A stretch of DNA of 38,045 nt from a virus. Its lineage: Duplodnaviria > Heunggongvirae > Uroviricota > Caudoviricetes. Below the pieces are notes generated by a model. The model was not told the origin of the DNA and did no database searches. It worked only from the letters and a program-made list of their open reading frames with translations. Shown here one piece after another: positions 1-38,045 of this stretch (the stretch's first letter is position 1; every line of letters begins with the position of its first letter). Position numbers and translations under genes: made by a program. Where the stretch lies: IMG/VR virus record IMGVR_UViG_2778261204_000006, positions 1 to 38,045 of that record; one strand, written 5' to 3'.

Positions 1-624
1 TTACCGACAAACTCGTCGTAGATCAACTCTGGCAATCTGTTCTGCAGGTATATAGGTTGCCAGAGTTCCCCATCCGTCATCTGCCACACCACTATCGCAT
101 TCTGTCCAGATATTGCTCCCGACTGTAGTCCGGTGCGTGACGTATAAGATTATATCTCCCTTATTACCTAACGTGACAGGACCGTTAGGCCGTCCTGCAA
201 ATCGCCCGGGGGCTCGTGAAAGTAAAACAGAGCCATCCTTAAGATATACATAGATTTCAGAAAAAGTGAAATCCATCTGATTGAACAATGACTGCCACGC
301 TGAATGAGTATCATCAGACCATGAGATGTTTTGCTTATGCAGAAATTCATACATCCATTTGCGACCGTATCTGCGCCACAACGCACCGTAAATAAAAGCG
401 CAAAGAAGCGCTGGTGGCGTTGCAAGCCACGAATTCAGACCTGCCCACATAACAGCCTGGTAAACCATCATTGACAGCAGGCCAAAAATCAGCGTCGTAA
501 ATGTCACCTCGATGGGCTTGTGATGGTCTTTCAGGCCCACGTTCGCAATAAAATAGCCGATGTATCCACTGGTCAGTGTCACCAGTGTTGCCCACGGCAG
601 ATTCAGCAGGGATGCATCAAACAT
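1..624 (-). CDS. hypothetical membrane protein (about 3 predicted TM helices plus about 120 aa soluble C-terminal domain); moron-like cargo
   Basis: ORF track 207 aa; strong RBS GGAGG 5 nt before ATG at 624; immediately preceded by an intrinsic terminator; hydrophobic N-terminal segments in translation. Confidence 0.55.
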   Translation of the reverse strand: MFDASLLNLPWATLVTLTSGYIGYFIANVGLKDHHKPIEVTFTTLIFGLLSMMVYQAVMWAGLNSWLATPPALLCAFIYGALWRRYGRKWMYEFLHKQNISWSDDTHSAWQSLFNQMDFTFSEIYVYLKDGSVLLSRAPGRFAGRPNGPVTLGNKGDIILYVTHRTTVGSNIWTECDSGVADDGWGTLATYIPAEQIARVDLRRVCR

Positions 625-653
625 ATTTCCTCCGGTGATATGTTTTTCTGCCA

Positions 654-691
654 GAATAAAAAAAGCGCAACAGGTTATCCATTGCGCTTTT
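654..691 (-). terminator. rho-independent terminator after the small gene downstream of mor
   Basis: Perfect 10-bp stem (661-670 pairs with 682-691), 11-nt loop, followed on the minus strand by a run of about 8 T. Confidence 0.5.
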
Positions 692-718
692 CATAAACCG
701 GGAATTTATTGACGCTCG

Positions 719-955
719 TTAACACTTTCGTGGCGGTGGTGGTGGGTTACGTAAAACTTTCCCGTAATACAAAACACACTTTTCATCAGGCCCGATATGC
801 AGACGTGAGTTGTCAATCAGTCGGTCGCACTCCCGGAGAACATATCTCGCCTCAGTTGAAGTCAGACCGTCAAAAAAATGCCGGATAATTTCCATCGCCA
901 TATCTGCATGGTCTGCCTTCTTCAGGGAGGCGCTGTTGGGGGTTTTATAGCGCAT
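719..955 (-). CDS. hypothetical small protein
   Basis: ORF 719..961; preferred start ATG at 955 with GAGGTG RBS; no recognisable family. Confidence 0.4.
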   Translation of the reverse strand: MRYKTPNSASLKKADHADMAMEIIRHFFDGLTSTEARYVLRECDRLIDNSRLHIGPDEKCVLYYGKVLRNPPPPPRKC

Positions 956-972
956 TATCACCTCGCTTTTGA

Positions 973-1359
973 TTAATCCCGGCTGTCATTCGGTTCATCA
1001 TCGTCTTCGAATAACTGCCCCTGCAACCGGCTGATTTCTTCCTTTCTTACGCGCTTTACCAGGTTGTAAATCCAGGGAACTGAAACCCTGAATCTGCGGG
1101 ACAGTTCGTGGTGGTTACGTCCGTTAAACGCCTCATAGATTTCACGGTCACGCTGGCTTATCTTCCATCTCATCCCCATAGGAAAATAAACGTTTTGCCC
1201 GCCCCAGACCTGCATCATGCGGTTCGCGACGGCCTGACCAATCTGGTCGGCAACTTCGGGCTCAATATCAATAATCTCGCGAACGGTCTCAGAGGTATGC
1301 TGTGCCAGTTCCACCAGGAGTTCCGGCCCCTTACTTCGAAACTGATTCAGGTCGCTCAT
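973..1359 (-). CDS. Mor/C-family transcriptional activator (phage middle/late gene activator)
   Basis: 128 aa; size and C-terminal HTH-like region fit the Mu Mor/C family; GGGAG RBS; located at the distal end of the early arm as in Mu. Confidence 0.65.
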   Translation of the reverse strand: MSDLNQFRSKGPELLVELAQHTSETVREIIDIEPEVADQIGQAVANRMMQVWGGQNVYFPMGMRWKISQRDREIYEAFNGRNHHELSRRFRVSVPWIYNLVKRVRKEEISRLQGQLFEDDDEPNDSRD

Positions 1360-1780
1360 GTTTGACTCCCGCAGCTCTGTGCTGCCACTTCTTCAGTTTC
1401 TCAATAACACTGCTTGCCTGTTCAGTACTGAGCCAGTGCAGGGCGCTGATGCCCGTTTCCCGCTTGATCCACCGCGCTAATGCATTTTCTGAACGGTCAC
1501 GAACAATGCCGGCAGCAGCCATTTCAAGCCATAGCGCACGAATTTTCCTGGACTGCGGATGGTCATCCAGCGGTAAACCGGAGCTGGCTTTTCTGGCAGG
1601 TTTAACCCGAAAGCCTTTCTTTTTCATGGATTCCAGCACGCAGTTTAGTTGTGTGGTATCCATTCCTTTGGTTGAGGCTTTACAGGTCAGCCCCTGTAAC
1701 ATCTGGCGGTAGGTGTCTTCATCCAGACCCAGTTCATTACGGGCAATATGGATAAGCTGAATCAGTCGTTTTTTCTGCAT
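1331..1780 (-). CDS. GemA-like protein (Mu gp16 family)
   Basis: 149 aa; N-terminus KRLIQLIHIARNELGLDEDTYRQML matches the recalled GemA/DUF1018 pattern; 3' end overlaps the mor start. Confidence 0.55.
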   Translation of the reverse strand: MQKKRLIQLIHIARNELGLDEDTYRQMLQGLTCKASTKGMDTTQLNCVLESMKKKGFRVKPARKASSGLPLDDHPQSRKIRALWLEMAAAGIVRDRSENALARWIKRETGISALHWLSTEQASSVIEKLKKWQHRAAGVKHERPESVSK

Positions 1781-1781
1781 A

Positions 1782-1985
1782 TCAACCCCGCTTTTTCAGT
1801 CTGCCGGCAGCAATGTCAGTTGCAGCTGGCAGGGTGACAGGCCAGAACAGCATGACAGCTGTCATATACAGGATGTAATTCGCGGTGTCATAATGGTTAC
1901 CGAAGCCCAGTGCATAATGAAGCCGGGCACTGCATAATCCTGCATATGTGTACCAGAAAAGAAAACAGGCAATAGTTTCAGCCAT
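1782..1985 (-). CDS. small hydrophobic protein
   Basis: ORF 1782..2006; likely start ATG 1985 overlapping the upstream stop by 8 nt (translational coupling). Confidence 0.4.
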   Translation of the reverse strand: MAETIACFLFWYTYAGLCSARLHYALGFGNHYDTANYILYMTAVMLFWPVTLPAATDIAAGRLKKRG

Positions 1986-2385
1986 TATATTTTTTCTCCA
2001 GTTCAATATTTTTCAGGTCATTTTCCGCAAAGAGGATTGCTGTTCTGGCACTCCGCAATCGTGCTTTTGCATTTTTCTCTTCACGTTCAAGGACTGCGAC
2101 AGATTCACGAAGTGCTTCCAGCTTTTTATGAAGACGTTTAATTTCATGTACGATATTTTCAGCATTACGGGCACGCTCAAGGATAAATTCAAATGGATCC
2201 AGTACAGACCCGCACAGTGAACAGGTCAGCGTCCGGTTGATTTCAGAGACTGTTGTCCGGGTATGCCGGCACTGGTTTTGTTCGTTATTCTTCCGTTCAG
2301 AAATAACCACATTCAGCAGTTTTTGGGCTTCTGCATCAGGATCTGGCTGAAGCAGATGAATAATGTTATCGCTGTCGTTATCCAT
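1978..2385 (-). CDS. hypothetical protein with Cys/His cluster and coiled-coil C-terminus
   Basis: ORF 1978..2484; start ATG 2385 overlaps the upstream stop (ATGGATAA); Cys/His cluster followed by charged helical region. Confidence 0.45.
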   Translation of the reverse strand: MDNDSDNIIHLLQPDPDAEAQKLLNVVISERKNNEQNQCRHTRTTVSEINRTLTCSLCGSVLDPFEFILERARNAENIVHEIKRLHKKLEALRESVAVLEREEKNAKARLRSARTAILFAENDLKNIELEKKYNG

Positions 2386-3067
2386 TATCCGCCTCCAGTT
2401 TCTGTTGTTCCTGCCCACTGACCGGGCGGTGCAGTCTGACGTTCTGCCCTTCTCGAAACCCCGCATAGCGCGAGGCGTCGCCATTGCGACTTCTTCCCGG
2501 TTTACGCGCCCTGGTGGTTTGCGTCTGCGGGTATTTATGTTCCAGCCACTGCTGCATCAGTTCACGCTCGTCATCGGTCAGGGCAAAAGCCTGTATTTCA
2601 CTGATAACGGCCAGCACCCAGCCTTCGGCAAACTGGTCGCCACGGCTGGTGCGGGTGGCGGTTTTTATTCTTTTGTTCTGTGCACTGACATACTGCTGAC
2701 GCGCCTTTTTCAGCTGGCGGGCCAGCACTTCCCAGGTATATGCAGCCAGTGCCGCACGTTCCCGGTTGCCGTAGAACCCCACACCCGGATGCGTGCCGGG
2801 GTGAATGATGGAGTTAACACCAGATGCCTCACGGATGATGTTCATCAGGCCCAGCATGTAGCGCGGCGGACGGAGGCTGCCTGTCGGCCAGTAGTGGCTG
2901 ATGGTTTCATCAATATCACTCATGGCTATGTCGGAATGTGTAATGCCGTGAACATCCATCAGTTTACGGGCACGGCGCAGTGCCAGAGCGGCCTCGTGCG
3001 GGTTGCCGGATGCGGCCAGCGCCAGCAACTTTTTCAGTTTCTCAATGTGTTTATTCTGGTCTGTCAT
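2378..3067 (-). CDS. DUF2786-like phage early protein
   Basis: 229 aa; N-terminus KLLALAASGNPHEAALALRRARKLM typical of DUF2786 (recalled); ATGA overlap with the upstream gene. Confidence 0.5.
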   Translation of the reverse strand: MTDQNKHIEKLKKLLALAASGNPHEAALALRRARKLMDVHGITHSDIAMSDIDETISHYWPTGSLRPPRYMLGLMNIIREASGVNSIIHPGTHPGVGFYGNRERAALAAYTWEVLARQLKKARQQYVSAQNKRIKTATRTSRGDQFAEGWVLAVISEIQAFALTDDERELMQQWLEHKYPQTQTTRARKPGRSRNGDASRYAGFREGQNVRLHRPVSGQEQQKLEADNG

Positions 3068-3279
3068 TGTTCAGTATCTCCGGTATTTTTTTGCTGTTCC
3101 CATGCCCGAACAGCGTCGGACAGTTCTTTCAGGCTGTATGCTGCTTTAAGCTTTTCCCATAGCCACTGTGTTGTTATGTGTATCAGCAGGGCAGCCAGGG
3201 CTGCCCCCGCACTGAGGCATGTCGCCAGGCCAGTAAGAATCAGTGTCCATGCGGTGATTTCCCTGAGTATGTCAGCCAC
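3064..3279 (-). CDS. small membrane protein
   Basis: 71 aa, GTG start with GGGAGG RBS 6 nt upstream; one hydrophobic helix. Confidence 0.45.
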   Translation of the reverse strand: MADILREITAWTLILTGLATCLSAGAALAALLIHITTQWLWEKLKAAYSLKELSDAVRAWEQQKNTGDTEQ

Positions 3280-3293
3280 TGAATGCCTCCCGG

Positions 3294-3590
3294 TTACTCG
3301 TTCGTGTAAATCACGCCCAGTCGTGCAGCCAGACGTTCCAGTTTTTTCTGTTTGTGGAAGTCAATCAGCCGGTCCATCCCCTGAAGGCGCAACTGCTCTG
3401 TCATGATTTCCACATCTGCCAGCTCTGCCGCGAGGTCACTTTCGCTGCCCTGTCCGTTCAGGTTGCGGGCGGCACTGGCCGCCAGTTCAGCGGCCTCTTC
3501 TGTCAGTTTCAGGGCCTGTGCATCCGGCCCGAAACGCTGCAGGGCCAGACGATAGAGGTCGGTGCGGGTGAGTATGGTGTTCCGTGTCAT
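3294..3590 (-). CDS. hypothetical early protein
   Basis: 98 aa; GAGGG RBS; within the operon-like leftward gene string. Confidence 0.45.
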   Translation of the reverse strand: MTRNTILTRTDLYRLALQRFGPDAQALKLTEEAAELAASAARNLNGQGSESDLAAELADVEIMTEQLRLQGMDRLIDFHKQKKLERLAARLGVIYTNE

Positions 3591-3599
3591 GCCGCGCCC

Positions 3600-3872
3600 T
3601 CAGTGCTTCCGGTCGACGGTGATGTTCAGGTTGCCTTCTGCAGTGGTTTCCATCCGGTACGGCACCTCATGCTTTGCCGTGTGGGTGAGTGTGTTCACCA
3701 GTACCTGCAGGGCAGCCTCCTTTCCGTTGGTCGCCACAATGGCCTGAGCGGCCATGCTGATTAGCGCTGTCAGGACGTGCTTCACATCGGTGAGGTCGCG
3801 GCATTCACACTCGTTGACATAGTGTTCAACAAGGGTTCGGGTGCGCTGTCGTGCTTCCTGTGGGGTAATCAT
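3600..3872 (-). CDS. hypothetical early protein
   Basis: 90 aa; tightly packed with flanking genes. Confidence 0.45.
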   Translation of the reverse strand: MITPQEARQRTRTLVEHYVNECECRDLTDVKHVLTALISMAAQAIVATNGKEAALQVLVNTLTHTAKHEVPYRMETTAEGNLNITVDRKH

Positions 3873-4063
3873 TGCGCGTCCTCCCTGTCAGGGCGGGAGA
3901 ATTCCATGACGGGCACGTCTGCCGAAAAATGCTGGCTGCAGTACGGGCAGACCAGGGTGACGCGTACCGCAGGTATGTGGTACTTACCGGACATCACGGC
4001 GATGGCGCTGTGAAAACGCAGGGCTGTTATATCCCTCTCGCACTGAATACATTTAAATATCAT
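3869..4063 (-). CDS. small zinc-ribbon-like protein
   Basis: 64 aa with CxxC...CPYC cysteine pairs; GAGGAG RBS. Confidence 0.45.
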   Translation of the reverse strand: MIFKCIQCERDITALRFHSAIAVMSGKYHIPAVRVTLVCPYCSQHFSADVPVMEFSRPDREDAQ

Positions 4064-4160
4064 GATTTAATTCTCCTCTGTTTCCGGCGTGCAGAAGCCC
4101 ACGGCGCTGACGCCGGAATAAAAAAGAAAATGTTTTTATTAAATAATTAACGTGGTGTGT

Positions 4161-4691
4161 TTACTGCACATCCTGCTCAAAAGGAATTATTGAAAAATCC
4201 TCAATATCACTTTTTATGGTAATACCGGGAATATTTTTCACGGCGTCTTTTTCATTCAGGATGGCGTCTTTATTTATTTCCTCTTTTACACGAATAAATC
4301 GCTCAAGCCCCAGACGTCTCAGTAGCTCAATAACATTATCCGCCCCGCGAATGCTGACTGACGGTGGACGGTTTCTCCACTGTACCTCGCCGGTGGTGAG
4401 GTTAGCGAACTTCACCTTCCCGTTGCCGGTCAGTTCATCACGGTGTGCCTCACACCATGTCTGGATACCGGACTGCAGTTCTGACATGCGTTTTTTCAGG
4501 CTCTCGGTGAGCGGGGCATAACGTGCGGTGATATCGCCAATGGCGTCATTCATTTCTGTTTCAGCCCTGACCAGTTCACGTTGTGCGTCACCGAGCAGTC
4601 TGATTCCCTCAATGACCTCTTCGCGTGTTCCTGGTACCCAGAGTGCCGCTGCGGACTTGATACGTTTTGCCCCTTTTGTACTTTTTGCCAT
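4161..4691 (-). CDS. Gam-like host-nuclease inhibitor protein
   Basis: About 176 aa from ATG 4691; size and position downstream of the B-like ATPase match Mu Gam; family assignment from recalled similarity. Confidence 0.6.
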   Translation of the reverse strand: MAKSTKGAKRIKSAAALWVPGTREEVIEGIRLLGDAQRELVRAETEMNDAIGDITARYAPLTESLKKRMSELQSGIQTWCEAHRDELTGNGKVKFANLTTGEVQWRNRPPSVSIRGADNVIELLRRLGLERFIRVKEEINKDAILNEKDAVKNIPGITIKSDIEDFSIIPFEQDVQ

Positions 4692-4716
4692 ATTATGATT
4701 TCTCCGGTTGTGCTGA

Positions 4717-4986
4717 TTACCACAAAGATTCCGGCCACACGACGCGACAGCCGTGCAGTTCGAAAACGCCCTGACGGAAATGTCCCCTGTGGTCATGACC
4801 GGTATACAGATAACTGGCTTTCCCCTGTTCAAGCATGCGCATGCAATGCGCACTCCGGGAAACGCGGATGACAGGTTTATTGCCCCTGATGGTGATGCTT
4901 TGTACATCCGTGTTCGTCGCCATAAGCGCCATAATGGCTGACTGCACTTTGCTGATTTGCTGGTTGATACCTGTGATGGATTTCAT
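4717..4986 (-). CDS. hypothetical early protein
   Basis: 89 aa; ATG 2 nt after the stop of the B-like gene. Confidence 0.45.
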   Translation of the reverse strand: MKSITGINQQISKVQSAIMALMATNTDVQSITIRGNKPVIRVSRSAHCMRMLEQGKASYLYTGHDHRGHFRQGVFELHGCRVVWPESLW

Positions 4987-4988
4987 TC

Positions 4989-6155
4989 TTAAACCCCTTT
5001 GACAACGTCAGCGTTGACCTGTGGAACACCGATTTCAGCAGCCAGATTCATGGCGGCTATCACCAGGTTACTGACGGCCAGCGGATACAGCAGGCTGACC
5101 CTGTTTTTACGGTGACTTCCCGGATTGCTCAGGCGGGCACGTATGGCATCCACTGCGCCGGCGTCCATAATGTCCGTCAGTTGTTTACCGGCCCGTTGCA
5201 GTTTGAACGTCAGAAACTCTTCAAGGTTATTGTCCAGAGGCAGAAGTTCGACCACCTCACAGCGCTGAACGACTTCACGGACTTCCATATTGCGTTCAGA
5301 CAGTTTTGTCGCCAGTTCCGGCTGGCCAATCAGCACGATGGACAGCAGTTTTTTGAAACCGGACTCCAGCTCAAAAAAGCGTTTGAGGTGTTTCAGTGTC
5401 GGAATAGGCAGACTGTGGGCCTCCTCAATCACCAGAACGTGGCTGAACCCCGCCTGGCTGCTGTCTTTCAGGACGCGATGCAACTGGCGAAAGCGGGCGT
5501 CCTGACTGCGTCTGATGCTTTCCAGTGGTGCGATGGTACTGATAATGGCTTCGGCAATCGCTGCTGCCTTCAGGGTTTTCCCTTTCACATCGTTGTCTTC
5601 CATGGCGATGACGTATGGCTCGATAACAATCACCGGCGCATTCTCGCGGTTGATACGTTCAGTCAGGTCGCGGCGCAGCGTGGATTTACCCGCACCGGAC
5701 TCACCGATGACGGCCATAAACCCGCCATGACGGGCTGTCTGGTACAGCGCCTCACGCACGTAGCGAATGTCCGGGGTGGTGAACACATCATCAGAACCCT
5801 GCATGGCTTCGTCGGCGAACGGGTCACGGAAAAGACCAAACGCTTTTTTGGTTGCTGGAAATAACACCTGTTTTTTGAGTAACATATTCTCTTCCTCACT
5901 GAGGCTCGTTTTATCTGTGGTACCCGCTGTACGGGGCGTGGCCGCGCCCTGTACAGCATCAAAACTCTTCGTTGTATCAATCCCCTGACTTTCCAGCCAG
6001 GACGCAAGACGCCGGCGCACTTCTCCGGGGCGGGTGCGGGGCCACGCGTTATGATTCACAATCTGGGCCAGCGTGGCCTCAGAAACATCGACAGCTCTCG
6101 CCACCACCGCCTGTGGAATACGGGCCTCTTTCAGTTGCTGCTTCAGTACCAGCAT
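4989..6155 (-). CDS. transposition ATPase (Mu B-like AAA+ target-DNA activator)
   Basis: Walker A GESGAGKST in translation; N-terminal HTH-like region; ATG 6155 with GGAGGG RBS 10 nt after the transposase stop. Confidence 0.75.
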   Translation of the reverse strand: MLVLKQQLKEARIPQAVVARAVDVSEATLAQIVNHNAWPRTRPGEVRRRLASWLESQGIDTTKSFDAVQGAATPRTAGTTDKTSLSEEENMLLKKQVLFPATKKAFGLFRDPFADEAMQGSDDVFTTPDIRYVREALYQTARHGGFMAVIGESGAGKSTLRRDLTERINRENAPVIVIEPYVIAMEDNDVKGKTLKAAAIAEAIISTIAPLESIRRSQDARFRQLHRVLKDSSQAGFSHVLVIEEAHSLPIPTLKHLKRFFELESGFKKLLSIVLIGQPELATKLSERNMEVREVVQRCEVVELLPLDNNLEEFLTFKLQRAGKQLTDIMDAGAVDAIRARLSNPGSHRKNRVSLLYPLAVSNLVIAAMNLAAEIGVPQVNADVVKGV

Positions 6156-6165
6156 GTTTCCCTCC

Positions 6166-7935
6166 TTAGTTGCCGTTAACAATGCTGATAACGCTGCTGC
6201 GGGCCGGCGTGGTCAGCGTGGCCATGACTTCATCCAGTGCGGCTTCCGGTACGCCGTCCGGATACTGTGCCGTTAACTGGCGGTAATGTTCCGGCGTCCA
6301 GGTAAGGCCGTTGGCGCTGAACTTCCCGCGCAGGGCTTTCGCGGCCTCCACATGAGTCATGGGACGCTGTTCAGTGCGCGGTCCGCGTACGTCAGAGGCC
6401 TGACCTCGCTTCGGTATACAGGCCGGAAGTGTGGCGTCATCAATATGTTTATACGGGTCAAGCCGCCCGCCGAACGGCAGCGCCTTCGCCTTGCGTGCGG
6501 CAGCTGCATCTGCGGCGTTGTCTGTACCGGTGACCAGCGCTTCGGTTTCTTTTGCCGCCATCTGCGCCGGGGTTTCCGGCAGGGCTTTGTAACTTTCGCC
6601 AAATACCGCCGCGCCTTCAGCAAAGCCAAACTCGTTCTTTCTGACCTCTTCGACCAGGAAGAACGTCTCGTGGCCGTCCTCACCGGTCAGAACCACCTGT
6701 GCCACATCGCTGCGCCACGGGTTACGGGTAATCATCAGTTTTTCACCGACCAGTACGCCCGGTACCGTTGATACGTCAAATTCAGTGCCCCGGAACGAGA
6801 CACGAAGTTTTGGCGTGACTTTGCGGAGTTCTGGTGCTGCCACAGCCAGTTCACGGCATACCTCAACGGAAGGCGCTTTTTTCAGCTGCTCAGCAGTAAT
6901 CTTCAGCCAGATATCCGTGCGGGTTTTACCGTGGCGGCTGTGAACAGCTGTTGCGTTAAAGTGGCTGCGCCATTTCGCGGCCAGCGCGTTGAGTTCTTCC
7001 AGACTGTGAACCGGCCGGAACTTCAGACCCGGCTCCAGCTTGCGTTCGATAATGTCTCGCGCCTTTTCCACCTGTCCGGTGGCGCGGGCGTTATGCGGCT
7101 TGTGCGCTATCAGGTCGATGCCCAGTGAGCGGCACATGTTTTTCGTCATACCCGCGGTGTTTGCCGAGCCGGGGTCGAGATAGAGTATTTTCGGCACGCC
7201 GTGCAGCACGTCTGCGCCGCCACGCTCCTGCATGGCATTGATAAGCACAGAACACAGGTTCTCACCGGATTCCGCACCCGTCACATACTCAACGTAAATC
7301 CAGCCGCTGGCATGGTCGGTAATCTCGTAACTCCACACGCGGTCACTGGCGATACGGGCAAGGTTAGCGGGCTTGTTCTTGTAGAATTTCGCGCTGTCCA
7401 TCACCTGCAGCCCTTTATGTCCATTGCTCAGGTAGTAAAGCGTGCAGAGTGAGGCGTCAATCTGCCAGACATGATTGGGATGCAGACTGGCCACTTCGGT
7501 ATGTGGTGCAGGGGCATCCAGTTGTTCCGGGTGCAGGCCATAGTTACGCAGGGCGCGACTGATGGCATCTTCGGACAACGGGAAAAACTCACCGGTGGTT
7601 TCATCTGTTCTGCCTGCGGAGATAAAGCCGTTAGCCCGCAGGGTTTCCACTGCATCCGCGATGGAATAGAGACGCTTACCGTTCTTGCGGGTGGCCTCAC
7701 GTAGTGTGGCAGATATCAGCGCGGCTTCGTCGCGGGTCAGGGCGCTGCGCCCGGCATCGGCGCGTTTTTTGCGTTTATCAGTCACAGATACCTCCTTCAG
7801 CCTGCGCAGCAGAGTGGCGCGGGACATGCCAAGTTCAGCACAGGCAGCGTCGTATATTGCACCGCGTTTACCATGCCCCGCGTCACGTGCCGCGCGGGCT
7901 GTTTCAACCAGTTTTTCAGTCAGTGCCGGGGTCAT
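6166..7935 (-). CDS. DDE transposase (Mu A-like)
   Basis: 589 aa; acidic catalytic-motif candidates (VWQIDAS, YLDPGSANT); paired with a downstream ATPase as in Mu A-B. Confidence 0.85.
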   Translation of the reverse strand: MTPALTEKLVETARAARDAGHGKRGAIYDAACAELGMSRATLLRRLKEVSVTDKRKKRADAGRSALTRDEAALISATLREATRKNGKRLYSIADAVETLRANGFISAGRTDETTGEFFPLSEDAISRALRNYGLHPEQLDAPAPHTEVASLHPNHVWQIDASLCTLYYLSNGHKGLQVMDSAKFYKNKPANLARIASDRVWSYEITDHASGWIYVEYVTGAESGENLCSVLINAMQERGGADVLHGVPKILYLDPGSANTAGMTKNMCRSLGIDLIAHKPHNARATGQVEKARDIIERKLEPGLKFRPVHSLEELNALAAKWRSHFNATAVHSRHGKTRTDIWLKITAEQLKKAPSVEVCRELAVAAPELRKVTPKLRVSFRGTEFDVSTVPGVLVGEKLMITRNPWRSDVAQVVLTGEDGHETFFLVEEVRKNEFGFAEGAAVFGESYKALPETPAQMAAKETEALVTGTDNAADAAAARKAKALPFGGRLDPYKHIDDATLPACIPKRGQASDVRGPRTEQRPMTHVEAAKALRGKFSANGLTWTPEHYRQLTAQYPDGVPEAALDEVMATLTTPARSSVISIVNGN

Positions 7936-7950
7936 AGCTTGTCTTCCCTG

Positions 7951-8268
7951 TTATCCGATTCTGGCGGCAATTTTTCTGGCGAGGTCGCACAGTGTTTCGC
8001 CATCGCAGGTTTTCACCACGGTATTTACCGGTTGCGGTGCAACTACCGGGCGCAATGCTGACTGATTCTGCAGACGTCTTATCTGCTGCATCAGCATCAC
8101 CTCCATCGCCAGTACAAACGGGTGCGCCTCCTGTGCGGGTACGCAGATTTCACCGGAAGGGGTCACCACGCGGAAACCCTGCACCATTTCCGGCACCAGA
8201 TTACACAGTGCGTGCCCCAGTGCTTCCGGGCTGTCCATCAGGATATTTTGTGTGTTATTCGTGTTCAT
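7951..8268 (-). CDS. hypothetical early protein
   Basis: 105 aa; TAATG overlap with the upstream gene. Confidence 0.45.
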   Translation of the reverse strand: MNTNNTQNILMDSPEALGHALCNLVPEMVQGFRVVTPSGEICVPAQEAHPFVLAMEVMLMQQIRRLQNQSALRPVVAPQPVNTVVKTCDGETLCDLARKIAARIG

Positions 8269-9185
8269 TAACGTATGCCCTCCGGTCGGTTGATTTCAGG
8301 CTCCGGTTCGGTCAGCCAGGCGGGGACATCGTTACCCGATGGTGCGGCATCAAGGTCAAACGTCTCACGCAATGCATGAACACTGCGTTCAATCTGGCAG
8401 ACCAGACCGGCCATGAAATCTCTGGGGGTATCAATCATGTGTTCAGCACAATATGCGCACAGCGTCTCAAACGCGCCGGACAGCCGGACGGCGATGGCAG
8501 ATTCCGCCTCAACCGCTAATGCCGTCACTTCCGCCCGCAATTTTTTCAGTTCTTCGTCTGGCGGCGGAGGTTGCAGGCGCGATTTCTTCTCCAGTTTTGT
8601 GGCCAGTTCGTTGATTTTTTCGTCCTTTCCGGCAAGCACCTGTTGCTGAGCTGCGTTGGTTTCGCGCGCTTCACGCAGGGCCTGGCGAAGTTCGCGGCTG
8701 GTCATGCGATCAATATCGTCGAGAGTCATTCCAGCAACCGTGCCGCCGTCAGCCAGTTCGGCAAGATCTTCGTCATCTTCCGTCATTAACTCAAAAAGTT
8801 TGGTTTTCCCCAAATGTGCCAGCGCTGGCACATTTGGTTTCAGCGTCGGGGATAAGTATTTTGTCGATGCCTGCATCATTCGCACAGATGTCCGGTACGC
8901 CAGCCCCAACTCACCTTCAAGAATCTTTATAAACTCCCCATGCGGCTCATTTTCCTTAAGAAGGATCAATCGTTTACCGGCTTCCAGCATTGCTTCCGCG
9001 CTCTGCGCCATATAAAAGCGTGCCTCATGAACAACACGATCGCGCTCATAGGGCAGGCCATCACCGAACAGTTGCATGATCTCCGTGCTGTGTTGTGTCA
9101 TGGCGTTCAGACTGACATTGAGATCATCCGACAGGGGGACCTCGGCGTTCAGTTCAGTGTTAACCAGTGATTTAGTGCGTCCCAT
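8268..9185 (-). CDS. hypothetical early protein (acidic and coiled-coil regions)
   Basis: 305 aa; strong AAGGAG RBS 6 nt before ATG 9185. Confidence 0.5.
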   Translation of the reverse strand: MGRTKSLVNTELNAEVPLSDDLNVSLNAMTQHSTEIMQLFGDGLPYERDRVVHEARFYMAQSAEAMLEAGKRLILLKENEPHGEFIKILEGELGLAYRTSVRMMQASTKYLSPTLKPNVPALAHLGKTKLFELMTEDDEDLAELADGGTVAGMTLDDIDRMTSRELRQALREARETNAAQQQVLAGKDEKINELATKLEKKSRLQPPPPDEELKKLRAEVTALAVEAESAIAVRLSGAFETLCAYCAEHMIDTPRDFMAGLVCQIERSVHALRETFDLDAAPSGNDVPAWLTEPEPEINRPEGIR

Positions 9186-9195
9186 TGATTACTCC

Positions 9196-9504
9196 TTACA
9201 AACGACTACCTGAAATAACTCGCTGGTTGATTTCGTTAATACGATCCTGTGCACGTGCCATCTCGTTACTGTGGGCCATAGCGATCTGCAGTAACTGGAT
9301 GCCCGGCGCGAAACGCCCGTTTTCCAGTTTCAGGGCCAACCCTTCTTCAATGAGGGTGTTGAGTGCCCGGTTGATGTTTGCCGGTGACTCGTGCAGTGCT
9401 GCCGCCAGTTCACCGTTGGAAATACCGTTCAGGGCATGACCACGCAGCGCTTTCAGTACCCGGAGGATGCGACTGCCGGAGCTTGAAACATTCGTCTTAC
9501 TCAT
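9196..9504 (-). CDS. winged-helix DNA-binding regulator (IclR-N-terminal-like fold)
   Basis: ORF 9196..9510; translation SRILRVLKALRGHALNGISNGELAAALHESPANINRALNTLIEEGLAL resembles wHTH domains. Confidence 0.45.
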   Translation of the reverse strand: MSKTNVSSSGSRILRVLKALRGHALNGISNGELAAALHESPANINRALNTLIEEGLALKLENGRFAPGIQLLQIAMAHSNEMARAQDRINEINQRVISGSRL

Positions 9505-9556
9505 CTGCATACCTATTTTTCAATATGTGATAATCTTTTTCGTATGCTGTATCTTT

Positions 9557-9745
9557 TTAAGCGGCGTCAGTGATGGTTTTTAATCCCAGCTTTACAGCGA
9601 TTTCATGGGCTTTGCCATAGTTCGCTTTTACCTGGCCATTCAGTACGCGGTAAACCTCCGCTCTGGTGTAGTTGTTCTGTTTTGCCCACTGGGTAAAAGT
9701 GATCCCATTGCGACGGAAATGAGCTTTGACCTGGTCTGCAGTCAT
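9557..9745 (-). CDS. small DNA-binding protein (Ner/Cro-like early regulator)
   Basis: 62 aa; first gene of the leftward early operon; strong AAGGAG RBS; divergent from the repressor-like gene. Confidence 0.55.
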   Translation of the reverse strand: MTADQVKAHFRRNGITFTQWAKQNNYTRAEVYRVLNGQVKANYGKAHEIAVKLGLKTITDAA

Positions 9746-9797
9746 TGTTGTCTCCTTGTTTGGTGCAATGATGTTTGCGTTATGTGTGATAGATTAT

Positions 9798-9815
9798 TGT
9801 CTAAAAATTTAGACA
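9798..9815. promoter_or_regulatory. palindromic operator candidate TGTCTAAA-AA-TTTAGACA in the divergent regulatory region
   Basis: 8-bp perfect inverted arms with 2-bp spacer, 12 nt upstream of the repressor start. Confidence 0.4.
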
Positions 9816-9826
9816 GAGCAAGTTTT

Positions 9827-10180
9827 ATGTCCATTAATTTAGAAAAAATACATGCGCGTCTCATTTCAGAATTAAAACGTGTTGGTCCTTTGGCGGTATC
9901 TAAGTCCACTGGTATCTCGCGGGCGACGATTTATAACTGGATGGAAAAAGGAAATATCCCGCTAGATAAACTGGTAGTTTTAGGAGCAGCAGGAGTAGAT
10001 GTTGCCTTCATTCTTACGGGTATGAGCACAGATGGTGAGGTGGAAATTCAGAACCGGATATCCCCCGAAAAACAAAAATTAATAGATACTTTTGACGACA
10101 TGACACCAGAGCAACAACGCTCATTTCTTGAGATTGGGCGATTCTATACTCAGCCAAAACCAGGAAAAATCGCAGGCTGA
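9827..10180 (+). CDS. HTH (XRE/Cro-C1 type) repressor-like protein
   Basis: 117 aa from ATG 9827; HTH segment KSTGISRATIYNWMEKGNIP; divergent from the early operon as c is in Mu. Confidence 0.6.
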   Translation: MSINLEKIHARLISELKRVGPLAVSKSTGISRATIYNWMEKGNIPLDKLVVLGAAGVDVAFILTGMSTDGEVEIQNRISPEKQKLIDTFDDMTPEQQRSFLEIGRFYTQPKPGKIAG

Positions 10181-10266
10181 TTCTGACCTGGACACAAAGG
10201 ACAGGTGGTTGATCTGGACGCTTTCAGAAAGCGCCGTCAGTAGCATGGCAGGAATGGGCTGATTTA

Positions 10267-10297
10267 CCGGAAAGCATTGTGCTTTCCGGTTTTGTTT
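10267..10297 (+). terminator. rho-independent terminator downstream of the repressor-like gene
   Basis: CCGGAAAGC / GCTTTCCGG 9-bp stem, 5-nt loop, followed by TTTTGTTT. Confidence 0.5.
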
Positions 10298-11061
10298 CAG
10301 AAGTTGCAGATTACCAGTTCACGGCGCGGCGTGGGTTTCCCCGCCAGACTGTAGTTGATATTCACCGTCTGTATGTTCAGTTCAGTGAACACCCGACGCA
10401 TCTGCGGAATGTCGTTCACCGAGATAATCATCTTTCCTCTGATGCACCGGGCCAGTTCTGCGAGTAGTGTGTAGTTCTCTTCAGGAAAATCCACACCATA
10501 GCCTTCCGTCCCCAGATAGGGCGGATCACAGTAGAACAACGTGTGCGGACGGTCATAACGCTTAATGCACTGGTGCCAGTCCATGTGCTCTATCACCGTT
10601 CTGGAAAGCCGCAGGTGTGCCGCTGACAGTTCTTCTTCAATACGTAGCAGGTTGAAGCGTGGCGGAGATGTGGTGGATGTGCCGAAGCTGTGCTCTGCCA
10701 CCTTGCCACCAAATGCCTGCTTCTGGAGGTAGTAGAACCGTGCCGCACGCTGGATATCCGTCAGTGTTTCTTCCGGGGTGATCTGCAGCCATTTGTAGAT
10801 CTGCCGGCTAACCAGCGCCCATTTGAACTGGCGGATAAATTCTTCCAGGTGATGTTTTACCACCCGGTACAGATTCACCAGTTCACCATTGATATCGTTA
10901 ATGACTTCGAGCTTGCCGGGAGTCTTGAGAAAATAGAGCGCAGCTGCGCCGCAGAACGGCTCCACATAACATTCATGCGCAGGAAACAGCGGCAGGATGT
11001 GTTTTGCCAGGCGGCGTTTGCCACCAATCCATGGAACGATGGGTAATGTCTGCGTTTTCAT
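10297..11061 (-). CDS. Dam-like N6-adenine DNA methyltransferase
   Basis: 254 aa; DPPY catalytic motif (LFYCDPPYLG) and SAM-binding FxGxG-like motif (EPFCGAAA). Confidence 0.85.
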   Translation of the reverse strand: MKTQTLPIVPWIGGKRRLAKHILPLFPAHECYVEPFCGAAALYFLKTPGKLEVINDINGELVNLYRVVKHHLEEFIRQFKWALVSRQIYKWLQITPEETLTDIQRAARFYYLQKQAFGGKVAEHSFGTSTTSPPRFNLLRIEEELSAAHLRLSRTVIEHMDWHQCIKRYDRPHTLFYCDPPYLGTEGYGVDFPEENYTLLAELARCIRGKMIISVNDIPQMRRVFTELNIQTVNINYSLAGKPTPRRELVICNF

Positions 11062-11250
11062 AATCTGTAAGCCTTTTACAATTATTAAAAATATGGCAGG
11101 CTAGTCTGGTCTCGCGAGACTGACTGAACCTTGGTCGGCTCACAGTGCATTCCTGTGGGACGATGGCCAGCCCGGCTTTCGGGTGCCGGGCTGGTCGTTC
11201 TTTCATGATGCGGCAGGGATGAAGTGATTTCTGTTGATGTGGTTTAGGGA

Positions 11251-11466
11251 TTATCCGGGGCGATTTTCTGACCTTATCTGGTCCAGGGCATAAGTGATCC
11301 CTTCTGCAAAAACAGAAGTATCGAACTGCTTTTGTATTTCCTGAAAATGAACAGTGGCACGACAGATACTCAGTTCTCCGCGATGTAACCGGATAATATC
11401 TTCCAGAACATTGTTCACTGCTTCGGCACGGCGCTGATGTTCTGTTAACGTTAATCGGGGATTCAT
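11251..11466 (-). CDS. hypothetical small protein (71 aa); uncertain
   Basis: AAGGAG RBS 6 nt upstream of ATG 11466, but start overlaps the divergent start of the 134-aa ORF. Confidence 0.35.
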   Translation of the reverse strand: MNPRLTLTEHQRRAEAVNNVLEDIIRLHRGELSICRATVHFQEIQKQFDTSVFAEGITYALDQIRSENRPG

Positions 11467-11869
11467 GATGCACTCCTTAAATGATGATTTTTATGTACTC
11501 ACCGGCAAAATATTCTGCCGATTACTGAACACGCATCCGGCACCTCAGGTTTTGATTTATTCTGGTTTTTTCGATATCCCGGACCAGGTTGATCACGACC
11601 AGAAAAAGTGCCGGTATTTTATTGATACGCTGATATGGCTTCGGGATAACAGCTATATTCGTTACTCTCAGTTGCTGGCTGTGGGAGCGGCTGATGTCGT
11701 CCTCACGGAAAAAACGCTCTGTCTGCTCAATGCCATGCCGACCTTTCTGCAGCCCCGGCCCGTACCATTTAAAGAGTCGCTTCTGGATGCAGTAAAAACC
11801 GGTGAAAATGCAGTCATCGCTGAATGCGTATCCCGGATTATGCGTTACGTGTTTAATGAACGTAAGTGA
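11465..11869 (+). CDS. hypothetical protein (134 aa)
   Basis: Exactly fills the gap between minus-strand genes; 3' end overlaps the P-loop gene by 25 nt; looks AT-richer than flanks by eye. Confidence 0.45.
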   Translation: MMHSLNDDFYVLTGKIFCRLLNTHPAPQVLIYSGFFDIPDQVDHDQKKCRYFIDTLIWLRDNSYIRYSQLLAVGAADVVLTEKTLCLLNAMPTFLQPRPVPFKESLLDAVKTGENAVIAECVSRIMRYVFNERK

Positions 11870-12588
11870 GGTTTATCCGCTGTCTGCATAATCCCGATAG
11901 CCAGTGCGAGGGGAAGCAATTCCGGGGAAACTCTTTCAAACAGCGATTCCCATTCTCCTCTCGCCATCACTCTGTCCAGCCCTCCCTCCAGCTGCATTTC
12001 AGCAATCTTCCTGATTTCCCGGAACAACGCCGCTTTGATCTCTTCGTGCTCAGCTTTATTTTCCGGTGTCAGAATGTATTCGTCGAAGAACCGGGGAGGC
12101 TGGTTAACGGGGATTGTGTTCACCGGGATGTGTTCCTGCTTCCCGTACTTCGGGGCCGAAAAACATTCTGTTGGCTGACCGGTGAGTTTACGTAACTCCT
12201 TCATGAGCAGCTCCTGATCGTAAACTGTCATCAGTGCCGCAATGGTGGCATGCAGTGCATCGGGCAGTATCCAGGGTTGCCGGCCCGTGGGGCATATAAC
12301 ATCCAGCAGCTCATTCGTCCGACAGATACGCTCCTCGCCGTATGACAACAGGCCCTGTCCCGTGTATTCCTCCAGCCTGATCACTGTGCCACCCCGTGGC
12401 TTCTGCCAGGTCGTCAGATCATCGCCATTCATACGGCGCTCATTCTCCACGTCAGCAGCATCGACAATGACGCTGTTTCCGAGTTCCTGTTTCACCACTT
12501 CCTCTATCCGCGCCAGTACGTAACTTTTACCGCTGCCCACAGGACCGGACACGGTGACAGTGATGACCGGATTCAGTGTGTGCGTCAT
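11845..12588 (-). CDS. P-loop NTPase/kinase-like protein of unknown function
   Basis: 247 aa; N-terminal Walker A VSGPVGSGKSY; GAGGAG RBS; divergent from the lysis cassette. Confidence 0.55.
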   Translation of the reverse strand: MTHTLNPVITVTVSGPVGSGKSYVLARIEEVVKQELGNSVIVDAADVENERRMNGDDLTTWQKPRGGTVIRLEEYTGQGLLSYGEERICRTNELLDVICPTGRQPWILPDALHATIAALMTVYDQELLMKELRKLTGQPTECFSAPKYGKQEHIPVNTIPVNQPPRFFDEYILTPENKAEHEEIKAALFREIRKIAEMQLEGGLDRVMARGEWESLFERVSPELLPLALAIGIMQTADKPHLRSLNT

Positions 12589-12659
12589 ATCGTATTCTCC
12601 TCTGTGAATAATTCATCGTTTATCCTGCACATCCCGTATCCCCGGCTCTCTTAACGCGC

Positions 12660-12699
12660 TTTAAAATCCTTCGCGCCCCGTATTTGTGATGCTGTCTCC
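12660..12699 (+). promoter_or_regulatory. candidate activator-dependent late promoter (lysis operon)
   Basis: TTTAAAATCC at 12660 and CTGTCTCC at 12692, 32 bp apart; same bipartite motif upstream of three other late units. Confidence 0.4.
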
Positions 12700-12718
12700 A
12701 CCAGACAAGGAGACACAC

Positions 12719-13069
12719 ATGAAAAACCTGAAAAAATTCATTCCCCCTGTTAAAAAACCTCGCCTCAGCGGCTGGCTGCTGACCTCAGTGCTGCTGCTGG
12801 GCACCATCGCTCTGGTATCGCCACAGCAGTTGCCTGTTGTGATCTACAAGCTGGCACTCATCACGCTGGCAGCAGTGCTGGGTTACTGGCTTGACCGTTC
12901 GCTCTTCCCCAAAGCCCGTCCCGGTCAGTACCTGAAACATGACAACAGGCTGATGGCTGAAGGGCGTTTCCCTGTGCAGACCGGCCTGCACCTGGTGTTT
13001 TCTGCTGCGTTAATCCGCCGCGCACTGATTGTTGCAGCAGTCTGTCTGGCTGTGGCAACAGGGCTGTGA
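12719..13069 (+). CDS. putative holin / lysis membrane protein
   Basis: 116 aa from ATG 12719 (AAGGAGA RBS); 2-3 hydrophobic helices; immediately upstream of and overlapping the endolysin. Confidence 0.5.
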   Translation: MKNLKKFIPPVKKPRLSGWLLTSVLLLGTIALVSPQQLPVVIYKLALITLAAVLGYWLDRSLFPKARPGQYLKHDNRLMAEGRFPVQTGLHLVFSAALIRRALIVAAVCLAVATGL

Positions 13070-13071
13070 CC

Positions 13072-13797
13072 ATGAACTGGCCTCAAATCACCCTCATTAT
13101 TCTGTTCGCCTTTGCTCTGGGCGTAACCGCCATCAGACACGGCGAACCACGTAACGATAAATACAGCTTCTGGTGGCAGCTTGCTGGCAACCTGGTGATT
13201 GCCTGGCTGCTCTGGTGTGGCGGCTTTTTCAGTCAGGCATCCGCAGCACAGCCCCCGCGGGCTGCCCTGCAGTATCGCGATGATGTGATCCGTAATGCCC
13301 GCCTTGAATGGGGACTGTCTGCGCCGGTGGCTGATTTCGCTGCGCAACTGCATCAGGAAAGCGGCTGGCGACCTGATGCGATCTCGCCGGTGGGGGCTCA
13401 GGGACTGGCGCAGTTTATGCCTGCCACTGCCGACTGGATAAGCCAGTTGATGCCGGCGCTGAGCAGTCGAGAGCCGTTTAATCCGGCATGGGCTATCCGG
13501 GCGCTGGTCAGTTATGACCGCTGGCTGTGGCAGCGCATCAGCGCCGCCAGTGACTGCGAGCGTATGGCCATGACGCTGTCGGGCTATAACGGGGGTCTTG
13601 GCTGGGTACAGCGGGACAGGCAACTTGCATCACAGAAAGGGCTGGACCGTACCCGCTGGTTCGGACATGTCGCCACGGTGAATGCCGGACGCAATGCTGC
13701 CAGCTGGCGGGAGAACCGTCATTATCCCCGGCGCATCCTGTTCACGCTTGCCCCGCGTTATCTCTCATGGGGAGGGGCAAGCTGTGTGGGTACGTAA
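13072..13797 (+). CDS. lytic transglycosylase (SLT-domain) endolysin with N-terminal hydrophobic segment
   Basis: Motif ESGWRPDAISPVGAQGLAQFMP typical of SLT; N-terminus MNWPQITLIILFAFALGVTAI; alternative GTG start at 13066. Confidence 0.8.
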   Translation: MNWPQITLIILFAFALGVTAIRHGEPRNDKYSFWWQLAGNLVIAWLLWCGGFFSQASAAQPPRAALQYRDDVIRNARLEWGLSAPVADFAAQLHQESGWRPDAISPVGAQGLAQFMPATADWISQLMPALSSREPFNPAWAIRALVSYDRWLWQRISAASDCERMAMTLSGYNGGLGWVQRDRQLASQKGLDRTRWFGHVATVNAGRNAASWRENRHYPRRILFTLAPRYLSWGGASCVGT

Positions 13798-14437
13798 GTT
13801 ACGGTCGCTGCCGTGGCGGGTCATTATGCTGGCCATTCTCCTGAACGCCTTCCTGCTGGCGATCTGGTGGCTGGGATACAGCACAGGCCACGACCGGGCC
13901 TCCGCTGACGGTCAGGCGGCGCTCAGCCGCCTGCAGGCGGATTTTGACGGATACCGGGCAGAACAGGCCCGGAGTGAGGTGGCGGCGCTGCGCGCATGGT
14001 CTGAGCGTTATCAGGAGCAGGTAGCCGCCGGGCAACGGGCTGAAGCTGGTTATCTTGAGCAGATTGCTCAACTGGAGGACCAGAACAAACAACTACAGGG
14101 GCAAATTAACGATGTCACACAGCGCTGGATTGATGAAAAAGGTAAGAGCCATCCCATTGAGTGCGTGTTTACTCGCGGTTTCGTGCGCCAGTACAACGCC
14201 GCACTCGGATACGACAACGCATCCGTCGACACCGGTCATTCAGACTCAGTTGCCGCCGCTGGCACCCGCTCTGGCACAGCGACCGGGCAACCTGAAACCG
14301 CTGATACCCGGTTACGCGATTCGGGTGTCTCCCAGCGTGACGTTCTCGCCAACCTCATCGACAACGCAGGGCAATGTCGTCGCTGGCGAAACCAGATAAA
14401 CGCGCTGCTGGATGAACGGGAAGGATTACAGAAATGA
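13784..14437 (+). CDS. i-spanin (Rz-like)
   Basis: GTG start with GGGGAGGGG RBS; N-terminal TM then coiled-coil periplasmic domain; follows the endolysin. Confidence 0.65.
   Translation: MWVRKLRSLPWRVIMLAILLNAFLLAIWWLGYSTGHDRASADGQAALSRLQADFDGYRAEQARSEVAALRAWSERYQEQVAAGQRAEAGYLEQIAQLEDQNKQLQGQINDVTQRWIDEKGKSHPIECVFTRGFVRQYNAALGYDNASVDTGHSDSVAAAGTRSGTATGQPETADTRLRDSGVSQRDVLANLIDNAGQCRRWRNQINALLDEREGLQK
14133..14399 (+). CDS. o-spanin (Rz1-like lipoprotein) embedded in +1 frame within the i-spanin gene
   Basis: MKKVRAIPLSACLLAVSC lipoprotein signal with lipobox Cys, proline-rich mature region; wholly inside 13784..14437. Confidence 0.6.
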   Translation: MKKVRAIPLSACLLAVSCASTTPHSDTTTHPSTPVIQTQLPPLAPALAQRPGNLKPLIPGYAIRVSPSVTFSPTSSTTQGNVVAGETR

Positions 14438-14760
14438 CACTGCAGGTTGAATTCTGGACGGTGGTTGGCTTTCTGCTCACCTTCATGGGCTTTGTCGGCG
14501 GTATGGCCAAATGGCTGTTCAGTAAAGCGGAGGAACGCCAGGCTGCACGCTTCGCCTCCCTTGAACAGGCCCTGCAACAGTCCGCCTCCAGTTGGGGCGA
14601 GCTGGAAAAAGAATTGATGCGATTTAAAGCGGATTTACCGCTGAATTATGTCCGTCGCGAGGATTATATCCGTGGCCAGACGGTCATTGAGGCCAAACTG
14701 GACGCGCTCTACAACAAACTGGAAGTGGTACAGCAGTACCGCAATACCGGAGGTCAATAA
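14434..14760 (+). CDS. hypothetical membrane protein (late operon)
   Basis: 108 aa; ATGA overlap with spanin stop; N-terminal TM. Confidence 0.5.
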   Translation: MTLQVEFWTVVGFLLTFMGFVGGMAKWLFSKAEERQAARFASLEQALQQSASSWGELEKELMRFKADLPLNYVRREDYIRGQTVIEAKLDALYNKLEVVQQYRNTGGQ

Positions 14761-15071
14761 TGGTCGATATTACCCGTGTGCGCCGCGAATCCCTGCGCTG
14801 GAGTCTGCTGGTTGCCCTGAACAAAACCCGCCCTTATACCGCCAGCGAGACGCTGCTGCTGGAAGTGTCCCGCGCCATCTACCCGGACACCACGCAACTG
14901 GAGCTGCGCCGTGAGCTTGATTACCTGGCAGATCGCAAGATGGTGGAACTGGAGAAGAGGCCTTCCGGTGACTGGTTTGCCGATCTGAGTCGCCTTGGTG
15001 TGGATATTGTGGAATACACCGTGGAATGCGGCCCCGGTATTGCCCGACCGGAAAAATACTGGAGTGAGTGA
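14760..15071 (+). CDS. hypothetical late protein
   Basis: 103 aa; GGAGG RBS; TAATG overlap. Confidence 0.5.
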   Translation: MVDITRVRRESLRWSLLVALNKTRPYTASETLLLEVSRAIYPDTTQLELRRELDYLADRKMVELEKRPSGDWFADLSRLGVDIVEYTVECGPGIARPEKYWSE

Positions 15072-15073
15072 TT

Positions 15074-15616
15074 ATGGGACGTCGCAGCAGCATTGATTCT
15101 CTGCCGAAGGAGGTCCGTCGCTGGCTTGAGCGGGCACTGACGGAGAATAATTTCACCGGCTATGCAGAGCTTGAAAGTCTGTTGAAGGAAAAGGGGTACA
15201 GCATCACCCGCTCTTCCCTGCAGCGGTTTGGCTACAAAATGGAGCAGCAACTGGCCCGTGTGCGGGCGGCAACCGAGGCAGCGCGTCTGCTTGCCCGGGA
15301 GGCCGGAGACGATCCTGATGACCGTTCAGCCGGGCTGATAACCCTCGTCCAGACCGAAATGACGGATATCCTGATGCGCCTGCAGGAGTCGCGGGAAAAC
15401 GACGATCCCTTCGCCCGGGCAAAACTGCTGGCAACGGCTTCAAAAAATATCGCCACACTGACCCGCGCCTCGGTCAACCTCAAGCGCTATCAGGCAGAAG
15501 TCAGAGAGAGGGTTGAACGTGCTGCCGCTGCCGCCGAGAAAATTGCCCGTAAGGGCGGGCTCTCTGCGGAAGCCGTACAGGCACTGCGCCGGGAAATTCT
15601 GGGGGTGGCATCATGA
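15074..15616 (+). CDS. DNA-binding protein, candidate small terminase subunit
   Basis: About 180 aa immediately upstream of and overlapping the large terminase; basic N-terminus. Confidence 0.5.
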   Translation: MGRRSSIDSLPKEVRRWLERALTENNFTGYAELESLLKEKGYSITRSSLQRFGYKMEQQLARVRAATEAARLLAREAGDDPDDRSAGLITLVQTEMTDILMRLQESRENDDPFARAKLLATASKNIATLTRASVNLKRYQAEVRERVERAAAAAEKIARKGGLSAEAVQALRREILGVAS

Positions 15617-17136
15617 CGGAGCTGCCGCCGCACATTCCTGACACCGCGAGTTATGAGGCACCGCCCGTTCTGTTGCCTTACCAGCAGCGCTGGGTGGCAG
15701 ACACCTCTCCGCTTAAGGTGATGGAAAAGAGCCGTCGTACCGGTATTACATGGGCTGAGGCATCCGATAACGTACTGACCGCCGCCTCTTCTGCGCCTGC
15801 AGGCGGGATGAATGTGTATTACATCGCCTATAACCAGGATATGACCGTCGAATACATTCAGGCGTGTGCGATGTGGGCACGGGCATTCAACTATGCGGCC
15901 AGTGAAATTGAAGAAGGATTCTGGGAAGAGGACGACGACGATAAACACATCAGGACTTACACCATCAAATTTCCTGACTCCGGCTTTCGTATTGTTGCGC
16001 TCTCCAGCCGCCCGTCTAACCTGCGTGGCCGTCAGGGTATTATTGTTATCGACGAAGCGGCGTTCCATGAGCAACTGGACGAACTGCTGAAAGCGGCGCT
16101 GGCGATGCTTATCTGGGGGGGCAAGGTACGCGTTATCTCCACCCATGACGGTGACGACAATCCGTTCAATACGCTTATCGGGGATATCCGTGCCGGACGT
16201 CAGGGAGGCAGCGTACATCGCATCACTTTCCGGGAAGCCGTATCTGAAGGGTTGTTCCGGCGTGTCTGTCTGCGCACCGGGGAGGAATGGTCGGAGGCAT
16301 CCGAACAGGCCTGGATGGCGTCGGTGTACAAATTCTACGGTGCCGGTGCATCCGAAGAGCTTGACTGTATTCCGGCCAACGGTGGCGGTGCCTGGCTGTC
16401 CCGAGCCCTGATAGAGTCCCGCATGTCCGCTGATACGCCGGTATTGCGTCTGACCTGCCAGGAAGGTTATGAACTGCTGTCTGATGAGGTTCGCTTCCGC
16501 GAGACGCAGGACTGGCTTGATGAGCATCTGAAACCATTACTGGAGGCACTCCCCACTGATGCCCGCTCTTTCCTGGGGCGCGACTTTGGCCGCAGCGGTG
16601 ATTTGTCGGTGGACTACCCGTTGTTGCAGGAGAAGAACCTGATACGACGCGTGCCATTCGTACTGGAGCTGCGTAACGTGCCGTTCAGACAGCAGGAGCA
16701 AATCACCTGGTATCTGATGGATGGTCTGCCCGGTCTGCTGGGTGCAGCGTTTGATGCCCGTGGTAATGGTGCCTATCTGGCTGAATACGCCATGCAGCGC
16801 TACGGTTCCAGCCGGGTTCAGCAGGTGATGCCAACCGAAGGCTGGTACCGGGAGCATATGCCTCCGGTCAAAGCTGCACTGGAAGACGGTAACCTGGTGG
16901 ACTTACCAAAGGATGAAGACACACTGGATGACCTGCGGGCCGTTCAGGTGGTGAACGGTGTCCCCCGCGTGCCGGAGCAACGCTCAAAAGCAAAGGCTGA
17001 TGGTGGTAAACGCCACGGGGATTCAGCCATCGCACTGGCGCTGGCGTATTTCGCCAGCCGTGAAATTAACAAAGGGCCGGTGAAGGCAAGCTCACGCCGT
17101 CGTCGTCAGGCGGCCCGTATGCTGGAGGGATTCTGA
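15613..17136 (+). CDS. terminase large subunit
   Basis: 507 aa; position directly upstream of portal; acidic DEAA-like segment (IVIDEAAFHEQ). Confidence 0.75.
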   Translation: MTELPPHIPDTASYEAPPVLLPYQQRWVADTSPLKVMEKSRRTGITWAEASDNVLTAASSAPAGGMNVYYIAYNQDMTVEYIQACAMWARAFNYAASEIEEGFWEEDDDDKHIRTYTIKFPDSGFRIVALSSRPSNLRGRQGIIVIDEAAFHEQLDELLKAALAMLIWGGKVRVISTHDGDDNPFNTLIGDIRAGRQGGSVHRITFREAVSEGLFRRVCLRTGEEWSEASEQAWMASVYKFYGAGASEELDCIPANGGGAWLSRALIESRMSADTPVLRLTCQEGYELLSDEVRFRETQDWLDEHLKPLLEALPTDARSFLGRDFGRSGDLSVDYPLLQEKNLIRRVPFVLELRNVPFRQQEQITWYLMDGLPGLLGAAFDARGNGAYLAEYAMQRYGSSRVQQVMPTEGWYREHMPPVKAALEDGNLVDLPKDEDTLDDLRAVQVVNGVPRVPEQRSKAKADGGKRHGDSAIALALAYFASREINKGPVKASSRRRRQAARMLEGF

Positions 17137-18629
17137 TGGCGAGGGGTATCTGGGTTTCACCCGATGAGTTCGTGGCGTTCGCCGAACCTAAAAAATCACT
17201 GACCGCGCAGATTGCCTCCCGCAGTCGCGCCATCGATTTTTACGCTCTGGGAATGTACCTGCCCAATCCTGATCCCATTCTCAAGGCTCAGGGACGGGAT
17301 ATCCGTATCTACCGCGAACTGCGCACCGACCCGCTGGTCGGGGGCTGTATCCGCAGACGTAAAGCAGCGCTCAAATCGCTGGAGCGTGGACTGGAGCGCG
17401 GTCACGCTTCTGCCCGGGTCTTCCGTTTCATCCGCGACATGCTCGACGATCTGGATCTGTCCCGTATCATCGGTGAGATGAGCGATGCCGTGCTCTACGG
17501 GTATCAGCCCTGTGAAATCATGTGGGGCCGTTCGGTCAGGGCGTGGGCGGTGACGGATATTGTCGGCAAACCACCTGAGTGGTTTCAGTTTGATACGGAC
17601 AACTGCCTGCGCTTCCGGGCGCGTGATGCGGGTGTGGAGGGGGAACTGCTGTCACCGTCAAAATTCGTGGTGCCCGCGCAGGATGCCTCGTATGACAATC
17701 CCTACGGTTTCCCGGACCTGTCCATGTGCTTCTGGCCTGTCACCTTCAAGAAAGGCGGGATGAAATTCTGGCTCCGCTTTGCCGAAAAGTTTGGCTCCCC
17801 GTGGGTAGTCGGTAAGCACCCGAGGGGCGCAAATGATGCAGAGATTGAAGAACTGCTGGACTCCATGGAGCAGATGGTGGAGGACGCGGTGGCCGCCATC
17901 CCCGATGACAGCAGCATTGAGCTTAAGGAGGCAGGCGGCAAGGCTGCCAGCAGTGAGGTGTTCCGCGAGCTGATCACACTGTCACGCAGTGAGATCTCCA
18001 TTGCATTACTCGGTCAGAACCAGACTACCGAAGCGAACAGTAACCGGGCCTCCGCGCAGGCCGGGCTGGAGGTGACGGATGATATCCGCGATGCGGATGC
18101 GGACATCATTCAGGCGGCAGTGAATCAGGTCATCAGAACGGTGGTCACCCTGAACTTTGGCGATGTGCCGTGTCCGGTCTGGGCCATGTGGGAACAGGAG
18201 GCCATTGATGACACCCGTGCCACCCGCGACGAAAAACTCACCCGGGCGGGGCTGCGCCTGACCCCGCAGTACTTCATGCGGGAGTACCAGTTGCAGGAAG
18301 GGGATATTGACCTCTCTGATGCACCGGTTGCGGACGGGGCAGTGCCTGCAGAATTTGCCGAGGCGATAAGCGCCGATCATGATGCACAACAGCAGCTTGA
18401 CGACGCGCTGGACATTCTGATGAACGGAGGTGTGTTAAATGGCACGCTGGAACCCGTCCTGGCACCTCTGTTCAGGCGGGTCGAAAATGGGGTTAACCCG
18501 TCTGAGCTGCTGGGCGAACTGGCGGAGCTCTACCCTCAGATGAGCACGGACGATCTGCAGGAACGGCTGGCCCGCATTCTCTTTGTGGCAAATATCTGGG
18601 GGCGTCTGCATGAGCGTGACAACGGCTGA
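17136..18629 (+). CDS. portal protein (Mu gp29/DUF935-like)
   Basis: 497 aa; between terminase and Mu F-like gene; TGATG coupling. Confidence 0.75.
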   Translation: MARGIWVSPDEFVAFAEPKKSLTAQIASRSRAIDFYALGMYLPNPDPILKAQGRDIRIYRELRTDPLVGGCIRRRKAALKSLERGLERGHASARVFRFIRDMLDDLDLSRIIGEMSDAVLYGYQPCEIMWGRSVRAWAVTDIVGKPPEWFQFDTDNCLRFRARDAGVEGELLSPSKFVVPAQDASYDNPYGFPDLSMCFWPVTFKKGGMKFWLRFAEKFGSPWVVGKHPRGANDAEIEELLDSMEQMVEDAVAAIPDDSSIELKEAGGKAASSEVFRELITLSRSEISIALLGQNQTTEANSNRASAQAGLEVTDDIRDADADIIQAAVNQVIRTVVTLNFGDVPCPVWAMWEQEAIDDTRATRDEKLTRAGLRLTPQYFMREYQLQEGDIDLSDAPVADGAVPAEFAEAISADHDAQQQLDDALDILMNGGVLNGTLEPVLAPLFRRVENGVNPSELLGELAELYPQMSTDDLQERLARILFVANIWGRLHERDNG

Positions 18630-19431
18630 ACTGGCGTACTGCATGACGCTTCCCCCGAAGCGGGCAATCAGCTACCTGAAGTCCAAAGGGTATCAGATTA
18701 CCTGGGACTGGGAAGAAATGTGGCAGGAAGCCCATGCCCGCGCCTTTACCGTCGCTAAAGTGACCCGCCTGGATATCCTGGAAGATATTCGCGGGGCACT
18801 GCAGCAGGCTGTCGATGAAGGAAAAACCGATCGCTGGTTCCGGCAGGAGCTGGAGCCGGCGCTGAAGCGCAGGGGATGGTGGGGACCGCGTGACACGACT
18901 GACCCGGTAACGGGTGAGCCGGTCACCATTCAGCAGGGCAGTCCGTGGCGGCTCGATACCATCTTTCGCACCAATATGTCCGTACTCTACAGCGCCGGAC
19001 GGTGGGCGGAACAGATGGAAAACGTCGATGACAGGCCGTACTGGATGTATACCGGCATCAACGACAGCCATACCCGCAGGAGCCATCTGGCGCTGCATGG
19101 TCTGGTGCTGCGCTGGGATGACCCGTTCTGGCAGGCATTTTACCCGCCGAACGGCTGGCGCTGCCGCTGTAGTGTGATTGCCCTGAGTGCGGCGGATGTA
19201 CGTGCCCGTGGCCTGAAGGTTATCAGCTCCGGCTCTGCCATGGGCCAGGAACTGAAACTGGTCTCAGAGAAAACCGGCGAAATGCGGAACGTGGCCACCT
19301 TTAATACCGGTACCACGAAGGTGACCACCGACGTCGGCTGGTCTTATGCACCGGGGGCAGCATACCGTCCCGACCTTGCCCGCTATCAGGGTACGCTTCA
19401 GCCACTGGCACAGCAGGAACTGAGAGGATAA
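18610..19431 (+). CDS. head morphogenesis protein (Mu F-like)
   Basis: Motif HGLVLRWDDPFWQAFYPPNGWRCRCSV characteristic of the Phage_Mu_F domain. Confidence 0.8.
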   Translation: MSVTTAELAYCMTLPPKRAISYLKSKGYQITWDWEEMWQEAHARAFTVAKVTRLDILEDIRGALQQAVDEGKTDRWFRQELEPALKRRGWWGPRDTTDPVTGEPVTIQQGSPWRLDTIFRTNMSVLYSAGRWAEQMENVDDRPYWMYTGINDSHTRRSHLALHGLVLRWDDPFWQAFYPPNGWRCRCSVIALSAADVRARGLKVISSGSAMGQELKLVSEKTGEMRNVATFNTGTTKVTTDVGWSYAPGAAYRPDLARYQGTLQPLAQQELRG

Positions 19432-19994
19432 TGATGGCTTCCGATAAACTGGTCGATATCACCATTAACGATAAATCCCTGCGCCGGAGTCTCCGCGCAC
19501 TGGAGCTCTCTGCCACAGATCTGGAACCCGCGATGCGCAAAATTGCCGGTGCATTGTTAACAGAAACCCAGATAAATTTTATGGATGAAGGGCGTCCCTC
19601 CTGGCTCCCTTCGCTGGCAGCAGAAGAACGTGATGGCCAGACACTGCAGGATACAGGACGTCTGATGAGCTCTGTCACCACACATTATGACCACCATCAG
19701 GCTGTCATCGGGACTAATGTGATCTATGCGGCCATCCATCAGTTCGGAGGGGAGATTAAACATAAAGAGCGACAGCAGAGTATCCACTGGCGTCAGGACA
19801 AAGAGGGAAACCTGCGTATGTCTGAACGAAGCCGGGCACATATCTCGCAGTCGTATCATGTGGACGCGTACACATCAGAAATGCCCGCCCGTCCTTTCCT
19901 GCCACTGAAAAGCGATGGGGGTTTGCAGCCAGAGGCTGAGCGTGCCGTACTGGACACGATTGTCCGCCATCTTGAATCAGCGGCCCGTCGCTGA
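19431..19994 (+). CDS. virion morphogenesis protein (Mu G-like)
   Basis: 187 aa; position after the F-like gene; TAATG coupling. Confidence 0.55.
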   Translation: MMASDKLVDITINDKSLRRSLRALELSATDLEPAMRKIAGALLTETQINFMDEGRPSWLPSLAAEERDGQTLQDTGRLMSSVTTHYDHHQAVIGTNVIYAAIHQFGGEIKHKERQQSIHWRQDKEGNLRMSERSRAHISQSYHVDAYTSEMPARPFLPLKSDGGLQPEAERAVLDTIVRHLESAARR

Positions 19995-20040
19995 GTTTTC
20001 TCTCTTCAGGCGGGTGATTTATCATTGCCAGCGAATGAGG

Positions 20041-20082
20041 GGCTGTATTACCTTTATAAAGGCTTTACAGCCTCTGTTTTAT
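20041..20082 (+). terminator. rho-independent terminator between the head-morphogenesis and protease/capsid units
   Basis: GGCTGTA...TACAGCC outer stem with inner CCTTTATAAAGG palindrome, followed by TCTGTTTTAT. Confidence 0.45.
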
Positions 20083-20144
20083 AACCGCCCCCGGTTCACC
20101 ACATTGCTTTCCCTGTCCTTCTCCCCTGATGTTTTCTAAAGCAG

Positions 20145-20184
20145 ATTAAAATCGCCGGGCCTGCATTTCTCACAAACTGTCTCC
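20145..20184 (+). promoter_or_regulatory. candidate activator-dependent late promoter (head operon)
   Basis: ATTAAAATCG at 20145 and CTGTCTCC at 20177, 32 bp apart. Confidence 0.4.
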
Positions 20185-20208
20185 GACAACATAACGCGGG
20201 ACAGCAAA

Positions 20209-21324
20209 ATGTCAGCCATTCACATTTTTAAAGCCGGTACCCATACCGATATGCACGGCAAAAAACTGCCGTTCACGCCAGACGATCTTGCCGCCTGCGT
20301 GAAAGCCTATGACCCGTCCGTCCATGAAGCACCACTCGTGATTGGTCATCCCAGAACGGAAGACCCGGCGTGGGGCTGGGTGAAAGCCCTGTCGCTCAGC
20401 GGTGTCGATCTGATGGCAGAGCCTGCCCAGCTGGACCCGCAGTTTGCTGAGATGGTCACCGACGGACGATTCAAAAAAGTGTCCGCCTCTTTCTACCTCC
20501 CGGATTCACCGTCCAATCCGAAGCCCGGCGTGCTCTACCTTCGCCATGTGGGCTTTCTCGGGGCACAGCCACCTTCCGTCAAAGGGCTGAAACAGGTGTC
20601 CTTCAGTGAGCAGGAAGAAGGTGTGGTGGAGTTCGCCGACTGGCAGGCCATCACGAATGCCTCCCTGTGGGGAAAGCTGCGCGATTTTCTGATCGCCCGC
20701 TTCAGTCTGGACGAGGCAGAAAAAGTCCTGCCGGAATGGCAGCTCAACAGTCTGCGCGAAGAGGCGTACCGCGACACACTGTCGCAGGATGCAGCAGGTG
20801 CACAATTCAGTGAGACAGGCCCGGGGCCGTCTTCCGCAAGTAACGAGGAATCATCGATGACAAAAGAAGAGATTGAAGCCCTTCAGGAGGAGAACCGCCG
20901 CCTGAAGCAGCAGGCTGCTGATCGCGATGCGCGTGATGCACAGGTCAGACAGGAGCAACTGCATAAGGACAATGTGGCCTTTGCAGAAAAACTGGTCGCA
21001 GAGGGGCGTCTGGCTCCCCGCGCCTCCTCCGTGGTGGTTGCCCTGCTGGATGCCGTCGCCGGTGGCGACAAGCCGGTGGAGTTTGCTGAGGGGGAAAGCA
21101 GCACGCCGCTGGCCACCGCCTTCCGTTCATTGCTCTCCGACGGGGAGCCGGTGATGAATTTCGCCGAACAGGCCACAAAGGAGCGTGTCGGCGACACGGT
21201 GAAGGTGGATGTGGCGGAGTTTGCGGAAGCCGATCCTGAGCGTCTGGCCCTGCATCAGAAAGCAGTGGCCCTGTCCAAAAAAGAAGACATCAGCTATGAG
21301 GCTGCTGTCGCACGCTGCCTGTAA
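20209..21324 (+). CDS. prohead protease/scaffold protein (Mu I-like)
   Basis: 371 aa; coiled-coil C-terminal half (EEIEALQEENRRLKQQ); immediately upstream of major capsid. Confidence 0.6.
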   Translation: MSAIHIFKAGTHTDMHGKKLPFTPDDLAACVKAYDPSVHEAPLVIGHPRTEDPAWGWVKALSLSGVDLMAEPAQLDPQFAEMVTDGRFKKVSASFYLPDSPSNPKPGVLYLRHVGFLGAQPPSVKGLKQVSFSEQEEGVVEFADWQAITNASLWGKLRDFLIARFSLDEAEKVLPEWQLNSLREEAYRDTLSQDAAGAQFSETGPGPSSASNEESSMTKEEIEALQEENRRLKQQAADRDARDAQVRQEQLHKDNVAFAEKLVAEGRLAPRASSVVVALLDAVAGGDKPVEFAEGESSTPLATAFRSLLSDGEPVMNFAEQATKERVGDTVKVDVAEFAEADPERLALHQKAVALSKKEDISYEAAVARCL

Positions 21325-21338
21325 TTTAAGGAGAAATC

Positions 21339-22292
21339 ATGTCTGATTACTTAAAAGGTAAACGTGTCGTTGATCCGGTACTGACCAGTATCGCCCGAGG
21401 CTATAAAAATGCCGCATTCATTGGCGAACGTATTTTCCCCGTCGTGCTGACGGACAAGGAAGGCGTGCGTGTGCCGACCTTCGGGAAAACCGCCTTTGTG
21501 GAATATGACACTGAGCGTGCCGTCGGGGCGGACAGCAATGTTCTGGTCCGTGAGAAAACCGGCACGCTTGATCTGGTGCTGGGTGAGCACGATCTGGCTG
21601 CGCCGGTGGACTATCGCGAGCAGGCGGAGTCCATGTTTAACGAGGAGAGCAAGGCCATCCGTCGCGCCACGAATGGCGTGAATCTGCGCCGTGAACTTAT
21701 CGCCGCCCGTCTGGCTCAGGATGAAAAGGTCTACCGTACCGGGCACGTTAAAAAACTGACAGCCAGTGATCGCTGGGCCGGTGGTAAGGGGGACCCCATC
21801 GGGGTGATTGAAGCCGGTATGGAAGCGGTCCGTACGGCCACGGGGCTGCGTCCTAACCTGATGACCATGGGTGCCAGCGTGATGGCGCTGCTGAAGTTCC
21901 ACCCGGCGATTCAGGCTGCCATCGGAGCCAACGAACGCAAGCGCATCACTACGGAGATCCTGCAGGACCTCTTTCAGATCGAAGAGATCGTCATCGGTGC
22001 CCCTGTCTCCCTGCCATCCATGAAAGCGGCAATGGATAGGGACAGCGTGCCGGCGGATATCTGGGGAGACAACCTGATGCTGCACTACGTCGGCAAGCCG
22101 CAGCCGGGGGCGGACAGCGCGGACGAGAACGAGCCGTCCTTCGGCTACACCCTGCGCCGTAAGGGGATGCCTGTTGCAGACAAATACGACGGTGCCGGTG
22201 GCAAGGTGAAGTACTGCCGTTATACCGATATCTACAAAGTCGCCGTGGTTGGTGGCGATGCCGGGTATCTCATCACCGGTATCAGTAAATAA
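21339..22292 (+). CDS. major capsid protein (Mu T-like)
   Basis: 317 aa; strong AAGGAG RBS; position after protease/scaffold. Confidence 0.75.
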   Translation: MSDYLKGKRVVDPVLTSIARGYKNAAFIGERIFPVVLTDKEGVRVPTFGKTAFVEYDTERAVGADSNVLVREKTGTLDLVLGEHDLAAPVDYREQAESMFNEESKAIRRATNGVNLRRELIAARLAQDEKVYRTGHVKKLTASDRWAGGKGDPIGVIEAGMEAVRTATGLRPNLMTMGASVMALLKFHPAIQAAIGANERKRITTEILQDLFQIEEIVIGAPVSLPSMKAAMDRDSVPADIWGDNLMLHYVGKPQPGADSADENEPSFGYTLRRKGMPVADKYDGAGGKVKYCRYTDIYKVAVVGGDAGYLITGISK

Positions 22293-22301
22293 GGAGGCGT
22301 T

Positions 22302-22640
22302 ATGGGAACCACTCAGCAGGTCATTCTGATTACAACCGTAACGGCAGGGGCAGAACTGGCACAGCAGCGTTTTGTCGGGGCAGATAATACCCCCTGTAAA
22401 GCCGGTGCCGCAGCGCTCGGGGTTGCCGAAGTGGATGCTGTTACCGGCGACAGCACGCCGGTGAGCGTTCTGGGCATTATTGCTGTTGAGGCCGGTGCTG
22501 CGGTCAGCCGTGGTGTGGCTGTTCAGTCAGATGCTCAGGCCAGAGCCGTGCCGCAGTCCGGCGACGGTAAATCCTGTGGTATTGCACTTGATGAAGCCGG
22601 GGGTGAAGGCGACGTCATTCGTATCCTGCGCGGGGTGTGA
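22302..22640 (+). CDS. small head-associated protein (DUF2190-like)
   Basis: 112 aa Gly/Ala/Val-rich; AAGGAGG RBS. Confidence 0.5.
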   Translation: MGTTQQVILITTVTAGAELAQQRFVGADNTPCKAGAAALGVAEVDAVTGDSTPVSVLGIIAVEAGAAVSRGVAVQSDAQARAVPQSGDGKSCGIALDEAGGEGDVIRILRGV

Positions 22641-22641
22641 C

Positions 22642-23088
22642 ATGTACTGCACCCTGGAGGATTTGCTTGAGCAGGTGCCGGAACGAACGCTGATCGAGCT
22701 CACCAGTGAAGAGATGGACTTCGACTCGCCTGCGACAGTGAATACCCGTGTGGTGGAGAGCTGTATCCGCTATGCCGACGAGCTGATTGATGCCCATCTG
22801 CGCGGACGCTATATCCTGCCGCTGGCGGAGATACCGACCGTTCTGCGGGACATTGCCATCACGCTGGTCCGTTACCGGCTCTACGCCCGCCGCCCGGAAG
22901 GTGACCTCCCGGATACGGTGAAGGATGACCACAAAGAAGCGCTGCGGCAACTGAAGGAGTTACGTGATAACAGGCTTACGCTGGGGCTGCCGTCCACTCA
23001 GAAAGATATGCCTGAGCCAGGAGAGTTTCGTGTACGCAGCCGCCCGGCCACTTTCGGCGGTCGTGACGGCTTACTGGAGAAATACTGA
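22642..23088 (+). CDS. head-tail connector-like protein (Mu gp36/DUF1320-like)
   Basis: 148 aa from ATG 22642. Confidence 0.5.
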   Translation: MYCTLEDLLEQVPERTLIELTSEEMDFDSPATVNTRVVESCIRYADELIDAHLRGRYILPLAEIPTVLRDIAITLVRYRLYARRPEGDLPDTVKDDHKEALRQLKELRDNRLTLGLPSTQKDMPEPGEFRVRSRPATFGGRDGLLEKY

Positions 23089-23552
23089 TGAATGTTCTGC
23101 CCGTCCTTGATGCGGTGCTGGCCCGGTTGCGCGAGAAGCTGCCTCAGCTGCAGGTTGAGTACTTCCCGGAAAAGCCGTCCGAATACCGCCTCAATCATTC
23201 TGTCGGGGCGTTGCTGCTGAGCTATGCAGGATCGCGTTTCGACAGGCCGGATGATACCGGTGCGGTGATCCAGCCTCAGACTATCCAGCTCTGCGTCACG
23301 GTGGTCTTCCGACAGCTCAACGGTAAAAAAGGGGCGATTAATGTCCTGGATGCTGTCCGCCGCATTCTTGGTGGCTACACCCCGCCCGGGTGCCGCCGCC
23401 GTATCTGGCTGACCCGCGAGGTGTTTATCGGTGAAGTCAGGGGGCTGTGGCAGTACGCCCTCGACTTCGCGACTGAAAGCGTCTTTATCGAAGACAGCGA
23501 TTTACCGTCCGGCCCGCTGTTAACTGAAGTGAACTATGAGGAAAGCGAGTGA
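23088..23552 (+). CDS. head-tail joining protein (Mu gp37-like)
   Basis: 154 aa; TGATG coupling. Confidence 0.5.
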   Translation: MNVLPVLDAVLARLREKLPQLQVEYFPEKPSEYRLNHSVGALLLSYAGSRFDRPDDTGAVIQPQTIQLCVTVVFRQLNGKKGAINVLDAVRRILGGYTPPGCRRRIWLTREVFIGEVRGLWQYALDFATESVFIEDSDLPSGPLLTEVNYEESE

Positions 23553-23803
23553 TGAAAGAATACCGCTATTCCGGCCCGGCCAGCGGCGTCACGCTGTCGG
23601 ACGGAACCGAAATCCTGCTCTGGCCGGGGAAGACTGTTTCCCTGCCGGAGGAGCATGACTACGTGAAGGTACTGGTGGCGCTGAAGCATCTGACGCCGGT
23701 ATCTGAAGAAATTAAACCCGCCGGCACACCGGCTGTGCAGTCACCAAAGCGCAGGAACGGCGGTGACAGCGAGGTGAAAACGGAGGACGCCCATGTCAGC
23801 TAA
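23552..23803 (+). CDS. hypothetical protein
   Basis: 83 aa; overlaps the sheath start. Confidence 0.45.
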   Translation: MKEYRYSGPASGVTLSDGTEILLWPGKTVSLPEEHDYVKVLVALKHLTPVSEEIKPAGTPAVQSPKRRNGGDSEVKTEDAHVS

Positions 23804-25220
23804 CTATCTGCATGGTCCGGAAACCATTGAAGTGGAAAACGGTGCCCGCCCGGTTAAAACGGTGAAATCTGCCGTTATTGGCCTGATTGGTACCGCACCA
23901 ATGGGGGATGTCAATACGCTGGTACAGTGCCTGTCTGAGAAAGACGCTGCGGCATTTGGCAGCCAGTTCACCGGCTTTACCATTCCACAGGCGCTGGATG
24001 CGATTTATGACCATGGTGCAGGCACCGTTCTGGTCATTAACGTACTCGATCCGTCTGTGCATAAAACCGCTGTGGTCAGTGAGAATGTGTCGTTCGACAA
24101 GGCGACAGGCAGAGCCCGGCTGGCTAATCCGGTGGTCGCGCAGCTGGTACTGAAACCGGACAGCGACGGTCAGCCTTATGTTGAAGGTCAGGACTACTCG
24201 CTTGATGCACAGACCGGGGTGATTACTAACCTGGGTAAAAGCATTGCTGCAGATGCAACGGTGAAGGCCAGCTATAACTATGCTGATCCGACCAAAGTCA
24301 CCCCGGCTGATATCATCGGTACCGTTAACGCTGCAGGCAACCGTACCGGCATGAAGCTGCTTAACGACAGTTTTAACCTGTTTGGCTACTTCGCCAAAAT
24401 CCTGATTGCTCCGGTATTCTGCACCCAGAACAGCGTCTCGGTTGAGCTTATCGCCATGGCTGAGAAACTGGGAGCAGTAACCTATATTGATGCGCCGGTT
24501 GGTACCACTTTTGCGCAGGCTCTGGCGGGACGTGGCCCGGAAGGCACCATTAACTTTAATACCAGCTCTGACCGTGTCCGCCTGTGCTACCCGCATGTGA
24601 AGGTATATGACCCGGTGACGAACACGGAGCGTCTGGAGCCACTGAGCCAGCGTGCGGCGGGCCTGCGTGCCAGAGTCGACCTGGACAAAGGGTACTGGTG
24701 GTCATCCTCCAATCAGGAAATTCTGGGGATCACCGGCGTGGAGCGCCAGCTGTCGGCAATGATTGACGATCCGCAGAGCGAGGTTAACCTGCTTAACGAA
24801 CAGGGGATCACCACGGTATTCAGCAGTTACGGTAGCGGCCTTCGTCTGTGGGGTAACCGGACGGCAGCATGGCCAACGGTCACCCATATGCGTAACTTTG
24901 AGAACGTTCGCCGCACCGGTGATGTGATCAATGAGTCCATTCGTTACTTCAGCCAGCAGTACATCGACATGCCGATTACTCAGGCGCTGATTGATGCACT
25001 GACGGAGTCAGTCAACGCTTACGGTCGCAAGATGATTGGCGATGGTGCACTGCTGGGCTTCACTTGCTGGTTTGATCCGGCCCGTAATGAAGAGACGGAG
25101 CTTGCCGCCGGTCACCTGTTACTGAGCTACAAATACACGCCACCGCCACCGCTGGAGCGGCTGACGTTTGAGACTGAGATCACCTCGGAATATCTGTTAA
25201 CCCTGAAGGGGACCAGTTGA
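23793..25220 (+). CDS. contractile tail sheath protein
   Basis: 475 aa; GGAGGA RBS; followed by tube gene. Confidence 0.8.
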   Translation: MSANYLHGPETIEVENGARPVKTVKSAVIGLIGTAPMGDVNTLVQCLSEKDAAAFGSQFTGFTIPQALDAIYDHGAGTVLVINVLDPSVHKTAVVSENVSFDKATGRARLANPVVAQLVLKPDSDGQPYVEGQDYSLDAQTGVITNLGKSIAADATVKASYNYADPTKVTPADIIGTVNAAGNRTGMKLLNDSFNLFGYFAKILIAPVFCTQNSVSVELIAMAEKLGAVTYIDAPVGTTFAQALAGRGPEGTINFNTSSDRVRLCYPHVKVYDPVTNTERLEPLSQRAAGLRARVDLDKGYWWSSSNQEILGITGVERQLSAMIDDPQSEVNLLNEQGITTVFSSYGSGLRLWGNRTAAWPTVTHMRNFENVRRTGDVINESIRYFSQQYIDMPITQALIDALTESVNAYGRKMIGDGALLGFTCWFDPARNEETELAAGHLLLSYKYTPPPPLERLTFETEITSEYLLTLKGTS

Positions 25221-25741
25221 TGTCAAAGATTGAGATAAACCGCATCACGAATGCCAACATCTATCTGGATGGTGTAAACCTGCTGGGACGGGCTGAGGAG
25301 GTTAAACTCCCCGATGTCTCCATGATTATGCAGGAACATAAAGCGCTGGGAATGGTGGGTAAGGTGGAGCTCCCGGCTGGCTTCGACAAACTGGAAGGCG
25401 AAATCAAATGGAACAGCTTTTACCGCGATGCGATGCTGTCTGCCGCGAACCCGTATAAGTCGCTGGCACTGCAGTGTCGTTCCAGCGTCCAGCGCTACAG
25501 CTCGCAGGGGCTGATTGACGAAATCCCGCTGGTCACCTTCCTGACAATTATGTTCAAGAAGAACCCGATGGGAACGTTCAAACAGCACGAGAACGCCGAG
25601 TTCTCCAGTAGCTTCACCTGCACGTATATAAAACAGGTACTGGATGGTGAAGAGCTGCTGGAGCTGGACTATCTGGCCAACATCTTCCGCGTCGGTGGCG
25701 TTGATCAACTGACCGACTACCGCATCAATATCGGGGGCTGA
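25220..25741 (+). CDS. tail tube protein
   Basis: 173 aa; TGATG coupling to sheath. Confidence 0.75.
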   Translation: MSKIEINRITNANIYLDGVNLLGRAEEVKLPDVSMIMQEHKALGMVGKVELPAGFDKLEGEIKWNSFYRDAMLSAANPYKSLALQCRSSVQRYSSQGLIDEIPLVTFLTIMFKKNPMGTFKQHENAEFSSSFTCTYIKQVLDGEELLELDYLANIFRVGGVDQLTDYRINIGG

Positions 25742-25743
25742 CA

Positions 25744-26025
25744 GTGAGTGTTGAACTGACTGATAAAGGAGGTCGATGTGCAGCACTGGGCATGTCGAAC
25801 GGTACGTGGTTTACCCTTCTCGATATTCCGGGGGTGGAAACCCTTTTTAATACCCGTAAAACCAATGACCCGATTGACTGCACACGTTCAAAGGCCCGCA
25901 AACTGGCCGATTTGATTGAAGCATGGGAGCCGCCCGACCACTGGTTCTCCGGCACCGGCAAATCTGAGGGAAAGGCGCTTCTCATCGCTTTCCTGCGTAA
26001 CTGCAAGGGGTTTCGCACTTGCTGA
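25744..26025 (+). CDS. hypothetical protein (start uncertain)
   Basis: GTG start; in-frame ATG at 25792; followed by terminator hairpin. Confidence 0.3.
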   Translation: MSVELTDKGGRCAALGMSNGTWFTLLDIPGVETLFNTRKTNDPIDCTRSKARKLADLIEAWEPPDHWFSGTGKSEGKALLIAFLRNCKGFRTC

Positions 26026-26031
26026 TATCAC

Positions 26032-26055
26032 AGGGGCTCCGGCCCCTTTCTTCTT
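26032..26055 (+). terminator. rho-independent terminator
   Basis: AGGGGC-TCCG-GCCCCT hairpin followed by TTCTTCTT. Confidence 0.45.
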
Positions 26056-26062
26056 AATCTCC

Positions 26063-26101
26063 TTTAATATCCGTTGCGTCCACCGCCAGACATACTGCCC
26101 T
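26063..26101 (+). promoter_or_regulatory. candidate activator-dependent late promoter (tail operon)
   Basis: CCTTTAATATCC at 26061 and ACTGCCC at 26094; same 32-bp spacing as the other late motifs. Confidence 0.4.
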
Positions 26102-26123
26102 GAACTTACACAGGAGCACGATC

Positions 26124-26459
26124 ATGTCACAGACCCAGCCAGATACTTTTACGCTATCTTATCCTTTCACCACTGCTGCAGGTACCAGAATTGAACAGAT
26201 TGAACTGAAACGCCTGACGGTCAAAGACCTGAAGCAGGTGCGCAAAATCAGCAAAAACCCGGCAGACTGGGACGAACCGCTGATTGCCCGCAGTACCGGC
26301 CTTCTCCCGGAAGATCTTGACAATATGGATCTGGCTGATTACCTGCAGTTGCAGAAACGATTTCAGCTCATCACTGGGATGGGTGAGAGCAACGAAGGCG
26401 CTGACGCAGGCACAGGGGCTGCTGGCAAGGTGGTTCAGGTTTCAGCCGGGGGAGATTGA
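26124..26459 (+). CDS. tail assembly chaperone (P2 E / lambda G-like)
   Basis: 111 aa acidic protein immediately upstream of tape measure; AGGAG RBS; overlapped by an alternate-frame ORF 26284..26541. Confidence 0.55.
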   Translation: MSQTQPDTFTLSYPFTTAAGTRIEQIELKRLTVKDLKQVRKISKNPADWDEPLIARSTGLLPEDLDNMDLADYLQLQKRFQLITGMGESNEGADAGTGAAGKVVQVSAGGD

Positions 26460-26616
26460 TGCCCTCGATACTGACGATCTGGAGATGTGGCTGGAGCAGG
26501 CTGAAGAGCAAATCAGAAGCGAGTACGGCGACAAATCGTAGCACGGACAGCCGCCAGTGGCGGCTGTTCTGCGTTATCCCCTCACGTCTTTTCACCTTCC
26601 CCGGAGGTTAACCACT

Positions 26617-29094
26617 ATGTCGGGAAAGTTTTCAGTCGGCGTTGTTATCGGCGGGATGATTGGCAGCACATTCCGTTCTGCAATGAGCGGTACCCGCCGT
26701 GCGCTTGATTCCCTGAGCGATACCTCACGCCGCCTGCAGGAACGTCAGAACGCTTTAACCCGTGCAACAGAACGTTATGGTCAGTTGGGTTCTTCCCGGA
26801 TGCAGCGTCTCAACAGCGAGCTGCTGCGGGTAAGCCGCACCATGGAGCAAATTGAACGTCAGCAGCGCCGCCTGTCAGCAGCATCAGCGACCAGTGATGC
26901 GCTGAAAGCTAACCGCATGGCGCTGTATGGTCAGGGACTTGAAGCGTATGGCATGGCACAGACTGTTTATCATACGGTTTCCCCGGCCGTTCAGCAGTCC
27001 ATGTCTTTTCAGGATAAAATGATTGATATGTCGATCACCGCAAAATATGACAATAAAACGCGGGATGCACTTGCCGGACAGATAAAAGGCTGGGCGCTTA
27101 AATACAATCAGTATCAGGATGAGCTGCAGGAGGCGGTGGGTTCGCTCATCAGCGACAATATTGATAATGTGTCAGATATCGGTTTTCTGATGCCGGATAT
27201 TGCCCGCGCGGCAACGGCAACACGCACGTCTGCTCAGGACTGGGCAAAAGTGGCCGCAGTCTGGCAAAATTCCCTGAAAGGTGCGGCCAGCGATTTTGGT
27301 GCTGTCCAGAATATTATGGCTTATGCCGGTGACCAGGGGTCATTTGAAATCCCGGATCAGGTCAAATGGATGCAGTCCCTGGCCCCAATGATGGAGGGTG
27401 TTGCCAGCGGGAAAGAGGCTGTTGCTGAAATCGGTGCCAGTCTCCAGATAGCAAAAATCGGTGCGGGCTCCACCGATGAAGCAGCCAATAACTTTAAAAA
27501 CTTCCTTACCAAAATTTTTGCCCGTGATACTCAGAAACAGTTTGCTGATCTGGGTATTGATTTGCAGGGTTCTATTGCGAGTTATAAAGCTGCGGGGATC
27601 TCTCCGATTGAAGGGATGTTGAGTGTGATAGAACGTTACCTCAATGCCAAAAGCCCCGAAGCGCTGGCCGGCTTCAAATCCGCCATGAAAATAAAGAATG
27701 ATACGGCAAGAGATGAGGCACTTCAGGCTCTGGCGAAAAACTTTGGTCTGGGCGATATGTTCGCGGATATGCAGGTCATGGCATTTATCCGCCCGATGCT
27801 GGCAAACATGGACAGATATCGCGAGATCCGTGCCGGTGCTCTCAGGGCAGCCGATAACGATTTGCTTGCCAGTGCGTATGATCAGCGGCTGAAATCCCCC
27901 CTTGAAGCCACCAAAGCGCTGGCAGTCAACAGTCGGGATCTGGCAATTACGCTGGGCGATCAATTAGCCCCGTCTTTTATTTCTCTGACTCAGGAGCTGC
28001 TCCCACTCATTCAGGGGGCAAAACACTGGGTAGCGACTCACCCGCAATTTGTCAGTGGGGCTTTTAAGCTTATCAGTGCGCTCCTTGCGATTAAGATAGC
28101 GACTATTGGTCTCAAACTGGGGCTGAATCTCCTTATTTCCCCCTTTGTAAGTGTCTGGAAAAATGCTGTTTTACTTCGGGCCAACTGGCTTCGTCTGATG
28201 CTCGCACTGGGGGAAGGCGGTAAACTCCGCTGGCTGGTGACAGGCTTTGGTGCCGTCGCCAGAGGCGCCAGAACACTGGGGGGGGTGCTCTCAGGGGGGC
28301 TGGTTCGCGGAATTATGAGCGCCGGGCGTGCCGTTCTCTGGATTGGCCGGGCGCTGATGATGAATCCCATCGGTCTCGCTATCACCGCCGTCGCGGCAGC
28401 AGCTTACCTTATCTACCGCAACTGGGGCGCGGTCAGTAGCTGGTTTAAACAGCGCTGGGCTGACATTCAGGAAGCCTTTAACGGCGGTATCGCGGGAACT
28501 GGTAAACTGCTGGTTAACTGGTCTCCGGCAGGTCTGCTTTATAAAGCCTTTGCGGCTGCGCTGAAATATCTCGGCGTTGATTTGCCGGCGAAATTCACCG
28601 ACTTCGGTGGTCATCTTATTGACGGGCTGATAAATGGCATCAGAAACAAATGGGAGTCACTGAAAACCAGCATAACCGGAATGGGTGACAGCATCAGTGA
28701 CTGGTTCAGCGAAAAGCTGGGCATCCATTCACCGAGTCGCGTGTTTATAGGCTTTGGTGACAATATCGCGCAGGGTGCCGCCATTGGCCTGCAACGGACC
28801 ACTCCGCTTGCTGCACTGGCCGGGCAGCGCCTGGCCGCTGAAATGACACCGGATGTTCCCCGTATCCCGTCGCCGGAAATCATGGCTGCCGGATATTCAG
28901 GCCGTGGCGCAACTGCAACCGGCGGTGGAGCGTCTGGCGGTATCCAGGTCAGCTTTAATCCTCAGTTTTTCCTCAATGGTAAGGAAACCGCAGCGCCTGC
29001 CGGGCTGGCTGGTGCCCTGAATATGAGCCTGCATGAGCTGGAAAAAATGCTGGAGCGTCTGCTGGCTCAGAAACAACGTAAGGAGTACAGCTGA
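26617..29094 (+). CDS. tail tape measure protein
   Basis: About 825 aa, helical and Gly/Ala-rich with hydrophobic segments; GGAGG RBS before ATG 26617. Confidence 0.85.
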   Translation: MSGKFSVGVVIGGMIGSTFRSAMSGTRRALDSLSDTSRRLQERQNALTRATERYGQLGSSRMQRLNSELLRVSRTMEQIERQQRRLSAASATSDALKANRMALYGQGLEAYGMAQTVYHTVSPAVQQSMSFQDKMIDMSITAKYDNKTRDALAGQIKGWALKYNQYQDELQEAVGSLISDNIDNVSDIGFLMPDIARAATATRTSAQDWAKVAAVWQNSLKGAASDFGAVQNIMAYAGDQGSFEIPDQVKWMQSLAPMMEGVASGKEAVAEIGASLQIAKIGAGSTDEAANNFKNFLTKIFARDTQKQFADLGIDLQGSIASYKAAGISPIEGMLSVIERYLNAKSPEALAGFKSAMKIKNDTARDEALQALAKNFGLGDMFADMQVMAFIRPMLANMDRYREIRAGALRAADNDLLASAYDQRLKSPLEATKALAVNSRDLAITLGDQLAPSFISLTQELLPLIQGAKHWVATHPQFVSGAFKLISALLAIKIATIGLKLGLNLLISPFVSVWKNAVLLRANWLRLMLALGEGGKLRWLVTGFGAVARGARTLGGVLSGGLVRGIMSAGRAVLWIGRALMMNPIGLAITAVAAAAYLIYRNWGAVSSWFKQRWADIQEAFNGGIAGTGKLLVNWSPAGLLYKAFAAALKYLGVDLPAKFTDFGGHLIDGLINGIRNKWESLKTSITGMGDSISDWFSEKLGIHSPSRVFIGFGDNIAQGAAIGLQRTTPLAALAGQRLAAEMTPDVPRIPSPEIMAAGYSGRGATATGGGASGGIQVSFNPQFFLNGKETAAPAGLAGALNMSLHELEKMLERLLAQKQRKEYS

Positions 29095-29978
29095 TGTTTG
29101 CCGTACTGGGTGATATTGAGTTTGAACTGATTACCTACTGGGACGGCTTCGAGGCCACGTTTGGCGTAGATTATGCGGAGCATGCCCGCATCGAGGGTAA
29201 ACCCGGCCTGCAGTTCGTCGGCGACAGGCTGGACGAAATCCAGATAAGCCTGGTCTTCCATCAGCATTATTGTGTGCCCGACGTGGAGCTGGCGAGAGTG
29301 CGAACAGCCATGAAGGCCCATCAGGCACTGGCGCTGGTCTTCGGCAACGGTGACTATCGCGGCTGGTTCGTGATTACCGATGTGACCGCAACCAGCGAGC
29401 AGACAGACAGCACCGGTAACGTGCTGGCTGTCAGTGCCACCGTGTCTCTCCGGGAATACACCGGTGACCCGAAAAATCCTCTGCAACCGCCGGCAATACG
29501 CAGGCAGGTTCCCGGTGCCGGGGCCGTATCTGGTGCTGTTCCATCGCCTTCCGGGGTGGCGCAGTTCGTCCGTAACGGCGTCAACTATGCGAAACAGGCG
29601 CAGTCTGTACTCCAGACCACTATCAGTGCCGTTCGGGTGGCGCAGAAAATGAAGGGTAACCCCGTTGTCGCGCTGACCCGTGTGCCGGGACTGATGAGCG
29701 GACTGGGTAATATATCCGGAGCTCTGGGGAAAAGTGTTCCGGCGTTTAATGCACTCTCAGAATCCATGCCCGATGCCATCAGTCTGGCCAGAACAGCCAG
29801 TGAGGCAGCCACGTATGTACAGCAGGCGCAGTCGGCGCTGAGTGGTGTGGACAAAAGAAATATTGCAGGTGCTCTGGATACCGTTTCCGGGCAGCTTAAC
29901 GCCGCCGGCACAGCATTCAACCGCATGTCTCCGGGATTAAGTGCAATGGCCGCCAGAATACTGACGAGGAGTGTGTGA
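29094..29978 (+). CDS. tail protein (Mu N / P2 U-like)
   Basis: 294 aa between tape measure and gpX/gpD-like genes; AAGGAG RBS. Confidence 0.5.
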   Translation: MFAVLGDIEFELITYWDGFEATFGVDYAEHARIEGKPGLQFVGDRLDEIQISLVFHQHYCVPDVELARVRTAMKAHQALALVFGNGDYRGWFVITDVTATSEQTDSTGNVLAVSATVSLREYTGDPKNPLQPPAIRRQVPGAGAVSGAVPSPSGVAQFVRNGVNYAKQAQSVLQTTISAVRVAQKMKGNPVVALTRVPGLMSGLGNISGALGKSVPAFNALSESMPDAISLARTASEAATYVQQAQSALSGVDKRNIAGALDTVSGQLNAAGTAFNRMSPGLSAMAARILTRSV

Positions 29979-30190
29979 TGTTTCTTGAACATATTACCCG
30001 TGACGGAGAGCGCTGGGATTCGCTGGCATGGCAGTACTACGGTGACCCGCTGGGCTATCCCCGGATTATTGCAGCCAATCCGCACGTGGCCATCACGCCG
30101 GTGCTGCCCTCCGGGCTGTTGTTACTGATTCCGGTTATCGAGGCTGAAGAAGCCAGTACAGAAGAGGATATTGCCCCATGGCTGAGATAA
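29978..30190 (+). CDS. tail protein X-like
   Basis: 70 aa; RWDSLAWQYYGD segment resembles P2 gpX; GAGGAG RBS. Confidence 0.6.
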   Translation: MFLEHITRDGERWDSLAWQYYGDPLGYPRIIAANPHVAITPVLPSGLLLLIPVIEAEEASTEEDIAPWLR

Positions 30191-31347
30191 ACAGCACTGC
30201 ACAAGCCGCATCAGCGTTAACCGGCGTCAGCGATGTTCTGAGTCCGGTGTTCACGCTGTGGTATCTGCAGAAGAACATCACCACCGATATCGCCCCCTAT
30301 GTCACCCGCGTAACCTACAGCGATAACATCAAAAGCGAGTCCGATACCATTGAGGTGGAACTGGACGACACCGATGGCCGCTGGCTGGATAAGTGGTATC
30401 CGGGCAAGGGTGACACGCTGACGCTGAAAATGGGTTATCAGGGCGAGAAGCTGCTGTCCTGCGGTACGTTCTCTATAGACGAGATCGAGGTGAGTTCGCC
30501 CGCGTCCGTTGTCGCTATCCGGGGCGTGGCCACGTCGGTCAACAACGCCCTGCGGACAAAATCCAGTCGTGGTTTCGAGAGCACCACGCTGGCGGCCATC
30601 GCCGGACGGATTGCCAAAAAGCATCAGCTGAAGCTGGTTGGCAGTATTGAGTCCATCAAAATTGACCGGGTGACCCAGTATGCTGAAACGGACGTGGGCT
30701 TCCTGCGCCGACTGGCCAGCGAGTATGGTTATGCCGTGAAAGTGGTCAGCGACCAGCTGGTTTTTTCTCATCTTGCCACGTTGCGCGGTCAGGAGCCGGT
30801 CAGGCAGTTAAAGCCGCAGGATGTGGCCAGCTTTTCCCTGCGTGACACCATCAACCGCGTCTACAAATCCGCGAAGGTAAAACACCAGAAGAGCAGCGAT
30901 AAAAAGCTGATCGTTTATGAAGCTGATGGCGGTACCAGCGAAAGCGACAAACAAACCAAAGGCGGTAAGGTCACCAGTGCCGACTCACTGAAGGTCAACA
31001 GCCGCGTCAGTGACCCGGACAGCGCCCGGATTAAAGCAGATTCGGCGCTGGCCAGGCATAACGAATACCAGCAGAACGGCTCCCTGACGCTGATGGGGAC
31101 GCCCCAGTTGACTGCAGGCAACAAAATTGAACTGGTGGGCTTTGGTCAGTTATCCGGGCCATGGCTGATAACCACTGCCCGCCATGCGTTTGATCGTAAC
31201 AGCGGCTACATCACCGAACTGGAAGTGGCACGAGGGCCGGTCACGCAGGGCAAGGCGAAGAAAGGTAAAAAGACTGGCAAAACCCAGACGCTGACCGTCT
31301 ATCAACCGGACGGCAGTACGTCCACGGTAATAAAGGAGAAGAAATAA
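30178..31347 (+). CDS. tail/baseplate hub protein (P2 gpD / Mu P-like)
   Basis: 389 aa; ETDVGFLRRLA segment typical of gpD family. Confidence 0.8.
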   Translation: MAEINSTAQAASALTGVSDVLSPVFTLWYLQKNITTDIAPYVTRVTYSDNIKSESDTIEVELDDTDGRWLDKWYPGKGDTLTLKMGYQGEKLLSCGTFSIDEIEVSSPASVVAIRGVATSVNNALRTKSSRGFESTTLAAIAGRIAKKHQLKLVGSIESIKIDRVTQYAETDVGFLRRLASEYGYAVKVVSDQLVFSHLATLRGQEPVRQLKPQDVASFSLRDTINRVYKSAKVKHQKSSDKKLIVYEADGGTSESDKQTKGGKVTSADSLKVNSRVSDPDSARIKADSALARHNEYQQNGSLTLMGTPQLTAGNKIELVGFGQLSGPWLITTARHAFDRNSGYITELEVARGPVTQGKAKKGKKTGKTQTLTVYQPDGSTSTVIKEKK

Positions 31348-31859
31348 TGGCAGGCGTCACCCGTCAGGTCGGTACGGTCAGCGCCGTCGATGCCGACAAG
31401 GTACAGGCCCGTGTTCGTTTGCCGGAATGCGATAACCTGCGCACTAACTGGCTTAACGTGCTGCAGCGCAATACCCAGGATAACAAGGATTACTGGCTCC
31501 CTGACGTGGGGGAGCAGGTTGAGGTGCTGCTCGATGCCAACGGCGAGGATGGCGTCATTCTGGGCGCGGTGTACTCAGAAGTCGATAAACCGCCGTTCAG
31601 CGACAAAAATGTCCGGGGCACAAAATACGCTGATGGTGCTGAGTTCAGCTATAACCGCGCGACCCATACGCTGACGGTTAAAGGCGGTATCGAGCATGTG
31701 GTGATCGAGGTTGCGGTGGGTATCAACCTGAAGGGGAAAACTATTGATTTGACCGCTGACACCACCACGGTGAACGGCGACCTTGAAATCAACGGCAATG
31801 CCCACTCGACAGGCAGCATGCTCTCTGACGGCCAGAACTCCAATCATCACTCCCACTGA
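31347..31859 (+). CDS. baseplate spike protein (gpV-like)
   Basis: 170 aa; AAGGAGA RBS. Confidence 0.8.
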   Translation: MAGVTRQVGTVSAVDADKVQARVRLPECDNLRTNWLNVLQRNTQDNKDYWLPDVGEQVEVLLDANGEDGVILGAVYSEVDKPPFSDKNVRGTKYADGAEFSYNRATHTLTVKGGIEHVVIEVAVGINLKGKTIDLTADTTTVNGDLEINGNAHSTGSMLSDGQNSNHHSH

Positions 31860-31873
31860 CCTTCTTAAACGCC

Positions 31874-31912
31874 TTTAATATCGGCGTTCCCGCACAGGGG
31901 CAATACTGCCCC
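31874..31912 (+). promoter_or_regulatory. candidate internal late promoter upstream of the baseplate W gene
   Basis: CCTTTAATATCG at 31872 and ACTGCCC at 31905, 32 bp apart. Confidence 0.35.
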
Positions 31913-31913
31913 C

Positions 31914-32261
31914 ATGAAAACAACCTCAGTATTCTGGCAACCGGCTCTGCAGGCCCCCGGCGAAATCGTCCGGGGGCTGGATGATATCTGGCAGGCTATT
32001 CAAATCATCCTGCGTACTCCTCGCGGCAGCGACCCGCATCGCCCGGAGTTCGGCAGCAATCTGCACCTTTATATCGACTGGCCTATTGACCGGGCCATTC
32101 CGCATGTGGTGCGCGAATCCGTCGATGCCATCCGCAGCTGGGAGCCTCGCTGCCAGCTTATGTCGGTCAAACCCGCCGTCGACGGCGAACATCTTACGCT
32201 CCGGGTGAGCTGGAAAGGCTCTGACGGACAGCCCCGGACTCAGGAGTTGCTATGGCGCTGA
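31914..32261 (+). CDS. baseplate protein W (GPW/gp25 family)
   Basis: 115 aa; IILRTPRGSDPHRPEFGSNLHLYIDWP motif. Confidence 0.8.
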   Translation: MKTTSVFWQPALQAPGEIVRGLDDIWQAIQIILRTPRGSDPHRPEFGSNLHLYIDWPIDRAIPHVVRESVDAIRSWEPRCQLMSVKPAVDGEHLTLRVSWKGSDGQPRTQELLWR

Positions 32262-33355
32262 CAGAACCCGATTTTATTGAACGTGATGCCGACAAAATCA
32301 CGGCTGAAATGATTGCTCAGTACGAAGCCGCAACCGGCAAGACGCTGTACCCCGCTCAGGCTGAGCGCCTGTTGATTGACCTGTGGGCATACCGCGAAAT
32401 GCTGGTCAGGGTAGCGGCGCAGGAAGCGGCCAAACAGAATCTGGTCGCCTTTGCCCGTGAGCCGATGATTGATTACCTCGGTGAACTGGTCGGTGTATAT
32501 CGCCTGGCCGCACAGCCTGCCACCACCACGCTCCAGTTCTCCGTGGATGAGGCACTGGCCATTGACGTGCTGATTCCGGCGGGTACCCGCGTCAGTGCTT
32601 CCGACAGCATCATTTTTGCCACCGACACGGACGTGGTGTTAAAGGCCGGATTGCTGCTGGTCAATACCACGGCCACCTGTACCGAGCCGGGGGCCGCTGG
32701 CAACGGCTGGCAGCCTGCACAGGTCAGTCAGTTGCTCGATGAAATTGATAACGTCGACCTGCAGGTGACCAATCTGGCGGCCAGTTCTGGCGGTTCAGAG
32801 CAGGAAGACAATGACAGGCTCCGCGAGCGTATCAAGCTGGCCCCGGAGTCATTCACCAACGCCGGAAGCCGTATGGCATACCGCTTTCATGCCATGCAGG
32901 CCCATCCCAACATCGTCGATGTTGCGGTGCTTTCCCCGGTTCCCGGCACCGTAGAACTGTATCCGCTGCTCAGCACCGGCCTGCCGGACGACAGCATCCT
33001 CACGCTGGTAGAGAGTTTCTGCTCGGACGAAAAAGTCAGGCCGCTCACTGATACCGTGCGGGCTAAAACACCTGTGCAGGTGGATTACGCCATTGAGGCC
33101 AACATCACTATCTATCGTGATCAGGATGCCAACTCGATAAAGGACAGCGCCAACAGCGCCATACAGAACTGGGTGGCGTCCCGTACCGCCACGCTGGGGC
33201 GCGATATTGTCCCCAGCCAGATTATCAGCGTTCTGTCCGTTACCGGGGTCTATCAGGTCGAACTGGTGACACCGGTGCTGAAGGTGGTGGCAGAAAACGA
33301 ATGGGCAAACTGTACGGCGATCACTCTTAACATGACCGGGGTGTCCGATGGCTGA
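32252..33355 (+). CDS. baseplate protein J
   Basis: 367 aa; follows W as in P2/Mu baseplate modules. Confidence 0.8.
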   Translation: MALTEPDFIERDADKITAEMIAQYEAATGKTLYPAQAERLLIDLWAYREMLVRVAAQEAAKQNLVAFAREPMIDYLGELVGVYRLAAQPATTTLQFSVDEALAIDVLIPAGTRVSASDSIIFATDTDVVLKAGLLLVNTTATCTEPGAAGNGWQPAQVSQLLDEIDNVDLQVTNLAASSGGSEQEDNDRLRERIKLAPESFTNAGSRMAYRFHAMQAHPNIVDVAVLSPVPGTVELYPLLSTGLPDDSILTLVESFCSDEKVRPLTDTVRAKTPVQVDYAIEANITIYRDQDANSIKDSANSAIQNWVASRTATLGRDIVPSQIISVLSVTGVYQVELVTPVLKVVAENEWANCTAITLNMTGVSDG

Positions 33356-33926
33356 GCCGTTACAACTTCCGCCACCGCTTGAGGGTGATATCAGCCTCAG
33401 AACGCTGGGAAGACTGGCCGGGCGGCTGGATAACATCGACCTGAGCGTACTGATGGTCTATCTCGTCGATATTGTCGACAGTTCCGCGCTGCCATGGCTG
33501 GGCGAGCAGTGCTCGCTGTTCGGCGATGGCTGGGAGTTGGCGGAGTCGGACGATGTACGCCGCATGCTTATCAAATCCGCTATCGAGCTGCACCGCTACA
33601 AAGGGACGCCGTGGTCAATCCGGGAAATCATCCGCCGTTTCGGCTTTGGCGAAGTGGATCTGATTGAAGGCACTGGCCAGATCGGCTACGACGGCAAACA
33701 CACTTACAACGGGCTTTTCGTCCATGGCGATGCAGAAGCCTGGGCGGTCTATCGCGTCATTCTTCAACAGCCCATCACTAACGATCAGGCCGCGTTGTTA
33801 CGCCAGACGCTCGCTGCTTTTGCTCCGGCCCGCTGCCATCTGGCGAGCCTTGAGTATCAGTCTGTCGCCATTCGCTACAACAACACCGTCAACTACGACG
33901 GCAGCTATAACCACGGGAGCAGTTAA
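33348..33926 (+). CDS. tail protein I-like (baseplate)
   Basis: 192 aa; follows J. Confidence 0.7.
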   Translation: MAEPLQLPPPLEGDISLRTLGRLAGRLDNIDLSVLMVYLVDIVDSSALPWLGEQCSLFGDGWELAESDDVRRMLIKSAIELHRYKGTPWSIREIIRRFGFGEVDLIEGTGQIGYDGKHTYNGLFVHGDAEAWAVYRVILQQPITNDQAALLRQTLAAFAPARCHLASLEYQSVAIRYNNTVNYDGSYNHGSS

Positions 33927-33928
33927 TT

Positions 33929-34771
33929 ATGGCAAACCTACCTGAAACCCCGCAGTGGGAAGACGGCATCTATCAGATTGAGGTCTCTGACCCCGTTCTG
34001 GGCGGGCCTGACGGGATTTCTAACCGCCAGGGTAAACAACTGGCCAGCCGCACGCTGTACCTGAAACAACAGGTTGAGAAAGGCGGTACAGACCTTGCGA
34101 AACACATCGCGGCAGCAGACCCGCATACACAGTACGCACCGAAAGCCAGCCCGACATTCACCGGCACGCCAACAGCGCCCACGCCTGCAAATAGCGATAA
34201 CAGCAAGAAGCTGGCGACGACGGAGTTTGTGGCCAAAGCACTTGCGGCGCTTGCAGGCAGCGCCCCTGAAACGCTGGATACGCTTAAAGAGCTGGCGGAT
34301 GCCCTCGGTAACGATCCGAATTTTGCGACCACGGTGCTTAACAAACTGGCGGAGAAGCTGGCCAAAGACCAGAACGGCGCAGATATTCCTGACCCGGCGC
34401 TCTTTGTCAAAAACCTTGGTTTAGGGGAATCGGCGAAAATGCCTGCTGCGACAGCATTGGCCAGCAGTGCTGGTAACATCGCTATTCCAGTATTAATTGG
34501 TGGAGTACAACGAACAGCACTGCTTCAGTGGAAGATGGTATCAGTGCCGCAATCAGCAGACGGTAACATGGTAGTGGTTGACGACTCATGGCCGGTTGCC
34601 TTTCCTAATGCTTGCCTTTCCATCAATCCTTCGCTGTCCAGTTCTTTGATTTACGCGACCAGTGGAGCACCTTTTGTCAGCGCAGCGATTGTTGACCGGG
34701 TCAAATTCAAAGCCGCTTGCGCATACACGAAATCTAATTCAACAGTAACAGTATGGGGAGTGGGATATTAA
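33929..34771 (+). CDS. tail fibre protein (constant N-terminus plus currently expressed variable C-terminus)
   Basis: 280 aa; crossover repeat lies in frame at codons KNLGLGE; C-terminal part inside invertible segment. Confidence 0.75.
   Translation: MANLPETPQWEDGIYQIEVSDPVLGGPDGISNRQGKQLASRTLYLKQQVEKGGTDLAKHIAAADPHTQYAPKASPTFTGTPTAPTPANSDNSKKLATTEFVAKALAALAGSAPETLDTLKELADALGNDPNFATTVLNKLAEKLAKDQNGADIPDPALFVKNLGLGESAKMPAATALASSAGNIAIPVLIGGVQRTALLQWKMVSVPQSADGNMVVVDDSWPVAFPNACLSINPSLSSSLIYATSGAPFVSAAIVDRVKFKAACAYTKSNSTVTVWGVGY
34408..34429. repeat. left inverted repeat (gix/hix-like recombination site) CAAAAACCTTGGTTTAGGGGAA
   Basis: 22-bp perfect match to the reverse complement of 36241..36262. 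Confidence 0.75.
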
Positions 34772-35214
34772 TGACAGACTATGTATTCAGCCCGGCTGAA
34801 AATGCTTTTTATCTTGTGGCACTGAAAGACGATTATTTATCTGCTGGCACATGGCCGTCAGACGGCATCAATATAGATGCTGAAGATGCGCTAGTTTTCA
34901 TGGGGGTGCCTCCCGAAGGTAAAGTGCGTGGCATTGGTGATGATGGGTTGCCTTGCTGGGCTGATCTTCCGCCACCTACGCATGAAGAACAACTCGCAGC
35001 GGCTGACTCAGAAAAGCAGTCGAGAATTGACCAGGCCAACGATTATATGAATGGTAAGCAGTGGCCTGGCAAAGCAGCAATCGGGCGACTGAAAGGTGAC
35101 GAACTGGCTCAGTATAATTTGTGGCTTGATTATTTGGATGCGCTGGAAGCGGTTGATACTGCCAGCGCGCCAAATATCAATTGGCCTACACCTCCGGTCG
35201 GGCAGGCCAGCTAA
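34771..35214 (+). CDS. tail fibre assembly protein (Tfa/U-like)
   Basis: About 147 aa from ATG 34771 (TAATG overlap with fibre stop); conserved Tfa C-terminal pattern. Confidence 0.75.
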   Translation: MTDYVFSPAENAFYLVALKDDYLSAGTWPSDGINIDAEDALVFMGVPPEGKVRGIGDDGLPCWADLPPPTHEEQLAAADSEKQSRIDQANDYMNGKQWPGKAAIGRLKGDELAQYNLWLDYLDALEAVDTASAPNINWPTPPVGQAS

Positions 35215-35788
35215 CATCAGGAGCCGTCGAAACATCGACGGCTTTAACTGCAGTTTTATAAGCCATCCACGATGACAGTTTCTTTTTGCTTTCTTCGCTG
35301 ATATCACCGAGCATCAGCTCTACCCGCCAATCCGAGGTAAGATCATCTACCTGAGCGAGGAGCGTTTGTCGGTGTTGTTCTGCATCAGCAATATCACCTT
35401 GATGTTTTGCAGCAGAATCCGTGACCCATTTATCTCCGTCCCATTTATCATACGGTGATGCTGGAGCTGTGGGGGTTGTACCTTCGGGATAATCTCCCAG
35501 TGCCGTCACTACAACCTGTTGCATTGTCTCAATGTTATAAACGGTTTGACCTCTGTGATCGGTTATATATTCCCATGATGAAAGGTCTGCTGTACGGCAA
35601 ATGGCAAAACCCTCATTATTTTCACCTGGAGCATCAATGCAAGAATTGGCAGGAATACCAACCCCCACGGCGAGATACTCAACGGTTGAAGACAGATATT
35701 CAAGCGTCTCACCATCGAAGTTATAGACGGTGATTTCCCCTGCAACTATAGCGATCATGTCCTGGTTTAATTCAGCTTTAGCCATCAT
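35186..35788 (-). CDS. alternative tail fibre assembly protein (Tfa', inverted orientation)
   Basis: 200 aa; C-terminus VDVSTAPDVSWPARPEV parallels the plus-strand Tfa C-terminus. Confidence 0.7.
   Translation of the reverse strand: MMAKAELNQDMIAIVAGEITVYNFDGETLEYLSSTVEYLAVGVGIPANSCIDAPGENNEGFAICRTADLSSWEYITDHRGQTVYNIETMQQVVVTALGDYPEGTTPTAPASPYDKWDGDKWVTDSAAKHQGDIADAEQHRQTLLAQVDDLTSDWRVELMLGDISEESKKKLSSWMAYKTAVKAVDVSTAPDVSWPARPEV
35223..35250 (+). terminator. hairpin terminator candidate at the convergence point inside the invertible segment
   Basis: GCCGTCG-aaacat-CGACGGC 7-bp stem followed by TTTAACTGCAGTTTTAT. Confidence 0.35.
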
Positions 35789-36262
35789 GCAGCCCTCACA
35801 ATGTAGTTAAATGCAATATTCCGCGCACGGGTTTCTGTCGCTGTTCGTACTGAGCGGGAGGCATCAAACGTCCAGTTTGCAGCACCATATCCACCATCAG
35901 TGGACGGAGTTAAACCTAAGGATAAAAGCATTCCATCCTGACGGAATGGGCCGGAGTAAACGGTATCCTTGAAAAGCTGAGTGCGACCAAACGAACCGAC
36001 AATGTTCTGGATGGAGTCTGACTGAGCAGACAATAGGCTACGCCCCGTATCAACTCCGCGCCCGTCATCCCATCCACGGATAAACTCCCCGCGTAGATCA
36101 GGCAGTCTGAGCGCCGGATAGGCCAGTGCCAGCTTAGGGTACTGGGAGGCGGTAAACGCAGCCCCATTGCATTTGAGCCACCCTGTTGGTGGTGTCGCTG
36201 ACGGCCATGGAATGGGCACGCCAACCGGCAATGCAGAGCCTTCCCCTAAACCAAGGTTTTTG
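35785..36262 (-). CDS. alternative tail fibre C-terminal segment (Sv'-like), promoterless until inversion
   Basis: Reading frame through the right repeat encodes KNLGLGE as in the plus-strand fibre, then a distinct C-terminal domain (PDLRGEFIRGWDDGRGVD). Confidence 0.65.
36241..36262. repeat. right inverted repeat (gix/hix-like recombination site)
   Basis: TTCCCCTAAACCAAGGTTTTTG, reverse complement of 34408..34429. Confidence 0.75.
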
Positions 36263-36328
36263 GAAAAGCGGTTACACATAGCGAAATCTGTAAAAATCCT
36301 CCCGCCGCGACATAGAGGAGGAGAATTG

Positions 36329-36910
36329 ATGGCCGTCATTGGTTATATCCGTGTATCAACAATCGACCAGAACAGCGATTTACAGCGTAATGCACTCACA
36401 AGCGCAAACTGTGACCGCATTTTTGAAGACCGCATGAGCGGAAAAGTTGCCAGCCGCCCCGGTCTGAAACGCGCTTTAAAGTGCGTTAATAGCGGAGACA
36501 CCCTGGTCGTGTGGAAACTGGACAGGCTGGGGCGCAGCGTTAAGAACCTGATCGCACTGATATCAGAGTTACATGAACGCGGTGCCCACTTCCGCTCTTT
36601 AACAGACAGTATTGATACCAGCACAGCCATGGGGCGTTTCTTTTTCCATGTGATGTCGGCACTGGCGGAGATGGAACGTGAACTGATCGTCGAACGAACA
36701 CTGGCCGGGCTGGCAGCGGCCAGAGCACAGGGACGCATAGGTGGAAGGCCCAACGCATTAAAGCCGCATGAGCAGGAACAGATTGGGCGGCTATTGGCTA
36801 AGGGGCATACCCGCCAGCAGCTGGCCATTATCTACGGGGTGGGGTTATCTACACTCTACCGGTATTTTCCGGTAGATGGTCAGAGGAAGGATGACGCGAT
36901 AGGATTGTAA
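36329..36910 (+). CDS. serine recombinase DNA invertase (Gin/Hin/Pin/Cin family)
   Basis: 193 aa; N-terminus YIRVSTIDQNSDLQRNAL with catalytic Ser; TLVVWKLDRLGRS and C-terminal HTH; GAGGAGGAG RBS. Confidence 0.9.
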   Translation: MAVIGYIRVSTIDQNSDLQRNALTSANCDRIFEDRMSGKVASRPGLKRALKCVNSGDTLVVWKLDRLGRSVKNLIALISELHERGAHFRSLTDSIDTSTAMGRFFFHVMSALAEMERELIVERTLAGLAAARAQGRIGGRPNALKPHEQEQIGRLLAKGHTRQQLAIIYGVGLSTLYRYFPVDGQRKDDAIGL

Positions 36911-36944
36911 TTCTTTTGCAAATATTGAAACGCCGCAGCGGTGC

Positions 36945-36987
36945 CATTTATCTCACGGAATGGGCGCATTTATCGCGCGGCGCATCA
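36945..36987. repeat. prophage right terminus with two CATTTATC motifs 22 bp apart (candidate transposase-binding sites)
   Basis: Motifs at 36945-36952 and 36967-36974; element ends ...GCGCATCA at about 36987. Confidence 0.5.
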
Positions 36988-38045
36988 GTCATCAGGCCGA
37001 GCGTAATCGTACCGGCAACAATTGACGGAAACAGCAAGAACAAACCGAAAACGTTATCGACCTGCAAATAGAGAATGCGGGCGATGTTGAAATACATATA
37101 GTGAAAATAGAGGCGAAAATAGTTTTTCCGTACGGCGCTAAACAGCTCGCGTACCGTAGGCGGCGTCGCGCGCGTGGCATCGTCTTCACCATAAACCAGC
37201 TCTTTACGGTAGGCGGCCTCTACTCGCTGGTTTTTAAACTCCAGCCCCGGCAGTTTGATCCCTACCACTGCCAGCAATCCGGTCCCCATCAGCGACCAGA
37301 CGATAGCGGCAATCACCAGACCATACGGAATGTGCCCGATAATCGGCAGCTCCGGCACATGCGCGGAGAGCGTTACCAGCACCGGCAGGAAGGCGATCAA
37401 CGTCATGATGGCGTTGATAAAACTGACGCCCATATTCTCCAGCGTTGAAGCAAAACGCATGGTGTCTTCCTGCACACGCTGTGCGGCACCTTCGATATGA
37501 CGCAGTTGTTGCCAGTTCGCCATGTAATATTCGTTCATCGCCGTACGCCAGCGGAACACATAGTGACTGACAAAGAAGTTGTTCAGTACACTGATCACCA
37601 CCGCGATCAGCGCAATCCCCAGAAAGACGCCCACTTCGCGGTAAAATTGTTCGATAGTGACTTTATGCGGCGAACTTAGCGCGGTTTGAATCAGATCATA
37701 GAACGGTGCATACCAGGCGTTGACGGCGACCCCGACTTCCACCAAAAACCAGGTGACGAAGATGATCAGTGCAGTACCGAGTATTGACCAGTATTGCCAA
37801 CGGTGCGGGCTGTAGATAAACCAGAAAAATGCAAAAAGTCCTACGCAAACAATGTAGTAAGCGTAAAAAATCAGGAAATCCAACGACCAGAAACGCGCGG
37901 CGCTAATCGGGATCTGCCCGGAAGCGCCGGTGATACGCGCCACCCAGTCACCCCCACCGGCTTGCCAGAAGATAACGGCAATCAATGCCCAAACAAAGGC
38001 CGAGAGAAAAAACGCTCCCGGCTTTGGGAAAAAAGACTTAAACAT
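36948..38045 (-). pseudogene. sbmA: sbmA (peptide antibiotic transporter) truncated by prophage insertion; last 13 codons are phage-derived
   Basis: Translation matches recalled SbmA from [10 protein letters not shown] through about residue 352 (…TITLGLMT), then diverges to [12 protein letters not shown] and stops at 36948. Confidence 0.7.

What the first reader, a model, noticed from the sequence alone, without database searches (positions are those of the whole stretch)
13066..13797. SLT-domain endolysin with N-terminal hydrophobic segment (possible SAR or signal-anchored endolysin)
The lytic transglycosylase begins with MNWPQITLIILFAFALGVTAI, a membrane-spanning-like segment, suggesting holin-independent export with membrane tethering. 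That would change how the upstream holin-like protein should be interpreted (possibly a pinholin).
Basis: partly seen in the sequence, partly recalled or inferred. Interest (0 to 1): 0.35.

Follow-up and report, generated by a model that had tools for sequence, protein, structure and literature searches.

The report
Exported phage endolysin with two-helix leader

Summary
The ORF is real. It runs from ATG 13072 to 13797 and sits in a BcepMu-type lysis cassette of holin, endolysin and Rz/Rz1 spanins. It encodes a family-1 lytic transglycosylase (Pfam SLT, invariant E96-S97).

There are two hydrophobic helices, H1 (residues 5-21) and H2 (37-53), joined by a basic loop. H2 is followed by SQASA|AQPP, a -3/-1 signal-peptidase I motif.

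- In 190 unique homologue junctions, -1 is Ala in 179 and -2 is free.
- Relatives carry a plain signal peptide (BcepMu gp22, KS10 gp09) or a lipobox ahead of the same junction.
- Both helices have about half the Gly/Ala/Ser/Thr content of the proven Mu SAR domain.
- Two invariant cysteines suggest a periplasmic disulfide.

So holin-independent export is well supported. SAR-type retention is not, and cleavage at A58|A59 is the best reading, though it is untested.

Residues 1-54 are homologous to a widespread stand-alone family of about 54-aa two-TMD phage proteins (phrog_5479). In 48 Pseudomonas phages that protein is a separate gene between holin and endolysin, so the leader is a gene fusion.

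Verdict: a new variant of a known kind (exported endolysin), of moderate interest.

The parts
12719..13069 (+). Holin (116 aa) with a basic N-terminus and two to three hydrophobic segments. Its stop codon lies 2 nt before the endolysin ATG.
   Evidence: Pfam Holin_2-3 PF13272, E=1e-40. phrog_1528 holin, 6e-54. RefSeq annotates it 'putative holin'. Hydropathy.
13072..13797 (+). Endolysin precursor, 241 aa plus stop: a two-helix leader followed by an SLT lytic transglycosylase domain.
   Evidence: Pfam SLT PF01464, 53.9 bits against a cut-off of 21.3, residues 93-189. phrog_669 endolysin, 4e-68. PDB Slt70, 1e-6. PGAP uses the same start.
13084..13134 (+). H1, residues 5-21 (QITLIILFAFALGVTAI), a strongly hydrophobic helix. 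The four-residue N-tail MNWP carries no charge.
   Evidence: KD 2.31 and Hessa sum -0.5. AlphaFold helix 3-22. Part of the phrog_5479 match to residues 1-54, E=2.3e-13.
13135..13179 (+). Basic loop, residues 22-36 (RHGEPRNDKYSFWWQ), predicted cytoplasmic. It serves as the n-region of the internal signal.
   Evidence: Three K/R here against none in the N-tail. Family means are loop 3.4 and N-tail 0.0. The HG.P+ motif is conserved.
13180..13230 (+). H2, residues 37-53 (LAGNLVIAWLLWCGGFF), which serves as the h-region. It carries the conserved LLW[C/W]GGFF motif and C49 (13216-13218).
   Evidence: KD 1.71, GAST 0.29. G50, G51, F52 and F53 are invariant. AlphaFold helix 33-49.
13231..13245 (+). 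c-region S54-Q55-A56-S57-A58. Signal peptidase I is predicted to cut after A58 (13243-13245), leaving AQPPRAAL as the mature N-terminus.
   Evidence: Fixed-column logo over 190 unique junctions: -1 is Ala in 179; -3 is Ala in 142 and Val in 17; -2 has entropy 3.1 bits. pLDDT is below 50 at residues 56-60. The KS10 SignalP site is homologous.
13246..13794 (+). Predicted mature enzyme, residues 59-241 (183 aa). Catalytic E96 is at 13357-13359. The invariant cysteines are C162 (13555-13557) and C238 (13783-13785).
   Evidence: E96, S97, C162 and C238 are invariant in alignments A1 and A2. The top Foldseek hits are MltF and MltE, but weak (E about 0.2) and from a low-confidence model.
13784..14437 (+). 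i-spanin (Rz-like), 217 aa from GTG 13784. PGAP instead starts at ATG 13826.
   Evidence: phrog_1403 Rz-like spanin, 4.7e-89, over the full length. N-terminal TMD. PGAP coordinates.
14112..14399 (+). o-spanin (Rz1-like) embedded in the +1 frame of the i-spanin. The start is ATG 14112 or ATG 14133. It has an LLAVSC lipobox and a proline-rich mature part.
   Evidence: ORF and translation. BcepMu gp24 is annotated as an embedded Rz1 at the same position. No PHROG or Pfam hit.
14434..14760 (+). 108-aa membrane protein at the position of Mu gp25: an N-terminal TMD followed by a cytoplasmic coiled-coil-like domain. Whether it takes part in lysis is unknown.
   Evidence: phrog_462, the same family as BcepMu gp25 and B3 ORF28. 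No Pfam DUF2730 hit. hhalign against Mu gp25 gives probability 0.2%.

Best explanation
The gene encodes the endolysin of a BcepMu-like transposable prophage, a family-1 lytic transglycosylase made as a 241-aa precursor.

Shown:
- The first 58 residues are a two-helix hairpin: H1, a basic loop, then H2.
- This hairpin is homologous to a widespread stand-alone two-TMD phage protein of about 54 aa (phrog_5479).
- H2 is followed by an A-x-A motif that is conserved across the whole endolysin family.

Inferred:
- The hairpin inserts with the N-terminus out, the loop in the cytoplasm and the C-terminus out.
- Loop, H2 and SQASA act as an internal Sec signal, so the catalytic domain reaches the periplasm without the holin.
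- Signal peptidase I cuts at A58|A59 and frees a soluble 183-aa enzyme (AQPP...).
- That enzyme is stabilised by a C162-C238 disulfide.
- The 58-aa hairpin stays in the inner membrane.
- The Holin_2-3 holin then acts as the timer or trigger, by membrane depolarisation or by stopping wall synthesis, rather than as the conduit.
- The Rz/Rz1 spanins finish lysis.
For: Cassette and enzyme:
- Holin, SLT endolysin, Rz and embedded Rz1 lie in order.
- The E96-S97 motif is invariant.

Two helices and topology:
- Hydropathy shows two segments, and AlphaFold predicts helices 3-22 and 33-49.
- K+R is 0 in the N-tail and 3.4 in the loop on average.

Cleavage motif:
- 168 of 169 unique junctions have a -3/-1 site at a near-fixed distance from W80.
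- In fixed columns, -1 is Ala in 179 of 190; -3 is Ala in 142 and Val in 17; -2 is the most variable column.
- An A/V-x-A motif occurs in 91% of junction windows and in 29% of control windows.

Leader swapping at that junction:
- BcepMu gp22: MRVLIAFVVALLGAAAPVAA|QVP.
- KS10 gp09: ...SSSAHA|QVP.
- Brenneria and Pectobacterium prophages: ...SDA|AQPP.
- Lipobox forms: L082 (IVSGC) and P0117 (LLSGC).
- The KS10 authors report a SignalP cut at 44/45, which is the homologous site.

Other points:
- Composition is not SAR-like.
- C162 and C238 are invariant.
- The linker at residues 56-60 has pLDDT below 50.

Leader as a fused gene:
- phrog_5479 matches residues 1-54 at 2.3e-13.
- BLASTP against the stand-alone 52-aa TAB03 protein aligns end to end, E=3e-4.
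- 48 Pseudomonas phages have it as a separate ORF between holin and endolysin.
- The stand-alone protein ends ...GGFFG*, at the point where the fused form continues GGFF-SQASA|.

Background knowledge: the host's own lytic transglycosylases (Slt70, MltA-F) are all exported by cleavable or lipoprotein Sec signals.
Against: - No experiment exists for any family member.
- No SignalP, DeepTMHMM or LipoP run was possible here. The cleavage call rests on the -3/-1 rule and on conservation.
- The predicted signal is internal, with 21 residues including H1 ahead of it. That is unusual, and H1 could hinder or slow cleavage.
- The sample is dominated by related Enterobacterales sequences, so the counts are not independent events.
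- The protein is Ala-rich, and A-x-A occurs by chance in 29% of control windows.
- Chamblee et al. 2022 (PMC9239132) class the homologous Pseudomonas transglycosylases as SAR endolysins.
- A constitutively secreted soluble endolysin leaves the control of lysis timing unexplained.
- The structural model is of low confidence (mean pLDDT 63.8), and the disulfide is inferred from conservation only.
Confidence: 0.55

Rival explanations
1. SAR-type or release-type endolysin. The leader is not cleaved, the enzyme accumulates tethered and inactive on the energised inner membrane, and it is released when the holin (perhaps a pinholin) collapses the proton-motive force.
For: - The hydrophobic N-terminus precedes a periplasm-acting enzyme, and a holin gene lies next to it.
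- H2 contains Gly-Gly and is the weaker of the two helices, with a Hessa sum of +1.2.
- Published bioinformatics calls the Pseudomonas homologues SAR endolysins (PMC9239132).
- A membrane protein occupies the position of the Mu releasin gp25.
- This reading would explain timing control.
Against: - Gly/Ala/Ser/Thr content is 0.29-0.35, against 0.59 for the proven Mu gp22 SAR domain.
- There is no basic N-terminus.
- There are two helices, so release would need the charged loop to cross the membrane.
- The A-x-A motif is conserved and the leader is interchangeable with classical signal peptides.
- The Fc22 endolysin (AYD80390), listed in Table S1 of that paper as a member of the transglycosylase family it classes as SAR, begins MKRLLTLGLLGLLSACQPAFA|TD. 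That reads as an ordinary signal or lipoprotein signal.
- The gp25-position protein shows no homology to DUF2730.
Confidence: 0.15
2. Permanently membrane-anchored transglycosylase. The two-helix hairpin is a stable anchor that is neither cleaved nor released, and the enzyme works tethered or is freed by another protease or by holin lesions.
For: - H1 is a strong TMD with a Hessa sum of -0.5.
- The stand-alone homologues are stable two-TMD proteins by prediction (TMHMM note in the phage Mica annotation).
- An internal signal may be a poor substrate for LepB.
Against: - Only about 10 residues (AQPPRAALQY) link H2 to the folded domain. By inference that is too short to reach the wall.
- Relatives with plain cleavable signals show that the domain works untethered.
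- The constraint at -1 and -3 would be left unexplained.
Confidence: 0.1
3. Cytoplasmic, holin-dependent endolysin. H1 inserts N-in, H2 returns across the membrane, and the catalytic domain stays in the cytoplasm attached to the membrane until canonical holin holes form.
For: A holin gene lies immediately upstream and is translationally coupled. Two TMDs would in principle allow a C-in topology.
Against: - The positive-inside rule puts the loop in the cytoplasm: K+R is 3.4 in the loop and 0 in the N-tail.
- The invariant Cys pair suggests an oxidising compartment.
- Homologues carry single classical signal peptides or lipoboxes, which can only export the domain.
Confidence: 0.05

Closest known systems
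BcepMu gp22 and KS10 gp09 (Burkholderia Mu-like phage SLT endolysins)
   Same: - The catalytic domain is homologous, at 63% and 52% identity.
- The cassette is the same: Holin_2-3 holin, endolysin 2 nt after the holin stop codon, then Rz with embedded Rz1.
- The A-x-A junction lies about 10 residues before the Y-R motif.
   Different: They have a single classical N-terminal signal peptide. For KS10, SignalP was reported to cut at 44/45 (PMC2628397). The window protein instead has a 58-aa two-helix leader.
Pseudomonas phage B3 ORF25, and the JBD25/Fc22/TAB03-type endolysin together with its upstream 52-aa gene
   Same: - B3 has the same fused layout of hairpin, AKA|D junction and SLT domain.
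- The JBD25/Fc22/TAB03 type has the same hairpin as a separate gene (phrog_5479) between holin and endolysin.
   Different: - In the split form the endolysin has its own signal, MKRLLTLGLLGLLSACQPAFA|TD, which is also lipobox-like.
- These phages are siphoviruses.
- The split-type phage TAB03 carries a DUF2730 protein downstream, and Fc22 is listed with one in Table S1 of PMC9239132. B3 ORF28 is phrog_462 like the window protein and has no DUF2730 hit.
SAR endolysins (P1 Lyz, phage 21 R, Mu gp22)
   Same: Export is Sec-dependent and holin-independent, through an N-terminal hydrophobic sequence. The holin or releasin acts as a trigger rather than a conduit.
   Different: SAR domains are single, preceded by basic residues, rich in Gly/Ala/Ser/Thr, and not cleaved. 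Here there are two ordinary hydrophobic helices, no basic N-terminus and a conserved cleavage motif.
Lys44 of Oenococcus phage fOg44 (signal-peptide endolysin)
   Same: An endolysin made with a cleavable Sec signal. The mature enzyme accumulates outside the membrane and is held in check until the proton-motive force collapses (PMC6116005).
   Different: Lys44 comes from a Gram-positive host, belongs to a different enzyme class and has a simple N-terminal signal. Cleavage was shown experimentally for Lys44 and has not been shown here.
Host lytic transglycosylases Slt70, MltE and MltF
   Same: The same SLT fold and E-S catalytic motif. Sequence search finds Slt70 at 1e-6, and the top Foldseek hits are MltF and MltE. 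All are exported by Sec signals (established knowledge).
   Different: The host enzymes are housekeeping enzymes with extra domains or lipid anchors. This protein is a minimal phage enzyme inside a lysis cassette.
T4 antiholin RI
   Same: A precedent for a phage lysis protein first described as SAR-like that proved to have a cleavable signal peptide (PMC8385771, title seen).
   Different: RI is an antiholin, not an enzyme, and is unrelated in sequence.

Membership tests
Family-1 lytic transglycosylase (Pfam SLT, PF01464) | Match to the SLT profile above the curated cut-off | tested here: met
   53.9 bits against a cut-off of 21.3, residues 93-189. PDB Slt70 at 1e-6.
Family-1 lytic transglycosylase (Pfam SLT, PF01464) | Catalytic Glu in the E-S motif | tested here: met
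   E96-S97 (HQES) is invariant in 13 and in 38 aligned sequences.
Family-1 lytic transglycosylase (Pfam SLT, PF01464) | Lytic transglycosylase activity (1,6-anhydro-MurNAc products) | not testable with these tools
   A biochemical assay is needed.
Phage endolysin of a holin-endolysin-spanin cassette | Gene lies between a holin gene and the spanin genes in the late region | tested here: met
   Holin 12719-13069, Rz 13784-14437 and embedded Rz1, followed by terminase genes. The order matches BcepMu.
SAR (signal-anchor-release) endolysin | A single N-terminal TMD preceded by 2-3 basic residues (N-in, C-out) | tested here: not met
   There are two hydrophobic helices, and the N-tail MNWP has no K or R. 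The criterion is quoted from PMC9239132.
SAR (signal-anchor-release) endolysin | TMD made mainly of weakly hydrophobic residues (Gly/Ala/Ser/Thr) | tested here: not met
   The GAST fraction is 0.35 for H1 and 0.29 for H2, against 0.59 for Mu gp22. LIVFMW is 0.59 against 0.35.
SAR (signal-anchor-release) endolysin | Not processed by signal peptidase | tested here: inconclusive
   A conserved A-x-A motif argues for processing. No predictor or experiment was available.
SAR (signal-anchor-release) endolysin | Membrane-tethered and inactive, then released on depolarisation | not testable with these tools
   Fractionation with and without CCCP or DNP is needed.
Sec signal peptide cleaved by signal peptidase I | Basic n-region, hydrophobic h-region, polar c-region with small residues at -3 and -1, and no Pro from -3 to +1 | tested here: met
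   Residues 22-58: n-region RHGEPRNDKYSFWWQ (3 K/R), h-region LAGNLVIAWLLWCGGFF, c-region SQASA|A. Conservation.
Sec signal peptide cleaved by signal peptidase I | Signal located at the extreme N-terminus | tested here: not met
   21 residues, including the TMD H1, precede the n-region. It would therefore be an internal or bipartite signal.
Sec signal peptide cleaved by signal peptidase I | Demonstrated cleavage | not testable with these tools
   The only related evidence is a SignalP prediction for KS10 gp09 at the homologous site (PMC2628397).
phrog_5479 small two-TMD phage protein | Full-length match to the 53-position profile, with the conserved PQI, HG.P+ and LLWxGGFF motifs | tested here: met
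   Residues 1-54 match profile positions 1-53 at E=2.3e-13. BLASTP against the TAB03 52-aa protein gives 3e-4. Motifs.
phrog_5479 small two-TMD phage protein | Stand-alone protein of about 52-60 aa | tested here: not met
   Here it is fused in frame to the SLT domain, as in 46 of the 87 loci compared.
Mu gp25 releasin (DUF2730) partner | [quoted passage not shown] | tested here: not met
   The product of 14434-14760 has the same position and the same layout (TMD plus cytoplasmic domain). It gives no Pfam DUF2730 hit even at E up to 10, and hhalign gives probability 0.2%.

The most novel reading that the evidence does not exclude
The precursor is a natural two-in-one polyprotein. Signal peptidase would separate a secreted soluble endolysin from a 58-aa two-TMD membrane protein that has its own function (lysis timing, antiholin-like, or another membrane role). 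That membrane protein would be equivalent to the widespread stand-alone phrog_5479 proteins. By extension, truly secreted and cleaved endolysins, rather than SAR endolysins, would be the norm in BcepMu/B3/D3112-type phages of Gram-negative hosts. This would leave open how a free periplasmic endolysin is held in check until the holin fires.
Probability: 0.25. Interest if true: 0.6.

Novelty: new variant of a known kind. Interest (0 to 1): 0.4.

Why it matters
- Exported endolysins of Gram-negative phages are usually assumed to be SAR type. This family looks like signal-peptidase-processed enzymes, and the literature classes part of it as SAR. If they are cleaved, lysis timing must be explained by something other than membrane tethering.
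- The gene is present in 636 of 5,426 complete E. coli genomes, so the question applies to a common prophage.
- The fusion gives the first functional handle on phrog_5479, a widespread small phage membrane protein of unknown function. It can serve as, or be replaced by, an endolysin export signal.
- For endolysin engineering, the mature enzyme probably starts at A59.

Tried and rejected
- **GTG 13066 start.** Rejected in favour of ATG 13072. The GTG overlaps the holin stop codon, the preceding residue is not conserved among relatives, and PGAP uses the ATG.
- **A start downstream of H1.** Rejected. There is no in-frame ATG before M116, the only in-frame GTG (V42) lies inside H2, and the region is under coding constraint.
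- **Releasin homology of the 14434-14760 product.** There is no Pfam DUF2730 hit, the pairwise BLASTP is not significant, and hhalign gives probability 0.2%.
- **Structure.** The AlphaFold model from a 38-sequence alignment has low confidence (pLDDT 63.8). Foldseek against PDB gave only weak hits to lytic transglycosylases (E about 0.2). I used these only as consistency checks, and Cys-Cys proximity could not be read out.
- **Cysteine switch as in P1 Lyz, using C49 in H2.** Not pursued. The position is Trp in most stand-alone members and Ser in several fused ones.
- **phrog_5479 as a dedicated lysis-cassette gene.** Only partly borne out. Some copies sit in lysis cassettes (L006, L088), while others sit in early or small-gene regions.
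- **Literature.** The Summer et al. 2004 BcepMu paper is not held. No paper was found that describes a two-TMD leader on an endolysin.
- **First junction script.** My first version mis-anchored 43 sequences. It was redone with a W80 anchor.
Full report
**1. What is at the coordinates**

The window carries a + strand run of genes:
- a holin at 12719-13069 (Pfam Holin_2-3, E=1e-40; phrog_1528);
- the ORF in question;
- an Rz-like i-spanin at 13784-14437 (phrog_1403, 4.7e-89);
- an embedded +1-frame ORF with a lipobox (LLAVSC) and a proline-rich tail, typical of an Rz1 o-spanin;
- a 108-aa membrane protein at 14434-14760 (phrog_462);
- Mu gp26-, gp27- and terminase-like genes.

The closest phage records are Escherichia phage PhiKM (genus Bcepmuvirus, 90% identity) and Klebsiella phage KP12 (86%). 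BcepMu itself has the same gene order.

The ORF product hits Pfam SLT at 53.9 bits (cut-off 21.3; residues 93-189) and phrog_669 'endolysin' (4e-68). It matches E. coli Slt70 in the PDB at 1e-6. The E-S catalytic motif (E96-S97) is invariant. The gene is an SLT-type endolysin.

The same gene at 80% or more coverage is present in 634 of 5,426 complete E. coli genomes, where it is annotated only as 'transglycosylase SLT domain-containing protein'.

**2. Start codon**

The ATG lies 2 nt after the holin stop codon. BcepMu, PhiKM and KP12 show the same spacing, and PGAP uses this ATG in a 99.9% identical E. coli copy.

There is no in-frame ATG before M116. In 46 related loci the N-terminal region has no stop or frameshift. 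Its loop and second helix show about as many synonymous as non-synonymous differences (84:78 and 119:107). H1 changes faster (74:166) but stays hydrophobic. The hydrophobic N-terminus is therefore translated.

**3. The N-terminus has two helices and a cleavage motif**

Hydropathy analysis finds:
- H1, residues 5-21, QITLIILFAFALGVTAI: KD 2.31, Hessa sum -0.5;
- a basic loop, RHGEPRNDKYSFWWQ;
- H2, residues 37-53, LAGNLVIAWLLWCGGFF: KD 1.71, Hessa sum +1.2;
- then S-Q-A-S-A|A-Q-P-P.

AlphaFold gives helices 3-22 and 33-49 and a confidence dip (pLDDT below 50) at residues 56-60. The model as a whole is of low confidence, with mean pLDDT 63.8.

The N-tail has no K or R, while the loop has three. 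Across 31 unique fused leaders the mean K+R is 0.0 in the N-tail and 3.4 in the loop. The positive-inside rule therefore gives N-out, loop-in, C-out. Read alone, residues 22-58 form a textbook Sec signal: a basic n-region, a 17-residue h-region ending in Gly-Gly, and a five-residue polar c-region with Ala at -3 and -1.

**4. Family comparison**

I compared 120 database homologues, 80 IMG/VR loci and annotated phages. They show several different N-termini in front of one conserved junction.

*Same two-helix leader.* Most Enterobacterales copies have it, as does Pseudomonas phage B3 ORF25. A few copies (P0098, P0115) have a two-helix leader of unrelated sequence.

*Single classical signal peptide.*
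- BcepMu gp22: MRVLIAFVVALLGAAAPVAA|QVP.
- KS10 gp09: ...SSSAHA|QVP.
- Brenneria and Pectobacterium prophages: ...LLLLTLLLTGASGSDA|AQPP.
- Many IMG/VR loci.

*Lipobox.* L082 (IVSGC) and P0117 (LLSGC).

*Collapsed leader.* Some copies look like H1 and H2 merged into one short signal (L046, L065, L067 and L069: MNW[CR]QII..VLLWC[GS]G...LA|[DN]E).

I aligned 190 unique sequences on the invariant W80 without choosing a site. The -1 column is Ala in 179 of 190 (entropy 0.47 bits). The -3 column is Ala in 142, Val in 17 and Ser in 9. The -2 column is the most variable in the region, at 3.1 bits (N, R, H, C, A, D, S, Q...). This is the signature expected of a signal peptidase I site.

An A/V-x-A motif is found in 91% of junction windows and in 29% of equal-sized windows in the Ala-rich mature domain. 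The KS10 authors reported a SignalP cleavage between residues 44 and 45, which is exactly AHA|Q, the homologous site (PMC2628397).

C162 and C238 are invariant in all aligned members. That fits a structural disulfide formed in the periplasm.

**5. SAR or not**

The criteria quoted by Chamblee et al. [quoted passage not shown] SAR domains are also not removed by signal peptidase (PMC6116005). The window protein compares as follows:
- It has no basic N-terminus.
- It has two helices.
- The Gly/Ala/Ser/Thr fraction is 0.35 for H1 and 0.29 for H2, against 0.59 for the experimentally proven Mu gp22 SAR domain.
- It has a conserved cleavage motif.
- Release of an uncleaved hairpin would require the charged loop to cross the bilayer.

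[quoted passage not shown] One of the proteins listed in its Table S1, Fc22 AYD80390, begins MKRLLTLGLLGLLSACQPAFA|TDRIP. This reads as an ordinary signal peptide, with LSAC also fitting a lipobox.

I therefore rate SAR behaviour as possible but disfavoured (0.15). T4 RI is a precedent for a 'SAR' assignment later revised to a cleavable signal (PMC8385771).

**6. The leader is a fused gene**

Residues 1-54 match the whole 53-position profile of phrog_5479 ('unknown function') at 2.3e-13.

In 48 Pseudomonas phages, including JBD25, JBD67, Fc02, Fc22, PM105 and TAB03, a 52-aa ORF lies between the holin and the endolysin. Its sequence is MGAPQIIWIVLAAVVLVTSYACDGLTNVISFKQRVFDVIAMTALVWWGGFFG*. The endolysin then carries its own signal. 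The window leader aligns end to end with this ORF (BLASTP 3e-4).

The stand-alone protein stops right after GGFF. That is where the fused forms continue with the c-region and the A-x-A motif.

Among the 87 loci compared, 46 have the leader fused, 1 has it separate and about 40 lack it.

A profile search with the leader found 143 proteins. Of the 120 listed, 99 are stand-alone proteins of 50-62 aa with the conserved motifs M-G-x-P-Q-I, H-G-x-P-[KR] and L-L-W-[WC]-G-G-F-F.

Their contexts vary:
- a lysis cassette with a GH24 lysozyme and an Rz spanin (L088);
- early or small-gene regions in Xanthomonas FoX phages, Burkholderia phage Mica (annotated with TMHMM '2 transmembrane domains') and others.

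The hairpin is thus an independent, widespread small phage membrane protein of unknown function. In this lineage it has been fused to the endolysin and has replaced the endolysin's signal peptide.

**7. Most likely mechanism**

*Shown:* the cassette, the enzyme family, the two helices, the conserved A-x-A motif, the interchangeable leaders, the invariant Cys pair and the homology of the leader to phrog_5479.

*Inferred:*
- The hairpin inserts N-out and C-out.
- The catalytic domain is translocated by Sec.
- LepB cuts at A58|A59, giving a soluble 183-aa periplasmic enzyme with a disulfide and leaving a 58-aa hairpin in the membrane.

The holin would then be a trigger rather than a conduit. One Holin_2-3 member, AP1 HolAP, has been interpreted as a pinholin working with an exported endolysin (PMC8879335), but nothing here tests that.

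How a free periplasmic transglycosylase would be tolerated until triggering is open. Two possibilities rest on general knowledge. One is dependence of activity on the proton-motive force, as for the secreted endolysin Lys44 (PMC6116005). The other is that SLT-type enzymes, like the host's own exported transglycosylases, are harmless while wall synthesis is running. Slow cleavage caused by H1 is a third possibility.

The 14434-14760 product occupies the position of the Mu releasin gp25 and has its layout, but shows no detectable homology to it.

**8. Verdict**

- Observation: partly confirmed. It is real, but there are two segments plus a cleavage motif.
- Interpretation: partly supported. Export independent of the holin is supported; SAR or anchor retention probably is not.
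- Novelty: a new variant of a known kind, an exported endolysin whose leader is a fused two-TMD protein acting as a bipartite or internal signal.
- Nothing was tested experimentally and no dedicated signal or topology predictor was available, so confidence in the composite model is 0.55.
- Interest: 0.4.

Noticed in passing
L001 1973-2713 (PhiKM); also L027, L028 and L030-L033: A variant leader. After MNWPQITWIV, H1 and the loop are replaced by an amphipathic Arg-rich stretch (CMSLKLAFEAFRVFIRTERLSVRAG), followed by a longer H2 (TFLVHMAWVFFVAMLLWCGGFF). This looks like one signal peptide with a very long n-region.
   Followed up: partly
L046, L065, L067, L069 (IMG/VR loci): Short leaders such as MNWRQIIRIVLLWCGGMVSPALA|NEPP keep the start of H1 and the end of H2. 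They appear to be deletion derivatives in which the two helices have collapsed into a single signal peptide.
   Followed up: no
L096 2501-2671 (Xanthomonas phage FoX5 gp66): A 56-aa stand-alone phrog_5479-type protein is annotated 'lytic murein transglycosylase' although it has no enzyme domain. This is probably annotation transferred from the fused endolysins.
   Followed up: partly
L088 3001-3165; L090, L092, L094, L097, L098: The stand-alone two-TMD protein occurs in unrelated phages and in varied contexts: a lysis cassette with a GH24 lysozyme and Rz (L088), early or small-gene regions, and a 132-kb record named Clostridioides phage LIBA2945. Its function is unknown.
   Followed up: partly
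window 13784-14437 and 14112-14399: The i-spanin start is ambiguous. GTG 13784 gives 217 aa, a basic N-terminus and a full-length phrog_1403 match. PGAP uses ATG 13826. The embedded o-spanin (Rz1) is not annotated in the RefSeq copy and has no PHROG or Pfam hit.
   Followed up: partly
window 14434-14760: [quoted passage not shown] Loci L062, L081, L083 and L084, and Pseudomonas TAB03, have true DUF2730 proteins at this position.
   Followed up: yes
L003 1762-2556 (phage B3 ORF25): The RefSeq start of the B3 endolysin lies 21 codons upstream of MGIPQ and overlaps the holin by 60 nt. By comparison with the family the real start is probably the MGIPQ methionine.
   Followed up: no
window 13555-13557 and 13783-13785: C162 and C238 are invariant across all aligned family members, including those from Burkholderia and Pseudomonas phages, which suggests a conserved disulfide. 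C49 in H2 is common in Enterobacterales only.
   Followed up: partly
window 10297-11061 (-) and 11845-12588 (-): Upstream on the opposite strand lie a DNA adenine methylase-like ORF (annotated as such in PhiKM and KP12) and a 247-aa protein with a P-loop-like N-terminus (phrog_3787; weak AAA_30 hit).
   Followed up: no

Follow-up and report, generated by a model that had tools for sequence, protein, structure and literature searches.

The window analysed here, that is, the whole stretch of 38,045 nucleotides, is a transposable prophage resembling BcepMu (Bcepmuvirus-type). Escherichia phage PhiKM shares 94-95% identity with it, and Klebsiella phage KP12 and phage Phi06_2974 B ~85% each. Its tail genes lie in the order sheath, tube, chaperone and tape measure. 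The sheath gene (23793-25220) is followed by the gene of a P2 FII-like tail tube protein (25217-25741, plus strand; PF04985 Phage_tube, E 4.4e-55), and the tape measure protein gene (26617-29094, plus strand; PF10145 PhageMin_Tail, E 9.4e-21) starts with ATG 26617 after a GGAGG, which is the start annotated in PhiKM and by PGAP. The chaperone gene sits between these two, separated from the tube gene by a small DUF7739 ORF (25744-26025). The tape measure protein is the presumed client of the chaperone, and the tube protein is the presumed partner of the E'-like part described below.

The chaperone gene (26124-26459, plus strand) runs in frame 0 from an ATG to the TGA at 26457-26459 and encodes a short gpE-like product of 111 aa. 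Residues 8-81 match PF10109 Phage_TAC_7 (full title "Phage tail assembly chaperone proteins, E, or 41 or 14") with an E-value of 2.5e-22 and 79 bits, against a cut-off of 25. PhiKM has the corresponding protein as "tail protein E", and PGAP calls it "phage tail assembly protein". No NCBIfam model matches either the chaperone or the E' part, and a PDB sequence search with the conceptual fusion returned no match. The gene encodes a tail assembly chaperone, as an earlier note on this DNA had proposed, and the family is that of P2 gpE / Mu gp41.

The same note pointed to a second ORF that overlaps the chaperone gene at its 3' end, and the ORF map bears this out. The ORF occupies 26284-26541 on the plus strand (85 aa, TTG start, open after the TGA at 26281), overlaps the chaperone gene by ~176 nt, extends 82 nt beyond the chaperone stop and ends 75 nt before the tape-measure ATG. 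Its placement in the +1 frame (equivalent to -2) is likewise correct, given that 26284 - 26124 = 160 = 3 x 53 + 1. The note had found no canonical slippery heptamer, and we agree: the gene contains just one in-phase X_XXY_YYZ sequence, A_AAC_CCG, and this stands at 26255, outside any overlap that would permit a shift. By itself, the ORF is only moderately unusual compared with chance. At the 3' ends of the other genes of the window, non-genic alternate frames stay open for 7-47 codons, with one open for 93. The -1 frame is also open in the window, for 68 codons (26405-26611), and ends just before the tape-measure start; therefore, the ORF map alone cannot decide which frame is used.

To compare the frames among relatives, homologous loci were collected from complete E. 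coli genomes, from a set with one genome per species (34 loci), from IMG/VR and from GenBank phages, the distant ones being found by single-protein scans. They come from Enterobacterales, Burkholderia (including BcepMu), Pseudomonas, Ralstonia and Crenobacter, and the 176 loci gave 123 unique sequences after removal of duplicates. The +1 frame is open and alignable in 123/123 unique sequences, down to 32% chaperone identity, although the homologues are related to one another and such counts overstate their independence. The alternate frame on whose conservation the earlier note had made its reading depend is hence retained throughout this set. Its length is conserved as well: among 95 sequences examined, it stays open for 150-240 nt downstream of a TTT_C motif (26361-26364 in the window) in nearly all, and in 68 of them its end is at +178 nt, counted from the TTT. 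In 88/95 sequences, the -1 frame is closed no more than 41 nt from the same Phe codon (Phe80), and it shows no conserved sequence among the relatives and no family match. The -1 ORF at 26405-26611 was accordingly rejected as a real extension.

The pattern of substitution also changes frame within the gene. Between ~26379 and 26447, the window and KP12-type sequences differ by changes that are silent in the +1 frame and non-silent in frame 0. In per-position entropies calculated from 80 enterobacterial sequences, the third base of frame 0 is the variable one up to 26357, and the third base of the +1 frame from ~26379 onward, with constraint on the +1 frame already visible at a pair of Gly-Trp codons (26377-26382). 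On these comparisons, conservation raises the +1 ORF above the level expected by chance. That the alternate frame is unexpressed, being either open by chance because the overlap is G+C-rich or a bystander of a real extension in the -1 frame, scarcely deserves credence. Long alternate-frame ORFs are common in the window, and the 68 open codons of the -1 frame run almost to the tape-measure start, but the +1 frame is kept in both length and sequence across beta- and gammaproteobacterial phages, with the synonymous pattern just described and with homology to P2 E', while in most relatives the -1 frame soon runs into a stop, and it matches no family.

The conserved core of the +1 peptide, GLLARWFRFQPGEIDALDTDDLEMWLEQAEEQI, lies at 26416-26514 on the plus strand. 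Across the family, it takes the form ..(A/L)LLARWFRFQP(G/S)E(I/L)(D/N)xLxx(D/E)(D/E)(L/F)ExWLExAxEQIK... The top Pfam match of the window segment is PF06528 Phage_P2_GpE, a weak match at 15.7-17 bits, below the gathering score of 23. PF06528 is also the top match in 7/8 relatives tested, and the Lonsdalea homologue reaches 26 bits, above the gathering score. When the alignment of the extensions was compared with P2 E' by hhalign, a probability of 82.6% (E 9.7e-6) was obtained. Where PGAP calls the +1 ORF, it names it "GpE family phage tail protein". Taken together, these results indicate that the +1 peptide is a divergent form of P2 E', in which case the likeness to P2 E/E' drawn in the earlier note would extend beyond the PF10109 N-terminal domain to the E'-like extension.

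If a ribosomal frameshift joins the two frames at one place in all members of the family, the stop codons of the relatives limit where it can lie. The nearest upstream stop in the +1 frame ends 9 nt before the TTT (loci L138/L139, Ralstonia and Pseudomonas phages), and the nearest downstream stop in frame 0 lies at +21 nt from the Phe80 codon (L043, Crenobacter). Any site common to all is thereby confined to 26353-26382. Because stops in the +1 frame of relatives come as near as 9-11 nt upstream of the TTT, the 5' part of the +1 ORF (26284-26360) is probably not translated.

Within 26353-26382, the only invariant element is the Phe80 codon TTT followed by C (26361-26364), present in 123/123 sequences; it is a candidate for the conserved slippery site that the earlier note had named as the thing to look for in the overlap across homologues. 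The codon after the TTT is CAG, CAA, CAT, CGC, CGG, CGT or CTG (Q, H, R or L), so that its first base is always C. A variable amino acid combined with a fixed first base indicates that the constraint acts on the nucleotide and not on the amino acid. Elsewhere in the chaperone gene, Phe codons switch freely between TTT (85) and TTC (79). In the Burkholderia group, which is G+C-rich, TTT makes up 17% of the Phe codons of flanking ORFs, yet it is the codon used at Phe80. The TTT at 26361 is also the only UUU_Y in the chaperone gene of the window.

The Arg codon that precedes the TTT is conserved in a similar manner. It is CGA (26358-26360 in the window) in 81/82 enterobacterial cases, although in flanking genes CGA accounts for 8% of Arg codons, and Arg30, which is just as invariant, is encoded by CGC (55), CGT (20), CGG (6) and CGA (1). 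Third-position entropies at the CGA and TTT codons are 0.19 and 0.10, compared with ~1 at neighbouring codons. In 25/123 sequences, CGA is replaced by GTG, TCC, GCC, CAC or ACG, and it is therefore not essential.

Little else at this position would be expected to stimulate a shift. The A-site codon, mostly CAG, is not a rare one, nor is it a stop. Folding 15 diverse sequences together with RNAalifold yielded a downstream structure of 10 pairs with no covariation, the single-sequence fold at the site had z = 0.04, a search of Rfam gave no family match, and no Shine-Dalgarno-like element upstream of the site was evident by eye in the alignments. With a common A-site codon and no stimulator found, the efficiency of the shift may be low. 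The chief doubt about the site is that, in principle, conservation of TTT_C could also reflect a Phe needed in both frames, that is, dual coding with a shift ≤8 nt upstream; nothing slippery is conserved in the few bases upstream of TTT_C.

The anticodon of tRNA-Phe is GAA. We infer from the alignments that the chaperone gene probably makes a second, longer protein of 138 aa beside that of 111 aa by a +1 slip at UUU_C, with CGA_UUU_C (26358-26364, plus strand) as the proposed site. The two proteins would have a common N-terminus. Most ribosomes would stay in frame 0 and produce the 111-aa gpE-like protein. In a minority, peptidyl-tRNA-Phe would un-pair from UUU (26361-26363) and re-pair on UUC (26362-26364), a move that would exchange a G.U wobble for a G:C pair, leaving three Watson-Crick pairs. 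Decoding would then resume at AGC 26365 in the +1 frame and continue through 58 codons (26365-26541, plus strand; SSSLGWVRATK...EYGDKS) to the TAG at 26539-26541. The predicted fusion of 80 + 58 = 138 aa would read ...LQKRF|SSSLGWVRATKALTQAQGLLARWFRFQPGEIDALDTDDLEMWLEQAEEQIRSEYGDKS across the junction, its C-terminal part being homologous to P2 E'. During the slip, CGA 26358-26360 would occupy the ribosomal E site. Weak E-site pairing has been proposed, from work on RF2, to favour +1 shifting (PMC5009743), and a role of this I.A-decoded codon in favouring the shift is plausible, if speculative.

The alternative direction offered by the earlier note does not fit this site. Its "+1 (or -2)" holds in that the shift would not be -1, but a -2 slip at the UUU is excluded because tRNA-Phe would land on GAU, with which it cannot pair. 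The most likely reading is therefore narrower than that of the note: a +1 shift and not -2, at CGA_UUU_C, with a G5 run near the chaperone stop as a decoy. The proposed site lies 96 nt upstream of the 0-frame stop, unlike the near-stop sites in lambda or P2.

Three other routes to an E'-containing product have to be weighed against the slip at UUU_C. The G5 run (26448-26452, plus strand) within GCC GGG GGA GAT TGA (26445-26459) resembles the verified -2 site of Mu, CGG_GGG_CGA, and stands two codons before the stop, the usual place of lambda- and P2-type sites. tRNA-Gly could re-pair there from GGA to GGG (-2) or from GGG to GGG (+1), which would give ...VSAGG-EIDALD... or ...VSAG-EIDALD..., respectively, with the junction ...VSAG(G)EIDALDTDDLEMWLEQAEEQIR. 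Exactly the +1 junction occurs in the database proteins P0005, P0011 and P0012, but these probably reflect G5-to-G4 sequencing errors. A Mu-like shift on this run is nonetheless very unlikely, since the run is not conserved: in its place are CCGAGTGAG, CCTGTGGAG and others, with CCGAGTGAG and similar sequences in Brenneria, Pectobacterium, Lonsdalea and others. Moreover, 36/95 relatives, KP12 among them, end frame 0 at a TAG upstream of the run. The run falls inside the conserved E' motif, of which LLARWFRFQP is encoded upstream and would be lost with a shift there, and the substitutions at 26379-26447, also upstream, are already synonymous in the +1 frame. Fused 138-aa proteins in the databases were considered as natural fusions and rejected, as their junctions are scattered and fall mostly in homopolymers, so that they are probably sequencing errors.

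A frameshift would not be needed at all if the +1 ORF were an independent small gene with its own internal start, as PGAP has it in some genomes, where it is called as a stand-alone gene of 45-52 aa; in the window, the GTG at 26383 is a possible start. We regard this as unlikely. The starts chosen by PGAP differ in close relatives (GTG at window position 26383 versus an ATG equivalent to 26404), at the best aligned position of the +1 frame, 48/83 sequences have a start codon, and in 10 sequences the stretch from the TTT to the E' core lacks one altogether. Shine-Dalgarno-like matches precede only a few of the candidate starts inspected, and constraint on the +1 frame begins upstream of these starts, at the codons for G85 and the following W. 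In P2, the experimentally characterised homologous system, E' occurs only as the E+E' fusion (AF063097 annotation; PMC3091744). A shift could also occur elsewhere in 26353-26382, either at AAA_C (26355-26358) with a slow CGA in the A site or at GGG_A (26376-26379), and to this we assign a low probability. CGA is rare and strikingly conserved, and it is likewise the A-site codon of the -2 site of Mu, both of which would suit AAA_C; however, the codon before CGA varies (AAA, ACC, GGC, GAC, GAT, CGT and others), most of these cannot re-pair at +1, and CGA itself is missing in 25/123 sequences. For GGG_A, the 0-frame codon is GGG in 76/81 Gly85 codons, but it is GGC, GGT or AGC in several clades, the +1-frame Gly-Trp codons explain its conservation, and in Ralstonia and Crenobacter a +1-frame Trp codon comes directly after TTC.

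The +1 slip at UUU_C agrees with what is known of this tetranucleotide. UUU_Ynn is described as especially prone to +1 frameshifting in bacteria, with no stop codon required; the Yersinia YopN-TyeA fusion has an apparent UUU_Y shift site, and influenza A PA-X is made by a +1 shift on UCC_UUU_CGU (PMC5009743). The proposed site shares with these, and with the E. coli argI error site, the tetranucleotide, the proposed movement of tRNA-Phe from UUU to UUC and the independence from a stop. It differs in lying within a phage chaperone gene and in its 5' codon, which is usually CGA and not UCC.

The closest characterised relative is P2 gpE/gpE+E'. In both phages, the gene lies between tube (FII-like) and tape-measure (T-like) genes, the N-terminal domain matches PF10109 (P2 E, 1.5e-12; window, 2.5e-22) and the C-terminal E' motifs are homologous. 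The shift falls at the C-terminal end of PF10109 in P2, as it would in the window, and 17 residues separate the site from the E' core here, compared with 19 in P2. The P2 site, GGT TTT TTG, encodes residues 83-85 at Pfam profile positions ~76-78, compared with ~74 for Phe80; this equivalence was derived solely from Pfam profile coordinates, with a precision of ~3 codons, as no direct alignment of P2 gpE to the profile of the window family was obtained, the sequences being too distant. No RNA structure is needed in P2 (PMC3091744), and none is conserved here. The systems differ in direction, since P2 uses a -1 shift on T_TTT_TTG in its FETUD tail operon, whereas the E' of the window is in the +1 frame and the gene lacks that heptamer; the site proposed instead is the tetranucleotide UUU_C with a single-tRNA slip. 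They also differ in the distance to the 0-frame stop, 96 nt in the window versus ~20 nt in P2, as a result of which the short product of the window, unlike that of P2, carries a poorly conserved tail of 31 residues after the site. In a Pasteurella phage relative, E' is in the -1 frame. With P2 and the Pasteurella phage at -1 and the window at +1, the direction of shifting differs within one family.

Mu gp41 is likewise a tail chaperone of a transposable myophage with an extension in the +1/-2 frame. It has a weak match to PF10109, and in both phages the rare codon CGA adjoins the shift codon. However, gp41 is a member of PF23746 Gp41_Mu (9e-35), whereas the window protein matches only PF10109, and the Mu extension has no similarity to E'. 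The Mu shift is a -2 slip on the G run of CGG_GGG_CGA, while the G5 run of the window is not conserved and -2 re-pairing is impossible at UUU_C. The -2 frameshift of Mu was reportedly described by Xu, Hendrix and Duda in 2004, together with the conserved tail-chaperone frameshift of the lambda G/GT class. The Mu shift at CGG_GGG_CGA has been verified experimentally (PMC5009743), and the site is also given in the GenBank annotation.

The assembly function that we envisage is taken over from better known phages. Lambda gpG/gpGT, to which the earlier note had also likened the pair, begin at the same start codon and come from a gene located between those for the major tail and tape-measure proteins, with the long form made by low-frequency frameshifting, and they are the source of the functional model (PMC5009743). 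In that model, the N-terminal domain common to both forms attaches to the tape measure, and the less abundant extended form connects it to the tube protein (PMC5009743; for P2, PMC3091744). If lambda G/GT and P2 E/E+E' are a guide, the two products of the window gene would both coat the tape-measure protein through their shared N-terminal domain, the rarer long form would recruit the tube protein, and the shift frequency would set the ratio of the products. Lambda differs in having no detectable sequence similarity to the window gene, a -1 shift on G_GGA_AAG and a non-contractile tail.

The type phage, BcepMu (gp41-gp42-gp43, AY539836), has a true homologue of the whole module. BcepMu gp41 matches the window chaperone with an E-value of 3e-17, its Phe74 aligning to Phe80, and gp42, which is encoded in the +1 frame relative to gp41, contains the E' core. 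The BcepMu site, TCC TTT CGC, matches the PA-X hexamer UCC_UUU_CG. The published annotation differs from our reading in taking gp42 as the analogue of lambda G and gp43 as its slippage product. Our alignment indicates instead that the pair is gp41 and gp42, putatively joined by a +1 shift at TCC_TTT_C. In the paper on KS10, no frameshift signal was found in this BcepMu-like phage (PMC2628397), and our literature search found no description of the +1 frame or the UUU_C site of the BcepMu-like chaperone family.

Forward shifts in tail chaperones are known from Mu, the haloarchaeal virus HSTV-2 and, as +1, some phages (PMC5009743), and the SEA-PHAGES annotations hold 350 forward cases (PMC10885494). 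The +1/-2 direction in a tail chaperone is thus unusual but not new. What the sequences point to is a new and widely distributed case both of tail-chaperone programmed frameshifts and of UUU_Y +1 sites, not a new mechanism. It supports the idea that tail assembly conserves the ratio of two products and not the recoding mechanism, with one family using both -1 and +1. It may further be that the E/E' family has switched its shift direction to a stimulator-free +1 shift at UUU_C whose efficiency is tuned by the E-site CGA in enterobacterial phages, a possibility that we put forward tentatively and with some doubt. If true, this would be a natural and widespread instance of bacterial +1 frameshifting modulated from the E site, found in ~12% of the complete genomes of E. 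coli. Such a UUU_C site, naturally selected and with a rare codon conserved on its 5' side, makes E-site effects on +1 shifting testable in E. coli. The family would also be a well-supported training case for programs that predict frameshifts, to which few reliable forward cases are available (PMC10885494).

The region is present in 637/5426 complete E. coli genomes, and numerous other Proteobacteria have it too. Among 40 genomes taken as a spread sample, four have the E' part annotated, as a stand-alone gene, and 36 have no annotation of it. Thousands of records would be corrected if the two frames were annotated as one CDS with a +1 join at TTT_C. In the two annotated records inspected, the start codons given to E' are inconsistent.

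According to the GenBank annotation of BcepMu (L005, AY539836), gp42 is the analogue of lambda G and gp43 is a slippage product of gp42, whereas homology across the gp41-gp43 region (4603-5364) leads to a different assignment. On this basis the E-like chaperone is gp41, and gp42 corresponds to its +1-frame extension, equivalent to the P2 E'-like extension (E') of the chaperone gene in the window. The remaining product, gp43, looks like a chance ORF within G+C-rich DNA. A -1 arrangement was observed in Pasteurella phage AFS-2018a (L140, MH238466, 668-1100), in which the homologous E' motif VADVAWWFGWNVSEIEQMTLDELSTWLEQANRQIK, so far unannotated, lies in the -1 frame of the phage's own chaperone gene. 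The candidate -1 site is likely to be inside CAA AAG GGA AAG, immediately 5' of the stop codon.

In Apirhabdus apintestini (L032, CP138906, ~1700-1912), a 1-nt deletion located 12 nt upstream of the TTT of the proposed shift site places chaperone and E' in one frame. The two may be naturally fused in this genome, but the locus may equally be a pseudogene or reflect a mistake in the assembly. In addition, five 138-aa database proteins (P0005, P0011, P0012, P0034 and P0050), mostly derived from Logan assemblies, pass from frame 0 into the E' frame, with junctions at varied points, and in three of them the junction arises through loss of one G in the G5 run (26448-26452) near the 0-frame stop. 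These fusions are probably homopolymer or sequencing errors. In the three genomic copies of the locus in the symbiont Symbiopectobacterium sp. RP (L038-L040), the E' ORF runs 319 nt beyond the 0-frame stop, and the sequence that follows ...EQIKRE is a basic C-terminus of unrelated sequence. In this organism the tail module appears to be disrupted or rearranged.

Two hairpins on the + strand flank the chaperone/E' region. A strong one (26546-26569; ACAGCCGCC-AGT-GGCGGCTGT) sits downstream of the E' stop codon and ahead of the tape-measure gene, and the 90-nt region containing it has a fold z-score of -3.86. Its stem is retained in approximately 10 close relatives while the loop varies. No such hairpin was found in Brenneria- and Pectobacterium-type loci, and the Symbiopectobacterium locus L011 carries another hairpin with a T-rich tail at the equivalent site. 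The second, terminator-like hairpin (26032-26047, tail to 26057; AGGGGCTCCGGCCCCT then TTCTTCTTAA) lies 77 nt 5' of the chaperone start codon and could cause the chaperone and tape-measure genes to be expressed at a lower level than those for sheath and tube. Directly 5' of this hairpin is a 93-aa ORF (25744-26025) with a sub-threshold match to DUF7739 (24.7 bits versus a cut-off of 27). This ORF, an insertion between the tube and chaperone genes, has no counterpart at that position in P2, and is annotated at the equivalent position in every close relative inspected.

What the first reader, a model, noticed from the sequence alone, without database searches (positions are those of the whole stretch)
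34408..36262. Invertible tail-fibre segment with gix/hix-like 22-bp inverted repeats and in-frame alternative C-terminus
Perfect 22-bp inverted repeats (CAAAAACCTTGGTTTAGGGGAA) lie at 34408..34429 and 36241..36262. The left repeat is inside the fibre gene and is read as KNLGLGE; the same frame runs through the right repeat on the opposite strand into a different C-terminal domain, so inversion swaps the receptor-binding domain and its chaperone. The repeat resembles the recalled gix consensus, and a Gin/Pin-family invertase starts 67 bp beyond the right repeat. The segment (about 1.86 kb) is shorter than the Mu G segment.
Basis: partly seen in the sequence, partly recalled or inferred. Interest (0 to 1): 0.5.

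Follow-up and report, generated by a model that had tools for sequence, protein, structure and literature searches.

The report
Invertible phage tail-fibre host-range switch
This is an intact copy of a textbook phage device: a Hin/Gin-type enzyme flips a 1.8-kb DNA segment so that the tail fibre gets one of two receptor-binding tips. It sits in a Mu-like prophage of E. coli and is an ordinary new member of a well-known family.

Summary
Perfect 22-bp inverted repeats lie at 34408-34429 and 36241-36262. They are the cores of two 26-bp hix/gix-type recombination sites, 34404-34429 and 36241-36266, with central dinucleotides TT and AA.

The left site lies inside the tail-fibre gene. In-silico inversion of the 1839 bp between the site centres gives an in-frame 318-aa fibre with a different tip.
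- Current tip: gp53-like.
- Alternative tip: tail-collar type.
- Each tip is followed by its own fibre-assembly chaperone.

An intact 193-aa serine invertase (36329-36910) follows. It is about 82-85% identical to Salmonella Hin and 67-71% to Mu Gin. Its 5' part carries a Hin-like enhancer with two Fis-type sites 48 bp apart. Synonymous-codon constraint across 65 homologues supports this enhancer.

For four of six related prophage lineages, both the current and the predicted flipped fibre proteins exist, residue for residue, in public assemblies. One sister prophage occurs at the same chromosomal site in two E. coli strains with the segment inverted.

The flipped form of this exact copy was not found, but its lineage is known from only about three contigs.

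This is a new member of a known kind and of low novelty.

The parts
33929..34771 (+). Tail-fibre gene in its present state (280 aa). The constant part Sc is residues 1-167; the variable part Sv follows.
   Evidence: ORF. PHROG tail fibre phrog_3100, 2e-66 over residues 1-184. The exact protein is RefSeq WP_096969757.1, E. coli. It follows the Baseplate_J and Tail_P2_I genes.
34404..34429 (.). Left 26-bp recombination site, TTGTCAAAAACC-TT-GGTTTAGGGGAA. The crossover dinucleotide TT is at 34416-34417.
   Evidence: 21/26 identical to Mu gixL and to Salmonella hixL. Homology with relatives ends exactly at 34429.
34430..34771 (+). Sv, the currently expressed variable C-terminus (113 aa, gp53-like tip).
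   Evidence: Pfam Gp53-like_C, E 3e-4, below the curated cut-off. PHROG virion structural protein phrog_2557, 2e-20, covers residues 73-275. The gp53-like tip cassette (Sv plus U; match 34411-35218) is 88.8% identical at DNA level to the silent cassette of P2-like phage 500465-1.
34771..35214 (+). U, the fibre-assembly chaperone of the Sv cassette (147 aa). Its start overlaps the fibre stop (TAATG).
   Evidence: Pfam Caudo_TAP 3e-29, full profile coverage. phrog_188, 4e-57.
35186..35214 (.). 29-bp antiparallel overlap of the 3' ends of the two chaperone genes. It is the junction between the two cassette modules.
   Evidence: ORF coordinates. The same 29-bp overlap is present in L003, L004, L089-L092 and phage 500465-1. 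Homology with foreign cassettes ends at 35175-35227.
35186..35788 (-). U', the chaperone of the silent cassette (200 aa). Its start overlaps the Sv' stop (ATGA).
   Evidence: Pfam Caudo_TAP 5e-30. phrog_105, 9e-78. 53% identical to e14 TfaE, which is also 200 aa.
35785..36240 (-). Sv', the silent alternative C-terminus (151 aa, tail-collar type). It lacks a start codon of its own and is expressed only after inversion.
   Evidence: Pfam Collar 6e-15. phrog_523, 2e-72. PDB short tail fibre 9cuy 3e-27 and T4 gp37 2xgf 1.5e-17. The same cassette sits in the expressed position in L003 at 91% identity.
36241..36266 (.). Right 26-bp recombination site, TTCCCCTAAACC-AA-GGTTTTTGGAAA. The crossover dinucleotide AA is at 36253-36254.
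   Evidence: Its centre is 75 bp upstream of the invertase ATG; in genuine hin the figure is 74 bp and in many relatives 74-76 bp. Homology with relatives resumes at 36240.
36329..36910 (+). DNA invertase (193 aa) of the Hin/Gin/Cin/Pin subclass of serine recombinases. The ribosome-binding site GAGGAGGAG lies upstream.
   Evidence: Pfam Resolvase 7e-47 plus HTH_7 1e-15. Gin structure 4m6f, 5e-80. 159/193 residues identical to Hin of the S. diarizonae hin-fljB-fljA locus. R8, S10, R43, K47, R48, K51, H107, Q151, R154 and L155 are present. 581/582 nt identical to the invertase gene of E. coli EcPF16.
36354..36368 (.). Proximal Fis-type site of the recombinational enhancer (TATCAACAATCGACC). It overlaps the catalytic Ser10 codon.
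   Evidence: Aligns to hin TGTCAACAATTGACC. It fits the degenerate Fis consensus. Codons S10 and T11 are TCA and ACA in 70 and 69 of 73 homologues; synonymous observed/expected is 0.52 for codons 9-14, against a minimum of 0.79 elsewhere in the gene.
36402..36416 (.). Distal Fis-type site (GCGCAAACTGTGACC), 48 bp centre to centre from the proximal site. ATTTA and TAATG lie between the two, as in Hin.
   Evidence: Aligns to hin GTGCAAATTGTGACC. It has one deviation, a C at the central W position. The sequence is identical in lineages known to flip. The AT-rich ATTTA and TAATG elements are described for Hin in PMC3798978. Synonymous constraint is weak over codons 25-30 (0.93) but clear at codons 28-33 (0.64).
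36911..36987 (.). Right end of the transposable prophage (...CATTTATCTCACGG...GCGCATTTATCGCGCGGCGCATCA). The switch is the last module of the phage genome.
   Evidence: Six relatives share this sequence and diverge into unrelated host DNA immediately after it.

Best explanation
This is a functional two-state tail-fibre switch of the Mu G / P1 C / e14 P type. It is carried at the right end of a Bcepmuvirus-like transposable prophage of E. coli.

Proposed mechanism (inferred by homology unless marked otherwise):
1. Dimers of the invertase (36329-36910) bind the two inverted 26-bp sites.
2. Host Fis binds the two enhancer sites inside the 5' part of the invertase gene. Its proximal Fis site is centred about 107 bp from the centre of the right recombination site.
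3. On supercoiled DNA the three elements assemble into an invertasome.
4. Ser10 cuts both sites at the central TT/AA dinucleotide, one pair of subunits rotates 180 degrees, and the 1839-bp segment is religated in the opposite orientation.

Consequence for the fibre. Transcription and translation of the fibre start outside the segment, in the constant part (residues 1-167). The orientation therefore decides what is joined in frame to that part:
- Present state: the gp53-like tip plus chaperone U.
- Flipped state: the collar-type tip plus chaperone U'.
A lysogen population would then release virions with two different receptor specificities.

Shown here: the anatomy, the intact reading frames, the conserved catalytic and Fis-contact residues, nucleotide-level constraint on the enhancer, and inversion in sister prophages.

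Inferred: that this copy flips, that Fis is required, and that the two tips give different host ranges.
For: - Sites. Two 26-bp sites with 12-2-12 architecture and reverse-complementary central dinucleotides; 20-21/26 identical to gix and hixL.
- Frame. In-silico inversion gives an in-frame 318-aa fibre. Full-length contiguous homologues of that fibre reach 96% identity.
- Cassettes. Each has a tip domain plus a complete Caudo_TAP gene with overlapping stop and start codons.
- Invertase. Intact, 5e-80 to Gin structures, about 82-85% identical to genuine Hin. The catalytic residues and the Hin residues that contact Fis and the enhancer (K47, R48, K51, Q151, R154, L155) are all present.
- Enhancer. 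It aligns with hin, has 48-bp spacing, and shows strong synonymous-site constraint. Codons 9-14 give observed/expected 0.52 and codons 9-33 give 0.78; none of 5000 permutations reached either value.
- Natural inversion in the family. For 4 of 6 lineages tested, both the current and the predicted flipped fibre exist as exact sequences.
- Direct flipped pair. E. coli GON1437 and GCA_034556195.1 carry the same prophage at the same insertion site, with the segment between the sites inverted at 99.7% identity. The inner half-site polymorphism travels with the segment.
- Shared machinery. Those lineages have identical enhancer sites and the same outer half of the right-hand recombination site as the window; their invertases are 96-98% identical to it.
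- Experiment in the literature. Such prophage segments flip in growing E. coli cultures: e14 about 51:49, an EPEC 'Mu' prophage about 60:40 (PMC4272514).
Against: - The flipped fibre of this exact copy is not in the 15-billion-protein collection.
- Neither junction state of its gp53-like cassette occurs in the viral or metagenome collections. This lineage is known from only about three contigs, so these absences say little.
- The distal Fis-type site has a C at its central A/T position, and synonymous constraint over codons 25-30 is weak (0.93).
- No sigma-70 consensus promoter was found between the right site and the invertase ATG.
- The gp53-like assignment of the present tip is below Pfam's threshold.
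- Host range, Fis dependence and expression were not and cannot be tested here.
Confidence: 0.88

Rival explanations
1. The segment is a frozen relic. All the parts look intact, but this copy no longer inverts at a meaningful rate, for example because of weak invertase expression or a weakened distal Fis site. The gp53-like tip would then be permanently expressed.
For: - The flipped form of this copy was not found.
- There is no consensus promoter upstream of the invertase.
- The distal Fis-type site has a central C.
Against: - The invertase gene is 581/582 nt identical to that of another E. coli prophage, and the enhancer and the outer half of the right site are identical to those of lineages found in both orientations.
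- There are no frameshifts or stop codons in the silent cassette. That cassette is 91% identical to an expressed copy elsewhere, similar to the 92.5% identity of the flanks, so it shows no relaxed decay.
- Invertases of this family are normally expressed weakly (general knowledge of Gin and Hin).
Confidence: 0.08
2. The repeats are only a conserved coding motif (KNLGLGE) shared by two fibre-gene fragments. Any inversion would occur by general homologous recombination, not by the neighbouring recombinase.
For: - The repeat lies in a 26-residue joint motif that is conserved even with Mu S, at 65% identity.
- The short core motif alone is not statistically unusual.
Against: - The right copy extends 4 bp beyond the 22-bp repeat into non-coding DNA, and it keeps the dyad 12-2-12 architecture of hix and gix.
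- Its centre sits 74-76 bp from the invertase ATG in many relatives, including genuine hin.
- 22 bp is too short for efficient RecA-dependent inversion (general knowledge).
- In the flipped sister pair the exchange maps inside the 26-bp site.
Confidence: 0.02
3. The switch mainly serves the lysogen rather than the phage. Inversion in the prophage would change a host phenotype such as resistance to other phages, as recently reported for PinQ and PinR of cryptic prophages.
For: Papers report that Pin-type inversions in the cryptic prophages Qin and rac block T2 adsorption (PMC12529663 and bioRxiv 2025.03.28.646004; seen as titles and abstracts).
Against: - This prophage appears complete, with transposase, MuB-like protein, Mor and tail genes identified and a full-length set of late-region ORFs.
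- It is 94% identical to the phage record PhiKM.
- The fibre genes sit at the end of a late structural operon, so no expression is expected in an uninduced lysogen (inference).
Confidence: 0.03

Closest known systems
e14 P segment with PinE (E. coli K-12 cryptic prophage)
   Same: - Same gene order: fibre constant part, StfP-type tip, TfaP, then convergent TfaE and StfE-type collar tip, then the invertase.
- Both chaperone pairs overlap at their 3' ends.
- Components are 47-56% identical, and PinE is 69% identical to this invertase.
- By the coordinates in Table S1 of PMC4272514 the e14 segment is 1839 bp, the same size as here.
   Different: - e14 is a defective lambdoid remnant and its stfE is a pseudogene. 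Here the prophage looks complete and both cassettes are intact.
- The fibre constant part and the phage backbone (transposable, Bcepmuvirus-like) are different.
Phage Mu G segment with Gin
   Same: - The switch is the last module at the right end of a transposable phage.
- The crossover lies inside the fibre gene, within the same conserved joint motif: KLAKDxNGADIP..LFxxNLGLxE, 17/26 residues identical.
- Layout is Sv-U and U'-Sv' convergent, with the invertase just outside the right-hand site and the enhancer inside its 5' part.
   Different: - The Mu G segment is 3060 bp against 1839 bp here.
- Apart from the joint motif the fibre proteins are unrelated.
- Gin is only 67-71% identical to this invertase.
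- Mu U and U' do not overlap.
- Mu has com and mom beyond gin; here the phage end follows 77 bp after the invertase stop.
- Here the early genes lie on the opposite strand to the late genes, the layout also annotated in the Bcepmuvirus record PhiKM; that Mu's early genes run in the same direction as its late genes is from memory.
Salmonella Hin / hix / Fis-enhancer system (flagellar phase variation)
   Same: - It is the closest invertase: 82% global identity, 85% by tblastn, to Hin of the hin-fljB-fljA locus.
- The distance from site centre to ATG is almost the same (74 against 75 bp).
- The enhancer sequence is nearly identical, including ATTTA and TAATG.
- All Fis- and enhancer-contact residues are conserved.
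   Different: - Hin inverts a roughly 1-kb segment that contains hin itself and a promoter, giving on/off control of fljBA.
- Here the invertase lies outside the segment, and the switch swaps coding C-termini rather than a promoter.
Invertible fibre segments of P2-like prophages (for example Escherichia phage 500465-1) and of other E. coli Bcepmuvirus-like prophages
   Same: - The gp53-like cassette is 88.8% identical at DNA level to the silent cassette of phage 500465-1, which lies next to that phage's invertase.
- At least 135 complete E. coli genomes match parts of the fibre-invertase region; those examined share the constant fibre part, sites and invertase at 90-98% identity.
   Different: - The pairing of cassettes differs in every relative examined. 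No complete E. coli genome carries this exact pair.
- Some P2-like loci have three sites and four states (PMC4272514). Here there are only two sites.

Membership tests
Fis/enhancer-dependent DNA invertases (Hin/Gin/Cin/Pin subclass of serine recombinases) | Small serine recombinase: an N-terminal catalytic domain with a Ser nucleophile, plus a C-terminal helix-turn-helix domain | tested here: met
   Resolvase 7e-47 plus HTH_7 1e-15. Gin structures 5e-80 and the Hin DNA-binding domain 1.5e-17. Y6, R8, S10, R43 and the DRLGR motif are present.
Fis/enhancer-dependent DNA invertases (Hin/Gin/Cin/Pin subclass of serine recombinases) | Two 26-bp sites in inverted orientation, each made of two imperfect 12-bp half-sites around a 2-bp core, with matching core dinucleotides | tested here: met
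   34404-34429 and 36241-36266. Cores are TT and AA, which are reverse complements. Half-site symmetry is 8-9 of 12. 20-21/26 identical to gix and hixL.
Fis/enhancer-dependent DNA invertases (Hin/Gin/Cin/Pin subclass of serine recombinases) | Recombinational enhancer with two Fis sites about 48 bp apart, in cis, in the 5' part of the invertase gene | tested here: met
   36354-36368 and 36402-36416 align to the hin enhancer with 48-bp spacing. Synonymous constraint is 0.52 for codons 9-14 and 0.78 for codons 9-33, with 0 of 5000 permutations as low. The distal site deviates at one consensus position. The 15-bp core assignment rests on a recalled degenerate consensus. Fis binding itself was not tested.
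Fis/enhancer-dependent DNA invertases (Hin/Gin/Cin/Pin subclass of serine recombinases) | Residues unique to the subclass that contact Fis and the enhancer (Hin K47, K/R48, K/R51; Q151, R154, L155) | tested here: met
   All six are present at the same numbering. Their roles are taken from PMC3798978.
Fis/enhancer-dependent DNA invertases (Hin/Gin/Cin/Pin subclass of serine recombinases) | The segment is found in both orientations | tested here: inconclusive
   This copy: the flipped fibre is absent from the collection, and neither state is present in the viral or metagenome collections; the lineage is known from about three contigs. Sister lineages: both states were found in 4 of 6, and one flipped pair was verified at DNA level.
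Fis/enhancer-dependent DNA invertases (Hin/Gin/Cin/Pin subclass of serine recombinases) | Dependence on host Fis and on negative supercoiling | not testable with these tools
   This needs biochemistry or a fis mutant.
Phage tail-fibre host-range switches (Mu G, P1 C, e14 P type) | Crossover inside the fibre gene, with a constant N-terminal part outside the segment and alternative in-frame C-termini inside it | tested here: met
   Sc is residues 1-167. The alternatives are 113 aa and 151 aa, both in frame. Contiguous homologues of the flipped form reach 96% identity.
Phage tail-fibre host-range switches (Mu G, P1 C, e14 P type) | Each variable part is followed by its own fibre-assembly chaperone, and the two cassettes converge | tested here: met
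   Caudo_TAP 3e-29 and 5e-30. The convergent genes overlap by 29 bp.
Phage tail-fibre host-range switches (Mu G, P1 C, e14 P type) | The two orientations give different receptor specificity or host range | not testable with these tools
   Only indirect support: the two tips belong to different families, Gp53-like_C (sub-threshold hit) and Collar.
Multi-site inversion systems (p15B Min, three-site P2-like loci) | More than two recombination sites, giving more than two arrangements | tested here: not met
   Only two matches to the site core, allowing one mismatch, in the whole window. No further inverted-repeat partner was found.

The most novel reading that the evidence does not exclude
The segment may be built from two exchangeable half-modules. 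Each runs from a crossover site to a conserved 29-bp antiparallel overlap of the two chaperone genes. Homology with foreign cassettes stops exactly at these two junctions. One module is shared at 89% DNA identity with a P2-like phage. The two junctions could therefore act as universal splice points, one used by site-specific recombination and the other by homology. Unrelated prophages in one cell (Bcepmuvirus-like, P2-like, e14-like) would then draw on a common pool of receptor-binding cassettes, possibly through invertases acting in trans. The idea of horizontal exchange of fibre cassettes is old; a defined two-junction module grammar would be a modest refinement.
Probability: 0.3. Interest if true: 0.4.

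Novelty: new member of a known kind. Interest (0 to 1): 0.22.

Why it matters
It matters little for basic understanding, because the mechanism has been textbook knowledge since Mu G/Gin and Hin.

Practical points:
- Annotation pipelines call the silent tip a separate short 'phage tail protein', and assemblies break or collapse at such segments. The PhiKM record appears to lack the region.
- The prophage's host range cannot be read from one assembly, because a second receptor-binding tip is encoded.
- The data give a clean natural example of inversion: the same prophage, at the same insertion site, in opposite orientations. They also show that public protein collections can be mined for both states.
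- The prophage interrupts sbmA, which may alter the host's uptake of peptide antibiotics.

Tried and rejected
- Exact look-up of the flipped 318-aa fibre of this copy: not in the collection.
- Exact-pattern scans for the flipped right junction in viral and metagenome contigs: no hits.
- Control pattern that would match either orientation of the gp53-like cassette: also no hits. The absences are therefore uninformative.
- Search of complete E. coli genomes with the whole region: no genome holds this pair of cassettes in either orientation; the best coverage was 48%.
P0068 was used instead.
- Consensus promoter scan: nothing convincing upstream of the invertase.
- Additional recombination sites, which would indicate a shufflon-like system: none.
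- Attempt to obtain the left host junction, to prove a target-site duplication in sbmA: the contigs returned were other insertions of related prophages. They gave only the position of the left phage end.
- Relation of the variable parts to Mu Sv and Sv': none detectable.
- Structure prediction was judged unnecessary for the verdict and was not run.
Full report
**Observation**

The sequence CAAAAACCTTGGTTTAGGGGAA lies at 34408-34429 and its exact reverse complement at 36241-36262. The repeat finder extends the pair to 28 nt at 93% complementarity. A perfect 22-nt inverted pair within 5 kb is expected about 1e-5 times in a window of this size. The short core AAACCNNGGTTT occurs nowhere else in the window, even with one mismatch.

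The left copy is read as KNLGLGE in the frame of the 280-aa ORF 33929-34771. The right copy is read as the same heptapeptide on the minus strand.

**Anatomy**

- Upstream are Baseplate_J (32252-33355) and Tail_P2_I (33348-33926), so 33929-34771 is the tail-fibre gene of a contractile tail.
- Each repeat belongs to a 26-bp site with the 12-2-12 layout of hix and gix:
  - left: TTGTCAAAAACC-TT-GGTTTAGGGGAA, 34404-34429;
  - right: TTCCCCTAAACC-AA-GGTTTTTGGAAA, 36241-36266.
- The two central dinucleotides are reverse complements, as inversion requires. The sites match Mu gixL/gixR and Salmonella hixL at 20-21 of 26 positions.
- Between the sites lie two convergent cassettes:
  - Sv (34430-34771, 113 aa, gp53-like; the Pfam hit is below threshold) with chaperone U (34771-35214, Caudo_TAP 3e-29);
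  - on the other strand, Sv' (36240-35785, 151 aa, Collar 6e-15) with chaperone U' (35788-35186, Caudo_TAP 5e-30).
- In both cassettes the chaperone start overlaps the fibre stop (TAATG, ATGA).
- The two chaperone genes overlap tail to tail by 29 bp.
- Inverting the 1839 bp between the central dinucleotides in silico joins residues 1-167 in frame to Sv', giving a 318-aa fibre.

**Invertase and enhancer**

ORF 36329-36910 encodes a 193-aa protein with Resolvase plus HTH_7 domains.

| Comparison | Result |
|---|---|
| Gin crystal structures | E = 5e-80 |
| Gin identity | 67-71% |
| Hin identity | 82% global, 85% by tblastn |
| e14 PinE identity | 69% |

The Hin used here was identified by its position in a hin-fljB-fljA locus of S. 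enterica subsp. diarizonae.

The catalytic residues R8, S10 and R43 are present. So are the six residues that McLean et al. (PMC3798978) show to be specific to Fis/enhancer-dependent invertases: K47, R48, K51, Q151, R154 and L155.

The 5' part of the gene aligns base for base with the hin enhancer:
- a proximal Fis-type site, TATCAACAATCGACC (36354-36368);
- a distal site, GCGCAAACTGTGACC (36402-36416), 48 bp away;
- between them the ATTTA and TAATG tracts that Hin helix B contacts.

The assignment of the 15-bp cores uses a degenerate Fis consensus recalled from the literature.

Synonymous-codon variation gives an independent test. Across 65 non-redundant homologues it is depressed precisely in this region:

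| Codons | Observed/expected | Comparison elsewhere in the gene |
|---|---|---|
| 9-14 | 0.52 | minimum 0.79 for any 6-codon window |
| 9-33 | 0.78 | minimum 0.98 for any 25-codon window |
| 25-30 (distal core) | 0.93 | weak constraint |
| 28-33 | 0.64 | clear constraint |

- None of 5000 column permutations was as low as the values for codons 9-14 or 9-33.
- Ser10 is TCA in 70 of 73 homologues and Thr11 is ACA in 69 of 73.
- The sequences are related, so these figures compare positions within one gene; they are not strict probabilities.

**Evidence that the family inverts**

- Homology between the window and its relatives stops exactly at 34429 and resumes at 36240.
- In E. coli GCA_025666315.1 the window's Sv'-U' cassette sits in the expressed position at 91% identity. 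The flanks there are 92.5% identical.
- The predicted flipped fibre has full-length homologues of up to 96% identity.
- I inverted six related loci in silico and looked up the resulting proteins by exact sequence. For four of them (the L004, L089, L090 and phage KP12 lineages) both the current and the flipped fibre exist in public assemblies.
- E. coli GON1437 and GCA_034556195.1 carry the same prophage at the same insertion site.
  - The flanks, including host DNA, are 99.95% identical.
  - The DNA between the sites is reverse-complemented at 99.7% identity.
  - A T/C polymorphism in the inner half-site travels with the segment, which places the exchange inside the 26-bp site.
- These lineages have the same enhancer sites and the same outer half of the right site as the window, with invertases 96-98% identical. 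The invertase gene of strain EcPF16 is 581/582 nt identical to the window's.
- Published sequencing of single-colony cultures shows such prophage segments flipping in E. coli: e14 about 51:49, and an EPEC 'Mu' prophage about 60:40 (PMC4272514).

**What is not shown**

- The flipped form of this very copy is absent from the protein collection.
- Neither orientation of its gp53-like cassette occurs in the viral or metagenome collections.
- The lineage is represented by about three contigs, one of them 100% identical over 10 kb. These absences therefore carry little weight.
- No consensus promoter precedes the invertase.
- Fis dependence and host range are inferences from homology.

**Context**

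- The window is a Bcepmuvirus-like transposable prophage of E. coli.
  - It has a transposase, a MuB-like protein, Mor and GemA on the minus strand.
  - It is 94% identical to phage PhiKM over the first 24 kb.
- The switch is the last module. The phage ends 77 bp after the invertase stop, at 36987. Six relatives diverge into different host genes at that point.
- Here the host gene is sbmA, which is cut short: only Pfam profile positions 1-275 of 315 are present.

**Comparison with known systems**

- In layout and size the nearest classical system is the e14 P segment: StfP-TfaP-TfaE-StfE-PinE, colinear with the window's segment, 47-56% identical, and 1839 bp by the published coordinates.
- In position and logic it matches Mu G/Gin. 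However, it shares only a 26-residue joint motif with Mu S and is 1.2 kb shorter.
- The invertase, the site spacing and the enhancer are closest to Hin.
- Segments of 1.3-2.1 kb with a site 74-76 bp upstream of the invertase are common among the 80 related loci fetched.
- At least 135 complete E. coli genomes match parts of the fibre-invertase region, and the relatives examined carry other cassette pairs.

**Verdict**

This is an intact, very probably active, two-state tail-fibre switch: a new member of a thoroughly known kind.

The only mildly new points are:
- the modular half-segment structure, bounded by the crossover site and the 29-bp chaperone overlap;
- the sharing of one module with a P2-like phage.

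Noticed in passing
window 1-36987 (right end at 36987); sbmA remnant 36948-38045 (-): The whole window is a Bcepmuvirus-like transposable (Mu-like) prophage of E. coli. It appears to be inserted into sbmA, which encodes an inner-membrane peptide-antibiotic transporter. The sbmA ORF loses roughly its last 40 Pfam profile positions and ends in phage-derived codons. Related prophages sit in other host genes (next to dsdA, in yahI, in glcF). The left phage end lies about 368 bp beyond the window start, so the target duplication could not be checked.
   Followed up: partly
window 35186-35214 (context 35175-35227): The two convergent tail-fibre-assembly genes overlap by exactly 29 bp, so both conserved W-P-x-x-P C-termini are encoded on opposite strands of one quasi-palindrome. 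The same 29-bp overlap occurs in every close relative examined and in P2-like phage 500465-1, but not in Mu. Homology with foreign cassettes ends here, which suggests a module junction.
   Followed up: partly
window 34411-35218 vs L098 (NC_049342) 3501-4308: The currently expressed gp53-like tip plus its chaperone is 88.8% identical at DNA level to the silent cassette of an unrelated P2-like phage (Wadgaonvirus 500465-1). The similarity starts at the core of the recombination site. This indicates cassette exchange between phage families.
   Followed up: partly
L099 (E. coli E2348/69, NC_011601.1, 2749478-2751398) and PMC4272514 Table S1: The EPEC 'Mu' prophage segment, reported to flip about 60:40, is followed only by a 93-bp annotated gene remnant in the position where the related loci carry the invertase gene; its identity was not checked. 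If that remnant is the invertase, inversion there would depend on an invertase from another prophage acting in trans.
   Followed up: no
L097 (Escherichia phage PhiKM, PQ738613.1) 19287-20544: The closest deposited phage genome is a partial, permuted record. Its fibre gene runs straight into the left-end genes, with no chaperones and no invertase. This is probably an assembly collapse at the invertible segment.
   Followed up: no
window 35219-35240: A 9-bp-stem hairpin, AGCCGTCGA-AACA-TCGACGGCT, followed by a T-rich stretch, lies just after the stop of chaperone U. It is embedded in the coding sequence of U' on the other strand. It may be a terminator for the expressed cassette, or simply a by-product of the conserved AVDVSTA motif.
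   Followed up: no
window 10297-11061 (-): A 254-aa ORF lies between the immunity/early region and the late genes. It looks like a DNA adenine methylase, and the homologous position in PhiKM is annotated as one. Unlike Mu, there is no com/mom module beyond the invertase.
   Followed up: no
L036-L070 (Xenorhabdus and Photorhabdus loci): About 40 invertase homologues (72-79% identical) from Xenorhabdus and Photorhabdus have no recognisable hix/gix-type core within 200 bp upstream of the gene. Their sites must be placed differently, or must differ in sequence.
   Followed up: no

Follow-up and report, generated by a model that had tools for sequence, protein, structure and literature searches.

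The E. coli gene sbmA, which encodes a peptide-antibiotic importer, is broken off in the 38,045-nucleotide stretch of DNA analysed here (the window) by phage sequence that abuts its coding region, and this locus raises the question of how the phage came to lie within the gene and what marks its end. An earlier note on this DNA had read the site as the right terminus of a prophage inserted by Mu-type transposition, with two terminal motifs spaced like the end-binding sites of Mu.

Junctions with sbmA and sites of insertion

The features at the right junction are as follows.

36988..38045, minus strand: 5' part of sbmA, codons 1-352 plus 2 nt of 406 codons, 100% identical in many E. coli genomes
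36948..38045, minus strand: truncated SbmA fusion ORF of 365 aa, comprising SbmA residues 1-353 and 12 phage-encoded residues
36945..36987, plus strand: right terminal region (attR) of 43 b, with both repeat boxes and CA-3' at 36986-36987
36988..36993, no strand assigned: right copy of the target-site duplication GTCATC; intact sbmA has a single GTCATC here

Alignment with an uninterrupted sbmA (L001), as the earlier note had proposed, fixed the phage/host junction at 36987/36988, there being no match to the gene left of 36988. The phage thus entered sbmA at codon 353, and the last 53 residues of SbmA are lost. The expected pattern of SbmA identity to about residue 352 followed by 13 phage codons was borne out, with the refinement that the first of these codons is ACT in place of ACG and so restores Thr353 by chance; 12 phage residues and a TAA stop follow. 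The right phage terminus reads ...GCGCATCA-3' and finishes GCATCA, and bases 36986-36987 are the terminal CA-3' already described for this element. The contig of the Phi06_2974 B virion stops 2 nt after the same terminal CA, which fits the packaging of variable host DNA.

The left junction falls outside the window, 366 b before its position 1, on the public contig from which the window derives (NMNK01000003.1, 347 kb), the locus on this source contig showing 0 mismatches to the window across 10,624 b. It reads sbmA...ctgcGTCATC/TGATCAGAC, where the phage starts TGATCAG and the longer phage stretch is TGATCAGACATGAGATAAATGAAGGGGGATCCGTGAGATAAAT. The 3' part of sbmA does not continue at the right junction; it adjoins the left phage end, at a distance of 37,353 bp along the contig, and the SbmA fusion ORF and the left junction are 37.35 kb apart. 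The element is thus shown to be 37,353 bp long, with 5'-TG...CA-3' termini. The six target bases GTCATC are duplicated on either side of it, and apart from this interruption both parts of sbmA are intact. The left junction carries the short target-site duplication and the matching inverted terminal sequence for which the earlier note had advised a search, the latter as inverted GATAAATG boxes at the same distance from the TG terminus.

Related copies occupy at least 15 different host contexts. In about 24 complete E. coli genomes the same right end adjoins host genes that vary from genome to genome, and the same left arm occurs with ten different flanks. A 6-bp duplication was present in all six complete copies examined, namely this one and five E. 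coli relatives, each at a different host site (GTCATC, AATAAT, GGTGAA, GCAGGT, GACAAT and ATGCAT), and the five other copies likewise have TG...CA termini. The variety of sites, together with a 6-bp duplication in every copy, indicates transposition and not site-specific integration.

Repeat boxes at the phage termini

Two boxes were defined at the right end.

36967..36976, minus strand: outer box R1, putative transposase-binding core, GCGATAAATG read inward, 12-21 from the terminus
36945..36954, minus strand: inner box R2, GAGATAAATG read inward, 34-43 from the terminus

The two CATTTATC motifs reported earlier do start at 36945 and 36967, 22 b apart, and are taken to be the cores of these two 10-bp boxes, which read G(C/A)GATAAATG inward; R2 also contains the TAA stop (36948-36950) of the SbmA fusion ORF. 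On both strands of the window CATTTATC occurs six times against 0.91 expected, a count reached by 0 of 100 shuffles. A further pair, at 35427 and 35442 (15 b apart), falls within a tail-fibre assembly gene, and the 8-mer by itself is therefore not diagnostic. The left end has boxes of the same GATAAATG type in inverted orientation, at 12-21 and 35-44 from the TG terminus.

The R1-R2 spacing of 22 differs from the 23 seen in every E. coli relative examined, owing to a 1-b deletion in this copy, and at the left end of 22 distinct relatives the spacing is 23 in 18 and 22 in 3. The suggested Mu-like end spacing holds to the extent that the cores at the right end of Mu are also 22 apart; the usual value in BcepMu/B3-type phages is 23, however, and the 22 found here arose by deletion. 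An end with a spacing of 22 could be impaired, and the loss of 1 b between R1 and R2 may have immobilised this copy.

A two-box layout is common to BcepMu, B3 and phiSHP3 (in phiSHP3, at the right end), and equivalent repeats have been described at the ends of BcepMu and phiE255 (PMC2920897). In 80 loci of distant relatives, with transposases 50-94% identical and 1.58 Mb searched in all, the pattern TG-N9-GAGATAAAT-N14-GAGATAAWT was found once, at the expected place and in the expected orientation, in 34 loci, while the opposite orientation gave 1 match over the same 1.58 Mb. The boxes are held in place down to about 50% transposase identity, and the spacers between them vary freely. From this position and conservation, and by analogy, we infer that the boxes are end-recognition elements bound by the transposase.

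Transposition genes and kinship with Mu, BcepMu and B3

The following genes and segments bear on the mode of insertion.

6166..7935, minus strand: DDE transposase (TnpA), 589 aa, rve core as sole Pfam match, phrog_310
4989..6155, minus strand: AAA+ ATPase partner (TnpB/MuB analogue), 388 aa, Pfam AAA_22, phrog_296 'DNA transposition protein'
973..1359, minus strand: Mor-family late activator, Pfam Mor (E 5e-41), near the left end of the inverted early arm
36329..36910, plus strand: Gin-type serine DNA invertase, 193 aa, Pfam Resolvase and HTH_7, last gene before the right end
34402..36268, no strand assigned: invertible tail-fibre segment with 28-nt inverted repeats at 34402-34429 and 36241-36268

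Over 98-100% of its length the transposase is 68% identical to those of BcepMu and phiE255 and 56% identical to that of B3, and identity to Phi06_2974 B and PhiKM reaches 92.7-98.8%. Mu was absent among the 69 relatives of the transposase detected by tblastn in 50,697 phage records, BLASTP against MuA showed no similarity (E 0.21), and no Mu-specific Pfam domain was detected in the protein. The match to the phrog_310 profile, to which MuA also belongs, begins at about position 130, and the transposase therefore seems to be without the N-terminal part of MuA. A PDB sequence search gave weak matches only, to retroviral integrase cores. The AlphaFold model, built from 26 sequences of 67-93% identity, was poor (mean pLDDT 61, pTM 0.38, catalytic core disordered); Foldseek with this low-confidence model returned TnsB, IstA and MuA, including the Mu transpososome chain 4fcy_A at E 4e-5, with good E-values but TM-scores of only 0.12-0.19, and such matches may be taken to support the general transposase class only.

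The ATPase gene adjoins that of the transposase and is syntenic with BcepMu gp08 and B3 ORF11, its profile phrog_296 also being matched by MuB, and the Mor-family gene occupies the position of BcepMu gp01 and B3 ORF1. The minus strand encodes the early genes (1-9510), whereas a repressor-like ORF (9605-10180) and, from about 11.4 kb onward, the late genes are on the plus strand, so that a regulatory region separates the arms and the early/transposition operon is inverted toward the left end. An inverted left arm of this kind is documented for BcepMu/B3-type phages (PMC3091646, PMC8705779). Beyond Mor the left arm holds extra cargo genes, and for a 207-aa cargo protein neither PADLOC nor Pfam gave a match.

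The earlier argument that integrase and tRNA are both missing was upheld in that no tRNA gene and no tyrosine integrase were found in the window; a serine recombinase does adjoin the end, but it is the tail-fibre invertase, the only recombinase detected. It is 71% identical to Mu Gin, and its gene stops 77 b from the element end. The segment that it would serve contains divergent tail-fibre and assembly ORFs, and its 28-nt repeats, which contain AAACCAAGGTTTTTG, we take to be hix/gix-like as judged against hixL.

With Mu the element shares the life style of a transposable temperate phage, TG...CA ends, what would be more than one transposase site at each end, an AAA+ partner for target delivery, homologues of Mor, GemA and Gam, Gin with an invertible tail-fibre segment, and the assignment of transposases to phrog_310 and ATPases to phrog_296. 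The right end of Mu repeats a CACGAWAAAYG core at 11 and 33, and the register is the same here. The right terminal 23 nt are identical to Mu at 18 of 23 positions, a value reached by 0 of 200,000 shuffles, and the R1-R2 region agrees at 28 of 50 positions without gaps, whereas the left end matches that of Mu at 7 of 23, which is not above chance (shuffle p 0.73). Mu differs further in its 5-bp duplication against 6 bp here (6/6 copies), in its gene map, where the repressor stands leftmost and every other gene points rightward, against the inverted early arm of this phage, in spaced L1-L3 sites at the left end (PMC3145075) where this phage has two adjacent boxes at both ends, and in a com/mom module between gin and the end, none being found here. 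The relation between MuA and the transposase of this element is remote, resting on phrog_310 and on Foldseek with the weak model, and is not detectable by BLAST.

Nearest to this element stand the Burkholderia phages BcepMu and phiE255 (genus Bcepmuvirus) together with BcepMu-like prophages of Enterobacterales, represented by those of Salmonella Typhi CT18 and Sodalis (SGLp2) and by the Escherichia phages PhiKM and Phi06_2974 B. The genes are colinear with those of BcepMu. Mor, GemA, the ATPase and the transposase are encoded in the inverted early arm, after which come regulatory and lysis genes, Mu-like head genes and P2-like tail genes. Size is also alike, at 37.35 kb here. TG...CA ends are described for BcepMu-type prophages (PMC2628397), and two boxes of about 10 bp, at 12-21 and 34/35-43/44 on both ends, are likewise shared (PMC2628397, PMC2920897). 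The differences are an acyltransferase at the end of the right arm in BcepMu, where a Mu-like invertible tail-fibre segment with gin is found here, a box core of GATAAAT here against GATATTT in BcepMu, a right-end spacing of 22 and not the 23 of BcepMu-type phages, and the extra left-arm cargo. B3 (Beetrevirus; Tn552-related transposase family) likewise has the ATPase partner, an inverted early arm, TG...CA ends and, as reported in PMC8705779, a 6-bp target duplication; the same paper assigns a footprint of 6 bp to B3/Tn552-family transposases and one of 5 bp to Mu. The right end of B3 begins TGTAGCGCGGCGCGAAATTT and is identical to this right end at 15 of 23 positions, its box sequences having diverged to GAGAAATA and GCGATAAAG; B3 is, however, a siphovirus with different tail genes. 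The GenBank records of D3112 and JBD25 neither start nor stop at TG/CA termini and were therefore unsuited to end comparison, and a literature search for the target-site duplication of BcepMu turned up only unrelated transposon papers.

Taken against these data, four other accounts of the locus differ in what they can explain. The junction could be an assembly chimera, the source being a draft assembly, but one 347-kb contig carries both junctions with the spacing that the element requires, the pieces of sbmA join up exactly save for the 6-bp duplication, and the exact fusion protein is recorded on three contigs, the source contig among them; the probability of an artefact is negligible. We assign as little to site-specific integration by the serine recombinase with sbmA as its attachment site: for all that this gene (36329-36910) is the last before the junction, its product is a Gin/Hin-type invertase with its own inverted crossover sites round the 1.8-kb tail-fibre segment, relatives carry the same end in many different genes, the junctions share just the 6-bp duplicated host sequence, which is different at each site, and a sequence search of 5,426 complete E. 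coli genomes gave 0 with the exact phage/sbmA junction.

The two remaining accounts concern the boxes. A genuine Mu-type (Muvirus, MuA-dependent) end, at which the motifs would be MuA R1/R2-type sites, is very unlikely: the lack of MuA similarity by BLASTP, the absence of Mu from the tblastn relatives, a Pfam assignment confined to rve, a duplication of 6 bp and not 5 in every copy, the inverted early operon with its regulatory region between the arms and the chance-level match of the left end all speak against it, and they outweigh the TG...CA ends, the 18/23 identity in the same box register, the kinship of the Gin proteins, the common phrog_310 and the Foldseek match to 4fcy_A. Slightly less improbable, but still a small chance, is a real junction beside which the CATTTATC pair stands by coincidence or in another role, such as part of a gin terminator or a host-factor site. 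The motif is short and A+T-rich and another pair does lie in a coding region (35427 and 35442); yet the left end, which has no gin gene, carries the same boxes at the same distance from the terminus, they are kept to about 50% transposase identity while the spacers vary, the orientation control stands at 34 against 1, and BcepMu and phiE255 have equivalent repeats at their ends (PMC2920897). The element is thus, with high probability, a complete Mu-like transposable prophage of the BcepMu/B3 branch, inserted in codon 353 of sbmA by DDE transposition. Of the Mu-type transposition first proposed, transposition stands; the branch is that of BcepMu/B3, with a Tn552-related rve transposase and a 6-bp duplication, and not the MuA type with 5 bp.

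Proposed mechanism and significance

The proposed mechanism starts from two direct-repeat boxes per end, at nt 12-21 and then about two helical turns further inward, mirrored at the left end. On the model of Mu and Tn7, the boxes would be bound by the N-terminal domains of the rve-family transposase (6166-7935), and transposase molecules at both ends would bring the ends into synapsis and expose the terminal CA-3'OH. The neighbouring AAA+ ATPase (4989-6155) would supply the target, to which the two ends would then be joined at phosphates with a 6-bp stagger, and repair of the stagger would yield the 6-bp duplication.

How far the terminal plan reaches beyond this branch can be addressed only tentatively. 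The plan TG(A/T)(A/T)GCG(G/C)(G/C)GC(G/A)CGA(A/T)AA recurs in Mu, this phage, BcepMu, B3 and phiSHP3, each of which has a second CGA/AGA-TAAAT core 22-23 nt further in. On sequence resemblance the right end may share descent with Mu attR, beyond mere analogy, a reading that we consider possible but rather doubtful. If it were true, the end-recognition architecture would be older than the split between MuA-type and Tn552/B3-type transposases, and it would have been conserved better than the transposase proteins themselves.

For the host, removal of the last 53 SbmA residues has probably left the lysogen deficient in the uptake of peptides through this importer, as judged from the truncation. 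The substrates of SbmA include microcins B17 and J25, bleomycin and proline-rich peptides, and resistance of the lysogen to them is plausible after this loss. The phage type is already known, and the present example is ordinary but well supported; its value lies in being a clean, resolved case with both junctions, the 6-bp duplication and conserved two-box ends. The consensus TG-N9-GAGATAAAT-N14-GAGATAAWT can be used to mark exact prophage ends in genome annotation, and the insertions described here present BcepMu/B3-type transposable phages as active insertional mutagens in E. coli.

Junctions and extent of the prophage in sbmA

The first 1,058 nt of sbmA, from its 5′ end, lie on the minus strand at the end of the window, and megablast against 5,426 complete E. 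coli genomes showed that 36988-38045 matches sbmA only, at up to 100% identity, with no extension left of 36988. Across the junction an intact sbmA reference reads ...ggtaatctgcGTCATCaggccgagc and the window reads ...gcgcggcgcatcaGTCATCaggccgagc; since the two differ, the phage/host junction lies between 36987 and 36988. Phage DNA occupies positions 1-36987 and has ...TCA-3′ as its last bases, in agreement with the CA-3′ terminus proposed in the earlier note. That note also had SbmA identity stop after about residue 352 and give way to 13 phage codons. The alignment bears this out, as residues 1-353 of the 365-residue fusion ORF equal SbmA and are followed by 12 phage-encoded residues and a TAA stop, residue 353 being Thr by chance, since AC+T, like the native ACG, is a Thr codon. 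The insertion deletes SbmA residues 354-406 and appends 12 unrelated ones.

The source contig was reached by searching for exact copies of the protein encoded by the leftmost gene, which occurs on ten contigs; one of these, NMNK01000003.1 (GCA_002468025.1), shares 10,624 bases with the window and is identical to it throughout them. An uninterrupted sbmA 3′ end was looked for at the junction, and instead a 59-residue SbmA fragment, then yaiW, adjoins the left phage end on this contig, which also encodes the truncated SbmA fusion protein 37.35 kb from the left junction. Written in the orientation of the window, the left junction passes from ...aacgttggtaatctgcGTCATC directly into TGATCAGACATGAGATAAATGAAGGGGGATCCGTGAGATAAATAACG..., which sets the prophage at 37,353 bp, its start 366 b beyond the left edge of the window, with TG...CA termini (TGAT...ATCA) and a 6-bp direct target duplication, GTCATC, that stands at both flanks and as a single copy in intact sbmA. 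The target duplication that had been sought at the left junction is thus present.

Features of the window
1..624, minus: cargo protein, 207 aa, hydrophobic N-terminal half; phrog_12870 (unknown function)
From about 9.5 kb leftwards to position 1, minus: early operon, including transposase, ATPase, Gam, GemA and Mor
4989-6155, minus: AAA_22 ATPase, 388 aa (Pfam AAA_22)
6166-7935, minus: rve-domain transposase, 589 aa (Pfam rve)
10297-11061, minus: Dam-like type II/orphan DNA adenine methyltransferase (PADLOC MTase_II, E 1e-110), between the two arms
From about 11.4 kb, plus: late genes for lysis, terminase, Mu-like head, P2-like contractile tail and tail fibres
34402-34429 and 36241-36268: 28-nt inverted repeats, 93% complementary, containing AAACCAAGGTTTTTG and bounding a 1.8-kb tail-fibre segment
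36329-36910, plus: Resolvase/HTH_7 recombinase, 193 aa (gin), sole recombinase of the window, with 71% identity to Mu Gin
36948..38045, minus: SbmA fusion ORF, 365 residues

The cargo between Mor and the left end takes up window positions 1-970 and the 366 b of the source contig that precede the window; next to the gene of the 207-aa protein, for which Pfam and PADLOC gave no match, it has a small ORF of about 78 aa. In several relatives (EcPF16, MSB1_9D, HH107) no gene stands between Mor and the end, so that the Mor-to-end region is variable and moron-like. The methyltransferase gene occupies the same place in relatives.

Insertion sites and family placement

The last 888 b of the phage were found in 36 E. 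coli records (at least 80% covered in 24), and the host genes flanking these right-end copies are unrelated, among them a carbamate kinase gene, pgaA, glcF, csgC, gadC and hybA; the left arm has ten different flanks. Five further complete copies were delimited, all with TG...CA ends and each with its own 6-bp duplication.

Insertion sites and target duplications of the five further copies
EcPF16: glcF, AATAAT
GON1437: carbamate kinase gene, GGTGAA
MSB1_9D: pgaA, GCAGGT
HH107: csgC, GACAAT
CFS3292: between malZ and proY, ATGCAT

Six duplications of differing sequence, TG...CA ends and unrelated host sites thus support the earlier reading of insertion by transposition. That reading had leaned on the lack of a tRNA gene and of an integrase; no tRNA gene was found in the window and no integrase is present, but one recombinase is, a Gin-type invertase. 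The 193-aa protein was considered as an integrase and rejected, because it is Gin-like and lies beside the 1.8-kb tail-fibre segment with its inverted repeats; it is a tail-fibre invertase. The repeats resemble hixL, and the region has the layout of a Mu-G-like invertible cassette, with alternative fibre and assembly genes between hix/gix-like repeats. Since BcepMu is without such a module, the right arm is mosaic.

A tblastn search of 50,697 phage records returned 69 relatives of the transposase, including Escherichia phage PhiKM (98.8% identity), Phi06_2974 B (92.7%), BcepMu and phiE255 (68%), Pseudomonas B3 and B3-like phages (about 56%) and phiSHP3 (43%). Mu was absent from these matches, and direct BLASTP against MuA gave E = 0.21; by Pfam the transposase has the rve domain only. 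Gene order is colinear with that of BcepMu, inverted early arm included. BcepMu-type prophages with an rve transposase have TG...CA termini (PMC2628397), phiE255 and BcepMu carry 23-bp imperfect direct repeats at both ends as proposed transposase sites (PMC2920897), whole-left-arm inversion is common to gamma-proteobacterial relatives (PMC3091646), and the B3/Tn552-family transposase footprint is a 6-bp duplication, versus 5 bp for Mu (PMC8705779). Every testable defining feature of the BcepMu/B3 branch was found in the prophage. Mu proper was rejected because three of its defining features are absent from the prophage: the transposase is not of MuA type, the duplication is not 5 bp long, and the genes do not have the orientation seen in Mu.

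One database record touches on this group. OM835952.1 (Klebsiella phage KP12 clone KP12_2), filed under Vequintavirinae, matches window 30000-37000 (tail and gin) at 94.8% identity over 73% of the query, breaks off some 50 nt before the true right end is reached, and has a BcepMu-like gene map throughout (rve transposase, Mor/GemA-type genes, P2-like tail). It is probably a co-induced prophage, and its taxonomy label looks wrong.

Terminal boxes and the Mu right end

The two CATTTATC motifs that the earlier note placed 22 bp apart, at 36945 and 36967, are both there; this 8-mer occurs six times in the window against 0.91 expected, a count reached in 0 of 100 shuffles. Read inward, the left end is TGATCAGACATGAGATAAATGAAGGGGGATCCGTGAGATAAATAACG and the right end TGATGCGCCGCGCGATAAATGCGCCCATTCCGTGAGATAAATGGCAC. 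Box 1, G(A/C)GATAAATG, lies at nt 12-21 of both ends, and box 2, GAGATAAAT(A/G), at nt 35-44 of the left end and nt 34-43 of the right; reverse-complemented, the right-end boxes are the two CATTTATC motifs. Matching motifs had been predicted for the then unseen left end, where they are indeed found, inverted and equally far from the terminus. A second CATTTATC pair, 15 nt apart at 35427-35449 (cCATTTATCtccgtcCCATTTATCa), falls within the invertible segment, in the tail-fibre assembly ORF 35186..35788 on the minus strand, and may be chance or codon-driven.

The same box plan is seen in BcepMu, whose left end reads TGAAGAGAGGTGAGATATTTCC...GCGCGATATTTCC and right end TGAAGCGCGGCGCGATATTTCAG...GCGCGATAAATTC, at both ends of B3 and at the right end of phiSHP3. 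We scanned 80 other-species loci with transposases 50-94% identical (Enterobacterales, Burkholderiales, Neisseriales, Pseudomonas, Rheinheimera, Alcanivorax and others) with the pattern TG(A/T)-N6-10-GATAWWW-N13-18-GATAWWW. Exactly one match in the expected orientation was obtained in 34 loci, 2-8 kb downstream of the transposase gene, the position expected of a left end, and only one match in the opposite orientation over 1.58 Mb. Across 22 distinct ends (consensus TGAnnaGgngTGAGATAAATnnaanngnatanGcGaGATAAtTatGGG), the GATA of box 1 begins at nt 14 in 21, and box spacing is 23 in 18, 22 in three and 25 in one. Fixed boxes with drifting spacers are the pattern that would be expected of protein-binding sites. 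The right-end spacer, 36955-36966, reads CACGGAATGGG, where every close relative examined has CACGGAAATGGG or CACGGAAATAGG; the 22-nt spacing, one base shorter than the family-typical 23, is thus a local peculiarity of this right end. The lone opposite-orientation match, in Oceanospirillum beijerinckii (about position 3969 of that locus; TGTAGGGCCGCGAGATATTTCAG...GCGAGATAATT), lies upstream of the transposase gene and, given a GC-rich start like that of right ends, is perhaps not noise but the right end of an element that is adjacent or rearranged.

The likeness to Mu att-site spacing drawn in the earlier note is literally accurate for the right end. Read inward, the Mu right end (36668-36717 of the Mu record) is TGAAGCGGCGCACGAAAAACGCGAAAGCGTTTCACGATAAATGCGAAAAC; it shares 18 of its first 23 positions with this right end, a score that 0 of 200,000 composition-preserving shuffles reached, and matches window 36938-36987 at 28 of 50 ungapped positions (p about 3e-5). 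Both carry GATAAATG at nt 36-43, and the Mu core CACGAWAAAYG is repeated at nt 11 and 33, in the same 22-nt register. The right ends of BcepMu and B3 match Mu at 14/23 (p about 0.002), and a GC-rich start, TG..GCG..GC.CGA, is common to BcepMu, B3, phiSHP3 and this element. The left end showed no similarity to the Mu left end above chance (7/23, p 0.73). Shared descent or convergence may account for the right-end likeness. The similarity of BcepMu/B3-family right ends to Mu attR is the newest point of the analysis.

Probable mechanism and consequences for the host

The ends, the duplication, the random choice of target, the transposase and ATPase genes and the conserved boxes are observed. By analogy with Mu, Tn7 and IS21, N-terminal domains of the transposase would bind the two boxes of each end, molecules on both ends would synapse them, and the terminal CA-3′OH ends would attack phosphates spaced by 6 bp in a target that the ATPase supplies. 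PHROG 310 is matched by both MuA and this transposase and PHROG 296 by both MuB and this ATPase; the match to PHROG 310 starts at about profile position 130, so the transposase seems to be without the part of the profile covered by the MuA N-terminus. With a low-confidence model of the transposase (pLDDT 61) as query, the top Foldseek matches were all multi-domain DDE transposases, namely V-K CAST TnsB (8e-9), IstA (5e-7), the Mu transpososome chain 4fcy_A (4e-5) and Tn7 TnsB, a result that is supportive, not decisive, since TM-scores were low. The virion-derived sequence of Phi06_2974 B ends 2 nt past the terminal CA, which fits packaging of variable host DNA.

Taken as a whole, the finding is correct and well resolved; the group of transposable phages to which the prophage belongs is a known one, and the prophage is ordinary within it. 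For the lysogen, loss of SbmA function, and hence resistance, is likely.

Follow-up and report, generated by a model that had tools for sequence, protein, structure and literature searches.

The coliphage Mu, the 'mutator' phage, inserts nearly at random into host genes by means of a DDE-transposase, produces a short target duplication, which in its case comprises 5 bp, and inactivates the affected gene upon lysogeny. In Mu proper, the early operon is co-directional with the late genes and the transposase is of the MuA type. Transposable phages of the Mu type do not excise precisely. Active lysogeny, exemplified by the Listeria phage phi10403S in comK, relies on a site-specific integrase and on a precise excision which restores the host gene. 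The B3-like phages are characterized by an inverted early operon and their lysogens, as those of Mu, include auxotrophs caused by insertion (PMC5977238). For the elements related to BcepMu, TG...CA termini are characteristic (PMC2628397). The known null alleles of sbmA, of laboratory or natural origin, comprise Tn, IS, nonsense and point mutations. Among those that arose under selection are two insertions, one of 1.4 kb resulting in W27stop and another of 600 bp (PMC10145973), and the nonsense mutation Glu282stop (PMC9723568).

In this study we analysed a window of 38,045 nucleotides, meaning the whole stretch of DNA, which contains nearly all of a transposable prophage and the adjoining 5′ part of sbmA from E. 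coli. We regard it as highly probable that this prophage, located in codon 353 of sbmA, leaves its host with a non-functional importer and the phenotype expected of an sbmA null strain. With Mu and the B3-like phages the element shares a transposase-mediated, near-random integration, a short duplication, TG...CA termini and a stable insertion with inactivation of the gene, whereas its BcepMu/B3-type transposase, its inverted early operon and a duplication of 6 bp set it apart from Mu. The resemblance to BcepMu comprises an rve-type transposase with identical map position and strand, an ATPase of the 'ExeA family' and the 5′-TG...CA-3′ termini. However, the immunity region as well as the tape-measure and tail-fibre modules differ from those of the BcepMu and PhiKM relatives, and the location in sbmA is unique with respect to the 5,426 complete genomes searched.

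Compared to the sbmA nulls selected by MccB17, PrAMPs or PNA conjugates, the importer would equally be lost through disruption of the reading frame, but here by a whole prophage of 37 kb and with a very late break (codon 353 of 406). Like phi10403S in comK, the prophage resides within a host gene whose function would be abolished; unlike phi10403S, it possesses only a DDE transposase and an invertase serving the tail-fibre segment, belongs to a family with random insertion sites and lacks any means of excising precisely. A reversible switch in the sense of active lysogeny was rejected in view of the missing integrase, the transpositional termini with their duplication and the insertion sites, which are all different. 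The case is one of ordinary insertional mutagenesis: gene mutation by transposable phages and the resistance of sbmA nulls are both established, and it is the allele itself that is new. A prior report of sbmA disrupted by a Mu-like prophage was not found in our literature search, which likewise yielded no paper on the accessions of the source assemblies.

The insertion point in sbmA

The window originates from the E. coli assembly GCA_002468025.1, where it is wholly contained in contig NMNK01000003.1. A minus-strand ORF from the ORF list of the window (36948..38045) encodes 365 amino acids, consisting of residues 1-353 of SbmA followed by 12 phage-encoded residues. In the comparison with the PF05992 profile (SbmA_BacA; E=1.7e-144) this ORF covers profile positions 1-275 of 315; the other 40 are absent, and 12 unrelated residues stand in their place. 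The cryo-EM structure of SbmA (PDB 7p34_A) aligns with residues 1-353 (E=1.8e-235) and diverges thereafter. On DNA level, numerous complete E. coli genomes carry annotated intact sbmA genes with 100% identity to positions 36988-38045 of the minus strand; the end of the window at 38045 coincides with the ATG of sbmA.

The homology to sbmA stops exactly at 36988. Therefore, bases 36948-36987 belong to the prophage and not to sbmA, and the junction between host and phage lies at 36987/36988. The same bases recur in 10 independent right ends of the phage, apart from a spacer that is shorter by 1 nt. At the junction itself, the third base of codon 353 is contributed by the phage, which changes ACG to ACT and keeps the threonine. 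The original prediction had assigned the whole span 36948-38045 to the disrupted gene and had estimated the loss at about 50 C-terminal residues. While the ORF of this extent is real, its sbmA part is restricted to 36988-38045 and the junction is not at 36948; the estimate of the loss turned out to be close, with exactly 53 residues (354-406) missing according to the homology boundary and the 7p34_A alignment. The features are compiled in Table 1.

Table 1. Position and supporting evidence of the features discussed in the text (window coordinates).
Feature	Position	Strand	Evidence or remark
sbmA 5′ part (codons 1-352 and first two bases of codon 353)	36988..38045	-	DNA identity, PF05992, 7p34_A alignment
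End of fusion ORF in prophage DNA (third base of codon 353, 12 foreign codons, TAA stop)	36948..36987	-	Translation
Target-site duplication, right-hand copy, 6 bp	36988..36993	GTCATC on +, GATGAC in sbmA sense (codons L351-M352-T353)	Same hexamer directly after phage left end
BcepMu/B3-like transposable prophage, part within the window	1..36987		366 bp of left end outside window
DDE (rve) transposase, 589 aa	6166..7935	-	PF00665; phrog_310 transposase, E=2e-146
MuB-like transposition ATPase (AAA_22, annotated 'ExeA family')	4989..6155	-	PF13401; phrog_296 DNA transposition protein; annotation in relative
Gin/Cin-like serine DNA invertase, 193 aa, last gene before right end	36329..36910	+	Resolvase and HTH_7 domains; phrog_125 DNA invertase
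Invertible tail-fibre segment, about 1.9 kb	34402..36268		28-nt inverted repeats, 93% complementary
Prophage right terminus, ending ...GCGGCGCATCA-3′	36911..36987	+	Ten independent right ends stop at ...ATCA, then diverge

On the source contig, ampH is located upstream of sbmA, as in K-12-like genomes, and the 3′ remnant of sbmA together with yaiW is found beyond the other end of the prophage, in the order ampH-sbmA-yaiW. To the left of the window edge, the contig continues with 366 bp of further phage DNA ending in ...TGTCTGATCA. The phage end is directly followed by GATGACGCAGATTACC..., which corresponds to sbmA codons 352-406, and then by yaiW. The full length of the prophage on this contig is 37,353 bp. 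The hexamer GATGAC is present at both junctions (36988-36993 in the window and, beyond the left end, 10990-10995 of locus L009) and occurs once in wild-type sbmA. When the 37,353-bp prophage is excised in silico together with one of the two hexamers, an intact ORF of 406 amino acids is obtained, which matches 7p34_A over residues 1-406. The earlier claim of an sbmA gene disrupted by prophage insertion is hereby confirmed, by both junctions, the 6-bp duplication and the restored reading frame.

As the source is a draft assembly, we considered whether the junction might be an assembly chimera, with sbmA actually intact in the organism. The probability of this is negligible, since both junctions were found and agree in their 6-bp duplication, the positions of the phage termini coincide exactly with those in 20 other insertions and a second, independent assembly contains the allele as well. 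This second assembly, GCA_002468035.1, carries the identical junction, which is therefore not an assembly artefact, and an assembly error is excluded for practical purposes. In none of the 5,426 complete E. coli genomes searched was this junction present.

Gene content, termini and relatives of the prophage

Apart from the transposase and the ATPase, the prophage carries accessory genes of the families PF07352 (Phage_Mu_Gam), PF06252 (GemA) and PF08765 (Mor) and a late region of myovirus type with genes for sheath, tube, baseplate and tape measure. The early genes (1-9745) and the late genes lie on opposite strands. A DDE transposase is combined with an AAA+ ATPase, and a site-specific integrase was not detected among the prophage genes; the sole serine recombinase is the invertase adjoining the invertible segment. 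Compared to the transposase of Pseudomonas phage B3, that of the prophage is 56% identical; for BcepMu the value is 68%, and for Escherichia phage PhiKM it reaches 98.8%. Of the 69 records found by tblastn with the transposase (E<=1e-5), neither the organisms nor the matches shown included coliphage Mu. The inserted element is a transposable phage of the BcepMu/B3 type and Mu-like sensu lato. Coliphage Mu proper (Muvirus) was ruled out by the transposase family, the gene order and the 6-bp duplication, and an attachment-site-using prophage of the lambdoid or P2 type was discarded because the gene set is transpositional instead.

Within the invertible segment, tail-fibre and assembly ORFs form opposed pairs. 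Segment and invertase together (34402-36268 and 36329-36910) resemble the G-segment cassette of Mu. At the other end of the prophage, the last gene (window 1-624, minus strand) encodes a protein of 207 amino acids without Pfam match (phrog_12870, function unknown), whose N-terminal half seems hydrophobic by eye. It is preceded by a strong terminator-like hairpin at 660-692 in a moron-like layout, and many phage copies have kept it. In the left end outside the window (L009 10643-10867), a promoter-like site was noticed, TTGAAA-18-TAGAAT (10 of 12 positions matching). It faces inward and points to a serine/lysine-rich ORF of about 50 amino acids, which is found at L001 5832-5984 and has a gene call in L007.

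For a definition of the termini, 10 independent left ends and 10 independent right ends from other genomes were aligned. All of them stop at exactly 5′-TGAT...ATCA-3′ with unrelated flanks beyond and, the sister assembly aside, all insertion contexts are different. The right terminus contains two direct repeats of ATTTATC(T/G)C(A/G)CGG (36946-36958 and 36968-36980) as putative transposase-binding sites. The motif ATTTATCTCACGG occurs twice per end, the left-end copies being in inverted orientation. Between the right-end repeats (window 36959-36967) we found GGAATGG, as compared to GGAAATGG in nine other copies, and the spacer has 22 nt here and in the sister assembly GCA_002468035.1, versus 23 nt in nine right ends and in the left ends. 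An outward-facing ATG lies 10 nt inside the left end (ATG TCT GAT CA, then host DNA). At the sbmA locus it opens an ORF of 59 amino acids composed of MSDQ and SbmA residues 352-406 (L009 10980-11159). From this left-end ATG, gene callers start an ORF into the host fragment in three of ten insertion contexts (L009, L006 and L012; position 10980).

The deletion of 1 nt in the spacer could impair transpososome assembly and thereby the mobility of the prophage, which raises the question whether the element is still a live prophage. If not, it would represent a fixed insertion mutation: the sbmA lesion would be the same and only the term lysogen would have to be revised. We consider this unlikely. 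Both termini are present, all 57 CDS of the intact-looking relative in strain CFS3292 have counterparts of the same length here, and PhiKM, with a transposase that is 98.8% identical, was deposited as an isolated phage. Judged by its gene complement, the prophage thus looks intact.

The relative in CFS3292 (NZ_CP026935.2) is inserted in codons 2-4 of malZ with a duplication of ATGCAT (L001 5632-5637 and L023 6865-6870), and the target duplication has a length of 6 bp in both insertions examined (GATGAC in sbmA, ATGCAT in malZ). RefSeq calls a full-length malZ gene of 604 amino acids in this strain, using a non-ATG (CTG) start inside the phage end (L001 5600-5660); this call is an annotation artefact masking a probable N-terminal disruption.

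Related prophages were detected in 646 of the 5,426 complete E. coli genomes (about 12%), and the closest isolated phage is Escherichia phage PhiKM with approximately 94% nucleotide identity over 90% of the first 25 kb. Since the insertion sites are unrelated to each other and the 646 related prophages lack the sbmA junction, sbmA is a chance target, struck by near-random transposition and not by site-specific integration. The possibility of sbmA being an attachment site was rejected on the grounds that insertion sites in this family are all different and that the junction is absent from other complete genomes.

Mosaic differences from the CFS3292 relative occur in the repressor, tape-measure and fibre modules only. 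The tape-measure protein (26557-29094) is about 63% identical to its counterpart, where other proteins reach 95-100%. A similar value of about 63%, again against 95-100% for the rest, was noted for the protein at 19431-19994, the CFS3292 counterpart of which is annotated as 'phage virion morphogenesis protein'. The identity of about 63% in these modules indicates an exchange of modules within the phage family. Furthermore, the immunity region at 9557-10180 is unlike that of the relatives. It contains a putative repressor of 117 amino acids (9827-10180, plus strand) with marginal HTH matches and 85% identity to the CFS3292 repressor over half of its length, and a neighbouring DNA-binding protein of 62 amino acids is 73% identical to that of the relative. 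This suggests an immunity type different from that of the CFS3292 prophage.

Consequences of the truncation for SbmA

Eight TM helices (TM0a, TM0b and TM1-6) make up the SbmA protomer, which is modelled in 7P34 as far as residue 391 (Ghilarov et al. 2021, PMC8442886). The cavity is lined by TM6, a broken helix (6a/6b) that gives the central funnel its shape; the first internal (central) gate is formed by Y368 at the lower end of TM6a, E378 is part of the glutamate/proton-relay ladder, and in the dimer TM5/6 touch TM1′/2′ (PMC8442886). The E378A variant showed no transport in proteoliposomes and, at low expression, conferred resistance on the level of a delta-sbmA strain, but retained slow transport when over-expressed (PMC8442886). 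A 2026 alternating-access study described L349 as a residue of the periplasmic gate and TM6b's C-terminal end as part of the cytoplasmic gate (PMC13316013).

The truncated SbmA ends 4 residues past L349, and Y368, E378, R385 and the rest of TM6 are absent. Of the features expected from a functional importer, neither the full PF05992 core nor the set of eight TM helices including TM6a/6b is retained. Projected onto the structure, the truncation is predicted to take essentially all of the membrane-crossing TM6 as well as parts of both the cytoplasmic gate and the dimer interface. Because the lost segment is the TM6a/6b core with gate, ladder and interface residues, it is not a dispensable tail. 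SbmA(1-353)+12 is very likely a loss-of-function protein, and the allele a null allele. The original prediction had assumed that the loss of the C-terminus probably inactivates transport, and the identification of the lost segment as TM6a/6b with Y368 and E378 argues for this assumption. Taken singly, the features of the segment are not absolutely essential, as over-expressed E378A retains slow transport. A truncation of SbmA or BacA near residue 353 was not found in our full-text literature search, outside the scope of which were Corbalan 2013, LeVier & Walker 2001 and Puckett 2012. Alignment-free modelling of the truncated protein by AlphaFold2 gave a mean pLDDT of 51.7 and a pTM of 0.31, which is too poor for a determination of TM5/TM6 boundaries.

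The following sequence of events is proposed. A BcepMu/B3-like prophage of 37,353 bp would have entered the chromosomal sbmA gene at codon 353 by transposition, with duplication of 6 bp of target DNA. The upstream fragment would then encode residues 1-353 of SbmA and 12 phage residues, devoid of Y368, E378 and the TM6b part of the cytoplasmic gate. Without its half of the TM5/6-TM1′/2′ dimer interface, the truncated SbmA would presumably no longer function as a proton-coupled importer. The downstream codons 352-406 and yaiW would come to lie 37 kb away from the sbmA promoter, and the classical sbmA-null phenotype would be the consequence.

It could be argued that SbmA(1-353)+12 is active enough, either alone or through fragment complementation, to keep the lysogen sensitive. 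This would be compatible with the E378A and Y368A single mutants, which are not fully dead at high expression, and with the prediction of the 59-aa ORF by a gene caller (L009 10980-11159); moreover, a simple scan of the outward strand from the last phage gene to the left end yielded no terminator-like site. On the other hand, the same kind of scan yielded no promoter-like site on the outward strand, neither ATG of the small ORF is preceded by a Shine-Dalgarno-like sequence, and an outward-reading early operon would be expected to be repressed in a lysogen. The counts in this left-end scan for promoters and terminators were no higher than in shuffled controls, so that little can be deduced from it about read-through into yaiW. 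The large fragment lacks the whole TM6, so that its C-terminus would be left periplasmic and the lining of the cavity and the dimer interface would be lost. Residual activity is therefore considered very unlikely, and we maintain the interpretation as a null allele.

Expected phenotype and further copies of sbmA

Loss of sbmA is known to cause resistance to MccB17, MccJ25, bleomycin, Bac7, PR-39, PNA and PPMO (PMC6722960), and resistance by sbmA loss of function was likewise reported together with the structure (PMC8442886). Insertions in sbmA arise under PrAMP selection and are a common route to resistance, the PrAMP resistance of the nulls being partial and dependent on the medium (PMC10145973). 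Mutations in sbmA and yaiW have also been linked to mild streptomycin resistance (PMC9723568). For the strain analysed here, a reduced susceptibility is expected to microcins B17 and J25, bleomycin, klebsazolicin, proline-rich peptides such as Bac7, PR-39, apidaecins and oncocins, and (KFF)3K-PNA or PPMO, and the lysogen possibly exhibits a mild tolerance towards aminoglycosides.

The prophage places 37 kb between the sbmA promoter and yaiW, a co-transcribed lipoprotein gene, the expression of which is probably lost by polarity. Loss of yaiW was shown to lower the sensitivity to Bac7 and to add up to about 2-fold resistance to KFF-PNA (PMC6284057; PMC13469510), and the separation of yaiW may thus add to the phenotype. 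As these phages use transposition for their replication and do not excise precisely, the insertion in sbmA is in effect irreversible. For this reason a 'cured' strain is unrealistic as a control for susceptibility assays, and complementation with sbmA, either alone or together with yaiW, is the proper control.

A natural lineage of E. coli is hence predicted to be refractory to SbmA-dependent agents, including Api137, oncocins and KFF-PNA antisense antibiotics. Widespread BcepMu-like prophages can create such resistance alleles in the wild without exposure to drugs, which bears on estimates of pre-existing resistance for PrAMP and asobiotic candidates. The practical value of the finding is modest and conceptually it raises no new question. 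The sbmA::prophage allele is found in at least two assemblies. That it was selected in nature by microcin producers or by proline-rich peptides of the host, and persists clonally, appears quite doubtful to us; if this were true, BcepMu-like prophages, with their occurrence in about 12% of genomes, would constitute a natural source of resistance alleles for peptide antibiotics and antisense PNA.

The expected phenotype would also remain absent if a second intact sbmA copy, for example on a plasmid, compensated for the disrupted one. Such copies exist: in the 5,426 complete E. coli genomes, 28 matching places were located on plasmid records, and 38 matching records were obtained from PLSDB, including ETEC O169:H41 plasmids of about 145 kb and a plasmid of 16.6 kb. 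However, the base rate is low, with a median of one place per genome and a maximum of two in the 5,426 genomes, several of the PLSDB 'plasmids' are records of 1-5 Mb and likely mislabelled chromosomes, and a further copy was not seen within the approximately 58 kb of the source contig examined. Compensation by a second copy is accordingly extremely improbable, and the prediction of an sbmA-null strain is retained.

Large-scale natural disruption of sbmA is rare, as at least 80% of the sbmA fragment from the window is present in one piece in 5,417 of the 5,426 complete genomes. One natural disruption was observed in strain SWYH.B349aT, where the IS4-like element ISVsa5 is inserted in sbmA. As regards the genuine plasmids in PLSDB, intact sbmA genes reside on ETEC O169:H41/O27:H7 plasmids of about 130-150 kb and on the 16.6-kb plasmid.
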